From an uncultured Nitrososphaeraceae archaeon (GTDB taxonomy: Archaea > Thermoproteota > Nitrososphaeria > Nitrososphaerales > Nitrososphaeraceae): a stretch of 64,000 nt of DNA. The stretch is from positions 128,001 to 192,000 of the forward strand of contig CAWGVG010000015.1 in assembly GCA_963825865.1 (NCBI GenBank), in the 5' to 3' direction. Every line of letters starts with the position of its first letter. The stretch's first letter is position 1. The notes beneath the pieces are model-generated. The model was not told the DNA's origin. It worked only from the letters and a program-made list of their open reading frames with translations, and made no database searches. A program made the position numbers and the translations under genes. Positions 1 through 64,000 of the stretch are shown in pieces.

Positions 1-609
1 TTGGGAGTTGAAGTAGAACATGCCAAAACATACCAAACTGCAATAATTTCTGATAAAAAAAAGCACTACATTGGTTGGAGTGGCATACAAGGAAAAGAAC
101 CAGACATAGTAGGAATGGAGGGAGACAAAAATGATAGACCCAGATGGATTAACACTGTATTCAGACAGACAGTATATGATATTATTAGTTCGCAATACTG
201 ATCCATTGCCAAATCTGAAAAAAGCAATTACTAATTTAGAATCTACATAATGTAAATCCAGAATTACTAAAGAGATCTAATAGACTATCCAAAAATCCAG
301 AAGAATATGAAAATGAAAATGATCGTAAACGCAAAATAGGGTTAGCGATTGGTGCAAGGAAAGGAGATGTTATAGAGTATTTTGAATCTGACAACAATAA
401 AGAAGGTTATTCTATAAATCCACAAGACATCAGTATAAAAAAAATACAAAATAATGTTATGGAAAGCAGTTAAGGATATTTTGGAAATTGCAGGTTATGA
501 CATTGCACAGATAGAACAAGAATTAATTTTTAACAATAGCAAATATGGCCACATAGCAGAGCCTCCCCGTGGCGTGGCCGGGTTACGCCAATTTGCAGCA
601 AGGAGGTGA
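1..609 (+). CDS. Family B DNA polymerase, C-terminal palm/thumb part (5'-truncated by window edge, frameshifted); probably element-borne
   Basis: VEHAKTYQTAIISDKKKHYIGW..PDIVGMEGDKNDRP matches the PolB LEYEK..KKRY..KGLE.RRD region. After a shift near 200 it reads RLSKNPEEY..GDVIEY..SINPQDI..KYKIMLWKAVKDILE (thumb) to TGA 607-609. Confidence 0.7.
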
Positions 610-620
610 ATAGTCTAAAT

Positions 621-973
621 ATGGCATCAGAAAGTCAAGTATTAAGTCCTAAAGCCAAGGAAAATTTGCAGAGAAATGCAGAGCTAAGACAAAAGGACAA
701 CAAATTTGTAAAATTCAGCCAAGTGAGAAGAAGGTCTATCAATTCAATCCTGAAAAAATAGAGCAAGTAGAAGCAGAATTTAACGGAAAGAAGAGTCAAA
801 GATACAGATACACAGTAACAGACCCCAACGACAGCAATCAAGAAAAGTACCTAGACGTAGGAAAGAGAACTTCAGAAGACATTGACGCATATTTAAGTGA
901 AGGAAAAACATTACTCAAAATTCAAAGGTTTGGCTTAGGCAAGGATACACGATATCACGTTACACAAGCCTAA
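621..973 (+). CDS. Small protein, putative phage-type single-stranded DNA-binding protein (one frameshift)
   Basis: AGGAGGTGA SD at 601-609, ATG 621. Stitched: MASESQVLSPKAKENLQRNAELRQKDNKFVK..RYRYTVTDP..EGKTLLKIQRFGLGKDTRYHVTQA. The KIxRxGxGxDTxY end resembles viral OB-fold SSBs (inference). Confidence 0.5.
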
Positions 974-1746
974 AACCAAACCTCCATCCGTATTTTTTTG
1001 GATTAAGATACCTTGTATAGGACGTGATATTAAGTTTAACCAAGGTTTGGACGAGTGTCTGAATATAATATCAAGATTAACAGTGAGAGAAAGCTATAGT
1101 TTATCGATTCGGTCCGTAAACCATTAAAAATGCTGTTAAAACATGATAAGGACTATTGACGGACTAACTTGCTCGGATTACATAAATCACATATAGTAAA
1201 AGATTTATTGCAAGACAATATCGTCCTCCATGAATATAAGTTCCTAACTCCTCCATCGTTCTCTTTAATTCATTTATCCTTTTGTCGTAGTAGCTAAAAA
1301 ACAAGTCAGAGATAGCCGCTGCTGTTCTTGTTCATGTAACTGGTTTTGTTCTCGTTATTGCCTCGTTCTTTTTCTAGTCCTTCTTCAACCGTCTTATCAC
1401 AAACAAAATGGGACCCATATCCCTAAATGATATTCTGGCTTCTTTTGCTAACCACTAACAATAACAAATAAAATTACAGCTGCTGCATTTGTAGATAGTA
1501 TGCTTAGAATGAAAGAACATATGCAAAAAAATCTAAGTTTTTTTATCTTGTCTATCCATAACGCTGATTGTAAATCTTACATTAACTACAGCACATTCTG
1601 GGTTGGTTAACGCACAGGACAGAATAATACATCAATGCAACCTCAAGGAACACGGAGCATGGCAACAACAACAAATGCCAATTTTTTGTATACAGTTATT
1701 ATTAATGGTGGTGATGGTACAGAGTAAACATACACTAGCAAGACTA

Positions 1747-4192
1747 TCACTGTGAAGCAAATACTTGAATACGATAATTATAGAATCAGCTACATACACA
1801 TTACCAGATGAATCAATAGCAATACCACATGGGATCTGAATTGTCCATCGCCTGTACCATAAGATCCCCATTTTGTTATAAAATTGCCATTGCTGTCAAA
1901 CTTTTGTATACGATGATTACCTGAATCAGTTACATACACATTACCTGAAGAATCAACAGCGATACCAGTTGGACGTATCAAATTGTCCATCTCCAGTACC
2001 ATAACATCCCCATTTTGTTATAAAGTTACCATTGCTGTCAAACTTTTGGATACGATCGATTATCAGTATCAGCTACATACACATTACCTGAAGAATCAAC
2101 AGCGATACCATAAGGATTATCAAATTGTCCATCTCCAGTACCTTTAAATCCCCATTTTGTTATAAAGTTACCATTGCTGTCAAACTTTTGTATACGATTA
2201 TTATCATGCATCAGCTACATACACATTACCTGAAGAATCAACAGCAATACCATCTGGATGTATCGAATTGTCCATCTCCTGTACCATTACATCCCCATTT
2301 TGTTATAAATTTACCATTACTGTCAAACTTTTGAAACGATGATTATACTCATCAGCTACATACACATTACCTGAAGAATCTACAGCTATACCCTCTGAAT
2401 ATAAATTGTCCATCTCCAATCGCAGATCCTATAAATTGCCCATACTGTTCTAACTGATAAGTATCCCCATTTTCTAACAAAGGTATACTCATTTGATATA
2501 ACAGGTTTTGTTTGATTGGGCATTGTATGTTGGTATTGATTACTAGCAGCTTTCACAGTAACAGATACAATAGCAGGATTATTACTTGCAGCACCTTTAT
2601 CGTCTTTAACTGTAAGAGAGAATTTCAATGTAGTGTCAGACTGATACAGTTGGAGTGTAAATGTGATGTTGCATGTATTAGCATCATTTAATGTTACAGC
2701 TGGACCTGAAGTCTGCGTCCATGAATAAGATGTTATATTGCCATCTGGATCTCTACTGCCGCTACCATCCAAAGTAACAGTATCACCTGCATTAACTGTC
2801 TGATCTGAGCCAGCATTAGCTGTTGGAGGCTGATTAGGTGGTGGTATATACTTGTCTGTAACTTTAACAGTAGCTGTATTAGTTGCATTTTTGCTATCTG
2901 TAACTGTTAATTCAAATATCATATCTGTGTCTGAAGATATATCTTTGGGAGCTGTAAATGTAGCAATGGATGTATCAGCACCGTTCAATGTAACAGTATG
3001 GTCCACTAGTCTGAATCCATGAATATGTTAATGAATCGCCATATCTGGATCTTTACTTTTACTACCATCCAAAGTAACAACATATCCTGCATTTACTGTC
3101 TGATTGTACCGGCATTAGCTACTGGAGGATGGTTGACAGGATTTACTGTGATTTTGACAGTTGAAATACCTGTTGCATTTTTGTCATCTTTAACTGTTAA
3201 TTCAAATACTAATACTGTATCAGTTGAAACATTGATGGAGCTGTAAATGATGGTGTAGCGGTATTAGCACCATTTAATGTAACAGCTGGTCCTCCTATCT
3301 GTTTCCATGAATATGATGTTATAGTTACCATCTGGGTCTTTACTTTTAGTACCATCCAAAGTAACACTATCACCAGCATTAACTGTTTGATCTAAGCCAG
3401 CATTAGCTACCGGTGGTTGGTTAGGAGGTGGAACATACTTGTCTGTAACTTTAACATCATCTACACCAGTTGCATTTTTATTGTCAGTAACTGTTAATTT
3501 AAACGTCAGAGTTGTGTCAGCAGATATGTTGTTAGAAGGAGCTGTAAAGGTAGCTATTGGATCTATTAGCACCATTTAATATAACAGTAGGACCAGCAGT
3601 CTGCACCCATGAATATGTTAATGTATCGCCACTATCAGGGTCTTTGCTTTTACTTCCATCTAGAGTAACAACATAACCTGGATTTACTGTCTGATCTTCA
3701 CCAGCATTAGCTACTGGAGGGTGGTTGATATGCTTGACTGTAATAGTAACAATGGCATGGATTGTTACTTTCAGCACCCTTGTCATCTTTAGCTGTTAGC
3801 GCAAACTTCAATTGGGTATCAGATGGTACATTGGAAGGAGCTGTAAATGTAGGTGAAGATGTATTAGATCGTTTAATATTACAGCTGGTCCTGCAATCTG
3901 TCATCCATGAATAGCTCAATTTATCATTTGGATCTGGATCAATGGCAACACCAACAAGTGTAACCTTTGAGCTCTCATTTACTGTTTGGTCTGGACCAAC
4001 ATTGGCTATAGGAGGATGATTGACTATAGGTGGTTGCTTTGGATTGGTTGGTTTGAACGCTAATGCTGTATGATAAGTATAAGGAGCATTTGGTAAAGTA
4101 TTATTAAATGATGATAAGGGAAGAAAAACATTACAAATTGCGCTGAGTGTTAAAATTAAAGTTATTAAAGTTGTTTTTGTCTTTACCATCAT
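1747..4192 (-). CDS. Secreted surface protein: signal peptide + 5 PKD/Ig-like repeats + NHL beta-propeller (frameshifted)
   Basis: ORFs 3707-4192, 3532-3786, 3264-3575, 2386-3006 and 1790-2002 carry PP.ANAG.DQTVN.G..VTLDGS.S.DPD..YSW.Q..GP repeats, then [29 protein letters not shown] repeats, ending IQVFASQ*. Confidence 0.85.
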
Positions 4193-4211
4193 CTATTAGA
4201 TGTGTTTTAGT

Positions 4212-4238
4212 TTACTTCTAGTATGATATAAAAGCATC
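4212..4238 (-). promoter_or_regulatory. Putative archaeal promoter (TATA) shared with the paralogue at 9109-9135
   Basis: TTACTTCTAGTATGATATAAAAGCATC is identical at both sites. On the minus strand it contains TTTATA about 35 nt upstream of each ATG. Confidence 0.55.
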
Positions 4239-4519
4239 CAGTTATTTTCCGCATTAGTTAAGACATAGATATCTACAATTAACTCTGTGTTACCATCATT
4301 CACTCCAAATGTAACGTTGAGAAATCAAAGATTGATTAATAACTGTCTAGAGTAGTATTCATATCAGTGAGTGTCTAGAGTAGTATAGGAGTAATATTCA
4401 TATCAGCGCATCAGGTTGTCACATTGTGTGATGAATGACTTATAGTATTGGTATTGATACGGGAGAAAGATTAGCATTTACTCTATTTGTTATTGGTATA
4501 AATCTAAAGGAGAAGAATT

Positions 4520-5881
4520 TTGTTTATCTGTATTTTTAAAGGGTATAATCTAATAATACCGCTCTTTTTTATAGTGATGTTATTATTCAGCAGTATATTT
4601 TCATTTCCAATAAAGTATGTTAATGCACAGTCGAATAGCAACCCTGCTACCATAAACCATGTAACCCAATCTTCGATTCCAAATTCATTTAAGGTAACAT
4701 TTGATGGACTAGAGGCATCATCTCCATGTAATCAATGTACTTTTCAAGCCACAACAACTGGTTCATTTACTTTAACTTTTAAAAGTGCTAACCAATTAAC
4801 TGATAGAGAAGAACTTCCGAAGGGCTCTGACTCTGAACTTGAGGCTGATGGTAAGGGATTCATTTCTATTAATGCTCAAAAAACTGTTGATAAAGAAGAT
4901 TGTAGATTCAAGTTTTCTAATGATTATATAATTAAAGGAAATGCGATCTACAGAACTCCAGTAAAAGGAGATGAACATGACCACGGTGGCATTAATGTGT
5001 ATGATATTCACGCTTATCCTAACGAAGCTTATGCAACGTTAGTAAAAGGAAAGGAATCTATTTGTTATGGTACATGGCTGACCTCTCCTGGTGCTCTATT
5101 AACATGTGATAGTGTTTTTATAAATTTAGCAGTAGGCAGCGGTAAAGTTGAAAAAAATGATGATCAAGGACATAAAGAATGCACACTTCAGTAGTCCTAC
5201 TACTGTTACTACAATGGTACAGGTGTATGCCTAACTACAACTACAACTTCAACTTCAAAGAATCCAGCAACCAACAGATCATCCATGCCACTCTCTTCTC
5301 TTAGAAACGACGCTAGTTGTCCAGAATTAAGTGGAGGTATAATGGGTATCAAGATTCCCAGGAAGTAACAACGTTCAGGACCTTGAATCAGGATTTAGGG
5401 CAAAGGCAGAAAAGTTTATTGATGCACTCAAAGCTGCCTGGAGCTCAAGTAACGATTTCAGCCACAAAAAGACCAGAAGAAAGAGCATATCTTATGCACT
5501 GGTCCTGGATGATAGCAAAAGGACATTACGATGCAAGCAAAGTATCAGCCAAAGCTGGAGTAAATATCAACTGGTGGCATGGAGATCAAGCAAAATCAGA
5601 AGCAGCTGCACAGGAAATGGTAGATGGTTATGGAATTAATAATTTACAAGTAGCCCCATCATTGAAATCCCGTCACATTGAGGGCAATGCCATCGATATG
5701 AGCATTTCATGGTCTGATTCTCTAAAAATTAAAAATGCAGATGGAACAGATGTATCAATAACATCTACCCCTAGAGATGGCACCAACAGAAGAGCTGATT
5801 GCTGTTGGAAAAGTCTACGGTGTAATTCACTTCATAGACGTAAACAAAGACAAGCCTCATTGGTCTACTGATGGTAAGTAG
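4520..5881 (+). CDS. Secreted protein with Cys-rich N-domain and C-terminal M15-like (VanY/endolysin-type) Zn peptidase domain (frameshifted)
   Basis: Signal peptide ending VNA-Q. Stitched C-domain: ELSGGxWVSRFPGS..DL..FR...EKFIDALKAAGAQVTISATKRPEERAYLMHWSW...SRHIEGNAIDMSISW...DKPHWSTDGK*. SxHxxGxAxD plus a distal His is the M15 signature. Confidence 0.7.
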
Positions 5882-6080
5882 AGAATATTTTTTGATAAAT
5901 AAATTCTAGAGGGCTTTACCTTCTTACTATATATGGTATATTGATGTTCCGATTCGTTACTATTATGTTAGCATTGCTATCACTTTGTTGCTTGTGATAT
6001 GATTTGTTTTCCGTGATGACACAATTTTTCTCGTATATGTATGTAGGATCTGTGAATCTTAAATAGTCGAAAAGCACGAT

Positions 6081-6372
6081 AATAGAGAAAATATCTCCAC
6101 TACGTCCACCATCTCCACTTTTGCTTAGTTCGACAAATAGAGCTAAATTAAGGTTCTTTTAGCGGAGATATTGCAATGAAGTATCTCCACCAACTACTGC
6201 AATATCTCCACCATTAACTACAGATTATTGGACATAGATAGAGTGGTGGAGGTATTTGTTATACAGGTGGAGATGGTATATGCGGGGTAAGAATATCTCC
6301 ACCATTTTTGGACTAAATTTGAGCACGGAATCAAGTGTGGTGGAGGTAGTGGACATAGTGGAGGTATTTTAC
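6081..6372. repeat. Iteron-like array of CTCCAC/GTGGAG motifs (copy A); inverted homologue of 16668-16942
   Basis: About 10 motif copies, with 9-bp-period triplets at both ends in opposite orientation (ATCTCCACT ACGTCCACC ATCTCCACT ... GGTGGAGGT AGTGGACAT AGTGGAGGT). Confidence 0.8.
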
Positions 6373-6399
6373 ATACTACTGTAGGACAGTAGCTCTTCT

Positions 6400-6646
6400 A
6401 AATCCTCACCTGGTGAAAAATTCTTAACGTTATTTTATCTCGAGAAAACGACTTTATGGAAAAGTCAAAGAAAGATACAGATATACAATGACAGAAGCTG
6501 ATAACGACAAGCGGCAGAAAAATACCAGGAAGTAGGAAACAAACTTCAGAAGAACAGTGAAGCATATCTAGGTGAATAGAAAACATTACTTAAAATTCAA
6601 TGGTTTGGCTTGCAAGGATACATGATATCAAGTTACACGAACATAA
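6400..6646 (+). pseudogene. Decayed copy of the SSB-like gene at 621-973
   Basis: DNA similarity: AAAGATACAGATATACA, GTAGGAAAC AAACTTCAGAAGA, AAAACATTACTTAAAATTCAA, CAAGGATACA.GATATCA.GTTACAC. Internal stops are present. Confidence 0.75.
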
Positions 6647-6755
6647 AGCAAATCCAAAACCTTTCCCATGTTGAATTCTTGTACATCAATTTAAGATCAT
6701 CATACGCGTAGTTTCCGCCAGCAAATTATTACCTACTTTTAAGGCTCATTTAATA

Positions 6756-9090
6756 TTATTTGTAAGCAGCAAACACTTGGATACGGTTATTCTCAAATTC
6801 AGTTACATACACTGTTTTGTAATCTACAGCAATATCTGCTGGACGATCCAATTGTCCATCTCCAGTACCTTGAGATCCCCATTTTGTAATTAAATTACCA
6901 TTGCTGTCGAATTTCTGAATAATAAAGCTATTGCCAGTTACATACACATTGCCTGTTTTGTAATCAACAGCTATACCATAATCCAAAGTACTAATAAACT
7001 CTCCAGCACCAGAAGAGTCTAATGCAATATTAGTTGGTCCTTGAAACTGATGCTGACCGCCAAACTGTCCGTCATCGTTTCCATGAGATCCCCATTTTGT
7101 AATAAAATTACCATTGCTGTCAAACTTTTGAATACGATAATTATAACTGTCGGCAACGTACACATTACCGGATGAAGGTTCAATAGCAACACCCTCTGGA
7201 AAATTGAATTGGCCATCATCTGAACCCAACGATCCCCATTTTGTAATAAAATTGCCATTGCTGTCAAACTTTTGAATACGATGATTAAAAGCCTCTGTTA
7301 CATACACATTGCCTGAAGAATCTACAGCAACGTCTGTGGGCGAATTGAGTTGTCCATTTCCAGTACCTTGAGATCCCCATTTTCTGACAAATTGATAATT
7401 ATTTGCTGTACCACTGCTTGCTTTGGTTAGACTTCCTGTAGTTGTTGGTGCTGTCGCTGCTGGTGTAGCAGTTGCTTTCACAGTAACGGATACGGTAGCA
7501 GGACTATTACTTGTAGCACCTTTATCGTCTTTAACTGTAAGATTGAATTTCAATATAGTGTCGGATGATACGCTTGGTGCTGTAAACGTTGGTGAAGCTA
7601 CATTAGCATCACTCAATGTTATAGTTGGACCTGCAGTCTGTGTCCATGAGTATGATGTTATATTGCCATCAGGATCTCTGCTACCGCTACCATCCAAAGT
7701 AACAGTACCCACTAGCATTAACTGTCTGATCTTGGCTAGCATTCACTGTTGGTGGTTGATTTGGTGGAGGGACATACTTGGCTGTAACTTTGACATTAGA
7801 AGTATTTGTTGCATTTTTGCTATCGGTAACTCTTAATTCAAATGTCATATCTGTGTCTGAAGATATATCCTTGGGAGCTGTAAAAGTAGCAATAGATCTA
7901 TCAACACCATTTAATACCACTGATGGTCCTCCTATCTGTTTCCATGAATAATTCAATGGGTCATTGTCCGGATCTCTACTTTTGCTTCCATCCAAACTAA
8001 CAGCATATCCTGCATTGACTGTTTGATCTAAGCCAGCATTAGCTCAGGTGGATGATTGACAGGATTTACTGTGACTCTAACAGTGGAAATACCAGTTGCA
8101 TTTTTATCATCTGTGACTGTCAATTCAAATACCAATACAGTATTGGTTGAAATATCTGAAGGGGCTGTGAATATAGGTGTAGCAGTAGTAGCGTCGTTTA
8201 TTATAACAATGGGTCCTCCTATCTGTTTCCATGAATAAGACTTTATAGCACCATCCGGGTCTTTGCTTTTACTTCCATCCAAAGTTACAGTATCTCCAGC
8301 GTTTACAATCCGGTCTGAGCCAGCATTGACTACCGGTAGTTTATTAGGTGGTGGGATATACTTGTCTATAACTTTAACATCGGCTGATCCAGTACATTTT
8401 TGCTATCTCTAACTGTTAATTTAAAAATGAGGGGTGTATCAGCAGATATATTGGAAGGAGCTGTAAAGGTGGCTATTGGAGAACTAGCACCATCCAACTT
8501 AACTGTAGGGCCAGCTATTTGTGTCCATAAATAAGATAATGAATCGCCACTATCAGGATCTTTGCTTTTACTACCATCCAAGGTAACAATATCTCCCGGA
8601 TTCACGACTACTTGATTTTCTTGACCAGCATCAGCTACTGGAGGCTGGTTAACATGTTTGACTGTAACGGTTACAATAGCATCATTACTACTTTTAGCAC
8701 CCTTATCATCTTCACTGTCAATAAAAATTTCAAGTCTCTATCTGATGATACAGTTGGAGCTGTAAATGATGGATTAGTGGTATTACTATTGTTTAGTTTA
8801 ACACCAGGTCCAGATATTTGTTTCCATGAATAACTTAATTTGTTGTCACCAGAGTCTGGATCACTTGCTATTCCATTTAACACAACAGTTGCATTTTCAT
8901 TTACTGTTTGGTTTACACCAGCATTAGCTACTGGAGGATTATTAATAATTGGTTTTAGATTAGTTGGTTTGAATGCTAGTGCTGTATAAGTATGAGTAAT
9001 AGCTGGTAAAGTAGTAACAAGAATAAGACTACAAACTAAACTGACAATTAAAATTAAAGTTGTTATTGTAGCTGTTGTCTTTACCATCAT
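6756..9090 (-). CDS. Secreted surface protein: signal peptide + 5 PKD repeats + NHL propeller (frameshifted)
   Basis: ORFs 8671-9090, 8366-8605, 8028-8282, 7687-7995 and 6756-7742; TALA-FKPTN leader; ends RIQVFAAYK. Confidence 0.85.
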
Positions 9091-9108
9091 CGACGAGATA
9101 TATTTTGG

Positions 9109-9135
9109 TTACTTCTAGTATGATATAAAAGCATC
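9109..9135 (-). promoter_or_regulatory. Putative promoter, identical to 4212-4238
   Basis: 27-nt identity upstream of a paralogous start codon. Confidence 0.55.
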
Positions 9136-9342
9136 AGTACCAGTTCATGTCAAGCAAATAAGAAACATATACATCGACGATCAGCAATGATAGATTTGGC
9201 AAAAATGTCACCTAGTAGTAATTAGCCCAATGTGTAACACAAAATACCTTGTAAATTGACAAAGGTATCTTTAGATCTTACTATATACAAGATTTTTTAC
9301 TACTACCTACTTAACAGCTACTACTACTTTTAAGTCTCAACA

Positions 9343-11344
9343 TTATTTCTGAGGGGCAAATACTTGGATACGACTATTTCCATTATCAGATACATACACA
9401 TTACCTGTTTTAGAATCTATAGCAACATAATTTCGACTCTTAAATTGTCCATCTTCGGTACCATAAGAACCCCATTTTGTTATAAAATTACCATTGCTGT
9501 CAAATTTTTGTATACGGTGATTACTACTATCAGCTACATACACATTACCTGAAGAATCAATAGCAATACCTAATGGACTATCGAATTGTCCGTCTTCAGT
9601 ACCATAAGAACCCCATTTTGTTATAAAGTTACCATTGCTGTCAAATTTTTGTATACGGTTATTGCCGTAATCAGCTACATACACATTACCTGAAGAATCA
9701 ACAGCGACACCTTCTAGGATTGAATTGAATTGTCCGTCTTCGGTACCATAAGAACCCCACTTTGTTATAAAATTACCATTGCTGTCAAATTTTTGTATAC
9801 GGTTATTGCCGTAATCAGCTACATACACATTACCTGAAGAGTCAACAGCGACATCATTTGGAAAATGAGAATTGTCCATCTCCAGAACCATGAGATCCCC
9901 ACTTTGTTATAAAATTACCATTGCTGTCAAATTTTTGTATACGGTTATTGCCGTAATCAGCTACATACACATTACCTGAAGAGTCAACAGCGACATCATT
10001 TAGTTGAATGAATTGTCCATCTCCAGAACCTTGAGATCCCCACTTTGTTATAAAATTACCATTGCTGTCAAATTTTTGTATACGGTTATTGCCGTAATCA
10101 GCTACATACACATTACCTGAAGAGTCAACAGTCAACTCCAGTTATAAGATTGAATTGTCCGTCTTCGGTACCATTAGAATCCCCATTTCCTTACAAATGA
10201 ATACTCATTTGAGACATTAACTTTTGTCTGATTACTTGATGCTGTTACTATTGATGGCTTCTGTACAGCGGCTTTCACCGTGACACTCACAATAGATGGA
10301 TTATTACTTGCAGTACCTTTATCATCCTTAACTGTAAGAGAGAATTTCAATATAGTATCAGATGATACACTTGGAGCTGTAAATGATGTTATTGCAGTGT
10401 CTGCACCGCTTAGTGTAACAGATGGACCGGAAGTCTGCATCCATGAGTATGATGTTATATTGCCATCTGGATCTCTACTGCCACTCCCATCTAAAGTAAC
10501 ATTATCACCAGAATTAACTGTCTGATCTAGACCAGGCGTTAGCTGTTGAAGGCTGATGGGGTGGTGGTATATACTTGTCTGTAACTTTAACGTCATCTAC
10601 ACCAGTAGCATTTTTACTATCTCTAACTGTCAGTCTAAATATCAAATCAGTGTCAGCAGATATGTTGTTTGAAGGAGCTGTAAAGGTAGCTATAGTTCTA
10701 TCAGCACCATTTAATGCAACGTTTGGGCCTGCAGTTTGTATCCAGGAATAGATTAATGGATCGTTATCAGGGTCTTTGCTTTTACTTCCATCTAGAGTAA
10801 CAATATATCCTGCATTAACTGTCTGGTCAATACCTGCATCAGCTATTGGAGGGCGGTTGATATGCGTGACAGTAATAGTAACAATGGCTAAATTGTTACT
10901 TTCAGCACCTTTATCATCTTTAGCCGTCAAGGCAAACTTCAATTGGGTATCTGACGGCACATTGGAAGGAGCTGTAAACGTAGGTGAAGCAGTATCATGA
11001 CCGTTCAATGTTACTGCAGGTCCTGCAGTTTGCAACCAAGAATAACTTAATTTATCGTTCGGATCCGGATCAATGGCAACACCAACAAGTGTAACCTTTG
11101 AGCTCTCATTTACTGTCTGGTCTGGACCAACATTGGCTATAGGAGGATGATTAATAGTAACAGGTTTCGAAACAGTAGTATTATTAGTTGGTTTGAATGC
11201 TAATGCTGTATATTTCTTATCTGTAATATTGAGGATAGCAGTAGATAAAAAAACAATATTACTATAAACTAAAATGACCAAGGCCAAAGTTAATACAACC
11301 AAGAGTTTTCGATCCTTATCCATAAGAAAAGTCTTGATTGCCAT
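9343..11344 (-). CDS. Secreted surface protein: signal peptide + 3 PKD repeats + 6-blade NHL propeller (frameshifted)
   Basis: ORFs 10514-11344, 10174-10596, 9854-10135 and 9343-9891; near-identical ~141-bp NHL repeats. Confidence 0.85.
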
Positions 11345-11771
11345 TTTTTTATCTTATTATTTCCTTGCACGTTTGTTTAGATTTTAATGTTTCAGTATAT
11401 TGTCATCATGACTCGAAACAATATGCAGACTGGCTGAATCAGCTGTTACACTAAATGATTCTGATATTATTTTTAACAAATGATTATTACTTTTGATAAG
11501 ATTTGATTACTATTTGCCCAAAATAGGAGAAAATATTATAACCTCATCTCATTTACAATAGCATATAATGGCAGTCATTAGGAGCAGTCTCTGTTCTGAG
11601 CCATGTTGCCGGAGACTAGCTGATGTAATATACTCCAACAACTGGAACAGTAAAAAATACACTAGCAGCTGCCATTCTAGTTATTATTATCATCGTCATT
11701 ATTGCTTCTATTCTGGTTACACCACAAATGTTTACGGTAAAGATATTCTTAGGAGATGCTGTTGTAGGCTT

Positions 11772-12259
11772 ATGACAATAACAGACAAAAAAGAAAACAT
11801 AATATTAATCAATATTGAATCTACCTCTAAAGAAGAAGAGGATCATGACGAAGACCCAGAAGAGCTAGAACGAATTACCCATAACCTACGAGACGAACTA
11901 ACTGAAATAGATGCAATAGAAAAGGTAGATTTAGTTATCAAAAGAAGGAGAAAAAGCTCCAAAAGGCTCCAAAGCTGGTGCCGAAGTAGTTGCATTGGGT
12001 TCTTTGCTTGTAACTTTAGGGACATCAGCAGTAAGCACTGCTATACCGAATCTTTCTAATGCTCTTCAATCATGGCTTACTCGTCATGAAAGACGTAAAA
12101 TCAGTTTAGAGATTGGAGGAGATAAGATAGAAGTAACAGGCATATCCGATGAACAGCAGGCAGCGGTTGATCGAGTCTTGGATAAGCCGCATAGCATCAG
12201 CAAAGAGAAAAAAAAGGAGAAGTACAGACGGATGGCGCCTGAAAGACGTTTTGCATTAA
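11772..12259 (+). CDS. EACC1-like (effector-associated constant component 1) protein (frameshifted; 3' end uncertain)
   Basis: Stitched: DPEELERITHNLRDELTEIDAIEKVDLV..EKAPKGSKAGAEVVALGSLLVTLGTSAVSTAIPNLSNALQSWLTRHERRKISLEIGGDKIEVTGISDEQQQRLIESW. This fits the EACC1 pattern (G.KG, hydrophobic helix, WL.R, terminal beta hairpin) and lies directly before a caspase. Confidence 0.7.
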
Positions 12260-14590
12260 TCGTAGCCAGCTCGCAATATGTAGATCCAGATCTGCAGAAA
12301 TTGATTGCACCAGCTCAAGACGCTGAAGCATTGGCAAATGTACTACAAGATCCTAACATCGGTGGCTTTGAGGTCAAAACACTGTTAGATGAACCTTCTT
12401 ACAAGGTAAATGAAGAAATCCAGGCATTCTTTAGTGACCGTGGACGAGAGGATCTATTGCTTCTTTATTTTTCGTGTCATGGAATAAAGGATGAAGAGGG
12501 GCAGCTTTACTTTGCTACTTCAAACACTAGCCGTAAGCTGCTAGATGCAACTGCAATTTCGGCTAATTTTGTAAATAGGATGATGTTTCGTAGTCGTTCA
12601 CGCGGCAGCTGTTATTGTTGGACTGCTGCTATAGTGGTGCTTTTGCAAAAGGACTTGTAAGCAGAGCTGATAAAAAAATACATACTGGAGATTACTTTGA
12701 CGAAGGTCGTGGAAGAATAGTATTAACTGCATCAGACTCTATGCAGTATTCTTTTGAAGCAGATACATTGAATGTTGAGGTAAAAGACCCAGGTTCAATC
12801 TTTACTCGTGCCATAATAGATGGATTGAATACAGGAAAGGCTGATCTGGACAAAGATGGCCGAATTTCGTACGATGAACTATATGACTATACATATGATC
12901 GAGTAATAGATGAGACTCCTCTTCAAAGACCAGGTAAGTGGGTGTTTGGTGTAGAAGGAGATGTGATTGTTGCCCGCAATCCCAACTGGAAAGAAGTCAA
13001 CAATAAAGGACCTGTAAAAACAGCCGGGGAGGAAATTGTAACAACAACCACAAAGCCCAAAGAGGTAACAAGCCCTAAAACACCACCATCAGCAGCAGAT
13101 CAACATCACATATCACACCACCACAATCAGATATAGCAAACAAACCTATTCATCAGAAGAAAAATCAACTCCGTCAGCATTAACACCAATAAAAGACATT
13201 ACTCCAACAACAAGGCCATCCAACAATAATAAAAAAAGAGTCATCTCTTCTTACACCACCTTCTGATTTAACCACTACCATTTATAGAAGAAAAAACAGC
13301 CAAGACTGAAAAAAACATAGAGTCAGATATAGAAGAAACAAATAATAAATTCCAAGCAGGCGGTCCGATCATTTACAAAGGATAATACTTTTGTCACTGA
13401 AAGAAGTAGTGGAAATGCTTCTTCTTCTTCGTCATCACAGCCTGTACATGAAAGAAATCTGGCTTAAGCAATCCAACTATATTGTTACCAATTTTAGGAG
13501 GAGGTATCATAGGAGGCATCGTAATTGCTCTTGTTGCAGGTGGAATAATACATTTACCTGGTGGAGGAAATGTACCACCATCAACACCAGCGACTCCGGC
13601 ACAACCACCACCACCACCTACTTCTCTTCTTGCTCCTAACCGTCTACCAGTAGCTAATGCTGGTACAGACCATACAGTCAACGCAGGTGATACTGTTACG
13701 TTAGATGGTACTAAAAGTGCTGATCTTGATGGTAATATAAGGTCATATTCATGGCTACAAACTGCTGGACTACCTGTTACATTAAATGGTGCTAACACAG
13801 CCACACCATCGTTTGTTGCTCCTTCAGATATATCATCTGATCTCTTATTAACCTTCAAGTTGACAGTTAAAGACAACGCAAGTGCTACGAATACAGCCAC
13901 TGTAAATATCACAGTCAAACATGTTACACCAATAATACCACCAGCGTTACCAACACCTGTGGATCATCCTCCTACAGCTACTAACCAATCTGTTACAACT
14001 AACCAGAATACTCCAGTAGATATTACATTAGCAGGAAGTGATCAAGATCAGAATGACACATTGACTGCACATATAGTTACACCACCATTGCATGGAACCT
14101 TAGGTACAATTAACCAGACTACAGGTGTCGTAACCTATACACCAAACCAAGGATTTACCGGAGATGACAGCTTTACCTTCAAGATAAATGATGGTAAAGC
14201 AGATAGCAGCAACACAGCTAAGGTGTCAATAACAGTAAATAACTCTCCAGCAAATAATGGTAATAGTGCTCCTTCTAACCAGACTCAGCAGATATCATCT
14301 TCTAACACTGCTCCCACTGCTACTGACCAATCTATTACAACTAACCTGAATACGCCTGTTGATATTACATTGGCAGGTAGTGATCCAGATCAGAATGATA
14401 CATTAACAGCACTGTAGTGACGAATCCATCTCATGGAACTTTGAGTAATGTCAACCAAGATACTGGTGTTGTAACCTATACACCAAACCAAGATTTCACA
14501 GGAGATGATAGCTTTACATTTAAAGTAAATGATGGTAAAACTGATAGCAGCAATACAGCTACTGTGAATATAAAAGTAGGTGGGGGCTAA
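12232..14590 (+). CDS. Caspase-like (peptidase C14) protease, apparently fused via S/T/P linker and one TM helix to 1 PKD + 2 cadherin/Big_9-like Ig domains (frameshifted)
   Basis: RFALIVASSQY.D..L..L....DA, LLYFSCHG (catalytic His), LLDCCYSG (catalytic Cys), SIFTRAIIDGL.TGKADLDKDGRISYDEL. TM: KKSGLSNPTILLPILGGGIIGGIVIALVAGGII. Then one PKD and two PTAT.QS.TT..NTPVDITLAGSD..HGTL..TYTPNQ.FTGDDSFTFK.NDG repeats. Continuity across 13136-13480 is inferred. Confidence 0.75.
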
Positions 14591-14650
14591 ACAATATAAA
14601 GAGTGGTAATAATACTCCATTAGCTTTACCCAAAATTAGTTAGCGAGCAA

Positions 14651-16517
14651 ATGATAATAACAAAAATATTCAGAAATAAGCAAATGAGAGAGAGATCCCG
14701 CAATTTTCTATTATACTCTTCACTTATTGTTATTTTGTCAGAGCTATTGATATTGTTGCCATCATTTACTACTACTAATACTACTTTACCAAGTATTTCT
14801 AATGTCTATTATAATACAGCATTAGCATTTAAACCAACCAATAAAAATCCATCTATTTTAAGACCACCCATTTCTGTTAATCATTCTCCTGTCAGCTAAT
14901 GTTGGTCCAGACCAAACAATCAATGAAAATGCAACTGTTACACTTGTTGGTGTGGCCATTGATCCAGATCCAAATGATAAATTAACCTATTCATGGATGC
15001 AAACTGCAGGACCTACCGTAACACTGAACCGCCCTAATACATCTTCACCTACATTTACAGCTCCTTCCAATATACCATCCGATACCCAATTGAAGTTTGC
15101 ACTAACAGCTAAGGATGATAAGGGTGCTGCAAGTAACAATTTAGCCATTGTTACTATTACAGTCAAGCATATCAATCGTCCTCCAACAGCTGACGCTGGT
15201 CACTGATCAGACAGTCAATGCAGGTTATGTTGTTACTCTGGATGGCAGTAAGAGCAAAGACCCTGATAGTGGTGATACATTAACCTATTCCTGGGTTCAG
15301 ACTGCTGGTCCTACTGTTACATTAAATGGTGCTGATACATCCATAGCTACTTTTACCGCTCCTAAAGACATATCATCTGACACAGACATGAGATTTCAAT
15401 TAACAGTTACCGATAGCAAAAATGCAACTAATTCTGCTACTGTCAAAATTACAGACAAGTATGTCCCTCCACCCAATCAGCCTCCAACAGCTAACGCTAG
15501 CTCAGATCAGACAGTTAATGCAGGCGATACTGTGACTTTAGATGGTAGCGGAAGTAGAGATCCAGACGGTACCATAACATCATACTCATGGATGCAGACT
15601 TCAGGTCCAGCTGTAACATTGAGCAGTCCATATGTAGCTTCACCAACGTTTACAGCCCCAGGTGTTTCATCTGATACTGAGCTGAAATTCTCACTTACAG
15701 TTACAGATGATAAAGGTGCTGCAAGTAATAATGCTGCCTACTGTGACGGTTACTGTGAAAGCTCCTCCTGCACCGTCGGGTAATATGACATCAGCCGAAG
15801 GTGGTGGTGGTACTAATATGACATCAGCTGCCGCACCATTACCATCGTCTGATGCTACTGCATTATATAATAAAGCTCGGTGATCTTGATAGCCAAGGTA
15901 ACTACACAGGAGCTATAACCTATTTAGACAAGGCTTTAGCTATAGATCCAAATTATAAAGAAGCATTAACTGAGAAAGGTTTAGATCTTAATAACCAGGG
16001 TAACTATGCAGAAGCTATAACCTATTTAGACAAGGCTTTATCTATAGATCCAAATTTCAAAGAAGCATTAAATAATAAAGCTAATGCTCTTGGTAGCCAA
16101 GGTAACTACACAGGAGCTATAACCTATTTAGACAAGGCTTTATCTATAGATCCAAATTTCAAAGAAGCATTATATAATAAAGGTTTTGCTCTTTATAGCC
16201 AGGGTAACTATACTGGAGCTATAAGCTATTTAGACAAGGCTTTATCTATAAATCCAAATTTCAAAGAAGCATTAACTGGTAAGGGAGAAGCTCTTAATAG
16301 CCAGGGTAACTATGCAGAAGCTATAACCTATTTAGACAAGGCTTTAGCTATAGATCCAAATTATAAAGTTGCATTAAACGATAAAGGTTTTGCTCTTTAT
16401 AGCCAGGGTAACTATACTGGAGCTATAAGCTATTATGACAAGGCTTTATCTATAGATCCAAATTTCAAAGAAGCATTAGATAACAAACAAAATGCTCTTT
16501 CTAAGATGGGCCGCTAG
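14651..16517 (+). CDS. Secreted surface protein: signal peptide + 3 PKD repeats + ~6 TPR repeats (frameshifted)
   Basis: TALA-FKPTN leader and PKD repeats as in the NHL paralogues, then 34-aa repeats QGNY..AI.YLDKAL.IDPN.KEAL..K...L. Confidence 0.85.
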
Positions 16518-16667
16518 TCTATAGCAAGAAAAACTTTGCTATCGCTTGTTTGGGATCAGGATCCAAGTGTTTCAGAATTTTCTTTTTGTATAATATCTAT
16601 AATCACTCTTAGAACTATCTTTTAGTATGCTTGTATATCATCTACTGATGTTTCCTCTTAGAATATA

Positions 16668-16942
16668 GTAAAATACCTCCACTATCTGCACTACCTCCAC
16701 CAAAGCCAAATTCGTGCTCAAACTTGCTCCAAAAAATGGTGGAGATATTCTAAGTTACTGTATACAATACCTCCACCTTTCAACAAATACCTCCACCACT
16801 TTTGCTATCGGTGGAGATACTGTAACCGTGAGTGGACATATGCCTCTACAATACCTCCACTAAAAGAAGCTTAAATCTTGCTCCTTTTGGCAAAATAAGC
16901 AAAAGTGGAGATGGTGGAGATAGTGGAGATGCTTTCGCTATT
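16668..16942. repeat. Iteron-like CTCCAC array (copy B), reverse-complement homologue of 6081-6372
   Basis: GTAAAATACCTCCACTAT, CGTGCTCAAA, CCAAAAA(A)TGGTGGAGATATTCT and AAGCAAAAGTGGAGATGGTGGA are reverse complements of segments in copy A, in the same order. Confidence 0.8.
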
Positions 16943-16992
16943 CTTGCTAGAAGTATAATGAATGCTCAATTGCAGGTAGTTGATTTACAGCG

Positions 16993-17619
16993 CTACTTAT
17001 GAAGTTTGGAACTTCTACTGAGAACTCTTCGATTAACTTCTCTCCAAGTCCAATGGGTTCTAATATTTCTTTGATGAAAATCATCAGGGCTCATTATTAT
17101 ATTTCCACTTGATGTTGATGGCTCAATAGATAATACAGAATTAAGTATTCGATAATTCTTGAAAATACCTTTGTGTGGTAATAGGACAAACCCATCTATT
17201 GTCCAGTCTATTGACAGTGTTTCTCCTTCTCTCCAGGAATTCAAATATTCAATGTCACCAGAATCGACTGCTTTGCTAAAGGAAATGTAACCTCCAGTAT
17301 ATAATTTGGTTTCTTCAGAATGAAGATGAATATTTGTTTCTTTGTTACTTTTCTTAGTTTTGAGTTTTAATATGCATCTTGCATTATTTAACAGAAACAA
17401 TTCATTTACGGTTTCCATCAGTGTATTAAGAAGGTGTGGTGTATCATGAGTGTATATGCCAAAAGGATTAACAACCTTAAATCTCAAAATGATCTTCGGT
17501 TTTGTTTCAGATGGAATTCCTTTATCCTTTCTGTAGCATTTTAGATAATCGTATGTAAGAGCATTTGTATTATTATAATGAATTTTTACATATACAGAAA
17601 TAATATTTTGAGTAGACAA
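16993..17619 (-). CDS. Hypothetical protein
   Basis: 208-aa ORF in AT-rich DNA; no motif recognised. Confidence 0.45.
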   Translation of the reverse strand: MSTQNIISVYVKIHYNNTNALTYDYLKCYRKDKGIPSETKPKIILRFKVVNPFGIYTHDTPHLLNTLMETVNELFLLNNARCILKLKTKKSNKETNIHLHSEETKLYTGGYISFSKAVDSGDIEYLNSWREGETLSIDWTIDGFVLLPHKGIFKNYRILNSVLSIEPSTSSGNIIMSPDDFHQRNIRTHWTWREVNRRVLSRSSKLHK

Positions 17620-17853
17620 TCAGTAATACCGCCCTTTCATTGATATCTTTTTTTAGATCTTTAGAAAATCAATAAAAACCTTCGTAAAAAGTGAATAATT
17701 ATTAAAACGCCCGATGGTATGAAAATATATTTCCAGTACTCTTGAAATGCATAAAGAAGTTTCATAAATGAAATATCGACTATCTTGAAAATGAAGAATG
17801 AGCCGAACTGTTAGAGATAACCTCATTACTATATATGACAATAATAACAATGT

Positions 17854-18327
17854 TTGACCAATACAAAACGCTTAGGTAGGTATAATCGTTATCTCTCCAC
17901 TACTAGCAATAATAATGATAACTCTAGTTCTCAGTCATATTTCAACGAGCTAGCATCATTCTATAAAGATAACAGCAGGAAACCATCGATTGATTTGGAT
18001 AGAACTCTTTTTGGACACAAGCGCACTTCATTACAAAAAGTACTTGCAAATGCTAACAAGGCAATTGAGAAATCAACAAAGTTCATAAATAAAATAAAAT
18101 CAAGACAGCTTGCTTGTGCTAATAGAACAAAATCGATACCTAAAAATGCAACAATAAGAAAAGAATACATCAAATGCGGAAAAGATATGTGTGTGCAAAA
18201 GCATGGGCCTTACTACTACGCTTACTGGAAAGACCCTGAATGCAAGAAACTAAAGAAAAAATACATCGGCGACCATATGCCAAAAAATAAAGAACAAGAA
18301 TCAAAAAATGATAACACTGCTCAGTAA
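17854..18327 (+). CDS. DUF6788-like small Zn-binding protein typical of mobile elements
   Basis: EYIKCGK..C..KHGPYYYAYW....K.KKKYIG motif. Confidence 0.6.
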   Translation: MTNTKRLGRYNRYLSTTSNNNDNSSSQSYFNELASFYKDNSRKPSIDLDRTLFGHKRTSLQKVLANANKAIEKSTKFINKIKSRQLACANRTKSIPKNATIRKEYIKCGKDMCVQKHGPYYYAYWKDPECKKLKKKYIGDHMPKNKEQESKNDNTAQ

Positions 18328-18421
18328 CTGGATATCTAAGAATAGCGACTAGATGACATGATGAATAATACAGGCTTGGTTACATAAGATGTGGCGTCAT
18401 TTTTTACAAAATCTTATGTAA

Positions 18422-18790
18422 CTATGATACCTGAGTCTGCAACTTCTTAAGCAAATCTAGATCACTCTTCATCGGGTCAGGAGCAAGAGAAGCAGGAGAA
18501 GAATTATCTTTTTTACTGTCCTCGCCACCTATCTTCTCTAGTAGAGTATCACAAAAGTTGCCTTCTTCTATATCAAATTTCATTGCTTCAATTAATGCTT
18601 CCTGCATGTACTCTGAAAGAGAAGTCTGATATGTATCACAGATAATTTTTAAAACTTGGTGTTGATGTTTTGTCAAGTTTACTTTTTCATTAATCGTAAT
18701 AATATCATCAACAGTGTCTTTATTTTTATTGTTGGTATGAGTCAACTTTGATGATGACAGTGATTTAGTTGAAGATGAAGAATTATCCAT
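18422..18790 (-). CDS. Hypothetical protein, possible ribbon-helix-helix DNA-binding domain
   Basis: KVNLTKHQHQVLKIICDTYQTSLSEYMQEAL has an RHH-like pattern. Confidence 0.45.
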   Translation of the reverse strand: MDNSSSSTKSLSSSKLTHTNNKNKDTVDDIITINEKVNLTKHQHQVLKIICDTYQTSLSEYMQEALIEAMKFDIEEGNFCDTLLEKIGGEDSKKDNSSPASLAPDPMKSDLDLLKKLQTQVS

Positions 18791-19217
18791 TTTGCTATAA
18801 CTAATTATTTCATTTATAGGCTAATATCATTTTCGTTTGCTATATCATGAATGATCTGTCCAATTATCTTTGGACCTAAATATAGAGTTAAATTTGATTC
18901 ACAACCCTATGGATTCGAAACTTCGAATGTTCTATTATATTACTAGCCAACCAGCAATTAAAGTTTAAATCATAAAGTGAGCCTGTAGAAAAAAGTTGAA
19001 CCTCTTTACCACAAAGCATGTAATCTGACATAAATCTTGAGTTATCAAGTCAAAAAATCAATCAAGAAGAAATAGAAACCTTTAAAGCTTTGTTTAATTT
19101 ATTACAAATGAATCCTTTTTTAGAAGTGATATCACAGCGGAAACCACTGGCCCCATTAACTACATGGGTTCAAATATTGAATCAAAAAGTAGTACAAGAA
19201 GGAGGGGACTTTAGATT

Positions 19218-19392
19218 CCATTAAAGCTGACTACCACTATTAGCAAGATTCTGTCTGTGTCTAATCACACTAACAGAGTAATAATCAACGACTTCTGTGA
19301 ATATATGAAGTTTAATGGATGCTCAGATCATCATCAGAACAATAACCTAAAGGTTGCTATTGCATTTGCAAACAGGCTCTGCATAACGACTT
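19218..19392 (+). pseudogene. N-terminal remnant of a Nitrososphaera-type integrase
   Basis: PLKLTTTISKI.SVSNHTN..IINDFCEYMKFNGCSDHHQNNNLKVAIAFAN resembles the SAM-like N-terminus of these integrases (recognised from memory). Confidence 0.5.
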
Positions 19393-19428
19393 AACCCATA
19401 TTCTTCAAACGTTTCTCGCACTGATTAC

Positions 19429-19790
19429 ATGGGAAATTTAGATTTGGATCTAGATGGAAAGCTTTCTATAACAGATATTCCAGATGGCTTATTCAATGAT
19501 CTACATCCAACAAAAATAGAGAAGCTTAATATTGAAAACAATGTTTGCCAGCGTCAAGGCCGCTGTGGACTAGGTTGTATTCCAGAATCAAGACATACAT
19601 TGAATTACCGATTCTTTGACGCAATTTCTGCTGGTAAACCTATCGACATATTTCCCCTGACGGCCTATACGTTGTTGATGGTTCAATAATCCCTAGTCCT
19701 CTAGGGATTAATCCCTCATTGACTATTGCTGCATTGGCTTTTAGAATCGCGGAAGAAATTGCCGGAGATAAAAAGTATTGGCCCAAATGA
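19429..19790 (+). pseudogene. Internally deleted GMC (cholesterol-oxidase-like) oxidoreductase remnant
   Basis: CQRQGRCGLGC...RHTLN is joined directly to the GMC C-terminal [31 protein letters not shown]. Confidence 0.7.
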
Positions 19791-19848
19791 GAACTTACTT
19801 TCTTGAAAGTTATTTTTTCTGCAATAAAGAAGGATAACAATAGGTGTC

Positions 19849-22457
19849 TCAGCCGACACGGTTTCTAAACGCAGATTCCTTTCCAACCCTCTTCAGAATA
19901 TAAGGAATATAAACGCTTTGTCTGACTGAGTCTACGTGTAAAAAGCTCACTCCTTGGGAAAGCCAGCCAAGTAAGTGACTGCGCTCTGAATAATATTTGC
20001 CTATCAAAATGTCATCATTGACTTGCCTTATCTCATCATGAAAGATCCCTCCTGTTGAATCCTGCATTTCTACATGATCTTCCTTTTCGTTAACTATGGC
20101 GGTACCTGCAAGAGCATTGCCAAATACATAATCATTCTTCAAAGCCGTTGTATTTCCGTCTTTGTCAAAATAATATCTGAACTTGAATACAGGCTCACTC
20201 CATATAGAATCTGAAACAAGTCGACCTTCCCAAATTCCTACCATCGATTGCAAGGTAGGTTTCTTCGTCTTGCGGTATAACATTTCATGGTCTTCTATAG
20301 TCATAAACTCAAAAGGATAATTCCTTGACATTGAAAATGTCAACATTTCCCTACCGGCGCTGGGTTTGCCTAGAAAGGCTTTACCAAGTATAGTGTTTTC
20401 ATCTACTATTTTCAAGACATCATAAAATAGATTGTAAGGAGGATCTAGATACTCTAGCAATATCGTTCTACCAAGCCCATCCAACTCCTTGTTACTAGCT
20501 TTGTTTCTGGCAAAGACTGGAACTTCAAAGGGATGAGTTGTTCCCATAATATCCCCAGATTCATTCTTAGTAAATCTTTTCCAAAATCCCCCAAAATAAA
20601 GTGTTAAGGTATTCCGTATGTCAGTATCTCGAGTGAAGATTCCCTTCCAATGTGAGTTATTTGAGATTGTAAGGGTTTCCGGGTCGAATTTCCAATTTGC
20701 TTCTTCTGCTTTATCACTTGCAGCATTGACAAGCGTCTGCACATCAAATTGAGTATTTGCAGAATCAAATAGTTTTGATAGATTATCTCTAAGGCAATAC
20801 ATTGGTTGTGACATAGCACATATATGTCCTAAACCCTTGTTGTTCAAAGAAATATTGTCATATTTATCTTTCCAATCTTTCATTATCCTTGATGCAACTA
20901 TAGAAGCTACTGTCATTACGGTGATCTGTGGATTGACTCCAACTGAGGTAGGAAATACGCTCGCATCACAGACAAATAGGTTTTCAAATCCATGAACTCT
21001 GCAATCTGAATCTACCACGGAGTCAGCCTGGTTTGTCCCAATTTTATTTCCTGACTGAGGATGTGCCGAACCTAAGAGCAGGTTCTTTGGATCATTAAGT
21101 ATTTTGTCAATAAGTTTGAGAATATCTGCTTCATTTTCTACAATGCTCATACTTCTGTGAGAAATAATTATTCTTCTAGCTCCAAGTGCAAACCACATCT
21201 TTCCTAATACTTCAACACCCTTTGCAATTATCCTGAGTTCTTTTTCTCTTGGCTCATAGGTCACACTAACTCTGCCGGTAGATGTAAGGGACACTCTTCC
21301 AATGTTATCATCACGTACTACAATTCCAGCCATCGCATAATTATTGAACCTTTCAATGAGTCTTCTATGCTCACTTATTCCACTAGCGGAAAGTGCGATA
21401 GAAAATTGAAGTAATGGAAGAAATATGCTCTCAATTAGAAACTCTCCAGCATCAAAGTTATGCTCTATTCTTGCTTGATCTGTATTTCTGGTTACACCAA
21501 AATCATGTACCGTGTATGCCATTGGAATTCCCTGGTTACCCTTTATTTCATAATCAAAGTCCCCTATGACTTCAATTCCGGGATGCAAACATAAACCAAC
21601 TCCCGCAGTGTCTTGTGCTATTCCATTTTGAAGAAGGAGTTTAGACGATGCGATGGCTCCTGCACTTACTATGACTATTTTTGCATTCACTCTGATTCTG
21701 TATGTCTTGTTACCGTCAATATTAATGAAATTGCCTTCTACACCTTCTACAACTCCATTTCTATGAACGATTTCTTCGATGATAGCAATTGCAATAGACT
21801 CTCATATCAGAGTCAGGTTTCTTTAATGCCTCATGGATATAGGTTACAAGAACGTTTTGTTTTGTCTCGTAGTGACATCCTATATGGCAGAATCCGCATT
21901 GCATGCAGTTAACACAATTTCTAGAATTATTCCTATGCTCCCTTAATCCAAGCTTTTCTGCACCTTTCTTTAGCATAAGGTTATTTCTATTTAATTCATC
22001 TTCACTCACTTTGGTCACATGGAGAGTGTCGTTTACTTTTTGAAGATGATCTGACCATTCTTCATAGATAAAATTGACGCCAAGTCTATTCCATTCCTCA
22101 CGTACACGTGAAGGAGTATCAAAACATACTGCATCGTTAATTATTGTTGAGCCGCCTAAACAACATCCTTGCGCTATAGCTATTCTAAGGCTATCTACGA
22201 AATTAAAACCTGCATTTTTCCAAAGAAGAGGCATCATATCAATTTCGCGTTGATTCATATCCTTTCCTTCATGATATCCACCTCTCTCAATTAGAACAAC
22301 TTTTTTTCCAGATTCGACAAGCTCTTTAGCAAGAACTGCACCGGCAGCTCCAGATCCTATAATACAAACATCCACATTCTCGACAATGTCATTTTTAATT
22401 ACTTCATATTTTTCATGTCTGTCTGTGAGATGCATCTATTCCATATACTATGCCCAT
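19849..22457 (-). CDS. GMC-family FAD oxidoreductase with long C-terminal extension (frameshifted)
   Basis: DVCIIGSGAAG (FAD), LGGSTIIN, NCVNCMQCGFCHIGC, SAHPQSG, VCDASVFPTSVGVNPQIT; AGGAGG SD before ATG at 22457. Confidence 0.85.
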
Positions 22458-23186
22458 TTAAACTCCTCCTGTCTTGGCCACATATTCACTTGAACGTACG
22501 TTCCCTTCTTGGCTGTCTTGGTACCTGCGGTCCATCATAGCCAATATCACCTATATGTAATTCTTCAAAGAAGGAGTCAACCAAAGTACTCAATATTACA
22601 CTAAAATGATTAAAGTTATTTTTCCTTTCTTCATAGTCCATTAACGAAGTTCTGTAATCTCTCCCTGATCTCTTCAGGAGGATCGCCATTGTTTAGAATA
22701 TCTAGGTTAATTCTATTTTCTATTCCAATTATGTTTCCAACTTCATTTAACATACTTATCATACGTCGGGCATTACCAGAATAGATGTCTATAGCCTTAG
22801 GATTTGGAATATTGTCAACTATCCTGATGTGATATTCTATTTCCTTTTTAGTTTGTAATACTTTTGTTGTGAGTATTTTATTTCCCTGATTATCCTTTAC
22901 TACTATATACACATCAGGCGTTCCCTCAAGTACTTCTAAGAATTCTCTAAATTTTGATTCATCAAAGTCTAATCCTAAAAAACCCATGTGAGTCAGTAAT
23001 TGCCTCCCCAAGAAAATCGTCTGGGTTCAGAAGTGGATCGTCATCATAGGCTTCTATTTTCAGATCTTTTAAAGGAAGTTGATCTTTTGAGATGATTTTC
23101 CCTTTTAAGGTAAAAGTTCCCAATAGAGATGTAATGCCTTGATGGTAGATAAAATTTCCGCTTTTCACATATAGTGTGAATGACAC
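22448..23186 (-). CDS. Hypothetical protein with transthyretin-like N-terminal domain, co-oriented with and overlapping the GMC gene (frameshifted)
   Basis: LKIEAYDDDPLLNPDDFLGEAITDSHGFFRI..PDVYIVVKD; C-terminal GYDGPQVP. Confidence 0.6.
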
Positions 23187-23719
23187 CTTGTATGTATGTG
23201 TGGTTCCATCATTTTAGACAGCAGATATGCGTCAGGGGCTTTTTTATTAACGCTGCTAACTGTAGTGGATGTAAGGCAAACTCAAAGGGAATTGAAAATT
23301 TACCCCTTACTATCGCCTTTAAAAAACCTAGATATTGTCTTCTTACTAATGCATAACGTTAGACTAGAACAGCACATTCATTAAATATAGAGAAGTTCTA
23401 ATCCAAGATCAATATATATATTCTAGTATATTCCAGAGATTACTGTAAAAAATATCGCTATTGTTATAGTAACTTCATTATACCATTTTAATAACTGCTT
23501 GAATTGGAAGGTGGTCACTGTATCCTGTGTTAGGTTCTCTTCCTTTTCTTATTTCTACTATCCTATCGTATTTGTCTTTTCTTGTCCATTCAAATGACAT
23601 TGGCCGACCATCAGGCTCCTTTATTATAACAGAATGTCCATTTGTCTTTTCCAAAATATTTTAACCTGATTCAGATCCATAACTAATTTCTGTTTGCCGT
23701 GGTACAGTCCTCTTGAAAT

Positions 23720-24040
23720 AATAACAATAAACAGTTTTTTATTAATCAAATAGTGTGGTTTGGGATATCCTTTGGTATAATCTTGATCATTTCTTTATTA
23801 TTACCATTTCCGATCTCTCTAGTTGCAATATTTGGAATATTTATTTTGCGTAATATGTATAGGAGAATGAGTCGCACGAGTGGAAGGAGCAGAAATGCTT
23901 GGCTCAACACAATCGATGTTTAGCATCAGCAATAATACTAACGTTTCATCATTGAAGTATTATTGTATAAGCTGCGGAGCAGAACATAATGAAGCAGCAT
24001 GTCGTAGATGCGCTTCTAAGATGAAAAAGGTGGGATTGTG
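23720..24040 (+). pseudogene. Small membrane protein with Zn ribbon (broken)
   Basis: Hydrophobic LLLPFPISLVAIFGIFIL followed by YYCISCGAEH...ACRRCASKMK. Confidence 0.4.
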
Positions 24041-24301
24041 ATTAGCATATTTAGACGTTGGAAACCAAAAGGGAAAATGTACAGCTTAAGATGTAATCAG
24101 TGCGGATCTGGCTTTCTTTCTAGCTTCAACCTTGATGCACCAATTTGCTGCAAATGTTTGCAAAAAGCTAAATCCCTAGACTCAACTGTCGACAATGAAA
24201 AGGTATGCAGCAAATGTGGTAAGAGTGGAGTAATTTATGGAAAGGAAATGTGCCATTCTTGCTATTTTGGATTCGAAAAGAAAGAAGAGGCTTTACGATA
24301 G
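24038..24301 (+). CDS. Small Cys-rich Zn-finger protein
   Basis: Four CxxC pairs in 87 aa. Confidence 0.5.
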   Translation: MISIFRRWKPKGKMYSLRCNQCGSGFLSSFNLDAPICCKCLQKAKSLDSTVDNEKVCSKCGKSGVIYGKEMCHSCYFGFEKKEEALR

Positions 24302-24742
24302 ATAACCGACCTGGATTTTACATATTGAAAGCACTACTAATCAAATGGATCGTAAACAATTGGCAGGAATTCTACTTTGACATTGTTGCAGATAGGACAT
24401 TAGCTCCAGGTAGCAGGTATTATTTATGAAGTAGGCAAAGAAGAAACCATTTATAAAAAAAGATTTTCGTCTGACATTTTCGATACGTATTCGATGAAGC
24501 TTTTGGTTAATGATGACTATGTAAGAGGTTAGATGAAAAACACCCATGGAAGCGCCAAGAATCAAAATTGATTTTCAGATTAAATGAATAACGCTAATTC
24601 ACAATACTATTAAAAAACTACATAACTTGATAATGAAACAAAAAGTCAGAGATAAAAAATGAACCGTGGATACTAACGGGCCTAGCATCTTTGACGCTAA
24701 TTGACATAATGCAAAGAATGGGAAGACGAGGAGAAGATAACT

Positions 24743-24820
24743 ATGGCAGATCATTTTGATGCACCTGGTTTGCAAACCACCTAATATGGACGCCCACATA
24801 GATATATGCGATATATATAT
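24743..24820 (+). pseudogene. N-terminal fragment of a DUF4331-like protein
   Basis: MADHFDAPGL..PPNMDAHIDICDIY, then an abrupt end. Confidence 0.4.
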
Positions 24821-25137
24821 TAATCGTCATGATTTCTAATTGTTGTCCCGATGCTGCTTTGTTCAAGCGCAATCTTGTGCAAATAGTGCACAGGATAAAT
24901 CATATTATGACCAAACTTCAAATCTTTAACATGACACACGTTAATGGAGTTTCCCTTACAACATGGCCTATATCAGGGGAATCAAGTGCTTTTACACCTT
25001 TATTGAAATACTTGCCTGATGTCATGTTGTATAGTCAGATGGATCTCTAATAGTTTTCCTCACCGATATATCAAACTGAGATGTGGTTAGTATTGATTAG
25101 CACATCACATTGAAAATAATAAAAAGGAGATAGTAAA

Positions 25138-25278
25138 ATGCCAATAGATCCAGACTTTCCAAAAAACTATCAAGTGATTGGTAAGCACAAGAATGCTGAT
25201 GGTCAGAATTATCATTATGTTTGGGGACCAGGAAGGCTTTCTGATGCTGCAGAAAATGAAGAGGCAACAGCAGACTAA
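25138..25278 (+). pseudogene. N-terminal fragment of a thaumarchaeal ferredoxin-like protein
   Basis: MPIDPDFPKNYQVIGKHKNADGQNYHYVWGPG with AGGAG SD; no Cys cluster remains. Confidence 0.45.
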
Positions 25279-25345
25279 AAATAAACAGGTTCCTGTTCAC
25301 TTGTTAATAAACAAATTGATGATATAATACTGTGTATAGCACAGT

Positions 25346-25534
25346 ATGGAAATCAACAGAAATAAAGATGAATTATCCGCAGAAACAGTTCTTGTACTGC
25401 AAGGAGGAGGTTCACTTGGCGCATATGAATGTGGAGTATACAAAACCCTTGCAAAACATAACATAAAATTCGATATCGTGTCAGGTACATCGATTGGAGC
25501 TCTTAATGCAACAATAATAGCTGCTCGCTTCTAA
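25346..25534 (+). pseudogene. Patatin-like phospholipase, N-terminal fragment
   Basis: LVLQGGGSLGAY and GTSIG motifs; truncated at 62 aa. Confidence 0.8.
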
Positions 25535-25823
25535 TAACTTCCTGCAAAACCACTACTCAAAATTGCTATAAATGAATTGGGCTAGCGTAATAATAATTAT
25601 CATCCAACAACATATCGCGCAGTTAGGATTTAAGGCATTAACTCGTCATATGATTTGCAATGTAAATGCAACGCATGGAATAAAAAGACTAAGATGAATA
25701 TAAGATAGAAGATAATCTGAAAATTCTCTGATTGAAAGCTAAACGAAAGACTTGACATGACCATTATCAAAGATTAAATAAGAACAGTTCCAAATTCGAT
25801 TAGTCGAATATTAATTGTCATCA

Positions 25824-26345
25824 TCAGTATCCTGTAAACTCTTCAACTTTGATTCTTTCTTTTGAGATTTCTAATTCTTCTTGGAGCAGTGATTGCATAG
25901 CTTTTAGCATGCTAGGAGGACCACAGATATAGAATATTGAATTATTTAGTTCATTAGTATCTACGTACTTCAAAATCATTGCTTTGTCTATTCTCCCATA
26001 TTCTCCTTTCCAATCATTTTTTGCAGTAGATAATGATGTTTTTTCACGTCGATCTTCTTCTTCTCCTTCGCTAATAGTATAGATAACCTTCAGATTTTTA
26101 TTTATGTTCGCCCAGTCATCAAACTCTCTTTTGAATAAGATGTTGCTAATATTCCTATTGGAGTCAAACATTGTTATTTTTACGGGCAGCTGCTTATCTG
26201 TAGCATACTTTATCTTAGTTCTAAATGGAGTAACACCTATTCCACCAGAAAGAAATACAGCAGGAGTTGAATAATCTTGATGTAATACAAATTGGCCCTC
26301 AGGACCTTTTACCTTGACTTTTGCGCCTTCCTCTAAATTTGAAAG
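25824..26345 (-). pseudogene. Ferredoxin-NADP reductase-like FAD/NAD oxidoreductase, 5'-truncated
   Basis: KGPEGQFVL, FLSGGIGVTPFR, FYICGPP.M, C-terminal EEFTGY. Confidence 0.8.
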
Positions 26346-26379
26346 TCTCTTTTTTTTCTGTTTTCGGAGGTGAAATGAA

Positions 26380-26571
26380 ATTGAATTTAATTAGTATGCC
26401 TACAAGAGCATACAGACAATGGAAGTATAATTGATTTAACTAATATCCCTTGTAAAAAGGAAAGTGATCAAACCGGTAGTTTCAAATCAATTTAGACTCG
26501 AGCAAGCTATTGACGCATTGGAAATGTTAAGAGTTGGTAAAATAATCGGGAGATCAGTAATAAACCCGTGA
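26380..26571 (+). pseudogene. Zn-dependent alcohol dehydrogenase C-terminal fragment
   Basis: IKPVVSNQFRLEQAIDALEMLRVGKIIGRSVINP*. Confidence 0.6.
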
Positions 26572-26915
26572 AATAATTAAAAGCAATAAGTACTCCAAAA
26601 TAAAGGATGTTACGAACATCTCAGGTGATGAGTGCAAGAGTCAATCGAGAAGTAGTAAAATTTTCAATCAACTTTTGGCTTTCATAGCTTATCTATCAAG
26701 ACAGAACCAAATACACCAACGTACGATACTTCTTTCTGTTTCACACATATATAATAATTGAGCGCCTAAGAGAAAATATGCTTTGTAGAAAACATGCTTT
26801 TGATAGATTCCATCAAAGCTAACGCAATGCGATAGAAATAAAGACATCAAGGTCGGCGAAGGTCTTCAGTATACAGGGCTAAAGGGATCAGCGTCTAATA
26901 CACTCCAAGCAGGCC

Positions 26916-27449
26916 TTACTTTATGAATACTACTCCGATGCTCGCAACTTCAATTTTCACGGGCGGTAGAGGTGGTGGAGGATCTTCCTTTGTATCTACT
27001 CTATTATTTAGATGGATTGAAACACCCAAACCAAATTTGAAACTCCTTGGTCCAGGCACTTCAAGTGAAATAGTATTCCAGTTATTAAATGAGGTGATAG
27101 CCAAAGGGTTAAATTCATGAACTACATTTTCACCATCTTTTATTCCAACTTTATCAATCCCTCCAAACGGACTATCTCTAGTACGAATTCTGAGCTTCAC
27201 AGATTTGATTTTCCATTGCTCGCCGCTTACATTTGGGGATGGTACATTAGTCCAAATCCAATTTTGTTGGCCGTTACTTAGTATTATACTGAAGGTTAAA
27301 CCTCCCACCCGAATCTGCCCTACTTGTGGATTATCTGGAGATATTGAAGTGTAGCCTATCCATAGTTCTTGAATTTGAGTTGTTGGATGCGACAATAAAC
27401 TAGAAACCGTTATCAAGTATATAGATTTTTCACAGATTGTTAAGCCCAT
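26916..27449 (-). CDS. Hypothetical beta-rich protein
   Basis: 177-aa ORF; no family recognised. Confidence 0.45.
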   Translation of the reverse strand: MGLTICEKSIYLITVSSLLSHPTTQIQELWIGYTSISPDNPQVGQIRVGGLTFSIILSNGQQNWIWTNVPSPNVSGEQWKIKSVKLRIRTRDSPFGGIDKVGIKDGENVVHEFNPLAITSFNNWNTISLEVPGPRSFKFGLGVSIHLNNRVDTKEDPPPPLPPVKIEVASIGVVFIK

Positions 27450-27535
27450 TATTCTGTCTAATTAGGATCTATATTGAAATTCATATATTGTACATCTAGT
27501 TTACAATATATGCATTGGCCTAAAATTAAAGAATC

Positions 27536-27808
27536 TTGGAACCTTGTGATAAACATATCAGCAAAGATATCAAAGTTAGCGAGCTGTTTCATTTCACAGC
27601 AACCAAGGTTCAGGTAAAGCATCTAGATCATCTTTTCAGGATATACATCAAGTCAATGGGAAAGGACCCTGTATGCAGAGTAGAAGAAACCAAGTCTCCT
27701 AAAAAACCTGCTATTGCATTCAAACATTTCATAAACAATGTTTTCAATCCACCACAAAGGTTTGATATGGTAGACAAAATAGGTTGCGAATGCAAGAAGG
27801 TAAGATAA
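27536..27808 (+). pseudogene. Hypothetical protein fragment
   Basis: 90-aa ORF without a clear start. Confidence 0.3.
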
Positions 27809-28454
27809 TACTAATGTCAGATTCTTGTTCTTCCGACTCAGGTGCAGACTCGAGATATGAATCATATATTAGAATGCAAGGGTATAGATGTATCTTCTCT
27901 TTTATCTGAAAGGGAAAAGAGAGAAAGAAAAAAGACTTCCTCAAAATTCTTAGCAGATGCGTTGCTAGTAAATGACGGAGAATGTATAGCCTATTATCCG
28001 GTTCACACAAATTAATCAACTAACATACAACATACTTCTTCGGCGCCGAAACAATTTGCCAATTGTAAAAATTCAAATAATAAATTGAGGATGGTTTGAT
28101 TAGTTCCATAAGCCCTAACTCTTAACAGGATAGTATCTTTAAATCAAGTTTACAAGCTCATGAATTTATTATAAACCTTTATCTTCAGTCCTGTTCATAT
28201 TCCTTACCGTTGTTAATCTCAATCTAGTTGAATTTAGAATTTGGATTGTAGTTATATGATCTCCTTTTGTAGGAGGAAAAGTCTGTTTTATAGTCTTAGC
28301 CATATAATGGTAACTATAGGTTTACTACATCAATATCAATCATGATGTTTATTCCAAAATTTAGTAACCCTAAATTAGTGCTTAGGATATGCCATAATAT
28401 CCTTAAAACAAATATTTTGTCTTGTTCTTATAAGTCAAAGAATAAATTTTTCTA

Positions 28455-28793
28455 TCAGACGGTAACATTAAAGTTTGTCCAAGCCTGAACGTATGCATTA
28501 GAGATCCTATCGAGCTCATATATGGCATAGTGTCTAGCTGAAACTGATTTTGCGCGGCCTGCCAAAATGTCAGCCTCATTCATATCCATTATCCTGGTCA
28601 TTACATTATAATGGATTCTTCTCAATCCTACAAACATAATGCCTGCAATTTTTTTGGTTATTTGGTGAGCTACATCAATATCGATATCATTGAAGTTTGC
28701 AACTTTGCGAAACTTCTCCCAAATATCGGTTGGTAAAATCGTAAAATAACACTTTTTATGAGCTCTAAACCAATTTATAACAATTATAGTCAC
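28455..28793 (-). pseudogene. C-terminal remnant of an SSV/pNOB8-like archaeal tyrosine integrase
   Basis: LRRIHY...ADILAGRAKSVSARHY resembles the LRK..D.LQGR...SV..RHY catalytic end; the 5' part is replaced by the adjacent IS. Confidence 0.6.
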
Positions 28794-28865
28794 ACCATTG
28801 GATTTATCAATAACATGTAATTTATTACAATTACATCCTCCTAGGTTGTTACATATCTCAGTATT

Positions 28866-29537
28866 ATGAATATAGATGATTTCACAACATTACAGAAATT
28901 TACAGATAGGATCGCAGGTACTATATTAGAAAGAATGATCTCTTCTTTCATTGCCATTCCTCTTATCAATGTCAAGCAGATATTCTTTGGAATAGATTCG
29001 TCTGGATTCAAGTCACCCCGTTTATCACAGGTACTACACAGAAGAGCTAAACTAAGAAGAAGGAAATGGATAAAGTTGTCTATTGGAGCTAAAACAGATA
29101 ATATGCACCATTAAGAAAAGGAGAGCTCCTACAAAACATGACAATATAGATTTTAAATCGATTATAATAACAAAATCACCAGACATTAAGCAACTATCCA
29201 TAGTAGTAGCGGACAAGGGATATGACAGCGAAGCGAACCATGTACTTGTGAGAGAAGACCTCAAAGCATACTGCATCATTCCTCCTAGATACACACATGT
29301 TCCGATATGGAGGACGCATGGCAGGTATTGAAAGCAGATGAAGCGTGGATACTCCAAACTATTGTACAATCAACGTAACAAGGACGAAACCATAATGTCT
29401 GTCATAAAGAGGCTGTTTGGAGAACATGTTTCTTCAAGGCTAAAAACACAGAACAGGGAATTATCATTCAGATGTATAGCCTATAACATGCATAGACTAA
29501 CGAATCTTGTCATTATTGTGATGATTTCTACATAGCC
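28866..29537 (+). mobile_element. Partial IS5-family (DDE) transposase, frameshifted
   Basis: GIDSSGF, HD, VVADKGYDSE, YNQRNKDET.MSVIKR; putative right end TTTCTACATAGCC at 29525-29537. Confidence 0.85.
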
Positions 29538-29563
29538 GATGCTGAAAAAAGTTTTAATATTAG

Positions 29564-30007
29564 CTAATTTGGCACTAGAATTGCCTCACACTGCAATTCT
29601 CCGCCGTGCTTGCAACGGAAGTCTTGAATACATTGTTCGAGGGTTTCATGTCCTGTTTCGTGCGGGATTGGCGAAGGAAATGAATTCTTGCTGATCACCC
29701 TGTTAGTGACCAAGTCTCTTACAATTATTGCCACATTGGCTCCGTCAGTCTTAACTTCACTTTTGAATGTTCGAGTCGTTTTCTTTTTCTTGTTTTTTAC
29801 TTGGGTATACCTTAGGACCAAACCTGTGCCTGCCTTATTCAAATCGATCGGCTTCCGAACAGCGCCGTTCGTCAGTGAAGTTACCACTTTGTTTTCGTCT
29901 TCCTGTAGACTGAAGTTATAACCTTTGACAGTTTTGCCCTTTAACATTCGTAAAAGCTCTTGCTTCCGATCGGCCATTATAGCTCTTCCAGCTGCAAAAC
30001 TAGACAA
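29564..30007 (-). CDS. Hypothetical protein, probably truncated by the IS
   Basis: 147-aa ORF, visibly GC-richer than its flanks. Confidence 0.4.
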   Translation of the reverse strand: MSSFAAGRAIMADRKQELLRMLKGKTVKGYNFSLQEDENKVVTSLTNGAVRKPIDLNKAGTGLVLRYTQVKNKKKKTTRTFKSEVKTDGANVAIIVRDLVTNRVISKNSFPSPIPHETGHETLEQCIQDFRCKHGGELQCEAILVPN

Positions 30008-30185
30008 CAGAAGACGGTTACGCCAGCATTTATCATATATGCATCAAGATGAATTGCGTTATTATTAAACAATTAAGCCCGCTCTTGCTGAATTTAATTG
30101 TTACATATACAGATACAAAAACATGCGCGAGCCTCTGCGTAGACCACCACCATAAATTTTCCTGGAAATAGAAAATGTTTTTAAC

Positions 30186-31016
30186 ATGTTTCTCTTTTTC
30201 AAAAAATATGGTAATAGGCGTTATTTACAATGGCAAGCAGCTCATAAAGATAAAGATGGAGTACAAATGCTATTCCCTTCAAAGAGTGGCGGTAAAGAGT
30301 ATTATTTATCAGATGCAGATAATATTAATGAGGGAAAATTTATTACAACGGATCAAAATAATGCAGAGAAAAAGACCGAAGGTAATTTAGCTTTCTGGAA
30401 GGTTTCAGGTAAGGATGTTCATTATAGTGATCAGTCCATTGGAAAAACAATTCGAGTCAATATTAATGCAGGAGGTGGCCTTGATGGACATCAACAGAAT
30501 ACATGGGAGGATAATCCCAGATATATATGGACAAACAAGGATTCGAAAAATGCAGAATTTACTTATTATATAAGATGCTCTGGAACACAGGCCTCCTGTT
30601 GTGAACTTATTCTAAGAGTAGGTGAAGGTAATGCCAGCCTAAATTATAACTTTGAATACAATCATCCAGACTATGTAAACGATGAAGATGGCATAAAGAA
30701 GCTACAAGCAAATAACGATACTGAAATAGGAAAATGGTTTGGAAGAAAAACTATTGTGTGGACCAATAGTGATGGTAAATCTGTAACTGCGCGGGACTAT
30801 ATAGACCTGGACCCATTCAGTGCAAACGGTAAGCCTAAAAACAACTGGAAGCCGTTACAAGAAAAAGTATTTAGAACTATCAGCAGAGAAACAGAAGATG
30901 GAAAAAAATATAACGTTCCTCCTCTCTGGGGTGGAATGTTTACATCTCGTGTAGATGGTTTCCAAACAGTTGATTACGCAATTGTTTCACTTAGAGAAAT
31001 TAAGAGATTGATATAA
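30186..31016 (+). CDS. Hypothetical protein (possible beta-sandwich carbohydrate-active fold)
   Basis: 276-aa Trp/Tyr-rich ORF (GVQMLFPSKSGGKEY, KNAEFTYYIR, GKWFGRKT); function is a guess. Confidence 0.5.
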   Translation: MFLFFKKYGNRRYLQWQAAHKDKDGVQMLFPSKSGGKEYYLSDADNINEGKFITTDQNNAEKKTEGNLAFWKVSGKDVHYSDQSIGKTIRVNINAGGGLDGHQQNTWEDNPRYIWTNKDSKNAEFTYYIRCSGTQASCCELILRVGEGNASLNYNFEYNHPDYVNDEDGIKKLQANNDTEIGKWFGRKTIVWTNSDGKSVTARDYIDLDPFSANGKPKNNWKPLQEKVFRTISRETEDGKKYNVPPLWGGMFTSRVDGFQTVDYAIVSLREIKRLI

Positions 31017-31071
31017 TAGGAATTTAAAAAATGATAATTATAGGTAAATATAAAGATATGACAATGGAGGT

Positions 31072-31416
31072 TTGATGGATAAATTCGTTCAGACTAATTC
31101 GCCAACAGGCATAAGTTGCAAACGTAATATAACAATGGGTTACTTTGATGGTAACACGGTTACCGCGTTATGGAATTATGCCCAGCATTTTGCAATGAGT
31201 GATAACTTTTTCGGCAGTACCTTTGGTCCATCTACTCCTGGTGCTCTTAATCTTGTGTCAGGTCAGACACATGGAGCAACACCAACTAACATTTCTGATA
31301 ACATAGCAAATGAAATAGCAAATGGAATAGTAATTGGCGATCCGGATCCAGCTAATGATGATTGTTCGAATGGTGACACAGTGTCTATGCATGGAAAGAA
31401 TATAGGTGACCTTATG
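31072..31416 (+). pseudogene. Phospholipase C/phosphoesterase internal fragment
   Basis: MGYFDGNTVTALWNYAQHFAMSDNFFGSTFGPSTPGALNLVSGQT..DPDP..DDCS..GKNIGDLMN. Confidence 0.8.
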
Positions 31417-32291
31417 AATCACTGGCAGCATCCTCTACAAGATAATCTGCAAGAGCTGCCACTTGGGATTCATGCCATTCAGAGTCGACCAAATGACATA
31501 GCCCTGGACTATATCCGCGGCAACATCGTAGACCCTAGACTGTTTATCCCAATCCCAATGAATCTACCTGGACCAGATAACGATCTTAACGAGAAGTTGA
31601 CCACTACGTGCAACGAGCAATGGCCGACGAAAATTCGGTGCTTTACGCGTTTGGTGATACATGGGGACCAGACAATAAGCGCGACAAGATTTTTGGATTT
31701 CAACCAGGGGCTGGTATTCATGATATCCATATGAACCAAGGAAACGATAGCAGACACCGCGGTGACGATGGCGTATGGCAAGACGGCGGTCTGATATTTC
31801 AATTTCCTGGGCAGGATCAGTGGGTCGGAATTCTTCTGCGGTTCCAGTCGCAGGCTTGGCATACTGATGACTCGACGGGACATGCTATTGCAATCCCTAC
31901 TAGTGGTCCTCCCTCGGACGCAATGCCAGCCGTTCGACTCAGTCCCGATACTCTGCCTACTACCGATCGTCCTGATGGGTTAATTCGTATCGTTGCCGCA
32001 CTTGTCAACGATACCAAAAGTCCTGAGCGAGAAACCATAACCTTGTTGAACAGGTCTAATCGTGAGGTATCGCTGAGTGGGTGGAAGATTGGAGACAAGC
32101 AAAAGAATAAGATGTTCCTGGATGGGACGGTCGGTCCAGGTGCAACTAAGACCATTACTGTCGCTGCACCTGTATCGCTATCAAACAAGGGTGGGATTAT
32201 CACCTTGCTCGACGAGCATGGGCTTAAGGTGGATGGTGTGTCATATACACACTCTAAGGCGCGCCATGCAGGTTGGACCCTCACGTTCTAA
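31417..32291 (+). pseudogene. DUF2278/YukJ-family protein + lamin-tail-like domain, 5'-truncated, GC-rich
   Basis: LDYIRGN, GPDNDLNE, GIHDIHMNQGN..DDGVWQDGG..FQSQAWHTDD; then IRIVAALVN..PERE.ITLLN..LSGW.I.D..LSNKGG.ITL. Confidence 0.8.
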
Positions 32292-32379
32292 ATCATTCTA
32301 GAGGGTAGCTCTAACAAGGATTATTGCAAACCGTGAATCCCTTAGCCTAACTTTGCTGACCATGAATTGGCCCGATGGT

Positions 32380-32740
32380 AGCCATATCTGCTATCTTAAT
32401 GGCAGCAACACTAGGTTTCGATACCCGATTGTATTAAATTATTGTCGTATAGAAAGCTGCTTGTAGAACTTGACTATAATGGTCCCGTATCTGATCCTAT
32501 GAAATATATAGCAAGGGTTGCAAATAACGCTAATCTAAGCGAAAAGACAAAGCACCAAGCATTGTATATCATGAAAAGGAAATATATATTGAAAAAGATC
32601 CCATGGGACTTGCAGCAACGGTTCTTTATGTATCATGTGTGAAGACTGGAGAAAAAATAACTCAAGGAAATTGCAAAATCAGCTGGTGTAACAGAAATGA
32701 CATCGATTCAAAGATCTAAAGACTACACTTGAATTAATTA
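32380..32740 (+). pseudogene. tfb: Transcription initiation factor IIB C-terminal remnant
   Basis: SYRKLLVELD..DPMKYIARVANNANLSEKTK..KDPMGLAATVLYVSC.KTGE.ITQ..IAKSAGVTE. Confidence 0.75.
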
Positions 32741-32924
32741 AAGGAAAAGTGGCACTGCAATGTACTTATCATAGTTATCATTGGGGCTCTGATAGATTTA
32801 TCTGATTATTTCAGCGAAATTGGCTGGTGTTGATGAGAGAGATAATATTGTATTGTTAACAGCGGCTTTTAACAATTCGTCATAAAGCAGTTTCCAAAAC
32901 TGCTGGTATAACCTATCTATTTCA

Positions 32925-33167
32925 TTAGCCCGCTGTTGTTGCGATTGTTGACAAAACACCATTTGATATTGTTTGCAGCTTATCCCAGTTTACATTCACT
33001 ATATGCTGAGATTCCAAATACAAAAGAACGGCAAAAAATATCCCCGCTATTACGGCCAATATTTTCATTATACGTTTTATAGTAAAACCAATTAAAAAGC
33101 CCATTATCCCGCCAAAACCAATAGTACTTAAAAGTGGCATAAAGCTAGTTGCAGTTTCTACAGTCAT
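32925..33167 (-). CDS. FUN14-family membrane protein
   Basis: IGFGGIMGFLIGFTIKRIMKILAVIAG..LLYLESQHIVNVNWDKL. Confidence 0.75.
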   Translation of the reverse strand: MTVETATSFMPLLSTIGFGGIMGFLIGFTIKRIMKILAVIAGIFFAVLLYLESQHIVNVNWDKLQTISNGVLSTIATTAG

Positions 33168-33265
33168 TTTTTACCCATTCCTTTACCAAGATAGCTTTCA
33201 ACCGCTCTCCTGATGAATCGGCTCCTTGGAATATCGCCACGCTTTTGGTCGATTTTCTGTATCAT
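33164..33265 (-). CDS. Ribbon-helix-helix protein lacking its N-terminal strand (33 aa), translationally coupled to FUN14
   Basis: MIQKIDQKRGDIPRSRFIRRAVESYLGKGMGKK*; the stop overlaps the FUN14 start (ATGA). Confidence 0.55.
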   Translation of the reverse strand: MIQKIDQKRGDIPRSRFIRRAVESYLGKGMGKK

Positions 33266-33437
33266 CGACTAGTACAATGTACTACACACATAGCTAAAAG
33301 GTTTTTGATAGCAAATTGTTTAAGATTATTATAGTAATATATTGTGTTTGTTTCTTACTTTTCTCTGCAGGCATGAATAATAATAATATAATATTCACAG
33401 ATACAGATAAAAAAATTCAAGCCACCCAAGCTGTGGT

Positions 33438-33704
33438 TTATGGGACCGAATTACTTGCAGTTTGAGAGATTGATCCTGTCGCGGAGGCTGAACTATTATT
33501 GCCGCTCACTGTTTGTTCTTGTGTTATGGTAGCTTGTTGTTCATTGCTTTGGCAATTAAGGGTACTCTCTCCCTTAGCTTTACACTTTACAGCTGCAGTT
33601 GCAGATGCTTCTTGTATTGTCGCTAAATGTATTCCTGTTAAAAGAACTGCCGTTGCCACAAGTGCAATTACACTTACTAGAGTTCTTTTTTTTGTGTTGT
33701 TCAT
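33438..33704 (-). CDS. Small secreted Q/N/S/T-rich protein
   Basis: MNNTKK signal peptide; QSNEQQATITQEQTVSGNNSSASATGSISQTASN. Confidence 0.7.
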   Translation of the reverse strand: MNNTKKRTLVSVIALVATAVLLTGIHLATIQEASATAAVKCKAKGESTLNCQSNEQQATITQEQTVSGNNSSASATGSISQTASNSVP

Positions 33705-34060
33705 ATCTTATAAAAGATATCATCAGTATATTTGGCTTGGCTAAGTTATTACTATTTGTTATATCTGATTTATATAGCATAAATTATTACTTAATTATTT
33801 AGCATAATTATTATCGATCTATTTAGAGAGATTATTTGATATAACAAACAACGATTTGTGTAGCTTTTCAAAAGTATTACCTTTCTATAAATAAGTTCTA
33901 ATAGTTTGGTAACATTAATAATTATATCAAACAATTTAGAGCAAATTACTTTATAGAAATCAGTACTAGATTATACTAAATAAGTCTGTAATAACAAACA
34001 GTAATAACTTGCACAAGTCAAATATATAGACGACATTGTACTGCTTGTGACGAAATCTAA

Positions 34061-34387
34061 ATGAACAACACAAAATCACTAGCAATAGTTGCTGTCTTAA
34101 TAGCGGCAACATTAGTAGTAGGAGTAACGTTCGCAGCGACAACACCAACAGCATCAGCAGCATATGGTCATAAGAAAGGAGACAAGAGAGATGACAAGAG
34201 AGATGCTAATGGTAACACAATTACCGCTCAGATAAATGCACAAAAAGGGTATGTAAGCGGATTTGATAACACACTAGAACAAGAAGCACAAAACGTGATA
34301 TGTACACATCCAGGCAGCAATGCAACCTGTGTAAGTGAAGGGAGCGAATCTACTGCAACTGACACAACTGACAACGGCGGAGAATAG
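34061..34387 (+). CDS. Small secreted protein, divergently transcribed relative of 33438-33704
   Basis: MNNTKS signal peptide; NGNTITAQINAQKGYVSGFDNTLEQEAQNVICTHP...C. Confidence 0.75.
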   Translation: MNNTKSLAIVAVLIAATLVVGVTFAATTPTASAAYGHKKGDKRDDKRDANGNTITAQINAQKGYVSGFDNTLEQEAQNVICTHPGSNATCVSEGSESTATDTTDNGGE

Positions 34388-34837
34388 AATAGCAGCTGTA
34401 GCTGTTACTATGTGGTAAGGTAGTTACTTTACCTTTTTTTCTTTTTTTGCAATAATGTTATAATTAAATAATTCTCCTTGATGACATGGTCATGATTTAT
34501 GTATGTGGTGTAATATCACAGAGACATTTTTTACAAAAAATCGATTTTTGAATACTGTAATATATTTAACCCTTAATTATCCCAAGAGTAAATCCCATTG
34601 CTGTACTACCAGTTAGCGGAATCCCTAGGTTAGTCATTGTATTTGTTATTGGTAAGATAGGCAGCTACACTCCTGTCTCTTGTAATAGGAGATTGCTATA
34701 TTATACTAATCATAGATAATATTTGACATACAGAATAGTTATACGAAATAAATCAGCAATAACTTACTCAAGTCAAATATACAGATGACGTCTCATTCAG
34801 AATATAAATGAACAACTACAGTCAACTACAAAAAGGA

Positions 34838-34933
34838 CTACTCTAATAATAGCTGTATAATTGATTTAGGTAAAGTGATTCCTAGTTTTACAGTCTTATC
34901 CATTGTAGCAGCAACAATAGTGTTACTCGTCAT
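34838..34933 (-). pseudogene. N-terminal half of an RHH protein
   Basis: MTSNTIVAATMDKTVKLGITLPKSIIQ, then a junction; it sits behind the second copy of the 80-bp repeat. Confidence 0.5.
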
Positions 34934-35578
34934 ACTAGTAAAATGTACTACACACATAGCTAAAAGGTTTTAGATATTAGATTGTATTAAATTATTATAG
35001 TATTATATTGTGTAATTAGCTTATTGTATCTATAATTACATTTGTATGAAATGGATTCTTGACAGATGTCCTTCATGTATAAAGTCCTTTTAACTCTGAT
35101 ATTCAGAAAATCACAAAAAAATGGGATTCCATTTATTAAACCAAAAGGTACAATTTCCGATTTGAATTGTATGTTTAAATAAAATAATATTTTCTCAAAT
35201 TATATTCTTTGAACTCTATTATATAGTAATAAGAGATTACCATATTAGACTAATAATAGTTAAGGGAATAACCTTACCTCGTTTGATATTCTTTTTTTTG
35301 TTTCTGCGTAAAATAAAATTTTACTCTACAATAGCCTTTTTATTGCATTTGATCTAAAACTTTTCAACTTATTATTATCTAACTGAACGGTTCATTCCGT
35401 CTATAAATCAGCTATAAGGAATATTTACTATAGATTGGTAAATAAATTAGTACACCACATTTGATATACTCAATAGTTATACGCAATAAGTTAGCAATAA
35501 ATCATATTAAATAAATCAGCATTAACTTACTCAAGTCAAATATACAGATGATATTGTAATGCTTATGAAGGAATCTAA

Positions 35579-35635
35579 ATGAACAACACAACTGACAACG
35601 GCGACGATGGTCATGGTGGTCGTCCTACGGGCTAG
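35579..35635 (+). pseudogene. Internally deleted paralogue of 34061-34387 (18-aa mini-ORF)
   Basis: Same upstream region, ATGAACAACACAA joined to CTGACAACGGCG, and same downstream TAGAATAGCAGC. Confidence 0.7.
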
Positions 35636-36302
35636 AATAGCAGCGGATGTTACTACGTGATAAGGTAGATCCTTTGCTATCACAATTTTTTTTCCTTTAT
35701 AAAAACTAAGAACACATTATCGTAATATTAGAATGAAAGTCTCTTTCATAATCTCGCTATATCCTGACATTGAAGAGAATTTGTAAAAAGACAAATTAGA
35801 GATCTCCCCCCATTTGTTGATTTTAAGGGTTTGTATTCGGGTGTTTAATTTTGGGTGATGATATCCTAAAGTGTTTTTAATAGATAAAAATAAATAAACA
35901 AAACACTGATTGAAAAAATGATTCCAGTAATTGTTCGCAATTTATTAGACTCTATTAAAAATCGTGAAAACTGTTGCTTGTATCGGTATTGACAATATAA
36001 ATAACATCCCAATAATAAGGATCCTGTTAATTGCCAAAATAGATATCGATTGGTCAACTATTTGTTTCCCATTTGAGGATGCCAATGCTGCAAAAATTGC
36101 TATTGCTAATGTATGATATATCTATGTACATCTAATACAATAATCTACGAATCCGACAAGAAAGGCAACTTTCTAAATGATGGCAACCACCATAAAAGTT
36201 CTTTAAACTATACTGCTATCTATAGTTGTTTTTGACTTACCTACTTACCAAAATGTTACTTTACAATTTATATTTTGCAAGATTGATAGTAGTAACGGAT
36301 AG

Positions 36303-37094
36303 TTGCTGAAGAGTACCTCAGTAGAAGTTAACATGTCTAAAAATGAAAATGTTAATTCTGGGACAGGAGAAGACACTGATACTGTAAAAGGAATTGAAAA
36401 GCAAATGCTCTCTGAGAATACTACTACCCAGGTATTAATTGAAAGGGAAAGAATTGATGATTCTTCGTTATCTGTTAGAGATTTTCGCATAAATGATAGT
36501 AAAATTCTCTCATTGTTAAATCGAGAAATTGGATCGAATTATTATTCCTTCAGAGGCTTAATGCGCAAATTGAATATTCATCAGCAAAGCCTTGCAAGGG
36601 CCTTGAACCGACTACAAGGTCTAGGGTTGATAGATAGAACTAGTATGGGTTACAAACTGACCAAAAATGCAATATTGCTGCTATCTAAAAGTGGTTTCAA
36701 TTTATCTAAAACAAGGGAAAGAAATGAGTGCATACAATTACTTCAAACCTACATTCCTGTGAATGTAAAACTTAATGAATTAGTAACCAGTTTAATCGGA
36801 AAATGGTTCAATAAGCTCAGATGGGTTGGTATGATTGAGGGGGAGACAGGATACATGTTACAATGGATCAATGAGGACGATGGTTATAACAATTCATTTC
36901 AGGTCAACTTGAAGATAGTATGTGACTACATAGTAATAGAGACCAATGCAGTTTCAGAAAAGGAAAAAATTGAAGCAATGGTTGGTTCATCTAGAATGCT
37001 TCAGCATATCATAAGATTGTTCGAGAACAAACTTGGAGTATCAGGTCAATATATGATTAACCTTAACCAGTATCTACCAAATAAAAACAATTAG
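36303..37094 (+). CDS. Winged-helix DNA-binding protein
   Basis: DSKILSLL..YSFRGLMRKLNIHQQSLARALNRLQGLGLIDRTSMGYKLT. Confidence 0.75.
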   Translation: MLKSTSVEVNMSKNENVNSGTGEDTDTVKGIEKQMLSENTTTQVLIERERIDDSSLSVRDFRINDSKILSLLNREIGSNYYSFRGLMRKLNIHQQSLARALNRLQGLGLIDRTSMGYKLTKNAILLLSKSGFNLSKTRERNECIQLLQTYIPVNVKLNELVTSLIGKWFNKLRWVGMIEGETGYMLQWINEDDGYNNSFQVNLKIVCDYIVIETNAVSEKEKIEAMVGSSRMLQHIIRLFENKLGVSGQYMINLNQYLPNKNN

Positions 37095-37727
37095 CAGCCA
37101 CCGAGTCAGTTGTCACTGTCTGTTGGTATTTTTTATTCTCTGTTATGATGAATTCCCATTATTGTTATCTCGTTGACACTTTACAAGTTACATGAGTCAA
37201 TAGACATTGCCAAAAATACGAATCTGGAATTATGTCCAAGCCTCAAATAAATAGCCAATAAATAAACACACGAAATTTTATGAATCAAATGCTAAATGTT
37301 TTCAAACTTTTTAAAACCCAAATCAGAACAGAACAGGAATAAAGGCAATTTCGGAAAAGAGGTCATTCTTACATTATTGTTATTACGAATATTATTAACT
37401 TTTCTAACACGCTATGAGCAATTATTACATCAATCTCTTCATCATCTTAGCAATTATCTTGATACACAAAAATAAAATAATAAATAGGTTATACAAAATA
37501 TTAGTCGCGAGATTTATAATAATTCATAGGACTGACCAACATATATAAAATGGTCAATAGGGCTAATGTTTGTCATAATATCATGGGAAACAAAAGAAAA
37601 AAGTTAATCCTTTAAATGAGAAAGTCAATGCGCTTTGGACAGGACTTTATAACAGAATTGCATATTTATCAGATATATGCCTCCTAAACTTTTAAGGCAA
37701 GATATGTATCAACGAGCTTAAGAAAAT

Positions 37728-38159
37728 TTGTCAATTAATAACAATTACAATACTGCTATCAATTATCCTTTACTGGTTGTTAACGCTGGAATCATAGGTT
37801 CAATATTCATTTTCTTTGCTCTTGCATCACAGGTACCTGCTTCAACAATTTTTGCTCTAGATACTCAAAAATGTTCTTTTGGTTTTAATATATTGGCACA
37901 ACATACTCAGATTGCAGTAGCTATGGTTGGTGGCATACTGATACTTCCTTTTTCGATATCTTCTGTCTTAGCTCTGATACATAGTAGTAGAGCTGCTGGT
38001 ATAGCAACCTCAATTGGTTTTGCTTTAATGTCCGTAGCTGCTGCAATTATATTATTATCACTTTCATGTAGAATCCCTTCTGATTTCTTTCTCGATATGA
38101 TAGTAATTCCTACGACAATTACTGTGACAGTAATTGTAGTACCTGCATGTGTACTATGA
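37728..38159 (+). CDS. Membrane protein (~4 TM)
   Basis: Four hydrophobic segments. Confidence 0.6.
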   Translation: MSINNNYNTAINYPLLVVNAGIIGSIFIFFALASQVPASTIFALDTQKCSFGFNILAQHTQIAVAMVGGILILPFSISSVLALIHSSRAAGIATSIGFALMSVAAAIILLSLSCRIPSDFFLDMIVIPTTITVTVIVVPACVL

Positions 38160-38281
38160 AAAGAGAGGAGGAGGAGTGGAGAGTAAACATTAAAGAGAAA
38201 AGAAGGTCAATAAATCTATAGAAATTATATTCAGGCTTAAGAAATCAAATCCTTATCAAGCAAATTAAAAGCCAATATTTT

Positions 38282-39190
38282 TTAATTTGTTGTCGCACCG
38301 TCGCCGGTGCCAGCAAGATCTGACCTCAGTGTTCTCATAACAATATCCCAAGGAGTTACTATAGAATTATCTTGTCCTTCTTCTAAAATCAAACATGGGT
38401 TGCGTATATCCACTAAAAGTTCTGCTGCATTACTTATAGTGATATGACAATTAACCTTAGTTGCGGATATCATATCCAAATGATTGATAATATTAATATC
38501 CGCTAAACCTGCAATACCGTCTCTACACATAATCTTTCTTCCTCTATGACTTAATAGAAACTCTAGAATCTTTCTATCATTTATAATGCGAAGTAGTTTA
38601 TTATTATTATTCTTGGCATCATTGTCCTCTATACCTATATTTCGTATACCCCCTTCTATCATCAAGTCCAATGCAGTTCTAATAGTGGTATTTTTATCCA
38701 CACTTATTAGAGGAGAAGAGAGATCCTTTATTGGTCTATCGATATTTGTTTTTGCTATTAAAGGTAGAATATCTCTTATGGAAAGTGATGCTGCTACTAC
38801 TATTGATCTATCTTTTGCTATTATGGGAACAAAAGCAAACCTTGTTTTCTCAAAGATTTCTAATGCCGCACTCAAGGGTGAATCCATTTCTATACTTCCT
38901 ACAAAGCTATCCATTATTTGTGACGCCTTTAGATCTAACCACTCTGGATAGCCTAAATTTAAAATCTTGGAAATAATCTGTTTGCTGCTAATTCTACCGA
39001 TAGGTTCTTCTTTACCTCTTCCTTTATCGATTACTAACAATCCATCTACATAGATTTGGGGCCCTATTGCAAGAAAGGTTGCTGTTTTCAATAAATGTGA
39101 ATTTGGTCCAACAAATAGAAATGGTCTCCTGAAAATTTGAGGAGCGGCATCTTTTATTAGAATATCTTCCAGAGACATATTGTGGTTCAC
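38282..39190 (-). CDS. CBS-domain protein (4 CBS)
   Basis: LKASQIM, LSIRDIL, SSPLISVDKNTTIRTALDLM, IVTPWDIV. Confidence 0.8.
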   Translation of the reverse strand: MNHNMSLEDILIKDAAPQIFRRPFLFVGPNSHLLKTATFLAIGPQIYVDGLLVIDKGRGKEEPIGRISSKQIISKILNLGYPEWLDLKASQIMDSFVGSIEMDSPLSAALEIFEKTRFAFVPIIAKDRSIVVAASLSIRDILPLIAKTNIDRPIKDLSSPLISVDKNTTIRTALDLMIEGGIRNIGIEDNDAKNNNNKLLRIINDRKILEFLLSHRGRKIMCRDGIAGLADINIINHLDMISATKVNCHITISNAAELLVDIRNPCLILEEGQDNSIVTPWDIVMRTLRSDLAGTGDGATTN

Positions 39191-39239
39191 ATGAATTCAT
39201 TCCTTAAATTTGCAAATCAATACTTTATCGTCAAACACT

Positions 39240-39842
39240 TTATGATGTATGCAGAATGTCTCTAAACCAGTAGTCAGTAAACTTGCCATATATTGATTGC
39301 TGGTCTACCAGTATTTGATCACTTAAAAAACTGGATACTAAGGACTGGTTCTTTACTATTGTTCTAGATATATCCTTATCTGTGATTATGCCTACCATTT
39401 TTCCTTTGTTATCAACTACTGGAAGCCTGCGAATATCTTTTTGTTGCATACTTTCCATGGCATCCCTTATCGAGCTATTTGGATTTATTGTAATTAGAGG
39501 GCTACTCATTACTTCACGCACTGGTGCATCAATTAAAAGTGGATCAGAATGTCCTATTAGGCGTACAATATCTCTTTCCGTAACAATGCCTATTGGTCTT
39601 TCGCCTTCAGCGTTACCATAGGAACTATCTTTTAAAATGACTATACTTCCAATTTTATTTTCATACATCATTCTACAGACTACTCGAATAGTTTGGTTTT
39701 CCGTAGCTAGTTTTACATTGTCAGTCATAAGACTAGATACAGGTACAGATTCAATACTCATGTTGTTAGTATTACTGCTCATGATCATCGTAATTACAAG
39801 GCTAATATTTGTAATGTAAGATTCCACTGCACGGCACTGCAA
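39240..39842 (-). CDS. CBS-domain protein (CBS pair)
   Basis: PIGIVTERDIV, VREVMSSPLITI, IRRLPVVD..MVGIITDKDI. Confidence 0.9.
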   Translation of the reverse strand: MQCRAVESYITNISLVITMIMSSNTNNMSIESVPVSSLMTDNVKLATENQTIRVVCRMMYENKIGSIVILKDSSYGNAEGERPIGIVTERDIVRLIGHSDPLLIDAPVREVMSSPLITINPNSSIRDAMESMQQKDIRRLPVVDNKGKMVGIITDKDISRTIVKNQSLVSSFLSDQILVDQQSIYGKFTDYWFRDILHTS

Positions 39843-40139
39843 ATGCCGACAGAATATCGTAATTTCAACAATATTGGCCCGTTACCAGAGAATGACTACT
39901 GCATCTTGTAGATAAAGGGTCAATTTTGCAGGATATAGATGGAATATCGTTCAAAAGCAAATTAACATCGATAAGGTTAGGTGTTGGCCTGCAGTTAAGC
40001 ATTACAAATACCTTTGGGACACTATATTTACTTACGATCCTCTTTTATTATTTTTTATTCATCTCATGATAAAATCTATGGAAGAGAGAAGATAAATTGA
40101 ATTTTTGATCAAAAATGAATGAAAAGAAGCAAGAAGAAG

Positions 40140-40230
40140 GTTTAACATAGGATCTTTCTTGCTAAGTAACTCCACCAACATTGATTTTTTTCAGAGCATC
40201 GCTTATAGTCTTGACATCGTTTTCAACCAT
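40140..40230 (-). pseudogene. Possible P-II (GlnB/K) fragment
   Basis: ENDVKTISDALKKINVGGVT resembles P-II helix 1/strand 2; very short. Confidence 0.35.
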
Positions 40231-40859
40231 ACTTCTATCTCAATTAAGTAAACTATATTTTCAGCTGTGAGATTACATAAATTTTTTCTTGGATGACTAT
40301 CTATATTCACTCTTACTACGGTTGTATTTGTTATTGCAGTGCAAGTCAATAGAGTTCAACGTACACCTAAACAATAATAGCGAAACAAAGTAACTAAAAA
40401 GACTAAGATGGTTAAATCATTTAGAACAGACTTTGTCTTCATAATACTTTTGATTTCTACTATGATAATAGTCGCCAGCATTAACATCATCATTTACAAC
40501 AATAACAACAACTACAAAGGACGTTTATGGACAAACAGGAAGTATGGCTACACTACAAAATATAGGAGCCTTCTTACATTATGGTTTTGACGGTCTAATA
40601 TCTCTACTGTTAATCTAAAGAAGAAAAGATATACGTGTAGTCATAATCAACAAAACTACATTGTACCAATTAAAGACTATTACGTAGCTCGTTAGCCTAC
40701 TGGTTTTATGTTAATGAATGAACCTAAAGCTTTTATCGCCTGTCTCTTTTAGAAATCTATCAATATCTATTACGATATTTGAATAGTTATGTAATCCGCC
40801 ATCAGGAAACACACTATATGTTCTGTGCTTTGTCGTTGTTGAAAGTGGTTTGGCAGATA

Positions 40860-41279
40860 TCAGCCATAATTCTCCTTATTTGGCTGTAAAAATTCTAATT
40901 GTTGTATTTTATTTAAGTCCACTTCCTTTTCCTTTATAATTTGAATAATAATTGATTTATCAGGCTTTCTCCTCAAGCTTTCTAAACCAGGTATAATTAC
41001 ATCAAGAACTAAATCTTTAGTAACTTGGATTTTTCTTTCTGACGGTAAAGTACAAATTGTAAGCATAAAATGAAGGAGCGCCTCACTTAATATTTCAATT
41101 GCTGCATCACAACCTTCATTTGATTCAGAAGATATATTTGTAATAGATTTACCCATTATGATATCGATATATTTTTGCGATGATTCAATACTTGAAGTGA
41201 TATCTGCTTGAATCTTTTCCTTTCCTATATCTTCTATTACCGAGTACAAGATTCGCTTAATTTCCTCGCCAGGTAACAT
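40860..41279 (-). CDS. Hypothetical protein (3' end probably frameshifted)
   Basis: 139-aa ORF with ALLHFMLT..LPSERKI..LDVIIP. Confidence 0.6.
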   Translation of the reverse strand: MLPGEEIKRILYSVIEDIGKEKIQADITSSIESSQKYIDIIMGKSITNISSESNEGCDAAIEILSEALLHFMLTICTLPSERKIQVTKDLVLDVIIPGLESLRRKPDKSIIIQIIKEKEVDLNKIQQLEFLQPNKENYG

Positions 41280-41485
41280 TTTGTCTATATAGATTATTAA
41301 TTGCTATATTATTATTACATAGTGTTTTTGTCTACTATGATGATGAATAATCTGTAAAGTAATGTCTATTAATTAGGAAGTAGGCTATACTTATTTATGA
41401 CAGAAGAAGCAAAATCGAAAGTCTATAAGTTGAAGTTGAAAGTTTCAGAAGTAAAATTCGTTTAACAGATGAAAGAGGGCTATTC

Positions 41486-42223
41486 ATGAGCTTTACTAAC
41501 CTGCCTTTATTGGAGCAAATTCGTGCTAGGATAAATAAAACGCTAATTGATGGTATCCAGATTAATATGTCAACCGAAGAATCTAAAAAATTACTGAGAA
41601 GGCATGTAAACACCAAAACAAATCTGGTGGTTATGTTTATAGATATTAACAACTCAACAGAAATGAGCCTCTCTTTACCAGAACATAAATTTGCTTTAAT
41701 CGTACAAAGTTTTGCTCAAGAAATAAGTATTGCTGTATCAGGTTATGGTGGCTATGTATTCAAGTATGAAGGCGATGCTGTTATTGTATTATTTCCTGCG
41801 GAATATGATCGGATAAAAGCATGTAAAAATGCATTGAATTGTTCAAGAGCAATATTGCAAATTATAAAAGAAGTTATCAATCCTGCATTTAAGGCAAATG
41901 AATTACCTGAAATCACAGTAAGAATAGGATTGGCTTATGGCTATGCTTTAGTAGTACTTTACGGAAAGAGTTTAGAAAAAGCCCACATAGATATAATAGG
42001 TTCTAGTATAAGCATGGCTTCAAAGATTGCATCTCTTGCAAAGCCTAATCAGCTATTGGTAGGCGAATATATTTACAATATCCTGTTGTCATCGGATAGC
42101 AAAAAAGATTTTTTAAACAATATCACGTTTGTAGAGGTAGATCTCGATCCAATAAAATGGAAATATCTCTCTCATTTTGATCCCGAAAGTATGTATCGTG
42201 TATACGAATATTTAAAAAGTTAA
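41486..42223 (+). CDS. Class III adenylate/guanylate cyclase domain protein
   Basis: VMFIDINNST, FKYEGDAV, VRIGLAYG, DIIGSSISMASKI. Confidence 0.9.
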   Translation: MSFTNLPLLEQIRARINKTLIDGIQINMSTEESKKLLRRHVNTKTNLVVMFIDINNSTEMSLSLPEHKFALIVQSFAQEISIAVSGYGGYVFKYEGDAVIVLFPAEYDRIKACKNALNCSRAILQIIKEVINPAFKANELPEITVRIGLAYGYALVVLYGKSLEKAHIDIIGSSISMASKIASLAKPNQLLVGEYIYNILLSSDSKKDFLNNITFVEVDLDPIKWKYLSHFDPESMYRVYEYLKS

Positions 42224-42400
42224 GAAGATATTATAAAGACATTCTAATAACAATAATGTAAAGACTTAGGAAAAGAGACATAGAAAGAAAGTTGGCTAAT
42301 GTAGCCAAGATCTAGTTTACTATACGAAAAAAGTAAAAAAGGATACATGAAAATTTATAACGCTTCTAAATAGCATATTACAGCAGGAATAATAACGTGG

Positions 42401-43019
42401 GTGAACAATAATAATAATAATAATAATGTTACTTTAAAGGAGAACTCAGGATATCCCAGAAAGACTCGAAGTATTACCTTTAGACTAGACGCTTCTGTAA
42501 TAGATGAACTGCAACGCGAAGCAAACCAAAAGGAAATATCACTCAATGTTTTAGTGAATCAGACTCTAAAAAGGTATGCAGAATGGGATAGATATGAAAG
42601 CAGAATTGGTATGATGCCTGTGCCCAAAGTAATGTTATCTTCCTTAATTGACAAATCAATAAAAATAGCCAAAAATACGGGGATCAAAGATATAGATCCT
42701 TACAGGGACGAAATTATAAAATCTGCCGCTGAAATTGCGTTTAGTATAATGAAAGATTCTGTATTATTTATGAAGAAACAATACAATTTGTGGGTAGTTC
42801 TTTCAGGTACTGGAACAATACATGAAGGTATCAGGCATAAACTCTGACCATAGAATAGAGGGTGAAAGGAAACATGTATTCATAATACAGCATGAGCTTG
42901 GTGAAAATTGGTCATTATTTACAAAGGAACTGTTGACGCTTATCTTTGAAAACCTGGCTAAAGTTAAAGTTGAAGTCAGTATAACTCCAAACACAACTGT
43001 GGCTGAAGTTATACTTTAG
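42401..43019 (+). CDS. Hypothetical regulator with N-terminal RHH (one frameshift)
   Basis: TRSITFRLDASVIDELQREANQKEISLNVLVNQTL; continues in ORF 42822-43019 (IIQHELGENWS). Confidence 0.7.
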
Positions 43020-43542
43020 TATGCTGAATAAAAGAAGATAATAATTAAAGAAGCAAAATGTATTTACCTGTATGTGTGTATTATATCTATACCATTTAAC
43101 ATAAGTGAACTGACAAATTTCCAGCTAGGTAATTTCTCATATTCAGGTTGAAATGTTTATTTCTGAAATATTGTCCTATTTGCCTTCTAAAATCTGTAAA
43201 TGATGATTAGCATTTCAGCACATACCACCACCTTCAACCTTCAAGACAAGTAACAACCTCCCCTTTACATTCGGATCTGATTCCCTTTTGTACAGATTGG
43301 CTAATTTGCTCCTGTTAAACGTCATCTATCGAATAACATGAACAATGCTCCTGCAAACAGCTCTTCCTGTCTGAAAAATATGACGATTCTGTCAAAAAAA
43401 TGTCAGCATACTTATGTTAATTGGTAGACGCTTATCTACAAAGTTCCATTGGTATATATGCATGTGATGTTAAATTGTTTATTTGTTAGTGCACTGCATA
43501 CATACTAGTTATTAATTATAGATATATAGTAATGATTTAACG

Positions 43543-44022
43543 GTGACACATAATAGATCTGATGGACATAACATAGATGAAACCTATTCATCTGTACTCA
43601 TCAATAAGAGCATAGTATATGAATACTTTGAGCTCATTAAAAATAAAGATATCAACGGATTGTTATCTCTTTTTACAGATGATGCTATAATCTATGAACC
43701 CTTCAGCAATATATCCGGAGGATTGCAAGGAAAGTGTACAATTAAACCCTTCCTAGAAATTGCAATGATGGCAAATAATGGACTAACACATAATATTTTC
43801 ATTGAGAAACTTTCTGATGATGATAATAATAATAATACAAGCAAAGAATATGATGATGACAATGATAACAAAAATAAGGTTACAGCCTTGGTAACTTTTG
43901 AAAGAGGAGACATCGTAAGAGCCAGATTTACATTTGAACTAACTCCTGTATTATCAGAAGCTAATAATAATAGCAGTTTAAGAAAGAAGATTCAAATTCT
44001 GCATATTAAATTTGTTGGATAA
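43543..44022 (+). CDS. SnoaL/NTF2-like protein
   Basis: IVYEYFELIKNKDINGLLSLFTDDAIIYEP...GK..IKPF. Confidence 0.8.
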   Translation: MTHNRSDGHNIDETYSSVLINKSIVYEYFELIKNKDINGLLSLFTDDAIIYEPFSNISGGLQGKCTIKPFLEIAMMANNGLTHNIFIEKLSDDDNNNNTSKEYDDDNDNKNKVTALVTFERGDIVRARFTFELTPVLSEANNNSSLRKKIQILHIKFVG

Positions 44023-44315
44023 AGAGCAATCACCAGTACCAATGGTTGGCAGGAGCAAATGAAGTATATCTATATTTTAGATGATCTGCCAGTAGCAAAT
44101 AATAATATCCTAGCAAAAAGAAAGAAAGAGAAAGAAAGTTGCTTCTCTATTAGCACAATCTACTATGGCTGAATCAGAAATAGCTAAGGAATTGAATGTT
44201 GACTCTAATCCAAATTTATAGGTAGAGTGTAATGCTTATTCTCTTTTATTTATCTTGAATGAAAGGAACCAAGTATCAAACATACAATAAGTAACCTTAA
44301 AGGATTGATTATCAT

Positions 44316-44513
44316 ATGTTAGTTGATGACTATGCTTACCAAGGATTTAACGTAATGTCTAATTCTGATATTTGTCTTTGTGGTCATATACGACGGATTC
44401 ATTTCAATCCAATACTAGGTGGTAAGAGAAGGCCATGTTCCCATATAAAATGTCCATGCGTTGATTTTAAACCTGCTAACTCTGAACTACAAGAACATGA
44501 TATTAGCGAGTAG
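44316..44513 (+). CDS. Small Cys/His metal-binding protein
   Basis: CLCGH...H.....PC....CPC.DF. Confidence 0.45.
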   Translation: MLVDDYAYQGFNVMSNSDICLCGHIRRIHFNPILGGKRRPCSHIKCPCVDFKPANSELQEHDISE

Positions 44514-44720
44514 TAGTAGCAATACATTACATTTTTTTCATCTACTTCCACTTCATCATGAGAATATATATTATGAAAGACTTCAGGCCTGACATGGAAT
44601 ATTCAGATAGTAACTACCAATCCATTACTAACTTCTCAATATAGATAATGGCGTTAAGCGGATAGATCTAAGTTCAAATTCATTTTTATATGGTCTTTAG
44701 CGTATTTAGAAAATATTAAG

Positions 44721-45177
44721 TTGTCTACAGAAGATTCAAAATTTTCAAAAATAATGGTAGCAATTGATGGCTCAGAGCATTCATTTAAAGCAGACCGAAT
44801 ATGCTTTAGAAATGGCAAAATCCTTTAGGTCACAGCTTTATGCAGTTACTGTTACTTATGTTCCTGAATCATACCATCTTAAACAAGAAGATGTATTAAA
44901 CCAATCAAGAGAAATGCGTGATAGCATGGAAGACGCCAAAACATGGCTTGAAAAGTTCAATCAGGAATCAAAGGAAGATAATATCCAACTAAAAACAGAA
45001 TTGATTAACAGCCACAGACCAGTAGATTACATAATATTAGAATACGCAGAGAAGAACAATATCGATTTGATTGTGGTAGGGACAAGAGGAAGGTCAGGAT
45101 TTAAGAAATTATTACTTGGAAGTATTGCATCTTCTGTAGTAACTTATGCACATTGTCCTGTAATGGTAGTAAAATAA
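44721..45177 (+). CDS. Universal stress protein (one frameshift)
   Basis: KIMVAIDGSEHS...IDLIVVGTRGRSGFKKLLLGSIASSVVTYAHCPVMVVK. Confidence 0.9.
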
Positions 45178-45195
45178 ACTTGGGCGGTAAGCGTC

Positions 45196-45590
45196 TTATA
45201 TGACTTGAAGATATGCTTCAATTCTGCAGCCATTTATCTCCATTACTGTTTCTTTATTTGCAAAGGTTAACCCTATCTTTTGCTCAAATAATGACTTCAT
45301 CCTTTTTATTAGCTTGATGGTAATGTCTATGTTAGGTTCTGTAACTATGCACATCTGGCTGATTCTGTAATCGTTCTTGTTCCTCAAACAAAGCCATGCA
45401 ATAAACCTGGGAAAAAATTCGATAATTACTAATCCTGTTGCCTTCTTTATCCACAGGTGCTTGTCTTTGAAATCATGATTCAATGGATTGCAGAAGTCTG
45501 GTGAAAGCAGAGCCGCATACAATAATTCCTGGTAATCGAAAATTGGTTTTTTTAATCCATCTTTTGTTGGCAAACCAATTATATAATTAA
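45196..45590 (-). pseudogene. Fragment of a terminase-large-subunit-like/SF2 ATPase
   Basis: PIFDYQ (Q motif), HLWIKKATGL.I.EF (degenerate Walker A), MCIVT.PN, NGCRIEAY. Confidence 0.5.
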
Positions 45591-45674
45591 AGCCTATTTC
45601 GCACAGACGATCTTAGATGCATAAGCTCCAAAAAGAAGCATGTTTCCTATAAGGAAGACAGTAAGTGACAGTCT

Positions 45675-46167
45675 CTAGTCTCTGTAATACTTCATAATTT
45701 TTTCAATGACGTCATCCTCTTCATTCCTCTGTTTTTGAAAAATATCTCTGGTATTATCGCGATACCTTGTAAAGTCCATAGGTGTAATGATGCCTGCAGG
45801 TTTTTCAATATCATTTTTCTTTTCAACAACAAGAAGATGTCTTATTTTGTTTTTTAAAAGCACGTCAGCAGCTTGTTCTGGTGTTGAATTAGAAGGAATA
45901 GTGACAAGTGGAGAAGACAGTATATCGGCAACTCGTATAGCATTAATGTTTACATCTTGTTCTTCTTCTAGGGCAAATACCTTTCTTACTATATCGCGCT
46001 CAGTTACCAAACCAATTAGATTACTATATCTATCGATCACTACTAGAGAACTAATGTCCTTGTCTTTCATTTTTTTTGCTGCCTTGTTTAACAGAATCTG
46101 TTTCTTGAATAGTTTCAAATTTTCTTGTCATAAAGTCATTAACTGTTGTAGTTTTTACCATAATCAT
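45675..46167 (-). CDS. CBS-domain protein (one frameshift)
   Basis: VNDFMT, IGLVTERDIVRK, IRHLLVV, GIITPMDF. Confidence 0.85.
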
Positions 46168-46539
46168 ACTAGATGATATTTTATGATGGATGTTGTAATT
46201 ATATAGGTGGTTTGCAGTGCATTGCACAAAAGTCAATATCTATCTTGTAAGCAAAAAGAGGTCGCTCCAATCACAAATCAACTTTCGATTGTCGATATTG
46301 ATGTATTTACAATAACAAGGCCTAATTATTGTTAATGTGAAAAGTCCAAAGATATACTGATGGAATTGTAAATACTGGTCTTCTTCTGAAATACTAATTA
46401 ATGCAAATCCAAGAGACCCAGATATCGAGTCAAGGGTTTTACCATTGCTTGTTGGCGCCGGAATTGATGCATGTCCTGGAGCCTCAGAGATTTCACTAGA
46501 AGAATGGTTCAGAAGATATAATGTAATATTAGAAAGTGC

Positions 46540-46968
46540 GTGGTCAAAGAGATGAAACAGAGGCAAAAAACAGCTCAAACAGAAGATTACAAACCTTGCC
46601 TAATATGTGAAAAACCTGGAATTGAAAAGCATAGTGAAGTATTGCCAGATAATAGCATACTAATAAAGGTGATTCATAATGATGGAAAAATATGCGAGTT
46701 TGTTGAATACCCATCAATAACTACTTTTTTCAATAGAAAGAAAAGAAGAGAAAGAGATCCAAAAATGATGGATTGTCCTCAATGTGGACAAGAGGGACGA
46801 ATTGGAACTTACAGGGGTAAACAATTTGACAAATGGAAATACTATATAGCTCATGAACAAATAGAAGGCTATTGGGGTAAAAACCATAAAATCAAAAAAT
46901 GCAGAAGATGCTACATAAAAACGCAAGATCAAATAAACCAGTATACTAAAGATATTGGGAAGATATAG
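46540..46968 (+). CDS. Hypothetical Zn-finger protein
   Basis: CLIC, H....C, CPQC..EGRI, H...RRCY. Confidence 0.55.
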   Translation: MVKEMKQRQKTAQTEDYKPCLICEKPGIEKHSEVLPDNSILIKVIHNDGKICEFVEYPSITTFFNRKKRRERDPKMMDCPQCGQEGRIGTYRGKQFDKWKYYIAHEQIEGYWGKNHKIKKCRRCYIKTQDQINQYTKDIGKI

Positions 46969-47656
46969 ATCATGACTCCAACCTCTGAAATGACATACTT
47001 AAACAAAGCAATTGAGAACTGCAATAAATATGATGGCTCGTTGTATCGCTTTGAGCTGACAAGGCAATATTATTTTTATCGTTGTGATAAATGTGATGCA
47101 GAGTTCTACTGGAATAAACACTAACATTTCTTTTATTTTACATTTACCAAATATTGTAACAGTTATGAGCTTATACACTCGAAGCTGAGAAATTTCTGTT
47201 TTTCAATACAGTTGATGTCAAAAGGCTTAATGATCGTCAATATGGAACATTAAGAGGTAGCGCACTTGATAAAGCAAAGAGGTTAGTCGATAGAGAAGGC
47301 GGGATCAACGTGAGCGGAGAGTATGGATCTATTGAGATCAACGAAAAGGACTTTATTCCGCTTTAGGCTATAACGTTCTTGAAATAGTTACTCAAAATTT
47401 ATCTGTTCGCTGGTGTGGATTATACAATCTCAAACCATATTTTTACTCGTGAATGCCTTTGTATGTGAGTTAGCGAATTAATGTTAGTTGGTATAGTTTG
47501 TGCATTGTCATTCTTTTTTTTATCATGAGTGTCACTGAGATGTCTTTAGCCACTATCGTTGACTTATCTATATTTGTGACCCTTGTTTAGACGTTACTAA
47601 TCTTGTTAGGTAAGGCTAACTTTTATAAGTAAGACTAGTTTTATTTACACAAGTTA

Positions 47657-48911
47657 ATGTTCCTCCCAAAGCATCTCTTAGCAAGAAAGGAGTCTATGCT
47701 TAGGCTTATCGTATACACGGGACCTGCCCTTCTGGTGAGTATGGCCTATATGGATCCTGGAAATTATGGCACGGATATTCAAGGAGGAGCATCCCTTAAC
47801 TACAGCTTGTTATGGGTTGTTTGGCTTTCAAGCGGCATGGCCATGCTACTTCAATACTTATCCGGAAAGATCGGAATTGCAACAGGGCTGTCACTGCCAG
47901 AAATAATCAGAGAAAAACTCAAAAAGAAAACTTATGTGATACCATACTGGTTAGCTGCAGAGGCAGCTGGAGCAGCAACCGACCTAGCCGAATATCTAGG
48001 TACTGTCATTGCGCTTAATTTACTGTTTGGAATACCAATGATCTACGCTGCTATATTTGGTGCCTTAGATGTAATTATAATTTTGATTTTGGCTACACAA
48101 GGCAGATTTCATATTATTGAGAGGCTGTTCGCAATATTTGTATCAATAATAGGTTTTGGGTACCTATATGAAATATTTATTGTAAAGCCAGATGCATCCA
48201 CAATTTTATACCATTCTTTCGTTCCCTCACTTGCTGGCAGCCATGCCATACTTCTCGCTGTAGGAGTTATTGGAGCTACTGTGATGCCTCATGCCCTTTT
48301 TGTCCATTCTTGGCTTACCAAAAACAAAGCTCAAAACAAGCCCTTGGAAGACAGAAGGAGAATGCGTAAACTTCACCTTGTGGAAAATGTTATTTTGCTG
48401 ACAATTGCAGGTATGGTTAATGCTCGCTATAATGATCATGGTGGCTGTCGCCTTTCATTCAGACAATCCTAATGTAGCTTCGATATCGGAGGCTTACAAA
48501 ACTCTTGTGCCTTTGTTTGGTGCAACAGCCGGAGTAGTCTTTCTAGTTACACTTCTCTCTTCAGGTATTGCATCATCGGTCGTCGGAACACTTGCCGGTC
48601 AGGCTATAATGGAAGGCCTGTTGGGAAAGAAAGTAAATCTTTGGCTCAGGCGATTTGTAACTCGCTTTATAAATGTTATTCCTACTACAATAGCAATACT
48701 TTTAGGTCTTGATCCGCTTAATATTCTGGTTTACAGTCAAGTTATACTAAGTCTTATGATACCACTTCCCATGATCCCGCTTGTAATTCTTACTAGGAAC
48801 AAAGCATTAATGGGTGAATTCGTTAACAGGAATGTCACGTCATTTCTCGCTATTATCTTTGTGGTAATCATACTTATGTTCAACTCTTATTTGATAGTAA
48901 ATATAAAATAA
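47657..48911 (+). CDS. mntH: Nramp-family Mn2+/Fe2+ transporter (one frameshift)
   Basis: AYMDPGN, GATVMPH, GTLAGQAIMEG, SQVILS. Confidence 0.95.
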
Positions 48912-48949
48912 AAACAGGTAACAATATGGTAGCAGATAACGCACCTAAA

Positions 48950-49030
48950 ACAGAAGTATATAGTAGGACGACCCCGAAAATCACTTAATGACACTGACTG
49001 TTCTGGCGTGGTATTAAGATCAAATATGCT
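48950..49030 (-). pseudogene. Peroxiredoxin/redoxin N-terminal fragment
   Basis: FDLNTTPEQSVSLSDFRGRPTI. Confidence 0.45.
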
Positions 49031-49446
49031 GATTTTTGTTCTTGTTGTCCAAATGCTAATTCCGCCATAATTGTCAAACATCTAGTAGATTTAATAGTAT
49101 ATATACATCGTATTTGTTAGTCTTGTACTCAGACTATGGCAACAAGATTTGTGGCATGTGCATGCCAAGTTTTTTAAAAGGTTCAGCTGTTGCATATAGC
49201 TAATGACACAGAAAAAGTATACAGTATAACACTTCAAACTTCTAATACTATATAAAAAAAGATATGTTTGTGTGAAATCAAATTGCTCAGTTATCTGATT
49301 AAGATTTAAGACAATTTCGATTATTATAACGGAATTATACTGCTCCATCTCATAGAGTTGATGTTGTATAGTTAGTAAAATATGGTAATCTAATATACAA
49401 GAAGTAACTTTCATGTTTATATATAATTACCACGTTATAGTTACTT

Positions 49447-50485
49447 ATGAGAAAATATCTAAATTTAATTTCTGAGTTGAACGATGATAATGGTGATTAC
49501 AAAAACGAGAAAAAATACTCAAACTCGCAAATACGAAGTTTTATGGCTGATTCGAACCAAATAGTATGCTCTATATGCAAAAGTAATCAAACAATCACAG
49601 ATACTGAATCTGGCGAGATTATATGTAGTAAATGTGGCCAAGTCATTTCAGACAAGATTCAAGAAATACATCCTGAATGGCGGAATTTTGCGTTATCAGA
49701 GGGGTCCAATGATAAAAGCAGAATAGGTATGTCAACATCCTTAGCACGACATGATATGGGACTATCAACAATAATCGGAAGAACTGACAGAGACGCTAGT
49801 GGCCAAAAAATAGATGCAGTGATGCGCTCTACAATGGAGAGATTGAGGACATGGGATACTAGAACACAAACTCATACTCCTGCTGATAGAAGTCTAAAAC
49901 AAGCCTTTTTTCAACTTGATATATTAAAAGATAAACTTGGACTATCAGATACAGTAGTTGAGAAAACGGCTTATATCTACAGAAAGACTCAGGAAAGACA
50001 ATTGGTACGAGGTAGGACAATTTCTGGAATTCTGGCTGCTCGCAGTATATATTGCATGTAGAGAGTTGGGAACTCCAAGAACGCTAAAAGATATAGTCCT
50101 GCGTATAGTAACGTTAAGCTCAAAGAAGTTGCTAGAAGCTATAGACTGCTGTACTTTGAACTTAACCTTAAAATTCCTATAGTTAACCCCATGAAATGCA
50201 TTGCAAGAGTGGCAAACAAAGCTAACCTGAGTGAGAAGACTAAACGACAAGCGGCAGAGATTATGAACAACATTACTAAAAGGGAGCTATCTGCTGGAAA
50301 AGATCCAATGGGTCTTGCTCGGATCTGTACTTTATCTAGCATCTTTGAATACAGGAGAGAATATAACTTAGACTGATATTGCAGATGCTGTGAGAGTAAC
50401 AGAAGTGACTATTAGAAATAGAGTAAAAGAGCTAAAGAAACAAGTATTTAAGAAGGATAAAGTTCAAAATAATTTTACCAATTAG
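49447..50485 (+). CDS. tfb: Transcription initiation factor IIB (frameshifted; start may be 49543)
   Basis: CSIC..ITDTESGEIICSKCGQV, PEWR, HDMGLST.I, RLRTWD, LVRGR, PRTLKD, GKDPMGLA, VTEVTIRNR. Confidence 0.92.
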
Positions 50486-50730
50486 GATAATACATTAAGC
50501 GACCAAAGACGGCAAAGGTGTACCTAGATCTGAATGGTGTGAGAAATTTGCGTAACTACTTTTTTTGGATCAAGTCGAAAAATAAGTTTCTCTAGAAGAG
50601 ACATCTATATTTAGTTCTACTAATTTTATACAACTCTTTTAAAGAATTCTAAATACATAACAAACGAATAGTTATAGAAATCATAAGCTTTATGAAATGA
50701 ATAAACAATTCTTCAAGTTAGAAGAGATTT

Positions 50731-50973
50731 TTGGTTATGGAAACAGTATTAGACTGGAATGAAATAATAAGATCAAAGAAAAAAGTAAAAGCTAGAGATA
50801 AGATTCCGTGTGGAAATGTAATTGCAGAATACAAAGATAGCATAATAGTGTTAGACGGAGAAGAAATCTTTTCTCATGAGTATATTATTCCAAAATCTAA
50901 GGTAGATAATTGTAATGGAGGAGAGCTTTACCTTACTATACCTTATAGTATGTTATTAAATTTTGACTTTTGA
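50731..50973 (+). CDS. Hypothetical protein (PRC-barrel-like)
   Basis: LDW....K.V...D....G.V....D......HEY.IPKSKV. Confidence 0.55.
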   Translation: MVMETVLDWNEIIRSKKKVKARDKIPCGNVIAEYKDSIIVLDGEEIFSHEYIIPKSKVDNCNGGELYLTIPYSMLLNFDF

Positions 50974-51041
50974 ATTACTAACCTAATAAAGAATGGTTTT
51001 GTATTCATTTAGGAAATGCAAACATCATCTTTCTTGTACCT

Positions 51042-52210
51042 TAAGTCAAGTGTCATAACTAATGTCGTCATACCATCTTCCAAATCGTTTGTCCAAATAT
51101 TCTGATACTGCAGCTTTCTGGTCTTCCATATGTTCATAGAATCTATTCGCACATACATCTGACTTTATTTGCTGGTTTACTTTCCTTTCATTCGGATTTA
51201 GGTATGGTGCTTTCTTTGGAAGGTGGATTATGGTCAGCCCAGTCTTCTTTCTCTGTGCATTGATATAATTCCGTACCATTAGGCTTACATGATATGAAGC
51301 GTTATCCCATATGAGTACCAGTCTTTTCCACCAATCATTTTTCATAATGTTTGTCTTGAGATTCTCTAGATGGTCGATAGTATTCGTAGAATCCATTTTA
51401 TCATAGAAATCATACGTCATTAATTTCTCTTCAGGCCATACCATGGATATGTATGCAGAGAACTTCTTTCTACTACCAGTATGTTCTATCCTTTGTTGCT
51501 CACCTTCAAAACTCATGGATTTTCGAATACAAGGTTTCTGTGTTATAATAGTCTCATCTTCAAATGCTACTACAACTCCCTTTTTTTCAGAGCTGAAGCT
51601 ATCTGTTTGTAGTTTTGCACTTTCTCTTTTCCCTCTTCATAATCCTCTCCTCCATGTAGCAATTCCAGTTTTGGCCTTTTGCACCTAACTCCTAAATCTT
51701 TTGTTATTCGCTCCATGTGCTTGAAACTGATTGGGATTCCTAGCTCATTTGTCAGACAGTTTGCAAGTAATCTCAGACTCCATGTATTTCTAAGATAACC
51801 AAAGATGTGCGGGTCGTTAAATAATGCTGATAGAATAATCTCTCTGTTTTCATCTGTTATGCCAGATTTTGTTCCGCCAGGTTTCTTCATCTTTATTCTA
51901 TCTATCCCACTTTGGATATAGGCAGCAACCCATCTCTGTACAGACCTGCTGCCTGACTCCGTGTTCATTTGCTATGTCTTCGTAAGTTCTACCTTCAGCT
52001 TTTTGGAGTATAGCCAGTAGCCTGCGGTATTCTTTTTTGTTACCCGTATTCTTCATAAATGACTTTAATTTGTTCCTCTGTCCTATGGTAAGTTTGAGTT
52101 TGAAAGGATGATTCACAGAATGAAAATATCTCATTTACTAAGCTTTAACTATTTCCAAATCTAGGTTATGTAATGAACAAATAACGACATAAACTCAGAC
52201 ACTTCACTTA
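51042..52210 (-). mobile_element. IS630-family element (transposase 51046-52134, frameshifted)
   Basis: HTH (RTYEDIA..VQRWV), AFEDET, LIWDNASYH, LPKKAPYLNPNE; ends TAAGTCAAGTGTC / GACACTTCACTTA are inverted repeats bounded by TA. Confidence 0.9.
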
Positions 52211-52213
52211 GCC

Positions 52214-52540
52214 TTAAGGTGTTATAGTTACGGAAGTGCATTGGTTCAGCAATTGAGTAACTAAGTTTGCTACGTCCACCACTTGTTGTGAAGATACAAA
52301 GCAGGTGCCTGTTTGTAGATTGCTGTTTATCAGAATTGTTTGTGGTATATTGTTTCTGTCATGAACTACTACTGTTTTGTGGATAACCCTTACGTTATTA
52401 TGGTCATCATCATGATGGCGTTTGTGATCACATGCTCCTGGATGTAACTTCCAGAAACCGCCATCGCCGCACTTACCTTTGCCCTGAGGACAACCACCAT
52501 CACCTATTTTATGACAGTCTTCACCATCACAGCACTGCTC
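52214..52540 (-). pseudogene. C-terminal fragment of a Cys/His-rich protein
   Basis: Open frame EQCCDGEDCHKIGDGGCPQGKGKCG..CDHKRHHDDDH..LLNQCTSVTITP*; no start codon at the 5' end. Confidence 0.45.
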
Positions 52541-52783
52541 TTAAGCTACTTTTTCATCATCTCTGGATGGGTAGGATATAGTAAGTCTATAAGCAAACGT
52601 CTTCATAGGGAAAATCGACTTGGCAATTTGAGATTTGTGGTTGATTTAGTTATACTGTATCTTGCTTTCTATCTGCTTAACCTAACCGATCCTCTGAAAT
52701 TTAAATCGTTTAGCTCTATATTCACTGACTTCCTTTTTGCATTTCCTCGTGCTGTAGGCTGGCAGTTAATACAGCCTTCCTAA
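52541..52783 (+). pseudogene. Membrane protein fragment
   Basis: YFFIISGWVGYSKSI..RFVVDLVILYL; abrupt ends. Confidence 0.4.
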
Positions 52784-52846
52784 GATTTTCCTTCTCCGCA
52801 TATGTTAATTTGCCCATATTGAAAACATTCACCTAACTGATGTTAT

Positions 52847-53845
52847 TGCTCTGTTGCATAATTCATTAGGATTTTAGGTTATGCAAACCGTTAGCTAGGT
52901 CATTCGATTGAACATGTTATACAGAGCTGCCTTTAGGAGGATCTCTTTTACCATGTGAGGAAACTTTCTAGCTGTTACATGTTCACCAAATGTTCTTTTA
53001 ATGGAAGAGAATGCTGTTTCTGCTATCCACCTGTACCCATAGCTCACGCTACGCTTCCATTTTTTGAGGTTTGCTTGTTGTCTTACTACAGACATATTCC
53101 TAGCATAACAGTTAGTTGACTTGACCTTGGAATTACTTCTTGTCTTTATACCAGGCTTAATGTGGTTCTTTGATAGGTATCTAAAATTCTTATTGCTGTC
53201 GTACATACCATCTGCTAATATACCCTTCAGATTATTATTTTCAGAAGCATTGTCTACTAACTTCTTTAGCATCTTACCATCATGTACCTCTTCACTTGTT
53301 ACCTCCAGAGATACAATTCTTTTCTTCTCGATATCAACTGCTATGTGTATCTTTAGATATCCTTTTCTGACATGCCATTTGTGGTGCATCCATTCCCCTC
53401 GATTAGCTACCTTAATGCCGGTGCTGTCTAAAGCAATGACAATATCATTTCCTAATTTTTCATCGATTTTAATCTCTAGCCTGTTTATACGTCTATTAAT
53501 GGTACTATAATGTGGTGTGTTTGATACTTCTTTACTTGCATGAGCTATGACTACACCCTGTGTTTGTCTATATGGTAGATGGAAATATGCTCTCATGTAA
53601 CCTAGAAGCTGAATAAATGAATTTGGGTAGCAGTAGGGCTCACCAACCTTACCAAGGTTCATTTGACATAATTCATGATCCCATCCATCAAGTACATCAA
53701 AATCCAAGAGTACTTGACCACGCCTAACTAGTGATTCATTATAGCAAGGCCAGTCAACCATACCAGAATAATTAATACTAGCAAGCTAAATGGTGAGTGG
53801 TCAAATAAGTATCACTTACAAGATAATTAATCATGCAACAAAGCA
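52847..53845 (-). mobile_element. Intact IS5-family element (288-aa transposase 52895-53761)
   Basis: W..YNESLVRRG, IALDSTG, KIHIAVD, ADGMYD, GY..RWIAETAFSSIKR; TIRs TGCTCTGTTGCATAATT / TGCTTTGTTGCATGATT; 8-bp target duplication GATGTTAT at 52839-52846 and 53846-53853. Confidence 0.95.
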
Positions 53846-53931
53846 GATGTTATTATTATATTATTATATGGTGAATTATCGGCCTAAATTGGACTTCCTT
53901 TACGTCTAGGAGTTGCTATTTTTTGAGAAGC

Positions 53932-56764
53932 TTACAAGTTAACAGATTCTTGTTTATTAGCATAACCAGAAATTTTCTCATTGAGAAGATTGTAATGCTG
54001 CTCACTTATCTTTCCTTTTGCATATGCATCTGTTACATCATTTTTTATCTTATTCAGCAGTATTACGTTACTTCTATTATCCAATTTACTATTCAGTGAA
54101 TCAATTCTTTTATCATAAATATCTTCATAGAGCATTGAGATCTCATTTTTCAAGTTTGCGTATTGCTGCTCACTTATCTTTCCCTTTGCATATGTGTCTG
54201 CTATATTGGTCTTTAATTTGTCTAAAGGTTCGATATCATTTTCATCTAATTTGCCATCGTTAAACAGGGAACTAATAGTTTTATGATATTGATGTACCTC
54301 TTCCTCCCTGTCTTTTTGCTTTTATCCATCCTATAATACTTGGTATAGACCAACCAACTATAGAACTAACAAGAATACCGTATAACGGAATCCAATATTG
54401 TGGCGGTACTGGCGAAGGAAGCTCTTTGAAGTTAGCAGTAAAATTACCAAATTGGGTAACAGTTGAAATTTGCTGACGTATCTTTTGGGCCAATACCCAA
54501 AGGTACTTAAAAGGGAATTTAATGGATCTGAAACTGTAGATGTTGATATAGTTTTGGTCGATTTTTGTCCCAAATTTTCAATCCAACTACTAAACTGAAA
54601 TCCTTTGTTAGGCTCAGCTACACATTGAGTGCCAAAGTCAATATACTGCTTTGAAGATGATTCTCGGTTATTACATTTTATATGTCCTGAGTCAGATGGG
54701 CTAATATTAAATATAATTCCTGCTACGACATTATTGCTATCACCATCGATCACCGAGACAATATTAGAGAATATATCAATTACATATATTTTATTTGTAT
54801 TTGGGTTAACAGCTATAGCCCAAGGCTGGGATCCTGCTACTTTAACTTGTGTAACATTCTTACTATCACCATCAATCACAGAGACGATATTAGAACTCCC
54901 ATAAGCTACGTATATTTTATTTCTGTTTTCATTAACAGCAATAGCTGATGGAGCTTTATGTTCAAATAAAATTGTGTCTATGATATTTTCGTTAGAGTAT
55001 CCAACTGTGTGGTCATCTATTACATCGACACTACCAATCAATCTACGAAATGTGGGTATATACACAAGATCCGTTTTATCATTAACAGCGATTTGCGAAG
55101 GAAATAATCCCACTTTAACTTGTGTAACGTTATTAGTATTGCCATCAATTACAGAGACAGTATTAGAACGTGAATAAGGCACGTATATTTTATTTGTACC
55201 TGGATTAATAGATATGTGTGGAATACTTGCCATACCTGTTTGTGTACCAAATCCCACTTTAACTTGTGTAACATTCTTAGTTCTTGCATCAATTACGGAA
55301 ACAATATTAGAACCTCCACTGCCTAGGTATATTTTATTTGTATTTGGATTAACAGCGATAGCTCTTGGATTAAATCCTGGATCAAATCCCACTTTAACTT
55401 GTGTAACGTTATTAGTATTGCCATCAATTACAGAGACAGTATTAGAACCTGCATTAGCTACATATATTTGATTTATATTTGGGTTAACAGCGATAGCGAA
55501 AGGATAAGTTCCAACTTTAACTTTAGTGAATTCTATGTTGGTATCGCCATCAATCACAGAGGTAGTATTAGAAAAGGCATTAGCTACGTATATTTTATTT
55601 GTATCTGGATTAACAGCTATGGCTAAAGGATAACCTCCTACTTTAACTTGTGTAACGTTATTAGGAGTACCATCGATTACAGAGACAGTATTAGAACGTG
55701 CATTAGCTACGTATATTTTATTTGTATCTGGATTAACAGCTATGGCTAAAGGAGCGTTACCCACCTTAATGGCAGGTGTATCAACTGATCCATTATTTGT
55801 ATTTGCATCAATTACAGAGACAGTACCAGAAAGGTTACTGGCTACGTATATTTTATTTGTAGTTGGATTAACAGCTATGTATAAATTACCAAATCCGGCG
55901 TTATCTGTGTTTATTTGTGTTACTACTTTCTTTGTCACTACCATCAATTACAGAGACAGCAGTAGAATTCACATTAGTTACGTATATTTTATTTGTAGTT
56001 GGATTAACAGCTATCTGTCGAGCAGAAAATGTGATGGCGGATACAACATCTAGCTTATTTGTACTACCATCTATTAAATAAAGCCTGTGTAGTTGGTTTG
56101 ATGCTACGTATATTTTATTTGTATCTGGATTAACTGCTATGGCTGAAGGATCAAACCCTATTGGAACTTGTGTAACGTTATTAGTATTGCCATCAATTAC
56201 AGAGACAGTATTAGAACCTGCATTAGCTACGTATATTTTATTTGTAATTGGATTAACAGCTAAGGCTAAAGGATCAAACCCTATTGGAACTTGTGTAACG
56301 TTATTAGTATTACCATCAATTACAGAGACAGTATTAGAACCTGCATTAGCTACGTATATTTTATTTGTACTTGGATTAACAGCTAAGGCTAAAGGATCAA
56401 ACCCTATTGGAACTTGTGTAACGTTATTAGTATTACCATCAATTACAGAGACAGCACTAGAGTTCACATAAGCTACGTATATTTTATTTGTAATTGGATT
56501 AACAGCTAAGGCTAAAGGATAAGTCCCAACTTTAACTTTAGCTAGTTCTTTACAGGCATCACCATCAATCACAGAGGTAGTATTGGAATAGGCATTAGCT
56601 ACGTATATTTTATTTGTACCTGGATTAACAGCTATATATCCTCCAAAGCTACTTAGGGGAATTACACATGAATTTGGTCTATTTGAAACAGTATCTAATA
56701 CTTGACCATCTATTGGATTTTGTGGTAAAATTATCGCAGAAGCTAATAATACAATGCCTGACAA
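53932..56764 (-). CDS. YVTN/YncE-type multi-propeller surface protein with C-terminal TM and cytoplasmic helical repeat (frameshifted)
   Basis: About 15 P.A.AVNP.TNKIYVAN..SNTVSVIDG.TN repeats; PNKGFQFSSW; WIPLYGILVSSIVGWSIP TM; duplicated AKGKISEQ.Y. Confidence 0.85.
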
Positions 56765-57923
56765 TATTAGAAGTAAGCATTTTCTTTGAACTTTACTGAT
56801 TTTTAATTGTCTGTGACACTGAAATATATAGCAATAGTATGCATTCTAGGGATAAAATCCTATCGCAATTAACTGTTAATTACTGAAATCCTTGAATTGC
56901 CAGGCCGAGTCTTCTTTACCTTCAAGCATAGTGCGCATATAGATCCATTTTCGGATTGGACAAGATAAAGTTACTATTATTAAAGTTTGGGCTGAAAATT
57001 GTGTATTGCGTATTCCTTTTAAGGCTGAGCATAAAATGGCGTAATTGGTGGTACCTTTTTTGACCTCAATTGGTTTTAAGTGGTACACGCACCTGATTTA
57101 AGGTGATAAGATTTGTTGCCAGTTTCCGTTTGAACTACTATCGTAGATTTTTTGTAGTTATAAGAGTTTACAAAAAAAATGGCAAAAATTAGCCGGAAAC
57201 CAACTGTTTTCTTTTCACATTTTCAGGAAAATTCTGTTATCACTTCTTAGAAGGTTCTTATCACCACTATCATGTCTGGTGATAAAAATGTCCTTCAAAT
57301 GACAAGGGTGTGGACTTATTTTCGCTACGAGTGGTTCCGCTGGATGAGTTTATAGTAAGTTCAGAATTTCAAAATATTGGATTAGCATCAGATAATCCCC
57401 TGTCGTTATAGCTTTTCTGGGCTATCTATTTAATGGCTCTACAAGTCCAGTAAGTGAGCCGCTTCAGACTTGTAGATCAACCTTGAACTTGTTTGCTTTC
57501 TCTATTTTTTAATAAAACAATTAAATTGTTTTTTATAAATGCTTTTTTCAGATTTTATAAGGAGAGGAGTCTCATATTGCCGGCTCATAATTTGAGAGAC
57601 GTGACGCAATTGATGATGGACCCCCTGCTCTATTGTTACTAGAAGTGTTGCATACTGCTACTTCTGGATTACAGTATCGGGTATCTGGGAGTGACCTTAA
57701 TGCAGGTGTTGCTGCCCAGTAGTCCAAGTCCAACTCTTGTGTTAGATCTTGTGAACTTGAATCATTTTCTAAGACTATCCAATGTTATGAATGTATACAT
57801 GTTATTCTATATTCTTTCAGACATGAACAAAGTTATTCCATTTAAGCTATAGTTCTACCTAAGTGAACAGAGGGAATTACTACTCAAAGTATTTAAACAC
57901 AGGTATATCTAAATCAATTATTC

Positions 57924-59268
57924 ATGCACAATTTTGATAGTAAAAATATAATTCCTTTATACATTATTGTTATCATAGTGGTTTCTAGCAACTATTGCAA
58001 TATTTATGGTCAGTTAAATTCGACTGACAAAGACATACAATCACTTAAGCAAAATATTACAACGATATATAAAAATATAAATTCTATAAACGGGAACATA
58101 TCAACACTAACTAAAAGTATCAATAGCAATTTCAATAATAATACAGGTGCTATCAGCACCCCTGTTGGAAATATAACTAATCTTTTTGGAGGTATCGGTC
58201 CATGGATTCCAATAATTTTTCTAGCAATAGTCGCTATGACTATGATCATACCATTGGTAATTGATATCATCATGGCATACAGAAGAAATTCAAAAGGAGA
58301 CAAAGGAGACATGAGGCAGCCAGCTGTCGGAATGGAAGGATTGTATAGGACTTTGATGACCTTTGGGGTCATGTTATTAGCTGGTATAGTACTACTATAC
58401 CTTCTCTTATTGATCACCGTCTACAACAATACTGCTCTCATCGAGACATTAAGAAATCTTTCGACCATATTAGGAACTGGACTGGCAACAATAATCGCCT
58501 TCTATTTCGGAACAAGAGGAACTGAAAGTGCAGTTGAGAAAGCCGCAAAAAGAACAGCTCCACCAGGAACAATAGGAGATTTATCCATTCCTTCTGTAAT
58601 AAAGACAAAGCCAATTCATGGAGCTAAAAGTGTTCCTGTAAAAACAGATATTTACGCTAAATTTAGCGAGCCGATGGACATTACTTCTATCAATAAAGGT
58701 ACTTTTAATATTGTAGATTCAAAGAATAACGTTGTTGATGGTGAAGTCAGTTTTATTGAAAATAATACAAAGGCATTATTTAAAATAACCAATGAAAGTC
58801 AAAGTTTAGATCCCGGTACTGACTATACAGCTACTATCGAGTCAGAAGTGACAGATGTAGAAGGCAATCCTATGTATGAGGATAAAGTTTGGACCTTTAC
58901 AACTAAAGAAGAAGAACCGCCAGTTCCTGCAGACAAAAAACCAACCATACAAGAGGCGTCAAAAAATCCTTCAGCAGGTCAAATAGATGTTGATTTAAAA
59001 CCGACAGAAATTTCTTTTGCATTTGACAACGATATGGATAAAAGTCACTATTACATCTACAAATGTTCAGTTTTTAGAAAACGGTATTGTATTAGCACAA
59101 CCACCAGAGGTTAAGTTCGATGAAGTGAGTAAGAGAAAAGTTACCATAGATCCCAAAAAAACCCTTCTTCCAAAGACACAATATATGATTAAGGTCAGCC
59201 CAAGCGTAAAAGATACAAATGGAAAATCATTAGAAAGCGAGCAAAGTTGGAGCTTTACCACTAAATAG
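57924..59268 (+). CDS. Membrane protein: signal anchor, coiled coil, 3 TM helices, two Big_5/SbsA-like Ig domains (one frameshift)
   Basis: TM segments ending IIAFYFG; P..GA..VPV.T.I.A.FSEPMD..SI...L.PGT.YTATI...VTD..GN....VWTFTT, repeated. Confidence 0.75.
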
Positions 59269-59591
59269 AGAGACACCAATTCACGAGCAATTTTGACATT
59301 TGAAGCTTCTCGATGAGTTTCATCAGTTTGATATTTAGAATCATTCATCTTTGCAGTTAAACATGATTCAGTCCAAGCAGAAGACAAAACGGTGATGGCC
59401 CATATCCATATCTCTGTACTGTGAGTTGGAGAGGTTCCAAGAGTTGGATATTGATTATTTTTATCTCTTAATCTATCTTTGTTGCGAAGGACATTTTTAA
59501 TATCTTCAGCCATCTGAAGAGAACATCCTACTTCTTCAAATCTTACCAAATGTTTTGAAATATCAATTTTATCGGACTCCATAAATAGATT

Positions 59592-59920
59592 TTATTTGTT
59601 TTCTAGCTCTGTTCGATTGACCATACTTTCAACAATCATTTTGTTATGCATATAGACAAACAAATTCAGCCAACTCATTACATATTCTAATTTGTAGCTA
59701 TATTTTCTGCAAGGAAAATAATCATCAAAGCTTTCTGTTCTATCTTTTATATTGAATAGTTCTTTCGATGATGCTATTCTCAAAAGTAGAATGCAGATGA
59801 TGTTCCAATTTTAAGAATTTACAAATCTGCGGATAGGAGGTACCTCCATCTGTGGATATAGACTGCTTACCATATTTTGTCGATAGTTCATGAATAAATC
59901 GTTCAGCTACAAGCATGCCT
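59592..59920 (-). mobile_element. C-terminal remnant of an IS6-like DDE transposase
   Basis: MLVAERF..KYGK..ISTDGGT.YPQ.C.FL.LEHH.H...SIIERTIQ.IKDRTESFDDYFPC. Confidence 0.7.
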
Positions 59921-60794
59921 TACCTGAATATCCCTTGTATTTTCCCCTGCCGATAACGGCCTTTGCAACCGTATCAAGCCCAAGGCTTCTGTATTTATTT
60001 TTGAAAATTCCAACTTTTACCATGGGCTTCTCGTATAGTTTTAAGGCATCGATGTGTTGATGTTTGTAGTGGTTGTCTCCTCTTCCGTTCCCTGCAATAT
60101 AAGGAACTCCAAGTTTGTTAAAACCTACAATGCTGGAAATACCGTGCGCTTTCAGTCTTTTATCCAGCATAACCAGATCTGAATTCTTGCCTTCAATTTG
60201 TTTTGTTTGGCTGTTGTAAAACTCAAATCCTTTGGAGTACCAGCCAAACGAGTAATGGTATTTGCAAAGGCAGTTTACTATCTCAACCAATAGGGCATAC
60301 TCCGCTTTTTTATCACTACCGAACGTTCTGTTATAGTCCTCTATGAGAAATGCCTTTTTCAGTCCATTCGAATCGACAAAACTGGCAGCTTCAATAATAA
60401 CAAATGAAGCTGGAGTTGAAGAGTTTGCTGTGGCTGTTGTTGTTCTCCATTCAAAGTCGAAGCAAACAAATTTACAAGGTAAAGGTGGCTGATCCTGCTC
60501 CTGATGCTTGTGTCGCTGCCCAATGCTAGGCTCTTTTTCCGCTTTTATTCCGCCTAACATAGAAGATTCCTCAGTAGAAATGTATCTGCCATGTTGCAAG
60601 TGTTGCGGATGTTGCAGATGTTGTAGAGATAAGAGGGGGTGGCGTTGTGTGTTTCGATGATTCTTTTTTGTTATTTCCCAAAGGGGTGGGTCTAAATTCC
60701 ATAAAATCACTAAATTATAATGTTCCGTTATCTTCTGTAGATCATCCAATACGTTTTTTAGAGTATTTTTCTCACTTGTTTCTTCTGTATACAA
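59921..60794 (-). pseudogene. PolB-type 3'-5' exonuclease domain, truncated by the transposase remnant
   Basis: Exo I FVCFDFEW, FGWYS..SDLVML (Exo II-like), HIDALKLY, YRSLGLDTVAKAVIGRGK (cf. SYTLD.VA..LLG..K). Confidence 0.7.
60592..60627. repeat. Four 9-bp tandem repeats (TGTTGCAAG TGTTGCGGA TGTTGCAGA TGTTGTAGA), iteron-like
   Basis: Seen directly; encodes LQHLQHPQHLQH in the PolB-exonuclease ORF. Confidence 0.7.
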
Positions 60795-60807
60795 AGAATC
60801 ACGACAA

Positions 60808-61218
60808 ATGCTTATTGAGACAATCGAGGGGTTAGATGATGAAACACAAAAAATAATTCTGCTGCAATTAAAACTCGATATCGAATCAGTATATCATGGA
60901 CACCATGTTTTAACCAAAGGATGGGAGAAAATGCGCTATAATAACATACAAAATTATGAAAAGGTTACAGTACGAGGTGAGTGCGAAGTATGTGAAGCGG
61001 AATATCCCTTTCAGATGAACACAATAGAGTTCCTAAAGTTACCATATCTATATGTGTATTTTGAAAAACATAGTAAACAAGTACTCAATGAGATTCAGAA
61101 ATTAGATTGCTTAAGTTGTAAAGAACGAGGTAGCGTACGTATAACGCCTAGATGGCATATATTTGAAGACGGTCATTACGAAATCTCTTCAGAAGATTTA
61201 AAAGATTACGGAGTATAA
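60808..61218 (+). CDS. Hypothetical protein with two CxxC pairs (probably 5'-truncated)
   Basis: CEVC and CLSC. Confidence 0.5.
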   Translation: MLIETIEGLDDETQKIILLQLKLDIESVYHGHHVLTKGWEKMRYNNIQNYEKVTVRGECEVCEAEYPFQMNTIEFLKLPYLYVYFEKHSKQVLNEIQKLDCLSCKERGSVRITPRWHIFEDGHYEISSEDLKDYGV

Positions 61219-61291
61219 AAACTAACAATAATCTAATACTCATTTCTGGGCTGAAATTAATTCTATCCAGATATAGAGAACACCATAATAA

Positions 61292-62645
61292 TTATGAATT
61301 CTTATTTTTCAATTCCTGTACTTCTGCCATAAGTTTCATAACCTGATCTGATAGTGTAGATAATGCATCATCTTTATCTTGCTTTTCATCTACTGTCTCA
61401 TTATAAGCATCATATGTTAGAACCATCCTGCATTTAGCACAGAATTTTGCATTAGCTTTGTTTGGTTCATTGCAATTTGGACATTGCTTTGGTTTTAATA
61501 CATCCGCTAATCCTTGATCCTTTGGAGCTATTCCGTAGGCTTCAAGTATACTTTCAGTCGATTCATTGCCAAAATAATGAAGATATTTTAAGTGCATCTG
61601 TGATCTACCAGACCATCCAGCGTATTGCCGTAAAACATGTTCTTTCAGGATAGTTGACTTCTCGGTAAGAGCCGAATGGCGTCGAATGTATGGGTTCCAG
61701 GGTTTCTTTAACAGTTCTATTATTTTTTGCCTGTCTTCAGGAGGAACATCTTTACTTTCTTTTGATGCTATCTTTGAAAATAGTCCTGTTTTATAGCTTT
61801 CATATAATTTGGTTATCGTTGCTGGCTTAAGACGCCTTGCTAGACTCTTGTTATAGCCACAAATTAATGGTACATTAGGATTTCCTAGTTGGGGATGTTC
61901 ATCTAGCCAGTCTTTCACGTAAGGGATGGAATTGATTAGAGGTATGTGTCTGCTGCCAGTCTTGCCATTAACAAGAACCTCAGCATATTGGCGGTTTTCC
62001 ACAGCAGTTTTGAATACTATATCTTTTATCTTTAGCTTCAATATCTCATGAGGTCTACAGCCTGTATCTCGTGAGATCATATGGTAACACTTGTCGCGTC
62101 TACTTGGACAGTACCTTTAAAAACAAAAGGTCATCTTCTATGGTCCATAAATCTGTAGGTTTGTAAATTGATTGCTCTTTTCTTTTAAGTTGTGGAATGT
62201 TCTCTATGTTCTGCGGCTTTTGTCTTTTTGCTGATTCCAGATCAGGATAATAAAGCCATTTGAAAAACCTAATAATGAAGGCCCTGTATAAATTGTAACT
62301 TCCTATCCATTTATGCAATGGATCAATTCTTTCTGGTTTACGAGTCCTATCAAGGTATGATAAAATATCTTCCCTAGTCATTTCTTTAAATGATTTTTTG
62401 TTACTGTGAAATTGCGATAGCAGGGTTAAGGCCATAATATTATTTTTTATATGATTAGCTGTAAGATTGATCTCTGTCTTCATAGACAATATGAAATCTA
62501 TTATTGCCATAGCATTTTCTCTAGGTATCTTATACAAACGGTCAGCATAGTTACGTTCTAGCCCTTCGGTGATAAGACTTACCTTTCTTTCTAATAATGA
62601 GTCGATATGAATATCGGTTATGGTATTACTAGTACTAGTTTGCAA
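61292..62645 (-). CDS. Tyrosine recombinase/integrase with C-terminal Zn ribbon (one frameshift near 62100)
   Basis: DTGCRPHE (R), GKTG (K), YIRRHSALT, AGWS, KYLH (Y), CPNC..FCAKC. Confidence 0.92.
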
Positions 62646-62693
62646 TGGATTTGATACTTTATCGGTGTTAATAAATAGGTATTCTATTCCAAA

Positions 62694-63185
62694 CTATATG
62701 TTAATAAATTCGATTATTCTTGTTTGAGTGTCAAATATTGCCATAGTTGCATTATATCCAAAGAACCAACCTTTTGCTGTTCCTGGGTTAAGAACTAACG
62801 TTTTACCAACTGTTGTATTTTGTATCTTATGTGTATGCCCATAAACGACAACATCATATTTTTGCGATCGGATTAACGAATTCTTCCATTCTGATTGAGT
62901 TCCATGATAAATTGCAAACTTTAGGTCTTCTTTGTCAAGTTCACAGAGCTCACCTCTAAGATCACCCTCTATGTCATTGAATGCATCTGCTAAACCAGAT
63001 TTATCAACATCATTATTTCCTAAAACGCCAATTAGTTTTACTCCCTTAAAAGCCCTTACTGCTTCTGGGTTAACATAGTCACCAGCATGCATTACAAAAC
63101 TCACTTTTCTATCATTGAATAACTGGACAGATTTCTCGATATTTTCAATATAATCATGCGTATCTGATATTACGCCAATTTTCAT
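62694..63185 (-). CDS. Metallophosphoesterase (YfcE/MJ0936 family)
   Basis: SDTH, HAGD, GNND, YHG, GHTH, NPG. Confidence 0.92.
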   Translation of the reverse strand: MKIGVISDTHDYIENIEKSVQLFNDRKVSFVMHAGDYVNPEAVRAFKGVKLIGVLGNNDVDKSGLADAFNDIEGDLRGELCELDKEDLKFAIYHGTQSEWKNSLIRSQKYDVVVYGHTHKIQNTTVGKTLVLNPGTAKGWFFGYNATMAIFDTQTRIIEFINI

Positions 63186-63598
63186 TGTAATGTACCATTG
63201 CTATTTTTACTAGGATTTAAAATAGATATGGATAGATATAGCCACATACTGTCAAATAGTCTTTTAAATAATAACGGTTCTATTGAACGATTGGATAATC
63301 TACGTATAAATACTTTCTGTTAAAGTGAATAATCTAAGATATTAAGTTCGTATGTATGCATCTGCGATTCATATTCATATGGCAAGAAGGGGAAGGACTT
63401 CACATTAGTAACAATTGATACAAACTTAACGATACGAGGAAAAAGAAAGTCTGCTATCAATAAAAGCAAAAGTAACTAATGGACCCGTAATACCGTAAAT
63501 TTTGTTTGCATAAATTAAATTTGTACTGATATAAAAAATAATTAACGGTCGATAAAAACATTAGATATTGAAAAATAAGGGTAGGGACTTTATAGAAT

Positions 63599-63904
63599 AT
63601 GACAGTTTGTACTATTCATAAAGATTTTTTTGATGATATGTGTGCGGAATGTAAGGAGGAATATGCTGAATTAAAGGGTCTAAATAAGTTGTATTTGGAT
63701 ACTTATAACAAAAATAAGATTCAAAAAAATCGAGAAAAAAAATATAAAGAATTTTCTGAAGAACGTGCTAAACAGTTGTATGGAGATTTGATATTGCAAT
63801 TTCTTAAGAGTAATTACAACGAAATCGAAGCCACAGAAAAATCAAGATCTATTATTAGGAAACAGTGCAATTTGCGTAATATGCCATATTGGTCTTGGAT
63901 TTAA
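63599..63904 (+). CDS. Hypothetical protein
   Basis: 101-aa ORF with an N-terminal C..H......C..C. Confidence 0.55.
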   Translation: MTVCTIHKDFFDDMCAECKEEYAELKGLNKLYLDTYNKNKIQKNREKKYKEFSEERAKQLYGDLILQFLKSNYNEIEATEKSRSIIRKQCNLRNMPYWSWI

Positions 63905-64000
63905 TCGTGATCTACTTATACTTTATATCTTCTCTAATACTGCTTGTATCATTATTGAAGAAATAGACAAGCAACTGCGAAGATACTAACTATCACCTAA

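Follow-up and report, generated by a model that had tools for sequence, protein, structure and literature searches.

Positions 4520 to 5881 on the plus strand of the window, that is, of the whole stretch of 64,000 nucleotides that was analyzed, form, as judged from the comparisons described below, a single gene with about 450 codons that belongs to a soil ammonia-oxidizing archaeon. The gene is divergent, as initially described, from a gene for a PKD plus NHL protein on the minus strand, the start of which is at 4192; the intergenic region between the two (4193-4519) contains TATA-like stretches as well as two pairs of direct repeats, one of 14 nucleotides (4345 and 4373) and the other of 11 (4357 and 4396).

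The encoded protein begins with a hydrophobic leader (4520-4627, plus strand) that may act as a Sec signal peptide or as a signal anchor and ends in ...YVNA, with the border ...YVNA/QS at 4619-4630 and a V-N-A/Q site. The listed start codon is the TTG at 4520; initiation at the alternative ATG (4577) would give a short leader without charge. Hydropathy in the leader reaches 2.7 (Kyte-Doolittle means over 15 residues), AlphaFold predicts a helix at residues 2-26, the rest of the single-sequence model having no confident parts, and three DNA runs contain no indels relative to the window in this region. The domain that follows (4628-5191, plus strand; about 188 residues, 6 of them Cys) is referred to here as the orphan N-domain. 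The hydrophobic leader is thus present at the N-terminus as the preliminary description had it, but the accompanying epithet 'Cys-rich' was generous, with 7 Cys in the 224 residues from the gene start to 5191.

A Ser/Thr-rich linker (5190-5341, plus strand), which reads SSPTTVTT in frame 0 and then ..TTTTTSTSKNPATN..DASCPELSGG in frame 2, leads to the C-terminal, M15/LAS-like zinc peptidase domain (5324-5878, plus strand; 178 residues), which tblastn of homologues follows through its three frames. This domain is laid out in the frame pieces 5343-5438, 5440-5787 and 5789-5878, with ELSGG at 5324-5338, WVSRFP from 5343 on, and the stop codon at 5879-5881. The sequence motifs from which a peptidase had been proposed are all present on the plus strand, across the indels: RPEERAYLMHW (5470-5502), which includes the family-invariant arginines R106 and R110 (in the numbering of the homologue P0004), SRHIEGNAID (5668-5697), which conforms to SxHxxGxAxD and harbors the His and the Asp predicted as the first and second Zn ligands, and DKPHW (5849-5863), a D-x-x-H element with the predicted catalytic Asp and the third Zn ligand, His.

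Integrity of the reading frame

The reading frame changes at five indel sites, at about 5191, 5211/5212, 5341, 5437 and 5789, and an in-frame TAG (5192-5194) is created by the sites at about 5191 and 5211/5212. We compared this region with related contigs that come from independent soil-metagenome runs and are 90-99% alike; they cover the gene outside about 4894-5147 and 5593-5703. No run shared more than 0.12 of the words of the stretch, so the source strain is probably absent from the comparison runs, and none of the runs that extend across the breaks is clearly of the same strain as the source. The extra base at 5341 is absent in all three covering runs, and those at 5437 and 5789 are absent in the single run that covers each of them. 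In the linker, the indels of the related contigs shift the reading from frame 2 into frame 0 and then into frame 2 again over 5191-5212: contig X12 lacks one base at 5191 and two at 5211, contig X2 has an additional T behind 5212, and one continuous frame results. Moreover, a contig from an RNA library that spans 5148-5397 carries indels that link the frame of the N-domain to the frame of the peptidase. The absence of the extra bases in the related contigs, together with this bridging contig, argues for one gene, as originally proposed, rather than two separate halves.

The five breaks are most likely assembly indels. On the contig that carries the peptidase gene, aEF-2 is found in 2 frame pieces and the archaeal AlaRS in 3, and comparison with relatives revealed frame switches in 3 of 12 conserved genes; since the contig has disruptions in essential genes, too, the breaks in the peptidase gene are probably errors as well. 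Crude coverage by open reading frames was uninformative as a gauge of assembly quality, the genome scoring 0.63 and control stretches of two complete relatives 0.51-0.91. The alternative is that the gene, acquired in a functional form, has been inactivated by genuine frameshifts and a stop codon and is a decaying relic. Consistent with such decay, the disruptions are dense, five sites within about 0.6-0.7 kb compared to 1-2 per 2-3 kb in the checked housekeeping genes (one break in aEF-2, two in AlaRS); the related contigs in which the gene is intact are only 90-99% alike and so come from other strains; and the patchy distribution of the family suits frequent gain and loss. Nevertheless, we regard a pseudogene as improbable: the same kind of breakage affects single-copy, indispensable genes and the neighboring PKD-NHL genes, 28 of the 30 near-invariant residues of the domain are retained, the frame pieces have no internal stops, and four of the sites consist of one surplus base, the pattern to be expected from systematic sequencing error. 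Since indispensable single-copy genes are broken in the same way, this assembly carries indel errors, with genes disrupted throughout, and a general caution follows, namely, that apparent pseudogenes in it are not trustworthy as they stand.

The C-terminal domain and its bacterial family

When the five frame pieces from the window were compared with Pfam and NCBIfam, the C-terminal domain matched none of the models of either collection, no piece had a significant hit in Pfam, and the Pfam M15 models (VanY, Peptidase_M15, _2, _3 and _4) did not appear even at E <= 1. The same holds for much of the family to which the domain belongs: of 100 members, 14 match the Pfam VanY model at E <= 0.1 (best, 3.5e-8) and 13 match Peptidase_M15_4, 86 have no match to M15 Pfam models even at E 0.1, and only one of the 27 stand-alone members, a protein of 189 aa, reaches the VanY cut-off (25.3 versus 25 bits). 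Comparison of the family profile with PDB sequences likewise yielded two chance-level rows only.

Structural comparison points to the fold class, the LAS fold, in which helices pack against a central antiparallel sheet as in VanX, VanY and Ply500. The structure model examined (pLDDT 89.8) is that of the homologue P0004, which is 66% identical over the matched part, and not of the protein encoded in the window itself. In VIA, all 11 chains that match this model at Z >= 5, including those of VanY, VanX and LdcB types, belong to the M15/LAS clan, with Ply500 at the top (Z 7.0) and an overall range of 5.4-7.0, the middling band of the tool, over 89-130 aligned residues. All of the first 11 ranks in Foldseek are M15 as well, at E 0.007-0.08 and none at E <= 1e-3. 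In M15C endolysins the distal motif takes the form D-x-x-H, not E-x-x-H; the two best structural matches are endolysins of this kind, but the remaining ones tie with them to within 1 Z unit. An alignment by hhalign to seven VanY domains (E 0.0016, probability 16%, 115 columns) places SRHxxGxAID on VanY SEHxxGLAVD, DxPHW on VanY EPWH, and the first Arg of RPEERAYLMHW on the Arg that is conserved in the 'YRS' motif of VanY. The proposal of an M15 zinc site and fold is thereby supported, at the level of a predicted model of a homologue that, at Z >= 5, matches LAS structures only and of the hhalign alignment to VanY.

Among the 100 family members, the His and Asp of SRHIEGNAID are each conserved in 97, and the Asp and His of DKPHW in 93 and 95, respectively. 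The window has the same residue in 28 of the 30 near-invariant family columns; the other two, the S and G of LSG, are visible by eye in ELSGG, where the fragment aligner had misplaced them. With the 121-residue piece 5437-5799 as the query, 721 protein clusters are recovered at E <= 1e-3, of which 21 reach E <= 1e-30, with 71% identity to the best match, and the hundreds of matches together with the conserved columns rule against a chance occurrence of the motifs.

Thus, within the M15/LAS clan the domain appears to represent a divergent branch of the VanY, LdcB and Ply500 type, unnamed and outside the defined Pfam families. Within MEROPS M15/LAS (VanY, VanXY, LdcB/DacB, Ply500 and LysB4), the likeness consists of the fold class, as modeled for the 66%-identical homologue, and of the layout of a conserved Arg, S-x-H-x-x-G-x-A-x-D and acid-x-x-His. 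The family differs in that about 45 residues (..INWWHGD..AAQEMV..) are inserted between the helix with the Arg and the SRH motif, and in that a conserved LSGxxW..FP element, which VanY lacks, is present at the N-terminal side. The known enzymes of this class vary in specificity: VanY and VanXY are D,D-peptidases, LdcB/DacB are L,D-carboxypeptidases, and Ply500 and LysB4 are L-Ala-D-Glu endolysins.

Throughout the 721 clusters the domain is C-terminal. Among 23 long members there are fusions to eCIS_core (2), PG_binding_1 (4) and SLT (2), and further ones to Phage_lysozyme, M23, S8, PKD and CARDB; in the set of 100 members, PG_binding_1 occurs in 8 and PAAR in 2. A Pseudomonas locus shows the order Hcp, VgrG, family member, a 125-aa ORF, DUF4123 and Rhs, and the small ORFs located downstream of family members in three genera are homologous and lipoprotein-like. 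The bacterial family is therefore probably a peptidoglycan-attacking toxin or lysin module, to judge from its appearance as T6SS and eCIS cargo and in fusions with murein-related domains, and its proteobacterial members seem to be paired with a candidate periplasmic, lipoprotein-like immunity protein.

Bacterial T6SS and eCIS effectors that target peptidoglycan and have M15-like toxic domains are described in the WHIX paper (PMC12135965) and, reportedly, in a survey of eCIS toxins (PMC8213781). Our literature search recovered no paper that names or tests the present subfamily, no activity data for any member and no T6SS M15/VanY-like effector belonging to it; one apparent match was the lacZ-delta-M15 genotype. 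The 721 clusters appear to make up a widespread, unnamed effector-immunity family, which merits a family model and biochemical assignment.

The archaeal protein resembles the T6SS and eCIS effectors in that its domain belongs to their family, with up to 71% identity, but differs in that it begins with a hydrophobic leader and contains neither PAAR nor eCIS_core. Among the ORFs scanned in the first 22 kb of the window, which include genes for PKD, NHL, caspase-like, TPR and GMC oxidoreductase proteins, there is no Hcp, VgrG, PAAR, eCIS_core or other injection machinery. Delivery in the archaeon would apparently be by the Sec-type leader. As for a protective partner, no plus-strand ORF of at least 40 aa is present in 5882-6255, a single such ORF, of 42 aa (6256-6384), precedes the next gene (6756), and tblastn of three bacterial immunity candidates against the whole genome gave nothing better than E 7, in line with the early impression that no immunity gene is apparent.

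Host and origin of the gene

The host genome contains an archaeal amoA and shares its family with 36 Nitrososphaerales-type genomes of the sample. The peptidase gene lies 132.5 kb into a contig of 215.6 kb. Archaeal LeuRS, AlaRS, aEF-2 and MCM are encoded at 40-90 kb of this contig, and some 25 kb downstream of the peptidase gene it encodes a protein whose homologues are confined to the same archaeal family (6 of 18 genomes). The peptidase family was detected in none of 60 relatives and in none of 400 genomes of the phylum, and the named loci of the family are bacterial in 80 of 80 cases.

Such a distribution brings up the possibility that the gene is foreign to the archaeon, either as a bacterial contaminant or because the contig is a chimera. 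The assembly, with its 62 contigs and an estimated contamination of 2.77%, offers some room for this, as does the exclusively bacterial set of named relatives of the domain. We nevertheless consider this very improbable. The archaeal aminoacyl-tRNA synthetases, aEF-2, MCM and the family-restricted protein reside on the same contig; the GC content of this contig is 35.2%, compared to 34-37% for most contigs, and the GC3 of the gene is typical of the genome; the gene is flanked on both sides by PKD-NHL genes with paralogues across the window; and related contigs from other soil runs share both the upstream and the downstream non-coding flanks. That the contig might prove bacterial or chimeric had been named as a risk at the outset; amoA in the genome and the archaeal genes on the contig itself speak for an archaeal contig.

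Horizontal acquisition, which was part of the preliminary description, is supported by the contrast between these relatives and the bacterial loci. In a quick tree, the window sequence nests among bacterial rows, with Chloroflexota the nearest (SH-aLRT 85, no bootstrap); this affinity has weak support, and we claim no donor. The peptidase domain shows no GC3 anomaly: its value is 0.309, the genome mean is 0.299, and 39% of windows reach at least the value of the domain. We dropped the idea of a recent transfer as judged by GC3: the codon composition is host-like, and therefore the transfer was not recent. On the strength of sequence comparison, the gene would accordingly be described as encoding a horizontally acquired, probably secreted, predicted murein peptidase.

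Possible function and relation to archaeal wall hydrolases

The N-domain has no Pfam or NCBIfam match, DUF5960 alone appearing at E 0.042, below its cut-off, and contains no recognizable murein-binding module. Among 5.8 billion proteins, in searches that covered longer proteins as well as those of similar length, it matched only itself, in a protein language-model atlas the best score was 0.79, with nothing usable, and the single-sequence fold has a pLDDT of 38. Weak matches in two relatives (E 0.006 and 0.009) were taken as chance. A role in targeting or binding would be a guess.

Taken as a whole, these observations are best explained, in our opinion with a fair degree of confidence, by an exported, murein-directed zinc peptidase in which a bacterial module follows an archaeal leader and an orphan N-domain. 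Under this scenario, the archaeon would have taken the catalytic module from bacteria and placed it behind a leader and an N-domain without a bacterial counterpart, and the protein would be exported through the hydrophobic, Sec-type leader. The Zn ion is predicted to be held by the His of SRH, the Asp of AID and the His of PHW, with the Asp of DKPH as the putative general base, so that a stem-peptide bond of bacterial murein could be hydrolyzed. The producer would need no immunity because it lacks murein. Two contigs lie on the gene in a soil metatranscriptome, a weak hint of expression.

Alternatively, the protein could be secreted and active as an M15-like peptidase but cleave something other than the murein of bacteria, the toxin module having been repurposed. 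Candidate substrates would be D-amino-acid-containing or other soil peptides, or the organism's own surface proteins in the course of maturation or turnover. The replacement of the bacterial binding and delivery modules by an orphan N-domain found nowhere else is compatible with a change of role, as are the location of the gene amid many genes for secreted PKD/NHL surface proteins, the host-like codon composition, which implies retention long enough for a role to change, and the occurrence of the LAS fold in non-murein proteins such as Hedgehog. Nonetheless, we deem this alternative rather unlikely, considering that the family context is all murein (PG_binding_1, SLT, lysozyme, M23, T6SS and periplasmic immunity) and that the active site has the residues of hydrolases that act on murein peptides. 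Furthermore, D-amino-acid peptide polymers are not known from the envelopes of ammonia-oxidizing archaea.

If murein is indeed the target, the role of the enzyme in soil may be antibacterial or that of a scavenger of cell walls, as was initially proposed. Soil ammonia-oxidizing archaea are usually viewed as passive chemolithoautotrophs. Conceivably, and we offer this only as a tentative proposal, they actively lyse neighboring bacteria with a captured toxin domain that was once injection cargo and is now freely secreted, coupled to an archaeal leader and a lineage-specific targeting domain. If so, the gene would offer a first molecular entry point to the antagonism of nitrifying archaea with bacteria, and it would exemplify the conversion of a contact-dependent effector into a diffusible one, across domains of life. 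In either event, the gene is a candidate from the ammonia-oxidizing archaea, which are key nitrifiers in soil and about whose interactions with bacteria little is known.

The acquisition of bacterial peptidoglycan hydrolases by archaea is not without parallel and was reportedly the subject of a 2014 eLife paper (PMC4241558). In Strock et al. 2025, two haloarchaeal M23 enzymes kill a bacterium, the first such demonstration for archaea, and the survey criterion is a Pfam catalytic domain combined with a Pfam cell-wall-binding domain; the main text makes no mention of Nitrososphaer*, Thermoproteota, ammonia oxidizers, M15 or VanY. By its sequence, the present gene would add a new lineage to the known archaeal borrowing of bacterial wall-cutting enzymes. 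It shares with the Strock-type hydrolases a murein-directed (here, predicted) enzyme in a murein-free organism and the lack of an immunity gene, along with a patchy distribution and bacterial ancestry; its hydrophobic leader may, like theirs, serve in export. Unlike them, however, the window protein has neither of the Pfam-recognized domains, and surveys based on pairs of Pfam domains miss candidates that, like this one, combine an unmodeled, divergent M15 branch with an orphan partner domain. Compared to the Strock-type enzymes, then, the catalytic module apparently comes from a toxin-cargo family, and its partner domain is an orphan.

Reading frames and gene integrity

Three-frame translation of window positions 4500-5940 showed that the gene under study (4520-5881, + strand) is split over several frames, and intact homologues compared with the region by tblastn trace the same three-frame path. 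The N-terminal piece, in frame 2, runs from TTG at 4520 to the TAG at 5192-5194 (224 codons) and begins with a hydrophobic leader ending in ...YVNA|QS, the rest of the piece being an N-domain with six further cysteines. On the same strand follow SSPTTVTT in frame 0 (5190-5213), a threonine-rich stretch ending in ..DASCPELSGG in frame 2 (5213-5341), WVSRFPGS...DALKAA in frame 0 (5343-5438), GAQVTISATKRPEERAYLMHW...SRHIEGNAID...TPRDGTN in frame 1 (5440-5787) and, in frame 2, EELIAVGKVYGVIHFIDVNKDKPHWSTDGK with the stop codon (5789-5881). The motifs from which a preliminary description had recognized an M15-like peptidase are indeed present, at 5470-5502, 5668-5697 and 5849-5863.

Among public sequencing runs, where the best share of the stretch was 0.12, four were compared at 85% likeness; their contigs are short and 90-99% alike to the window. 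The base at 5341 is absent in all three runs covering the site (the soil runs X1, X2 and X12, the last an RNA library), and X1, the sole run covering 5437 and 5789, is one base short at each. The X12 linker is missing a base at 5191 and two more at 5211, and an additional T stands behind 5212 in X2. With these indels, frame arithmetic joins the pieces into one reading frame and puts the TAG out of frame; an X12 contig (5148-5397) bridges the two domains, and around 5190-5350 the related contigs give a single frame from the N-domain to the peptidase domain. In the leader region, three DNA runs match the window without indels; only X12 carries an added T there, behind 4564.

Frame switches were found in 3 of 12 conserved genes of the source genome compared with the ORFs of two complete relatives, and the PKD-NHL neighbours of the peptidase gene (1632-4192) are broken into at least five ORF pieces. 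Because other genes of the assembly are broken likewise and the related contigs are in one frame, we read the five break sites as assembly indels, so the gene is probably a single one, broken only in the assembly. A strain-specific pseudogene, with frame breaks that are real in the source strain, appears unlikely: the break sites do lie closer together than in housekeeping genes, and none of the contigs over them comes from the same strain, but housekeeping genes of the same contig are also in pieces, namely, single-copy aEF-2 (contig positions 87706-89854) in two and the archaeal alanyl-tRNA ligase, AlaRS (64873-67515), in three. Apparent pseudogenes in this genome call for read-level checks, and its completeness of 81.8% may be an underestimate owing to frequent indels.

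A C-terminal domain related to M15 peptidases

None of the gene fragments matched Pfam or NCBIfam. An exhaustive search by HMMER, for which the 121-residue piece was the query, recovered 721 cluster representatives at E<=1e-3, of which 496 pass 1e-10 and 21 pass 1e-30; the best is 71% identical. The matched domain is C-terminal in all family proteins. Its N-terminal partners in 23 longer members include eCIS_core (2), PG_binding_1 (4), SLT (2), phage lysozyme, M23, subtilase, PKD and CARDB; among 100 members of 170-350 residues, PG_binding_1 occurs in 8 and a PAAR motif in 2, and stand-alone proteins, 176-215 residues long, account for about 27 of the top 150. In NCBI annotation, one member is called 'peptidoglycan-binding domain-containing protein', and others are 'hypothetical'. 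The N-termini of the closest bacterial homologues, P0001, P0003 and P0009, have in common a short ..Q..GN.A.QR.L.. element before a low-complexity linker, and these regions match no Pfam family; similar elements are present in contractile-injection-system cargo at the N-terminus.

The window's fragments are below detection by curated M15 models. Pfam VanY is matched by 14 of 100 members at E<=0.1 (best, 3.5e-8) and Peptidase_M15_4 by 13 of 100; one stand-alone member, of 189 residues, matches VanY over residues 28-153, barely at the cut-off. An AlphaFold2 model was built from a 100-sequence alignment headed by the homologue P0004, which shares 66% identity with the window's piece (pLDDT 89.8, pTM 0.80). 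Foldseek found no match to this model in the PDB at E<=1e-3; its ranks 1-11 are VanYB, Ply500, LdcB, VanXYc and VanX. A second, Foldseek-independent search of 48,161 chains returned 11 at Z>=5, all LAS proteins: Ply500 (7.0), LysB4 (6.8), DacB (6.5), VanXYg (6.5), BaLdcB (6.4), Sonic hedgehog (two entries, 5.8), VanXYc (5.8), VanYB (5.7), VanX (5.5) and Hedgehog (5.4), with a Streptomyces DD-peptidase next at 4.7. The tool itself rates such values as middling, and the weight rests on the uniformity of the LAS matches, with which the proposed M15 identity agrees.

Comparison of the family profile with seven VanY domains drawn from bacterial genomes (hhalign, E 0.0016, probability just 16%) aligned 115 columns end to end: T-x-R-P coincides with the arginine of Y-R-S, SRHxxGxAID pairs with SEHxxGLAVD, and D-x-P-H-W pairs with E-P-W-H. 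Of the 30 near-invariant residues of the family, 28 are retained in the window, all those of these three motifs among them, and the remaining two are visible in its ELSGG. Compared with VanY-type M15 enzymes, the family has its own insertion of about 45 residues and its own N-terminal LSGxxW..FP element. Judging from sequence and model, the C-terminal domain is predicted to work like an M15 peptidase, as a divergent, unmodelled branch of the clan.

Host genome, origin and surroundings

The source genome (4.98 Mb in 62 contigs, 2.8% contamination) contains archaeal amoA. The peptidase gene lies at 132.5 kb on a 215.6-kb contig (GC 35.2%) that carries at 40-100 kb archaeal LeuRS, AlaRS, aEF-2, an MCM-like protein and TatC; a protein 25 kb beyond the gene has homologues in the same archaeal family only (6 of 18 genomes). 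Contamination thus seems most improbable. The peptidase family was found in none of 60 relatives (protein search) and none of 400 genomes sampled over the phylum, 334 of them high-quality (profile search). When one genome was scanned for each species, 282 relatives emerged, the best 80 of which are bacterial throughout (Planctomycetota, Chloroflexota, Acidobacteriota, Pseudomonadota, Bacillota, Actinomycetota, Melainabacteria, Myxococcota), which supports the suggested horizontal acquisition. A quick tree of 81 rows, otherwise bacterial, places the window beside two MAGs of Chloroflexota (SH-aLRT 85, no bootstrap); we claim no donor. Since the codon composition is host-like (GC3 0.309 in the peptidase domain, genome 0.299 +/- 0.067), the transfer is not a recent one. 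The genome exceeds all 36 listed same-family genomes (1.2-4.2 Mb), though only 81.8% complete by markers, and could be truly large, a strain mixture or a case of indel-hidden markers.

The N-domain has no relatives in any collection searched, and a single-sequence model of the N-terminal half is unusable save for the leader helix. A related soil contig (X1, record 2) matches 4803-4893, after which its next 60 letters bear no likeness to the window; the N-terminal half may therefore vary among strains, the orphan domain being perhaps different or recombined among close relatives. In the archaeon, the leader and this domain take the place of the delivery or wall-binding modules of bacterial proteins; no injection-system genes were found near the peptidase gene.

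The gene looks like part of a surface and exoprotein region, with dense paralogous secreted surface-protein genes (K319L-like PKD, Big_9, NHL propellers, Big_5) on both strands at 1-17000 and 54358-59111. In the divergent intergenic region (4345-4406), the 14-mer GTCTAGAGTAGTAT is directly repeated at 4345 and 4373 and the 11-mer ATTCATATCAG at 4357 and 4396, possibly as regulator sites common to the two divergent genes. Elsewhere in the window are an ORF with a caspase (Peptidase_C14) domain (11995-12657, +; E 5.9e-10), beside which the ORF pieces at 11568-13136 may be parts of one broken gene, a GMC oxidoreductase divided into N and C ORFs (19849-22435), a class III adenylate/guanylate cyclase domain protein (41486-42220, +) and the nearest mobile-element gene, an IS-type DDE transposase (DDE_Tnp_1; 52895-53761, -), about 47 kb off.

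Bacterial counterparts and known systems

In Pseudomonas farris, the family gene lies between a DUF4123-Rhs pair and Hcp-VgrG, with a 125-codon ORF after it; stand-alone copies in Enterobacter and Intestinirhabdus each precede an overlapping ORF of 107-109 codons. These small ORFs, directly 3' of family members in three bacterial loci (L020:6599-6973, L059:6545-6865, L030:6524-6850), are mutually homologous (25-29% identity between Pseudomonas and Enterobacteriaceae, E 1e-10 to 1e-14), open with lipoprotein-like leaders and match no Pfam family at E<=1e-5. To judge by sequence, the arrangement is the one typical of a toxin that acts in the periplasm and its immunity protein, and the small lipoprotein-like proteins are candidate cognate immunity proteins. 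Their homologues were not found in the source genome, in keeping with the preliminary remark that no immunity gene is apparent.

The preliminary observation is thus confirmed and its interpretation supported overall: the most likely mechanism, in which we place moderate confidence, is that of a putative secreted Zn peptidase that would act on bacterial murein, and a peptidase repurposed to another substrate is a less probable alternative. M15-like toxic domains are described among T6SS effectors in the WHIX paper (PMC12135965). Of 3,706 archaeal genomes, Strock et al. 2025 report 175 with modular PGH homologues; they also describe the killing of a bacterium by two haloarchaeal M23 enzymes. Their screen required both a Pfam catalytic and a Pfam binding domain and, unlike the PGHs described there, the window's protein has neither; the main text of that paper makes no mention of Nitrososphaer*, Thermoproteota, M15 or VanY. 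Thus, the concept of an archaeal PGH is already known, and this case adds a new host lineage, a catalytic subfamily without a model and an orphan domain as its partner.

Follow-up and report, generated by a model that had tools for sequence, protein, structure and literature searches.

The question raised by this locus is whether a small EACC1-like gene and the interrupted caspase gene next to it encode a functional receptor-protease conflict system, or whether they are the decaying remains of one. The two genes lie in a stretch of 64,000 nucleotides (the whole stretch analysed, here called the window) from an uncultured archaeon whose genome encodes an archaeal AmoA (383 bits), and the host is a Nitrososphaeraceae-like ammonia-oxidising archaeon of soil. 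Such archaea matter for soil nitrogen turnover, and to our knowledge very little has been learned of how they resist viruses or of how their cells die. We conclude that the pair is probably a two-gene EACC1-caspase conflict module, of the type that Kaur et al. (2020) named "System 4", carried by an ammonia-oxidising archaeon whose draft assembly abounds in indel errors. The features of the locus are collected in Table 1.

Table 1. Features of the EACC1-caspase locus and its two flanking genes (window positions)
Feature	Position	Strand	Basis and remarks
EACC1-like gene	11772..12242	+	~155 aa as concept; alignment to intact P0253
Caspase-linker-TM-PKD-2x Big_9, one gene	12232..14590	+	~785 aa as concept; alignment to intact P0152
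Caspase (Peptidase_C14) domain	12232..13010	+	Pfam match and conserved dyad columns
S/T/P/K-rich low-complexity linker	13011..13481	+	Collinear with P0152 residues ~262-415
Single Gly-rich TM helix, KK N-terminal to helix	13482..13556	+	Hydropathy, charge bias
K319L-like PKD, predicted extracellular	13659..13916	+	Pfam 67.9 bits, piece residues 60-145
Two Big_9/cadherin-like Ig repeats	13965..14587 (~13965-14234, ~14311-14587)	+	Pfam
Divergent neighbour: TM anchor, 3x PKD, NHL propeller surface protein; indel-broken	9343..11344	-	Pfam; context only
Downstream neighbour: TM anchor, 3x PKD, TPR protein; indel-broken	14651..16517	+	Pfam; context only

Both genes are interrupted in the assembly. 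Frameshift-aware alignment of the EACC1 gene to the intact 151 aa orthologue P0253 places at least three indels in 471 nt (near 11937, 12160 and 12208-12227), and the caspase gene has eight in 2359 nt (near 12601, 13098, 13151, 13213, 13277, 13365, 13462 and 14412), six of which lie in the linker together with a false stop at 13134-13136. The rpoB gene, a 1121 aa open frame in two complete relatives, is in this genome split into pieces of 305, 116 and 117 aa by 13 frameshifts in 2924 nt, the same density as at the locus; the aminoacyl-tRNA synthetases are likewise split, and the 4.98 Mb of assembly has a single stop-to-stop frame that reaches 1000 aa. Contigs from a soil metagenome (run X5), which derive from a close relative and not the same strain (36 differing letters in the 488 bases of the longest piece), have 1-2 nt indels, among the matches listed, at five of the seven predicted break sites that they cover; their indels in the EACC1 region are at 11938, 12159, 12189, 12218 and 12226. 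From these comparisons we judge that the frame breaks of the locus are assembly or sequencing errors occurring at the assembly's background rate. Because indels riddle the assembly genome-wide and are just as dense in rpoB, both the stop at 13136 and an apparent in-frame joining of EACC1 to the caspase are artefacts. Programmed frameshifting and an alternative genetic code were considered as well; both are ruled out, since rpoB and the tRNA synthetases are fragmented to the same degree.

That the locus is a genuine pseudogene cluster in decay, its frameshifts being true mutations of the strain, is very unlikely. Such decay would account for at least eleven frame breaks in 2.8 kb, and decayed remnants of EACC1 do occur elsewhere in the family, in genomes G050 and G212, but an essential gene is no less indel-dense than the locus, and in P0001, a fragment of 94% identity that comes from a separate data set, the break does not coincide with that of the window and falls two codons further on. 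In addition, alignment of the caspase gene to its intact orthologue P0152 has 672 identical columns out of 801 (84%), with eight frame changes and not one nonsense codon after frame tracking. Any call of a split, fused or pseudogene in this genome should be judged against intact orthologues.

Judged in that way, the region downstream of the EACC1 gene, of which the sequence-only reading had asked whether it is one open reading frame, is a single gene with which P0152 (787 aa, one ORF) is collinear from end to end. EACC1 is a separate gene ending at the TGA at 12240-12242, and the ATG of the caspase gene at 12232 gives the two an 11 nt overlap, in agreement with the abutting or overlapping pair first proposed. 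That the two are instead one fused polypeptide here is the least probable of the alternatives, and highly improbable, even though no stop separates EACC1 from the caspase in the frame as assembled (the junction lies within the open piece 11995-12660) and fused relatives do exist, 17 of the 252 proteins of the caspase search being EACC1-caspase fusions. Against fusion, the closest EACC1 orthologues end where frame 0 of the window has its TGA, the closest caspases begin with Met at the window's ATG, and the last four of the EACC1-region indels in the metagenome contigs shift the frame. Two separate genes, with EACC1 directly 5' of an N-terminal-caspase gene on the same strand, is also the gene order of System 4 (Kaur et al., 2020).

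The EACC1 assignment was examined both with the profile and through orthologues of the window's protein. The window piece matches the Pfam EACC1 family (PF19953) weakly, at 16.8 bits versus a cut-off of 23.6, and when the genome was searched with Pfam in all six frames no EACC1 match appeared at E ≤ 1. Intact orthologues are 63-83% identical to the window piece, and two of the seven relatives scanned pass the cut-off, P0279 (72% identical, 26.6 bits) and P0288 (63%, 28.3 bits); four others reach 18.4-20.7 bits, aligned to profile positions 10-99 of 107, and P0260 has no match. The window protein is identical to P0253 at 132 of 151 residues (158 columns including frame marks), and the searches gave 38 standalone EACC1-like proteins, 87-153 aa long. 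In the EACC1 alignment (A1) G72, L74, T77 and L78 are invariant within a central segment LGSLLVTLGxSA, and alignment and structural model together show what Kaur et al. (2020) describe for the family, a hydrophobic centre rich in Gly and other small residues with alpha+beta elements on either side. The AlphaFold model of P0253 (pLDDT 70.4, pTM 0.66) has a beta-alpha-beta unit (residues 7-51), a low-confidence loop, and then a beta-alpha-beta-beta-alpha part. At the boundary of this N-terminal lid stands D50 of P0253, conserved in at least 90% of 15 alignment rows, and we infer that this near-invariant Asp, in the motif VD|L (D53 in the window's protein), is where the caspase cuts.

Peptidase_C14 (PF00656) matches the piece 11995-12660 with 39.6 bits versus a cut-off of 21.4 (P0152, 60.0 bits), and the catalytic dyad that had been called intact is so, with the His codon at 12478-12480 (SCHG) and the Cys codon at 12627-12629 (DCCYSG); all 25 aligned homologues have H82, C131 and C132. 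The loop DLDKDGRISYDEL at 12843-12881, earlier described as EF-hand-like, does have the DxDxDG pattern and is conserved across the clade (A203, D204 and G209 invariant), but it falls below the Pfam cut-offs for EF-hand_5 (19.7 versus 25.9 bits), EF-hand_1 (17.6 versus 25.4) and EF-hand_7 (17.6 versus 30), and calcium binding by it is possible. Complex prediction for the caspase domain (P0152 residues 1-262) with EACC1 scored 0.00 in both runs, versus a mark of 0.32, and is weighed neither way.

The TM, PKD and two Ig-like repeats expected after the linker were all found; Big_9 matches with 85.9 bits over two stretches, plus 44.3 bits from the last piece. Each of P0151-P0154 has one TM segment, with hydropathy 2.57-3.11 (2.57 in P0152). 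In seven of seven relatives examined the 15 residues before the TM hold 2-5 K/R versus 0-1 after it, and N-glycosylation sequons are more numerous on its C-terminal side in six of the seven proteins. An N-in/C-out receptor, as first proposed, agrees with the positive-inside rule, and the caspase is predicted to be cytoplasmic with the PKD and both Big_9 domains outside.

The gene lies in the main cluster of PKD surface-protein genes of the genome, which has 16 of the 28 PKD matches. Recent gene conversion of its PKD from the neighbours was considered and is ruled out, because the caspase's PKD tail is 92% identical to that of P0152 versus 43-64% to the neighbouring PKDs (50-62% for full-length matches). 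By this comparison the ancestor shared with P0152 already had the PKD. The idea that a bacterial EACC1-caspase core was acquired and then grafted onto the host's own PKD module is plausible, but the caspase tree is unrooted. It is a quick tree of 78 of 127 domain rows (all 39 with high K/N/I/Y/F content, 14 named bacterial ones and one in three of the others); SH-aLRT support for its clade of 30 low-GC-like rows is no more than 82%, and we claim no direction of transfer.

The architecture is not peculiar to this genome, since P0151-P0154 are intact, single-ORF orthologues whose caspase domains are 88-92% identical and whose tails differ. The metagenomic relatives form a clade in which the tails swap among PKD, Big_9, NHL and TPR, and of 29 such proteins 15 carry a TM segment C-terminal to the caspase; among the relatives the tails also include pentapeptide, TIR + ricin, SIR2_2, FGE-sulfatase, kinase and WD40 domains.

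Nor is the architecture unprecedented. The EACC1-caspase two-gene conflict system of Kaur et al. (2020) is described there as widespread among actinobacteria and of scattered occurrence in proteobacteria, with TM helices in at least 33% of the caspase proteins and a TM plus an extracellular PBP domain already noted. The window pair shares with System 4 its gene order, its constant EACC1 with a small-residue-rich central hydrophobic segment, and a constant N-terminal caspase followed by a variable C-terminal region. The terms "thaumarchae", "nitrososphaer" and "PKD" are absent from the main text of that paper, whereas the window pair has an archaeal host and a PKD, and the PKD, Big_9 and NHL ectodomains of the window's clade are not named in its account of System 4. 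The literature searched, at the level of main texts (supplements may list archaeal members), held no paper describing EACC1-caspase in Nitrososphaerota. The window pair is a member of the published system, and what is new is the AmoA-bearing archaeal host and the PKD/Big_9 ectodomain.

The one characterised relative is from Ktedonobacter racemifer. According to a preprint (Evans et al., 2025, bioRxiv 10.1101/2025.11.14.688446), EACC1 is there paired with caspase-Avs12, whose C-terminal Avs is the sensor and is triggered by a phage tail-connector protein; the caspase cuts EACC1 at Asp49, the C-terminal fragment is toxic and forms pores, and liposomes leak. Like that pair, the window has a small EACC1 gene 5' of an N-terminal caspase-like Cys protease gene, and both EACC1 proteins have an N-terminal lid, a C-terminal effector part and an Asp at the boundary. 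The sensor of K. racemifer is a cytoplasmic STAND/Avs NTPase, whereas the archaeal caspase protein has no NTPase and carries in its place a TM, PKD and two Big_9 domains predicted to be outside; the bacterial system is bench-tested, whereas the archaeal one is known here from its sequence.

By homology to the Ktedonobacter system, the activated caspase would cut EACC1 after the conserved Asp that closes the beta-alpha-beta lid, and the freed C-terminal part would oligomerise into membrane pores, leading to cell death or arrest as in abortive infection; the suggestion that EACC1 is substrate or effector agrees with the preprint, where it is both. From the architecture of the protein, the variable C-terminal region may be the sensor, placed outside the cell in this case, and a surface event (virus adsorption, envelope damage or cell contact) might cluster the receptor and so activate the caspase by proximity. 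A co-receptor role for the flanking PKD proteins, as first suggested, is likewise conjectural.

Bacterial gasdermins with their neighbouring proteases, and the metazoan death receptor/caspase-8/gasdermin pathway, follow the same logic, in that a protease frees a latent pore-former from an inhibitory part. EACC1 has no sequence relationship to gasdermins, however, and no death-fold adaptor is present; the likeness to death receptors, in which clustering activates a cytoplasmic caspase, is an analogy that supposes such clustering. More speculatively, and with the balance against it, soil ammonia-oxidising archaea might have a lineage-specific radiation of EACC1-caspase systems, in which a single-pass receptor with exchangeable PKD/Big_9/NHL cassettes, drawn from the cell's pool of surface proteins, would sense a virus or foreign cell before nucleic-acid entry and open caspase-gated pores, much as from death receptor to pyroptosis.

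A rather unlikely alternative accepts the module as real and denies that its ectodomain is a danger sensor; it would be an envelope tether only, or would serve self/non-self recognition or stress-induced death between neighbouring cells, and not antiviral defence. The statistical association of System 4 with multicellular or social life (650 of 671 organisms; Kaur et al., 2020), the stress-response roles raised for DnaK-fused members (Evans et al., 2025), the adhesin-like nature of the tail domains and the position of the gene within the PKD surface-protein cluster are all in its favour. It is weakened by the phage-triggered sensor in the C-terminal region of the one characterised member, and by the swapping of tails behind nearly constant caspase domains, a pattern that marks a recognition region undergoing diversification.

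Should the module function in the inferred way, a protease-gated, pore-forming death system so far reported and bench-tested only in bacteria extends to ammonia-oxidising archaea, and a membrane-spanning form with outer Ig-like or beta-propeller domains would be a tractable test of prokaryotic suicide systems triggered from outside. PADLOC matched neither EACC1 nor the caspase nor any of five neighbouring genes, and with no PADLOC model matching either protein the defence role is drawn wholly from the literature; no recognised defence gene was found among the neighbouring genes, and no tRNA gene within the window. Twenty-four sequencing runs matched, all with shares of at most 0.09 and none of them from RNA.

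The pair is rare in the family, with an EACC1-profile match in five of 238 genomes. Locus scans with P0152 gave 34 loci on metagenome contigs and 36 on genome contigs, all matching through the Big_9 repeats (residues 421-787) and none with a caspase. The only intact genome context, a 5.2 kb contig of another member of the family (G169), has no PKD gene and carries an intact EACC1 (137 aa) followed after a 21 nt gap by a caspase (660 aa). We note that in G212 a 42 aa N-terminal remnant of EACC1 is joined to a PKD fragment beside an NHL gene, a hint of synteny.

The window's caspase gene is, in answer to a question raised by the sequence-only reading, one ORF from 12232 to 14590, since intact P0152 aligns with it end to end. 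Three other intact orthologues (P0151, P0153 and P0154), 88–92% identical in the C-half of the caspase, are single ORFs too, each encoding a caspase followed by a linker, a single TM segment and repeats of the Ig-like type. Every motif read from the sequence alone is present: SCHG, DCCYSG, DLDKDGRIS and, after KK, a hydrophobic helix rich in Gly. Neither the caspase dyad nor the core of the DxDxDG loop varies among the 25 homologues aligned; the loop is a family feature rather than an acquired EF-hand. The EACC1 stop and the caspase ATG (12232) overlap by 11 nt, an arrangement to be expected of a co-translated pair.

Features of the EACC1-caspase locus, with Pfam scores for the open pieces
Feature	Position	Strand	Basis
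EACC1-like gene	11772-12242	+	full-length alignment of intact P0253 (151 aa), 132 residues identical
Caspase gene	12232-14590	+	end-to-end alignment with intact P0152 (787 aa, one ORF), 672 of 801 columns identical
Open piece 1	11568-12059	+
Open piece 2	11995-12660	+	Peptidase_C14 39.6 bits (cut-off 21.4); weak EACC1 16.8 bits (cut-off 23.6)
Open piece 3	12615-13136	+	EF-hand-like matches under their cut-offs
Open piece 4	13482-14417	+	K319L-like_PKD 67.9 bits; Big_9 85.9 bits
Open piece 5	14417-14590	+	Big_9 44.3 bits

The + strand between 11.5 and 14.7 kb is presented by the assembly as five open pieces, with the frame shifting between them. The assembly of the window's own genome, G000 (4.98 Mb, 62 contigs, marker completeness 81.8%), has about one indel per 200–300 nt, essential genes included; stop-to-stop frames of at least 300 aa span just 21.9% of it, and one frame in all of it reaches 1000 aa. 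Its rpoB (C44:22001-28500), a 1121-aa open frame in two complete relatives, is in fragments of 305, 116 and 117 aa, and frameshift-aware alignment gives 13 frame changes in 2924 nt with 858 of 970 residues identical; the class I aminoacyl-tRNA synthetase genes are likewise split. The caspase gene (8 frame changes in 2359 nt) and the EACC1-like gene (3 in 471 nt) have the indel density of rpoB, and zero stops remain in the two after frame tracking. Contigs of run X5, a soil-metagenome run with a close relative of another strain (longest piece with 36 differing letters in 488 bases), differ from the window by 1–2 nt indels at 11938, 12159, 12218/12226, 13152 and 13212, matching five of the seven predicted break sites spanned, among the rows listed. 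P0001, a 94%-identical fragment from a separate data set, is open through the window's break at ~12601 and is broken two codons further. From these sequence comparisons we conclude that the frame breaks, including the stop at 13134–13136, are sequencing or assembly errors. Any split, fused or pseudogene call in G000 is suspect. The GMC oxidoreductase gene at 19849-22435 (- strand), with GMC_oxred_N and GMC_oxred_C on different ORFs, is probably one more such artefact.

The frame matching the P0253 C-terminus closes with the TGA at 12240–12242, so the open run from EACC1 into the caspase is an accident of indels and an EACC1-caspase fusion in the window was rejected; genuine fusions occur elsewhere in 17 of 252 proteins. 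Standalone EACC1-like proteins (n=38, 87–153 aa) are 60–91% identical to the window's C-terminal EACC1 part, and their alignment shows conservation of a central segment, rich in small residues, and of a VD motif that is nearly invariant. Among seven relatives scanned with Pfam EACC1, four score 18.4–20.7 bits, just below the cut-off of 23.6 (profile positions 10–99 of 107), P0279 and P0288 lie above it (26.6 and 28.3 bits), and P0260 has no match. Directly 5' of the window's EACC1-like gene, at 11600-11770 in a 427-nt divergent intergenic region, a short open frame encodes a strongly hydrophobic stretch, either a small membrane protein or noise, given the error rate.

The EACC1-caspase pair is exactly "System 4" as defined by Kaur et al. 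2020 (PMC7159879), in which a 5' EACC1 gene precedes a gene with an N-terminal caspase and up to 50 alternative C-terminal domains. TM helices are present in at least 33% of its caspase proteins, some are noted to combine TM with a periplasmic-binding domain outside the cell, and the system is said to be prevalent in actinobacteria (PMC7159879). Evans et al. 2025 (10.1101/2025.11.14.688446) report that a Ktedonobacter EACC1 is cleaved at Asp49 by the caspase domain, that only its C-fragment is toxic and that the cut protein causes liposome leakage. The AlphaFold model of P0253 (pLDDT 70.4) has a beta-alpha-beta lid (residues 7–51) with the conserved Asp at its end, a floppy loop and a beta-alpha-beta-beta-alpha body, a predicted structure that fits this picture of cleavage. 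The window pair is of a described and by now mechanistically characterised kind, and the initial observation of EACC1 with a membrane-anchored caspase bearing PKD/Big_9 is confirmed; the pair's archaeal host and PKD/Big_9 ectodomain are new.

Tails in the low-GC-like clade (see below) comprise PKD+Big_9, Big_9, TPR+Big_9, NHL, PKD+NHL, TPR, TIR+ricin, SIR2-like and pentapeptide types, and in 15 of the 29 members examined the caspase is followed by a single segment of strong hydrophobicity. Charge bias and sequon density predict that the tail lies outside the cell. P0152 ends in PKD and two Big_9 domains, P0153 and P0154 in Big_9 only, and these orthologues are 88–92% identical in the caspase C-half (P0153 96% across the domain); tails that differ in this way between close orthologues are typical of a recognition part that changes rapidly. 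The part of interest in the system is its putative outside-in activation. The gene sits in the main PKD cluster of G000 (16 of 28 K319L-like_PKD matches lie at 2.5–15.7 kb), and the neighbours' NHL propeller is 57–69% identical to NHL tails of caspase fusions elsewhere. This suggests that ectodomain cassettes may come from a shared pool, a reading that stops short of co-receptor action by the neighbours. In the cluster (2386-16517) are at least two PKD-NHL genes together with one PKD-TPR and one PKD-only gene, all with separate N-terminal anchors.

G000 encodes an archaeal AmoA (383 bits). Among 238 family genomes a close caspase (59% identity) is found, besides G000, only in G169, which has an intact pair of a 137-aa EACC1 and a 660-aa caspase with a pentapeptide and TPR tail. 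The remaining caspase matches are at most 47% identical, for a total of 23 of 238 that takes in the unpublished G116, and EACC1 profile matches occur in 5 of 238; G000 has no further EACC1-profile match elsewhere. The EACC1 relative P0261 carries the source label 'Candidatus Nitrosopolaris' MAG. G050 (91% complete; L107, C48, ~8070-8440) has a frameshift-broken EACC1 without adjoining caspase, likely a true pseudogene. In G212, of another genus (L109, C278, ~3190-3723), a 42-aa stub of the EACC1 N-terminus runs directly into a PKD fragment beside a 550-aa NHL-propeller gene, as if an EACC1-caspase-TM-PKD locus had been reduced by deletion. Such patchy occurrence with remnants is usual for conflict systems. 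A quick, unrooted tree places the window and G169 caspases among 30 low-GC-like rows that form one clade (SH-aLRT 82%). This clade adjoins a group containing Chloroflexi/Anaerolineae and is separate from the actinomycete clade; transfer from bacteria is plausible.

We note that G159 (L108, C1:732483-733701) has a 37% identical caspase fragment with one internal TAG and, in reversed order, a weak EACC1-like ORF (E 6e-5) 3' rather than 5' of it. A second, distant caspase-domain gene of G000 (C48:70942-71400; Peptidase_C14 64.2 bits) is 32–38% identical to the window's.
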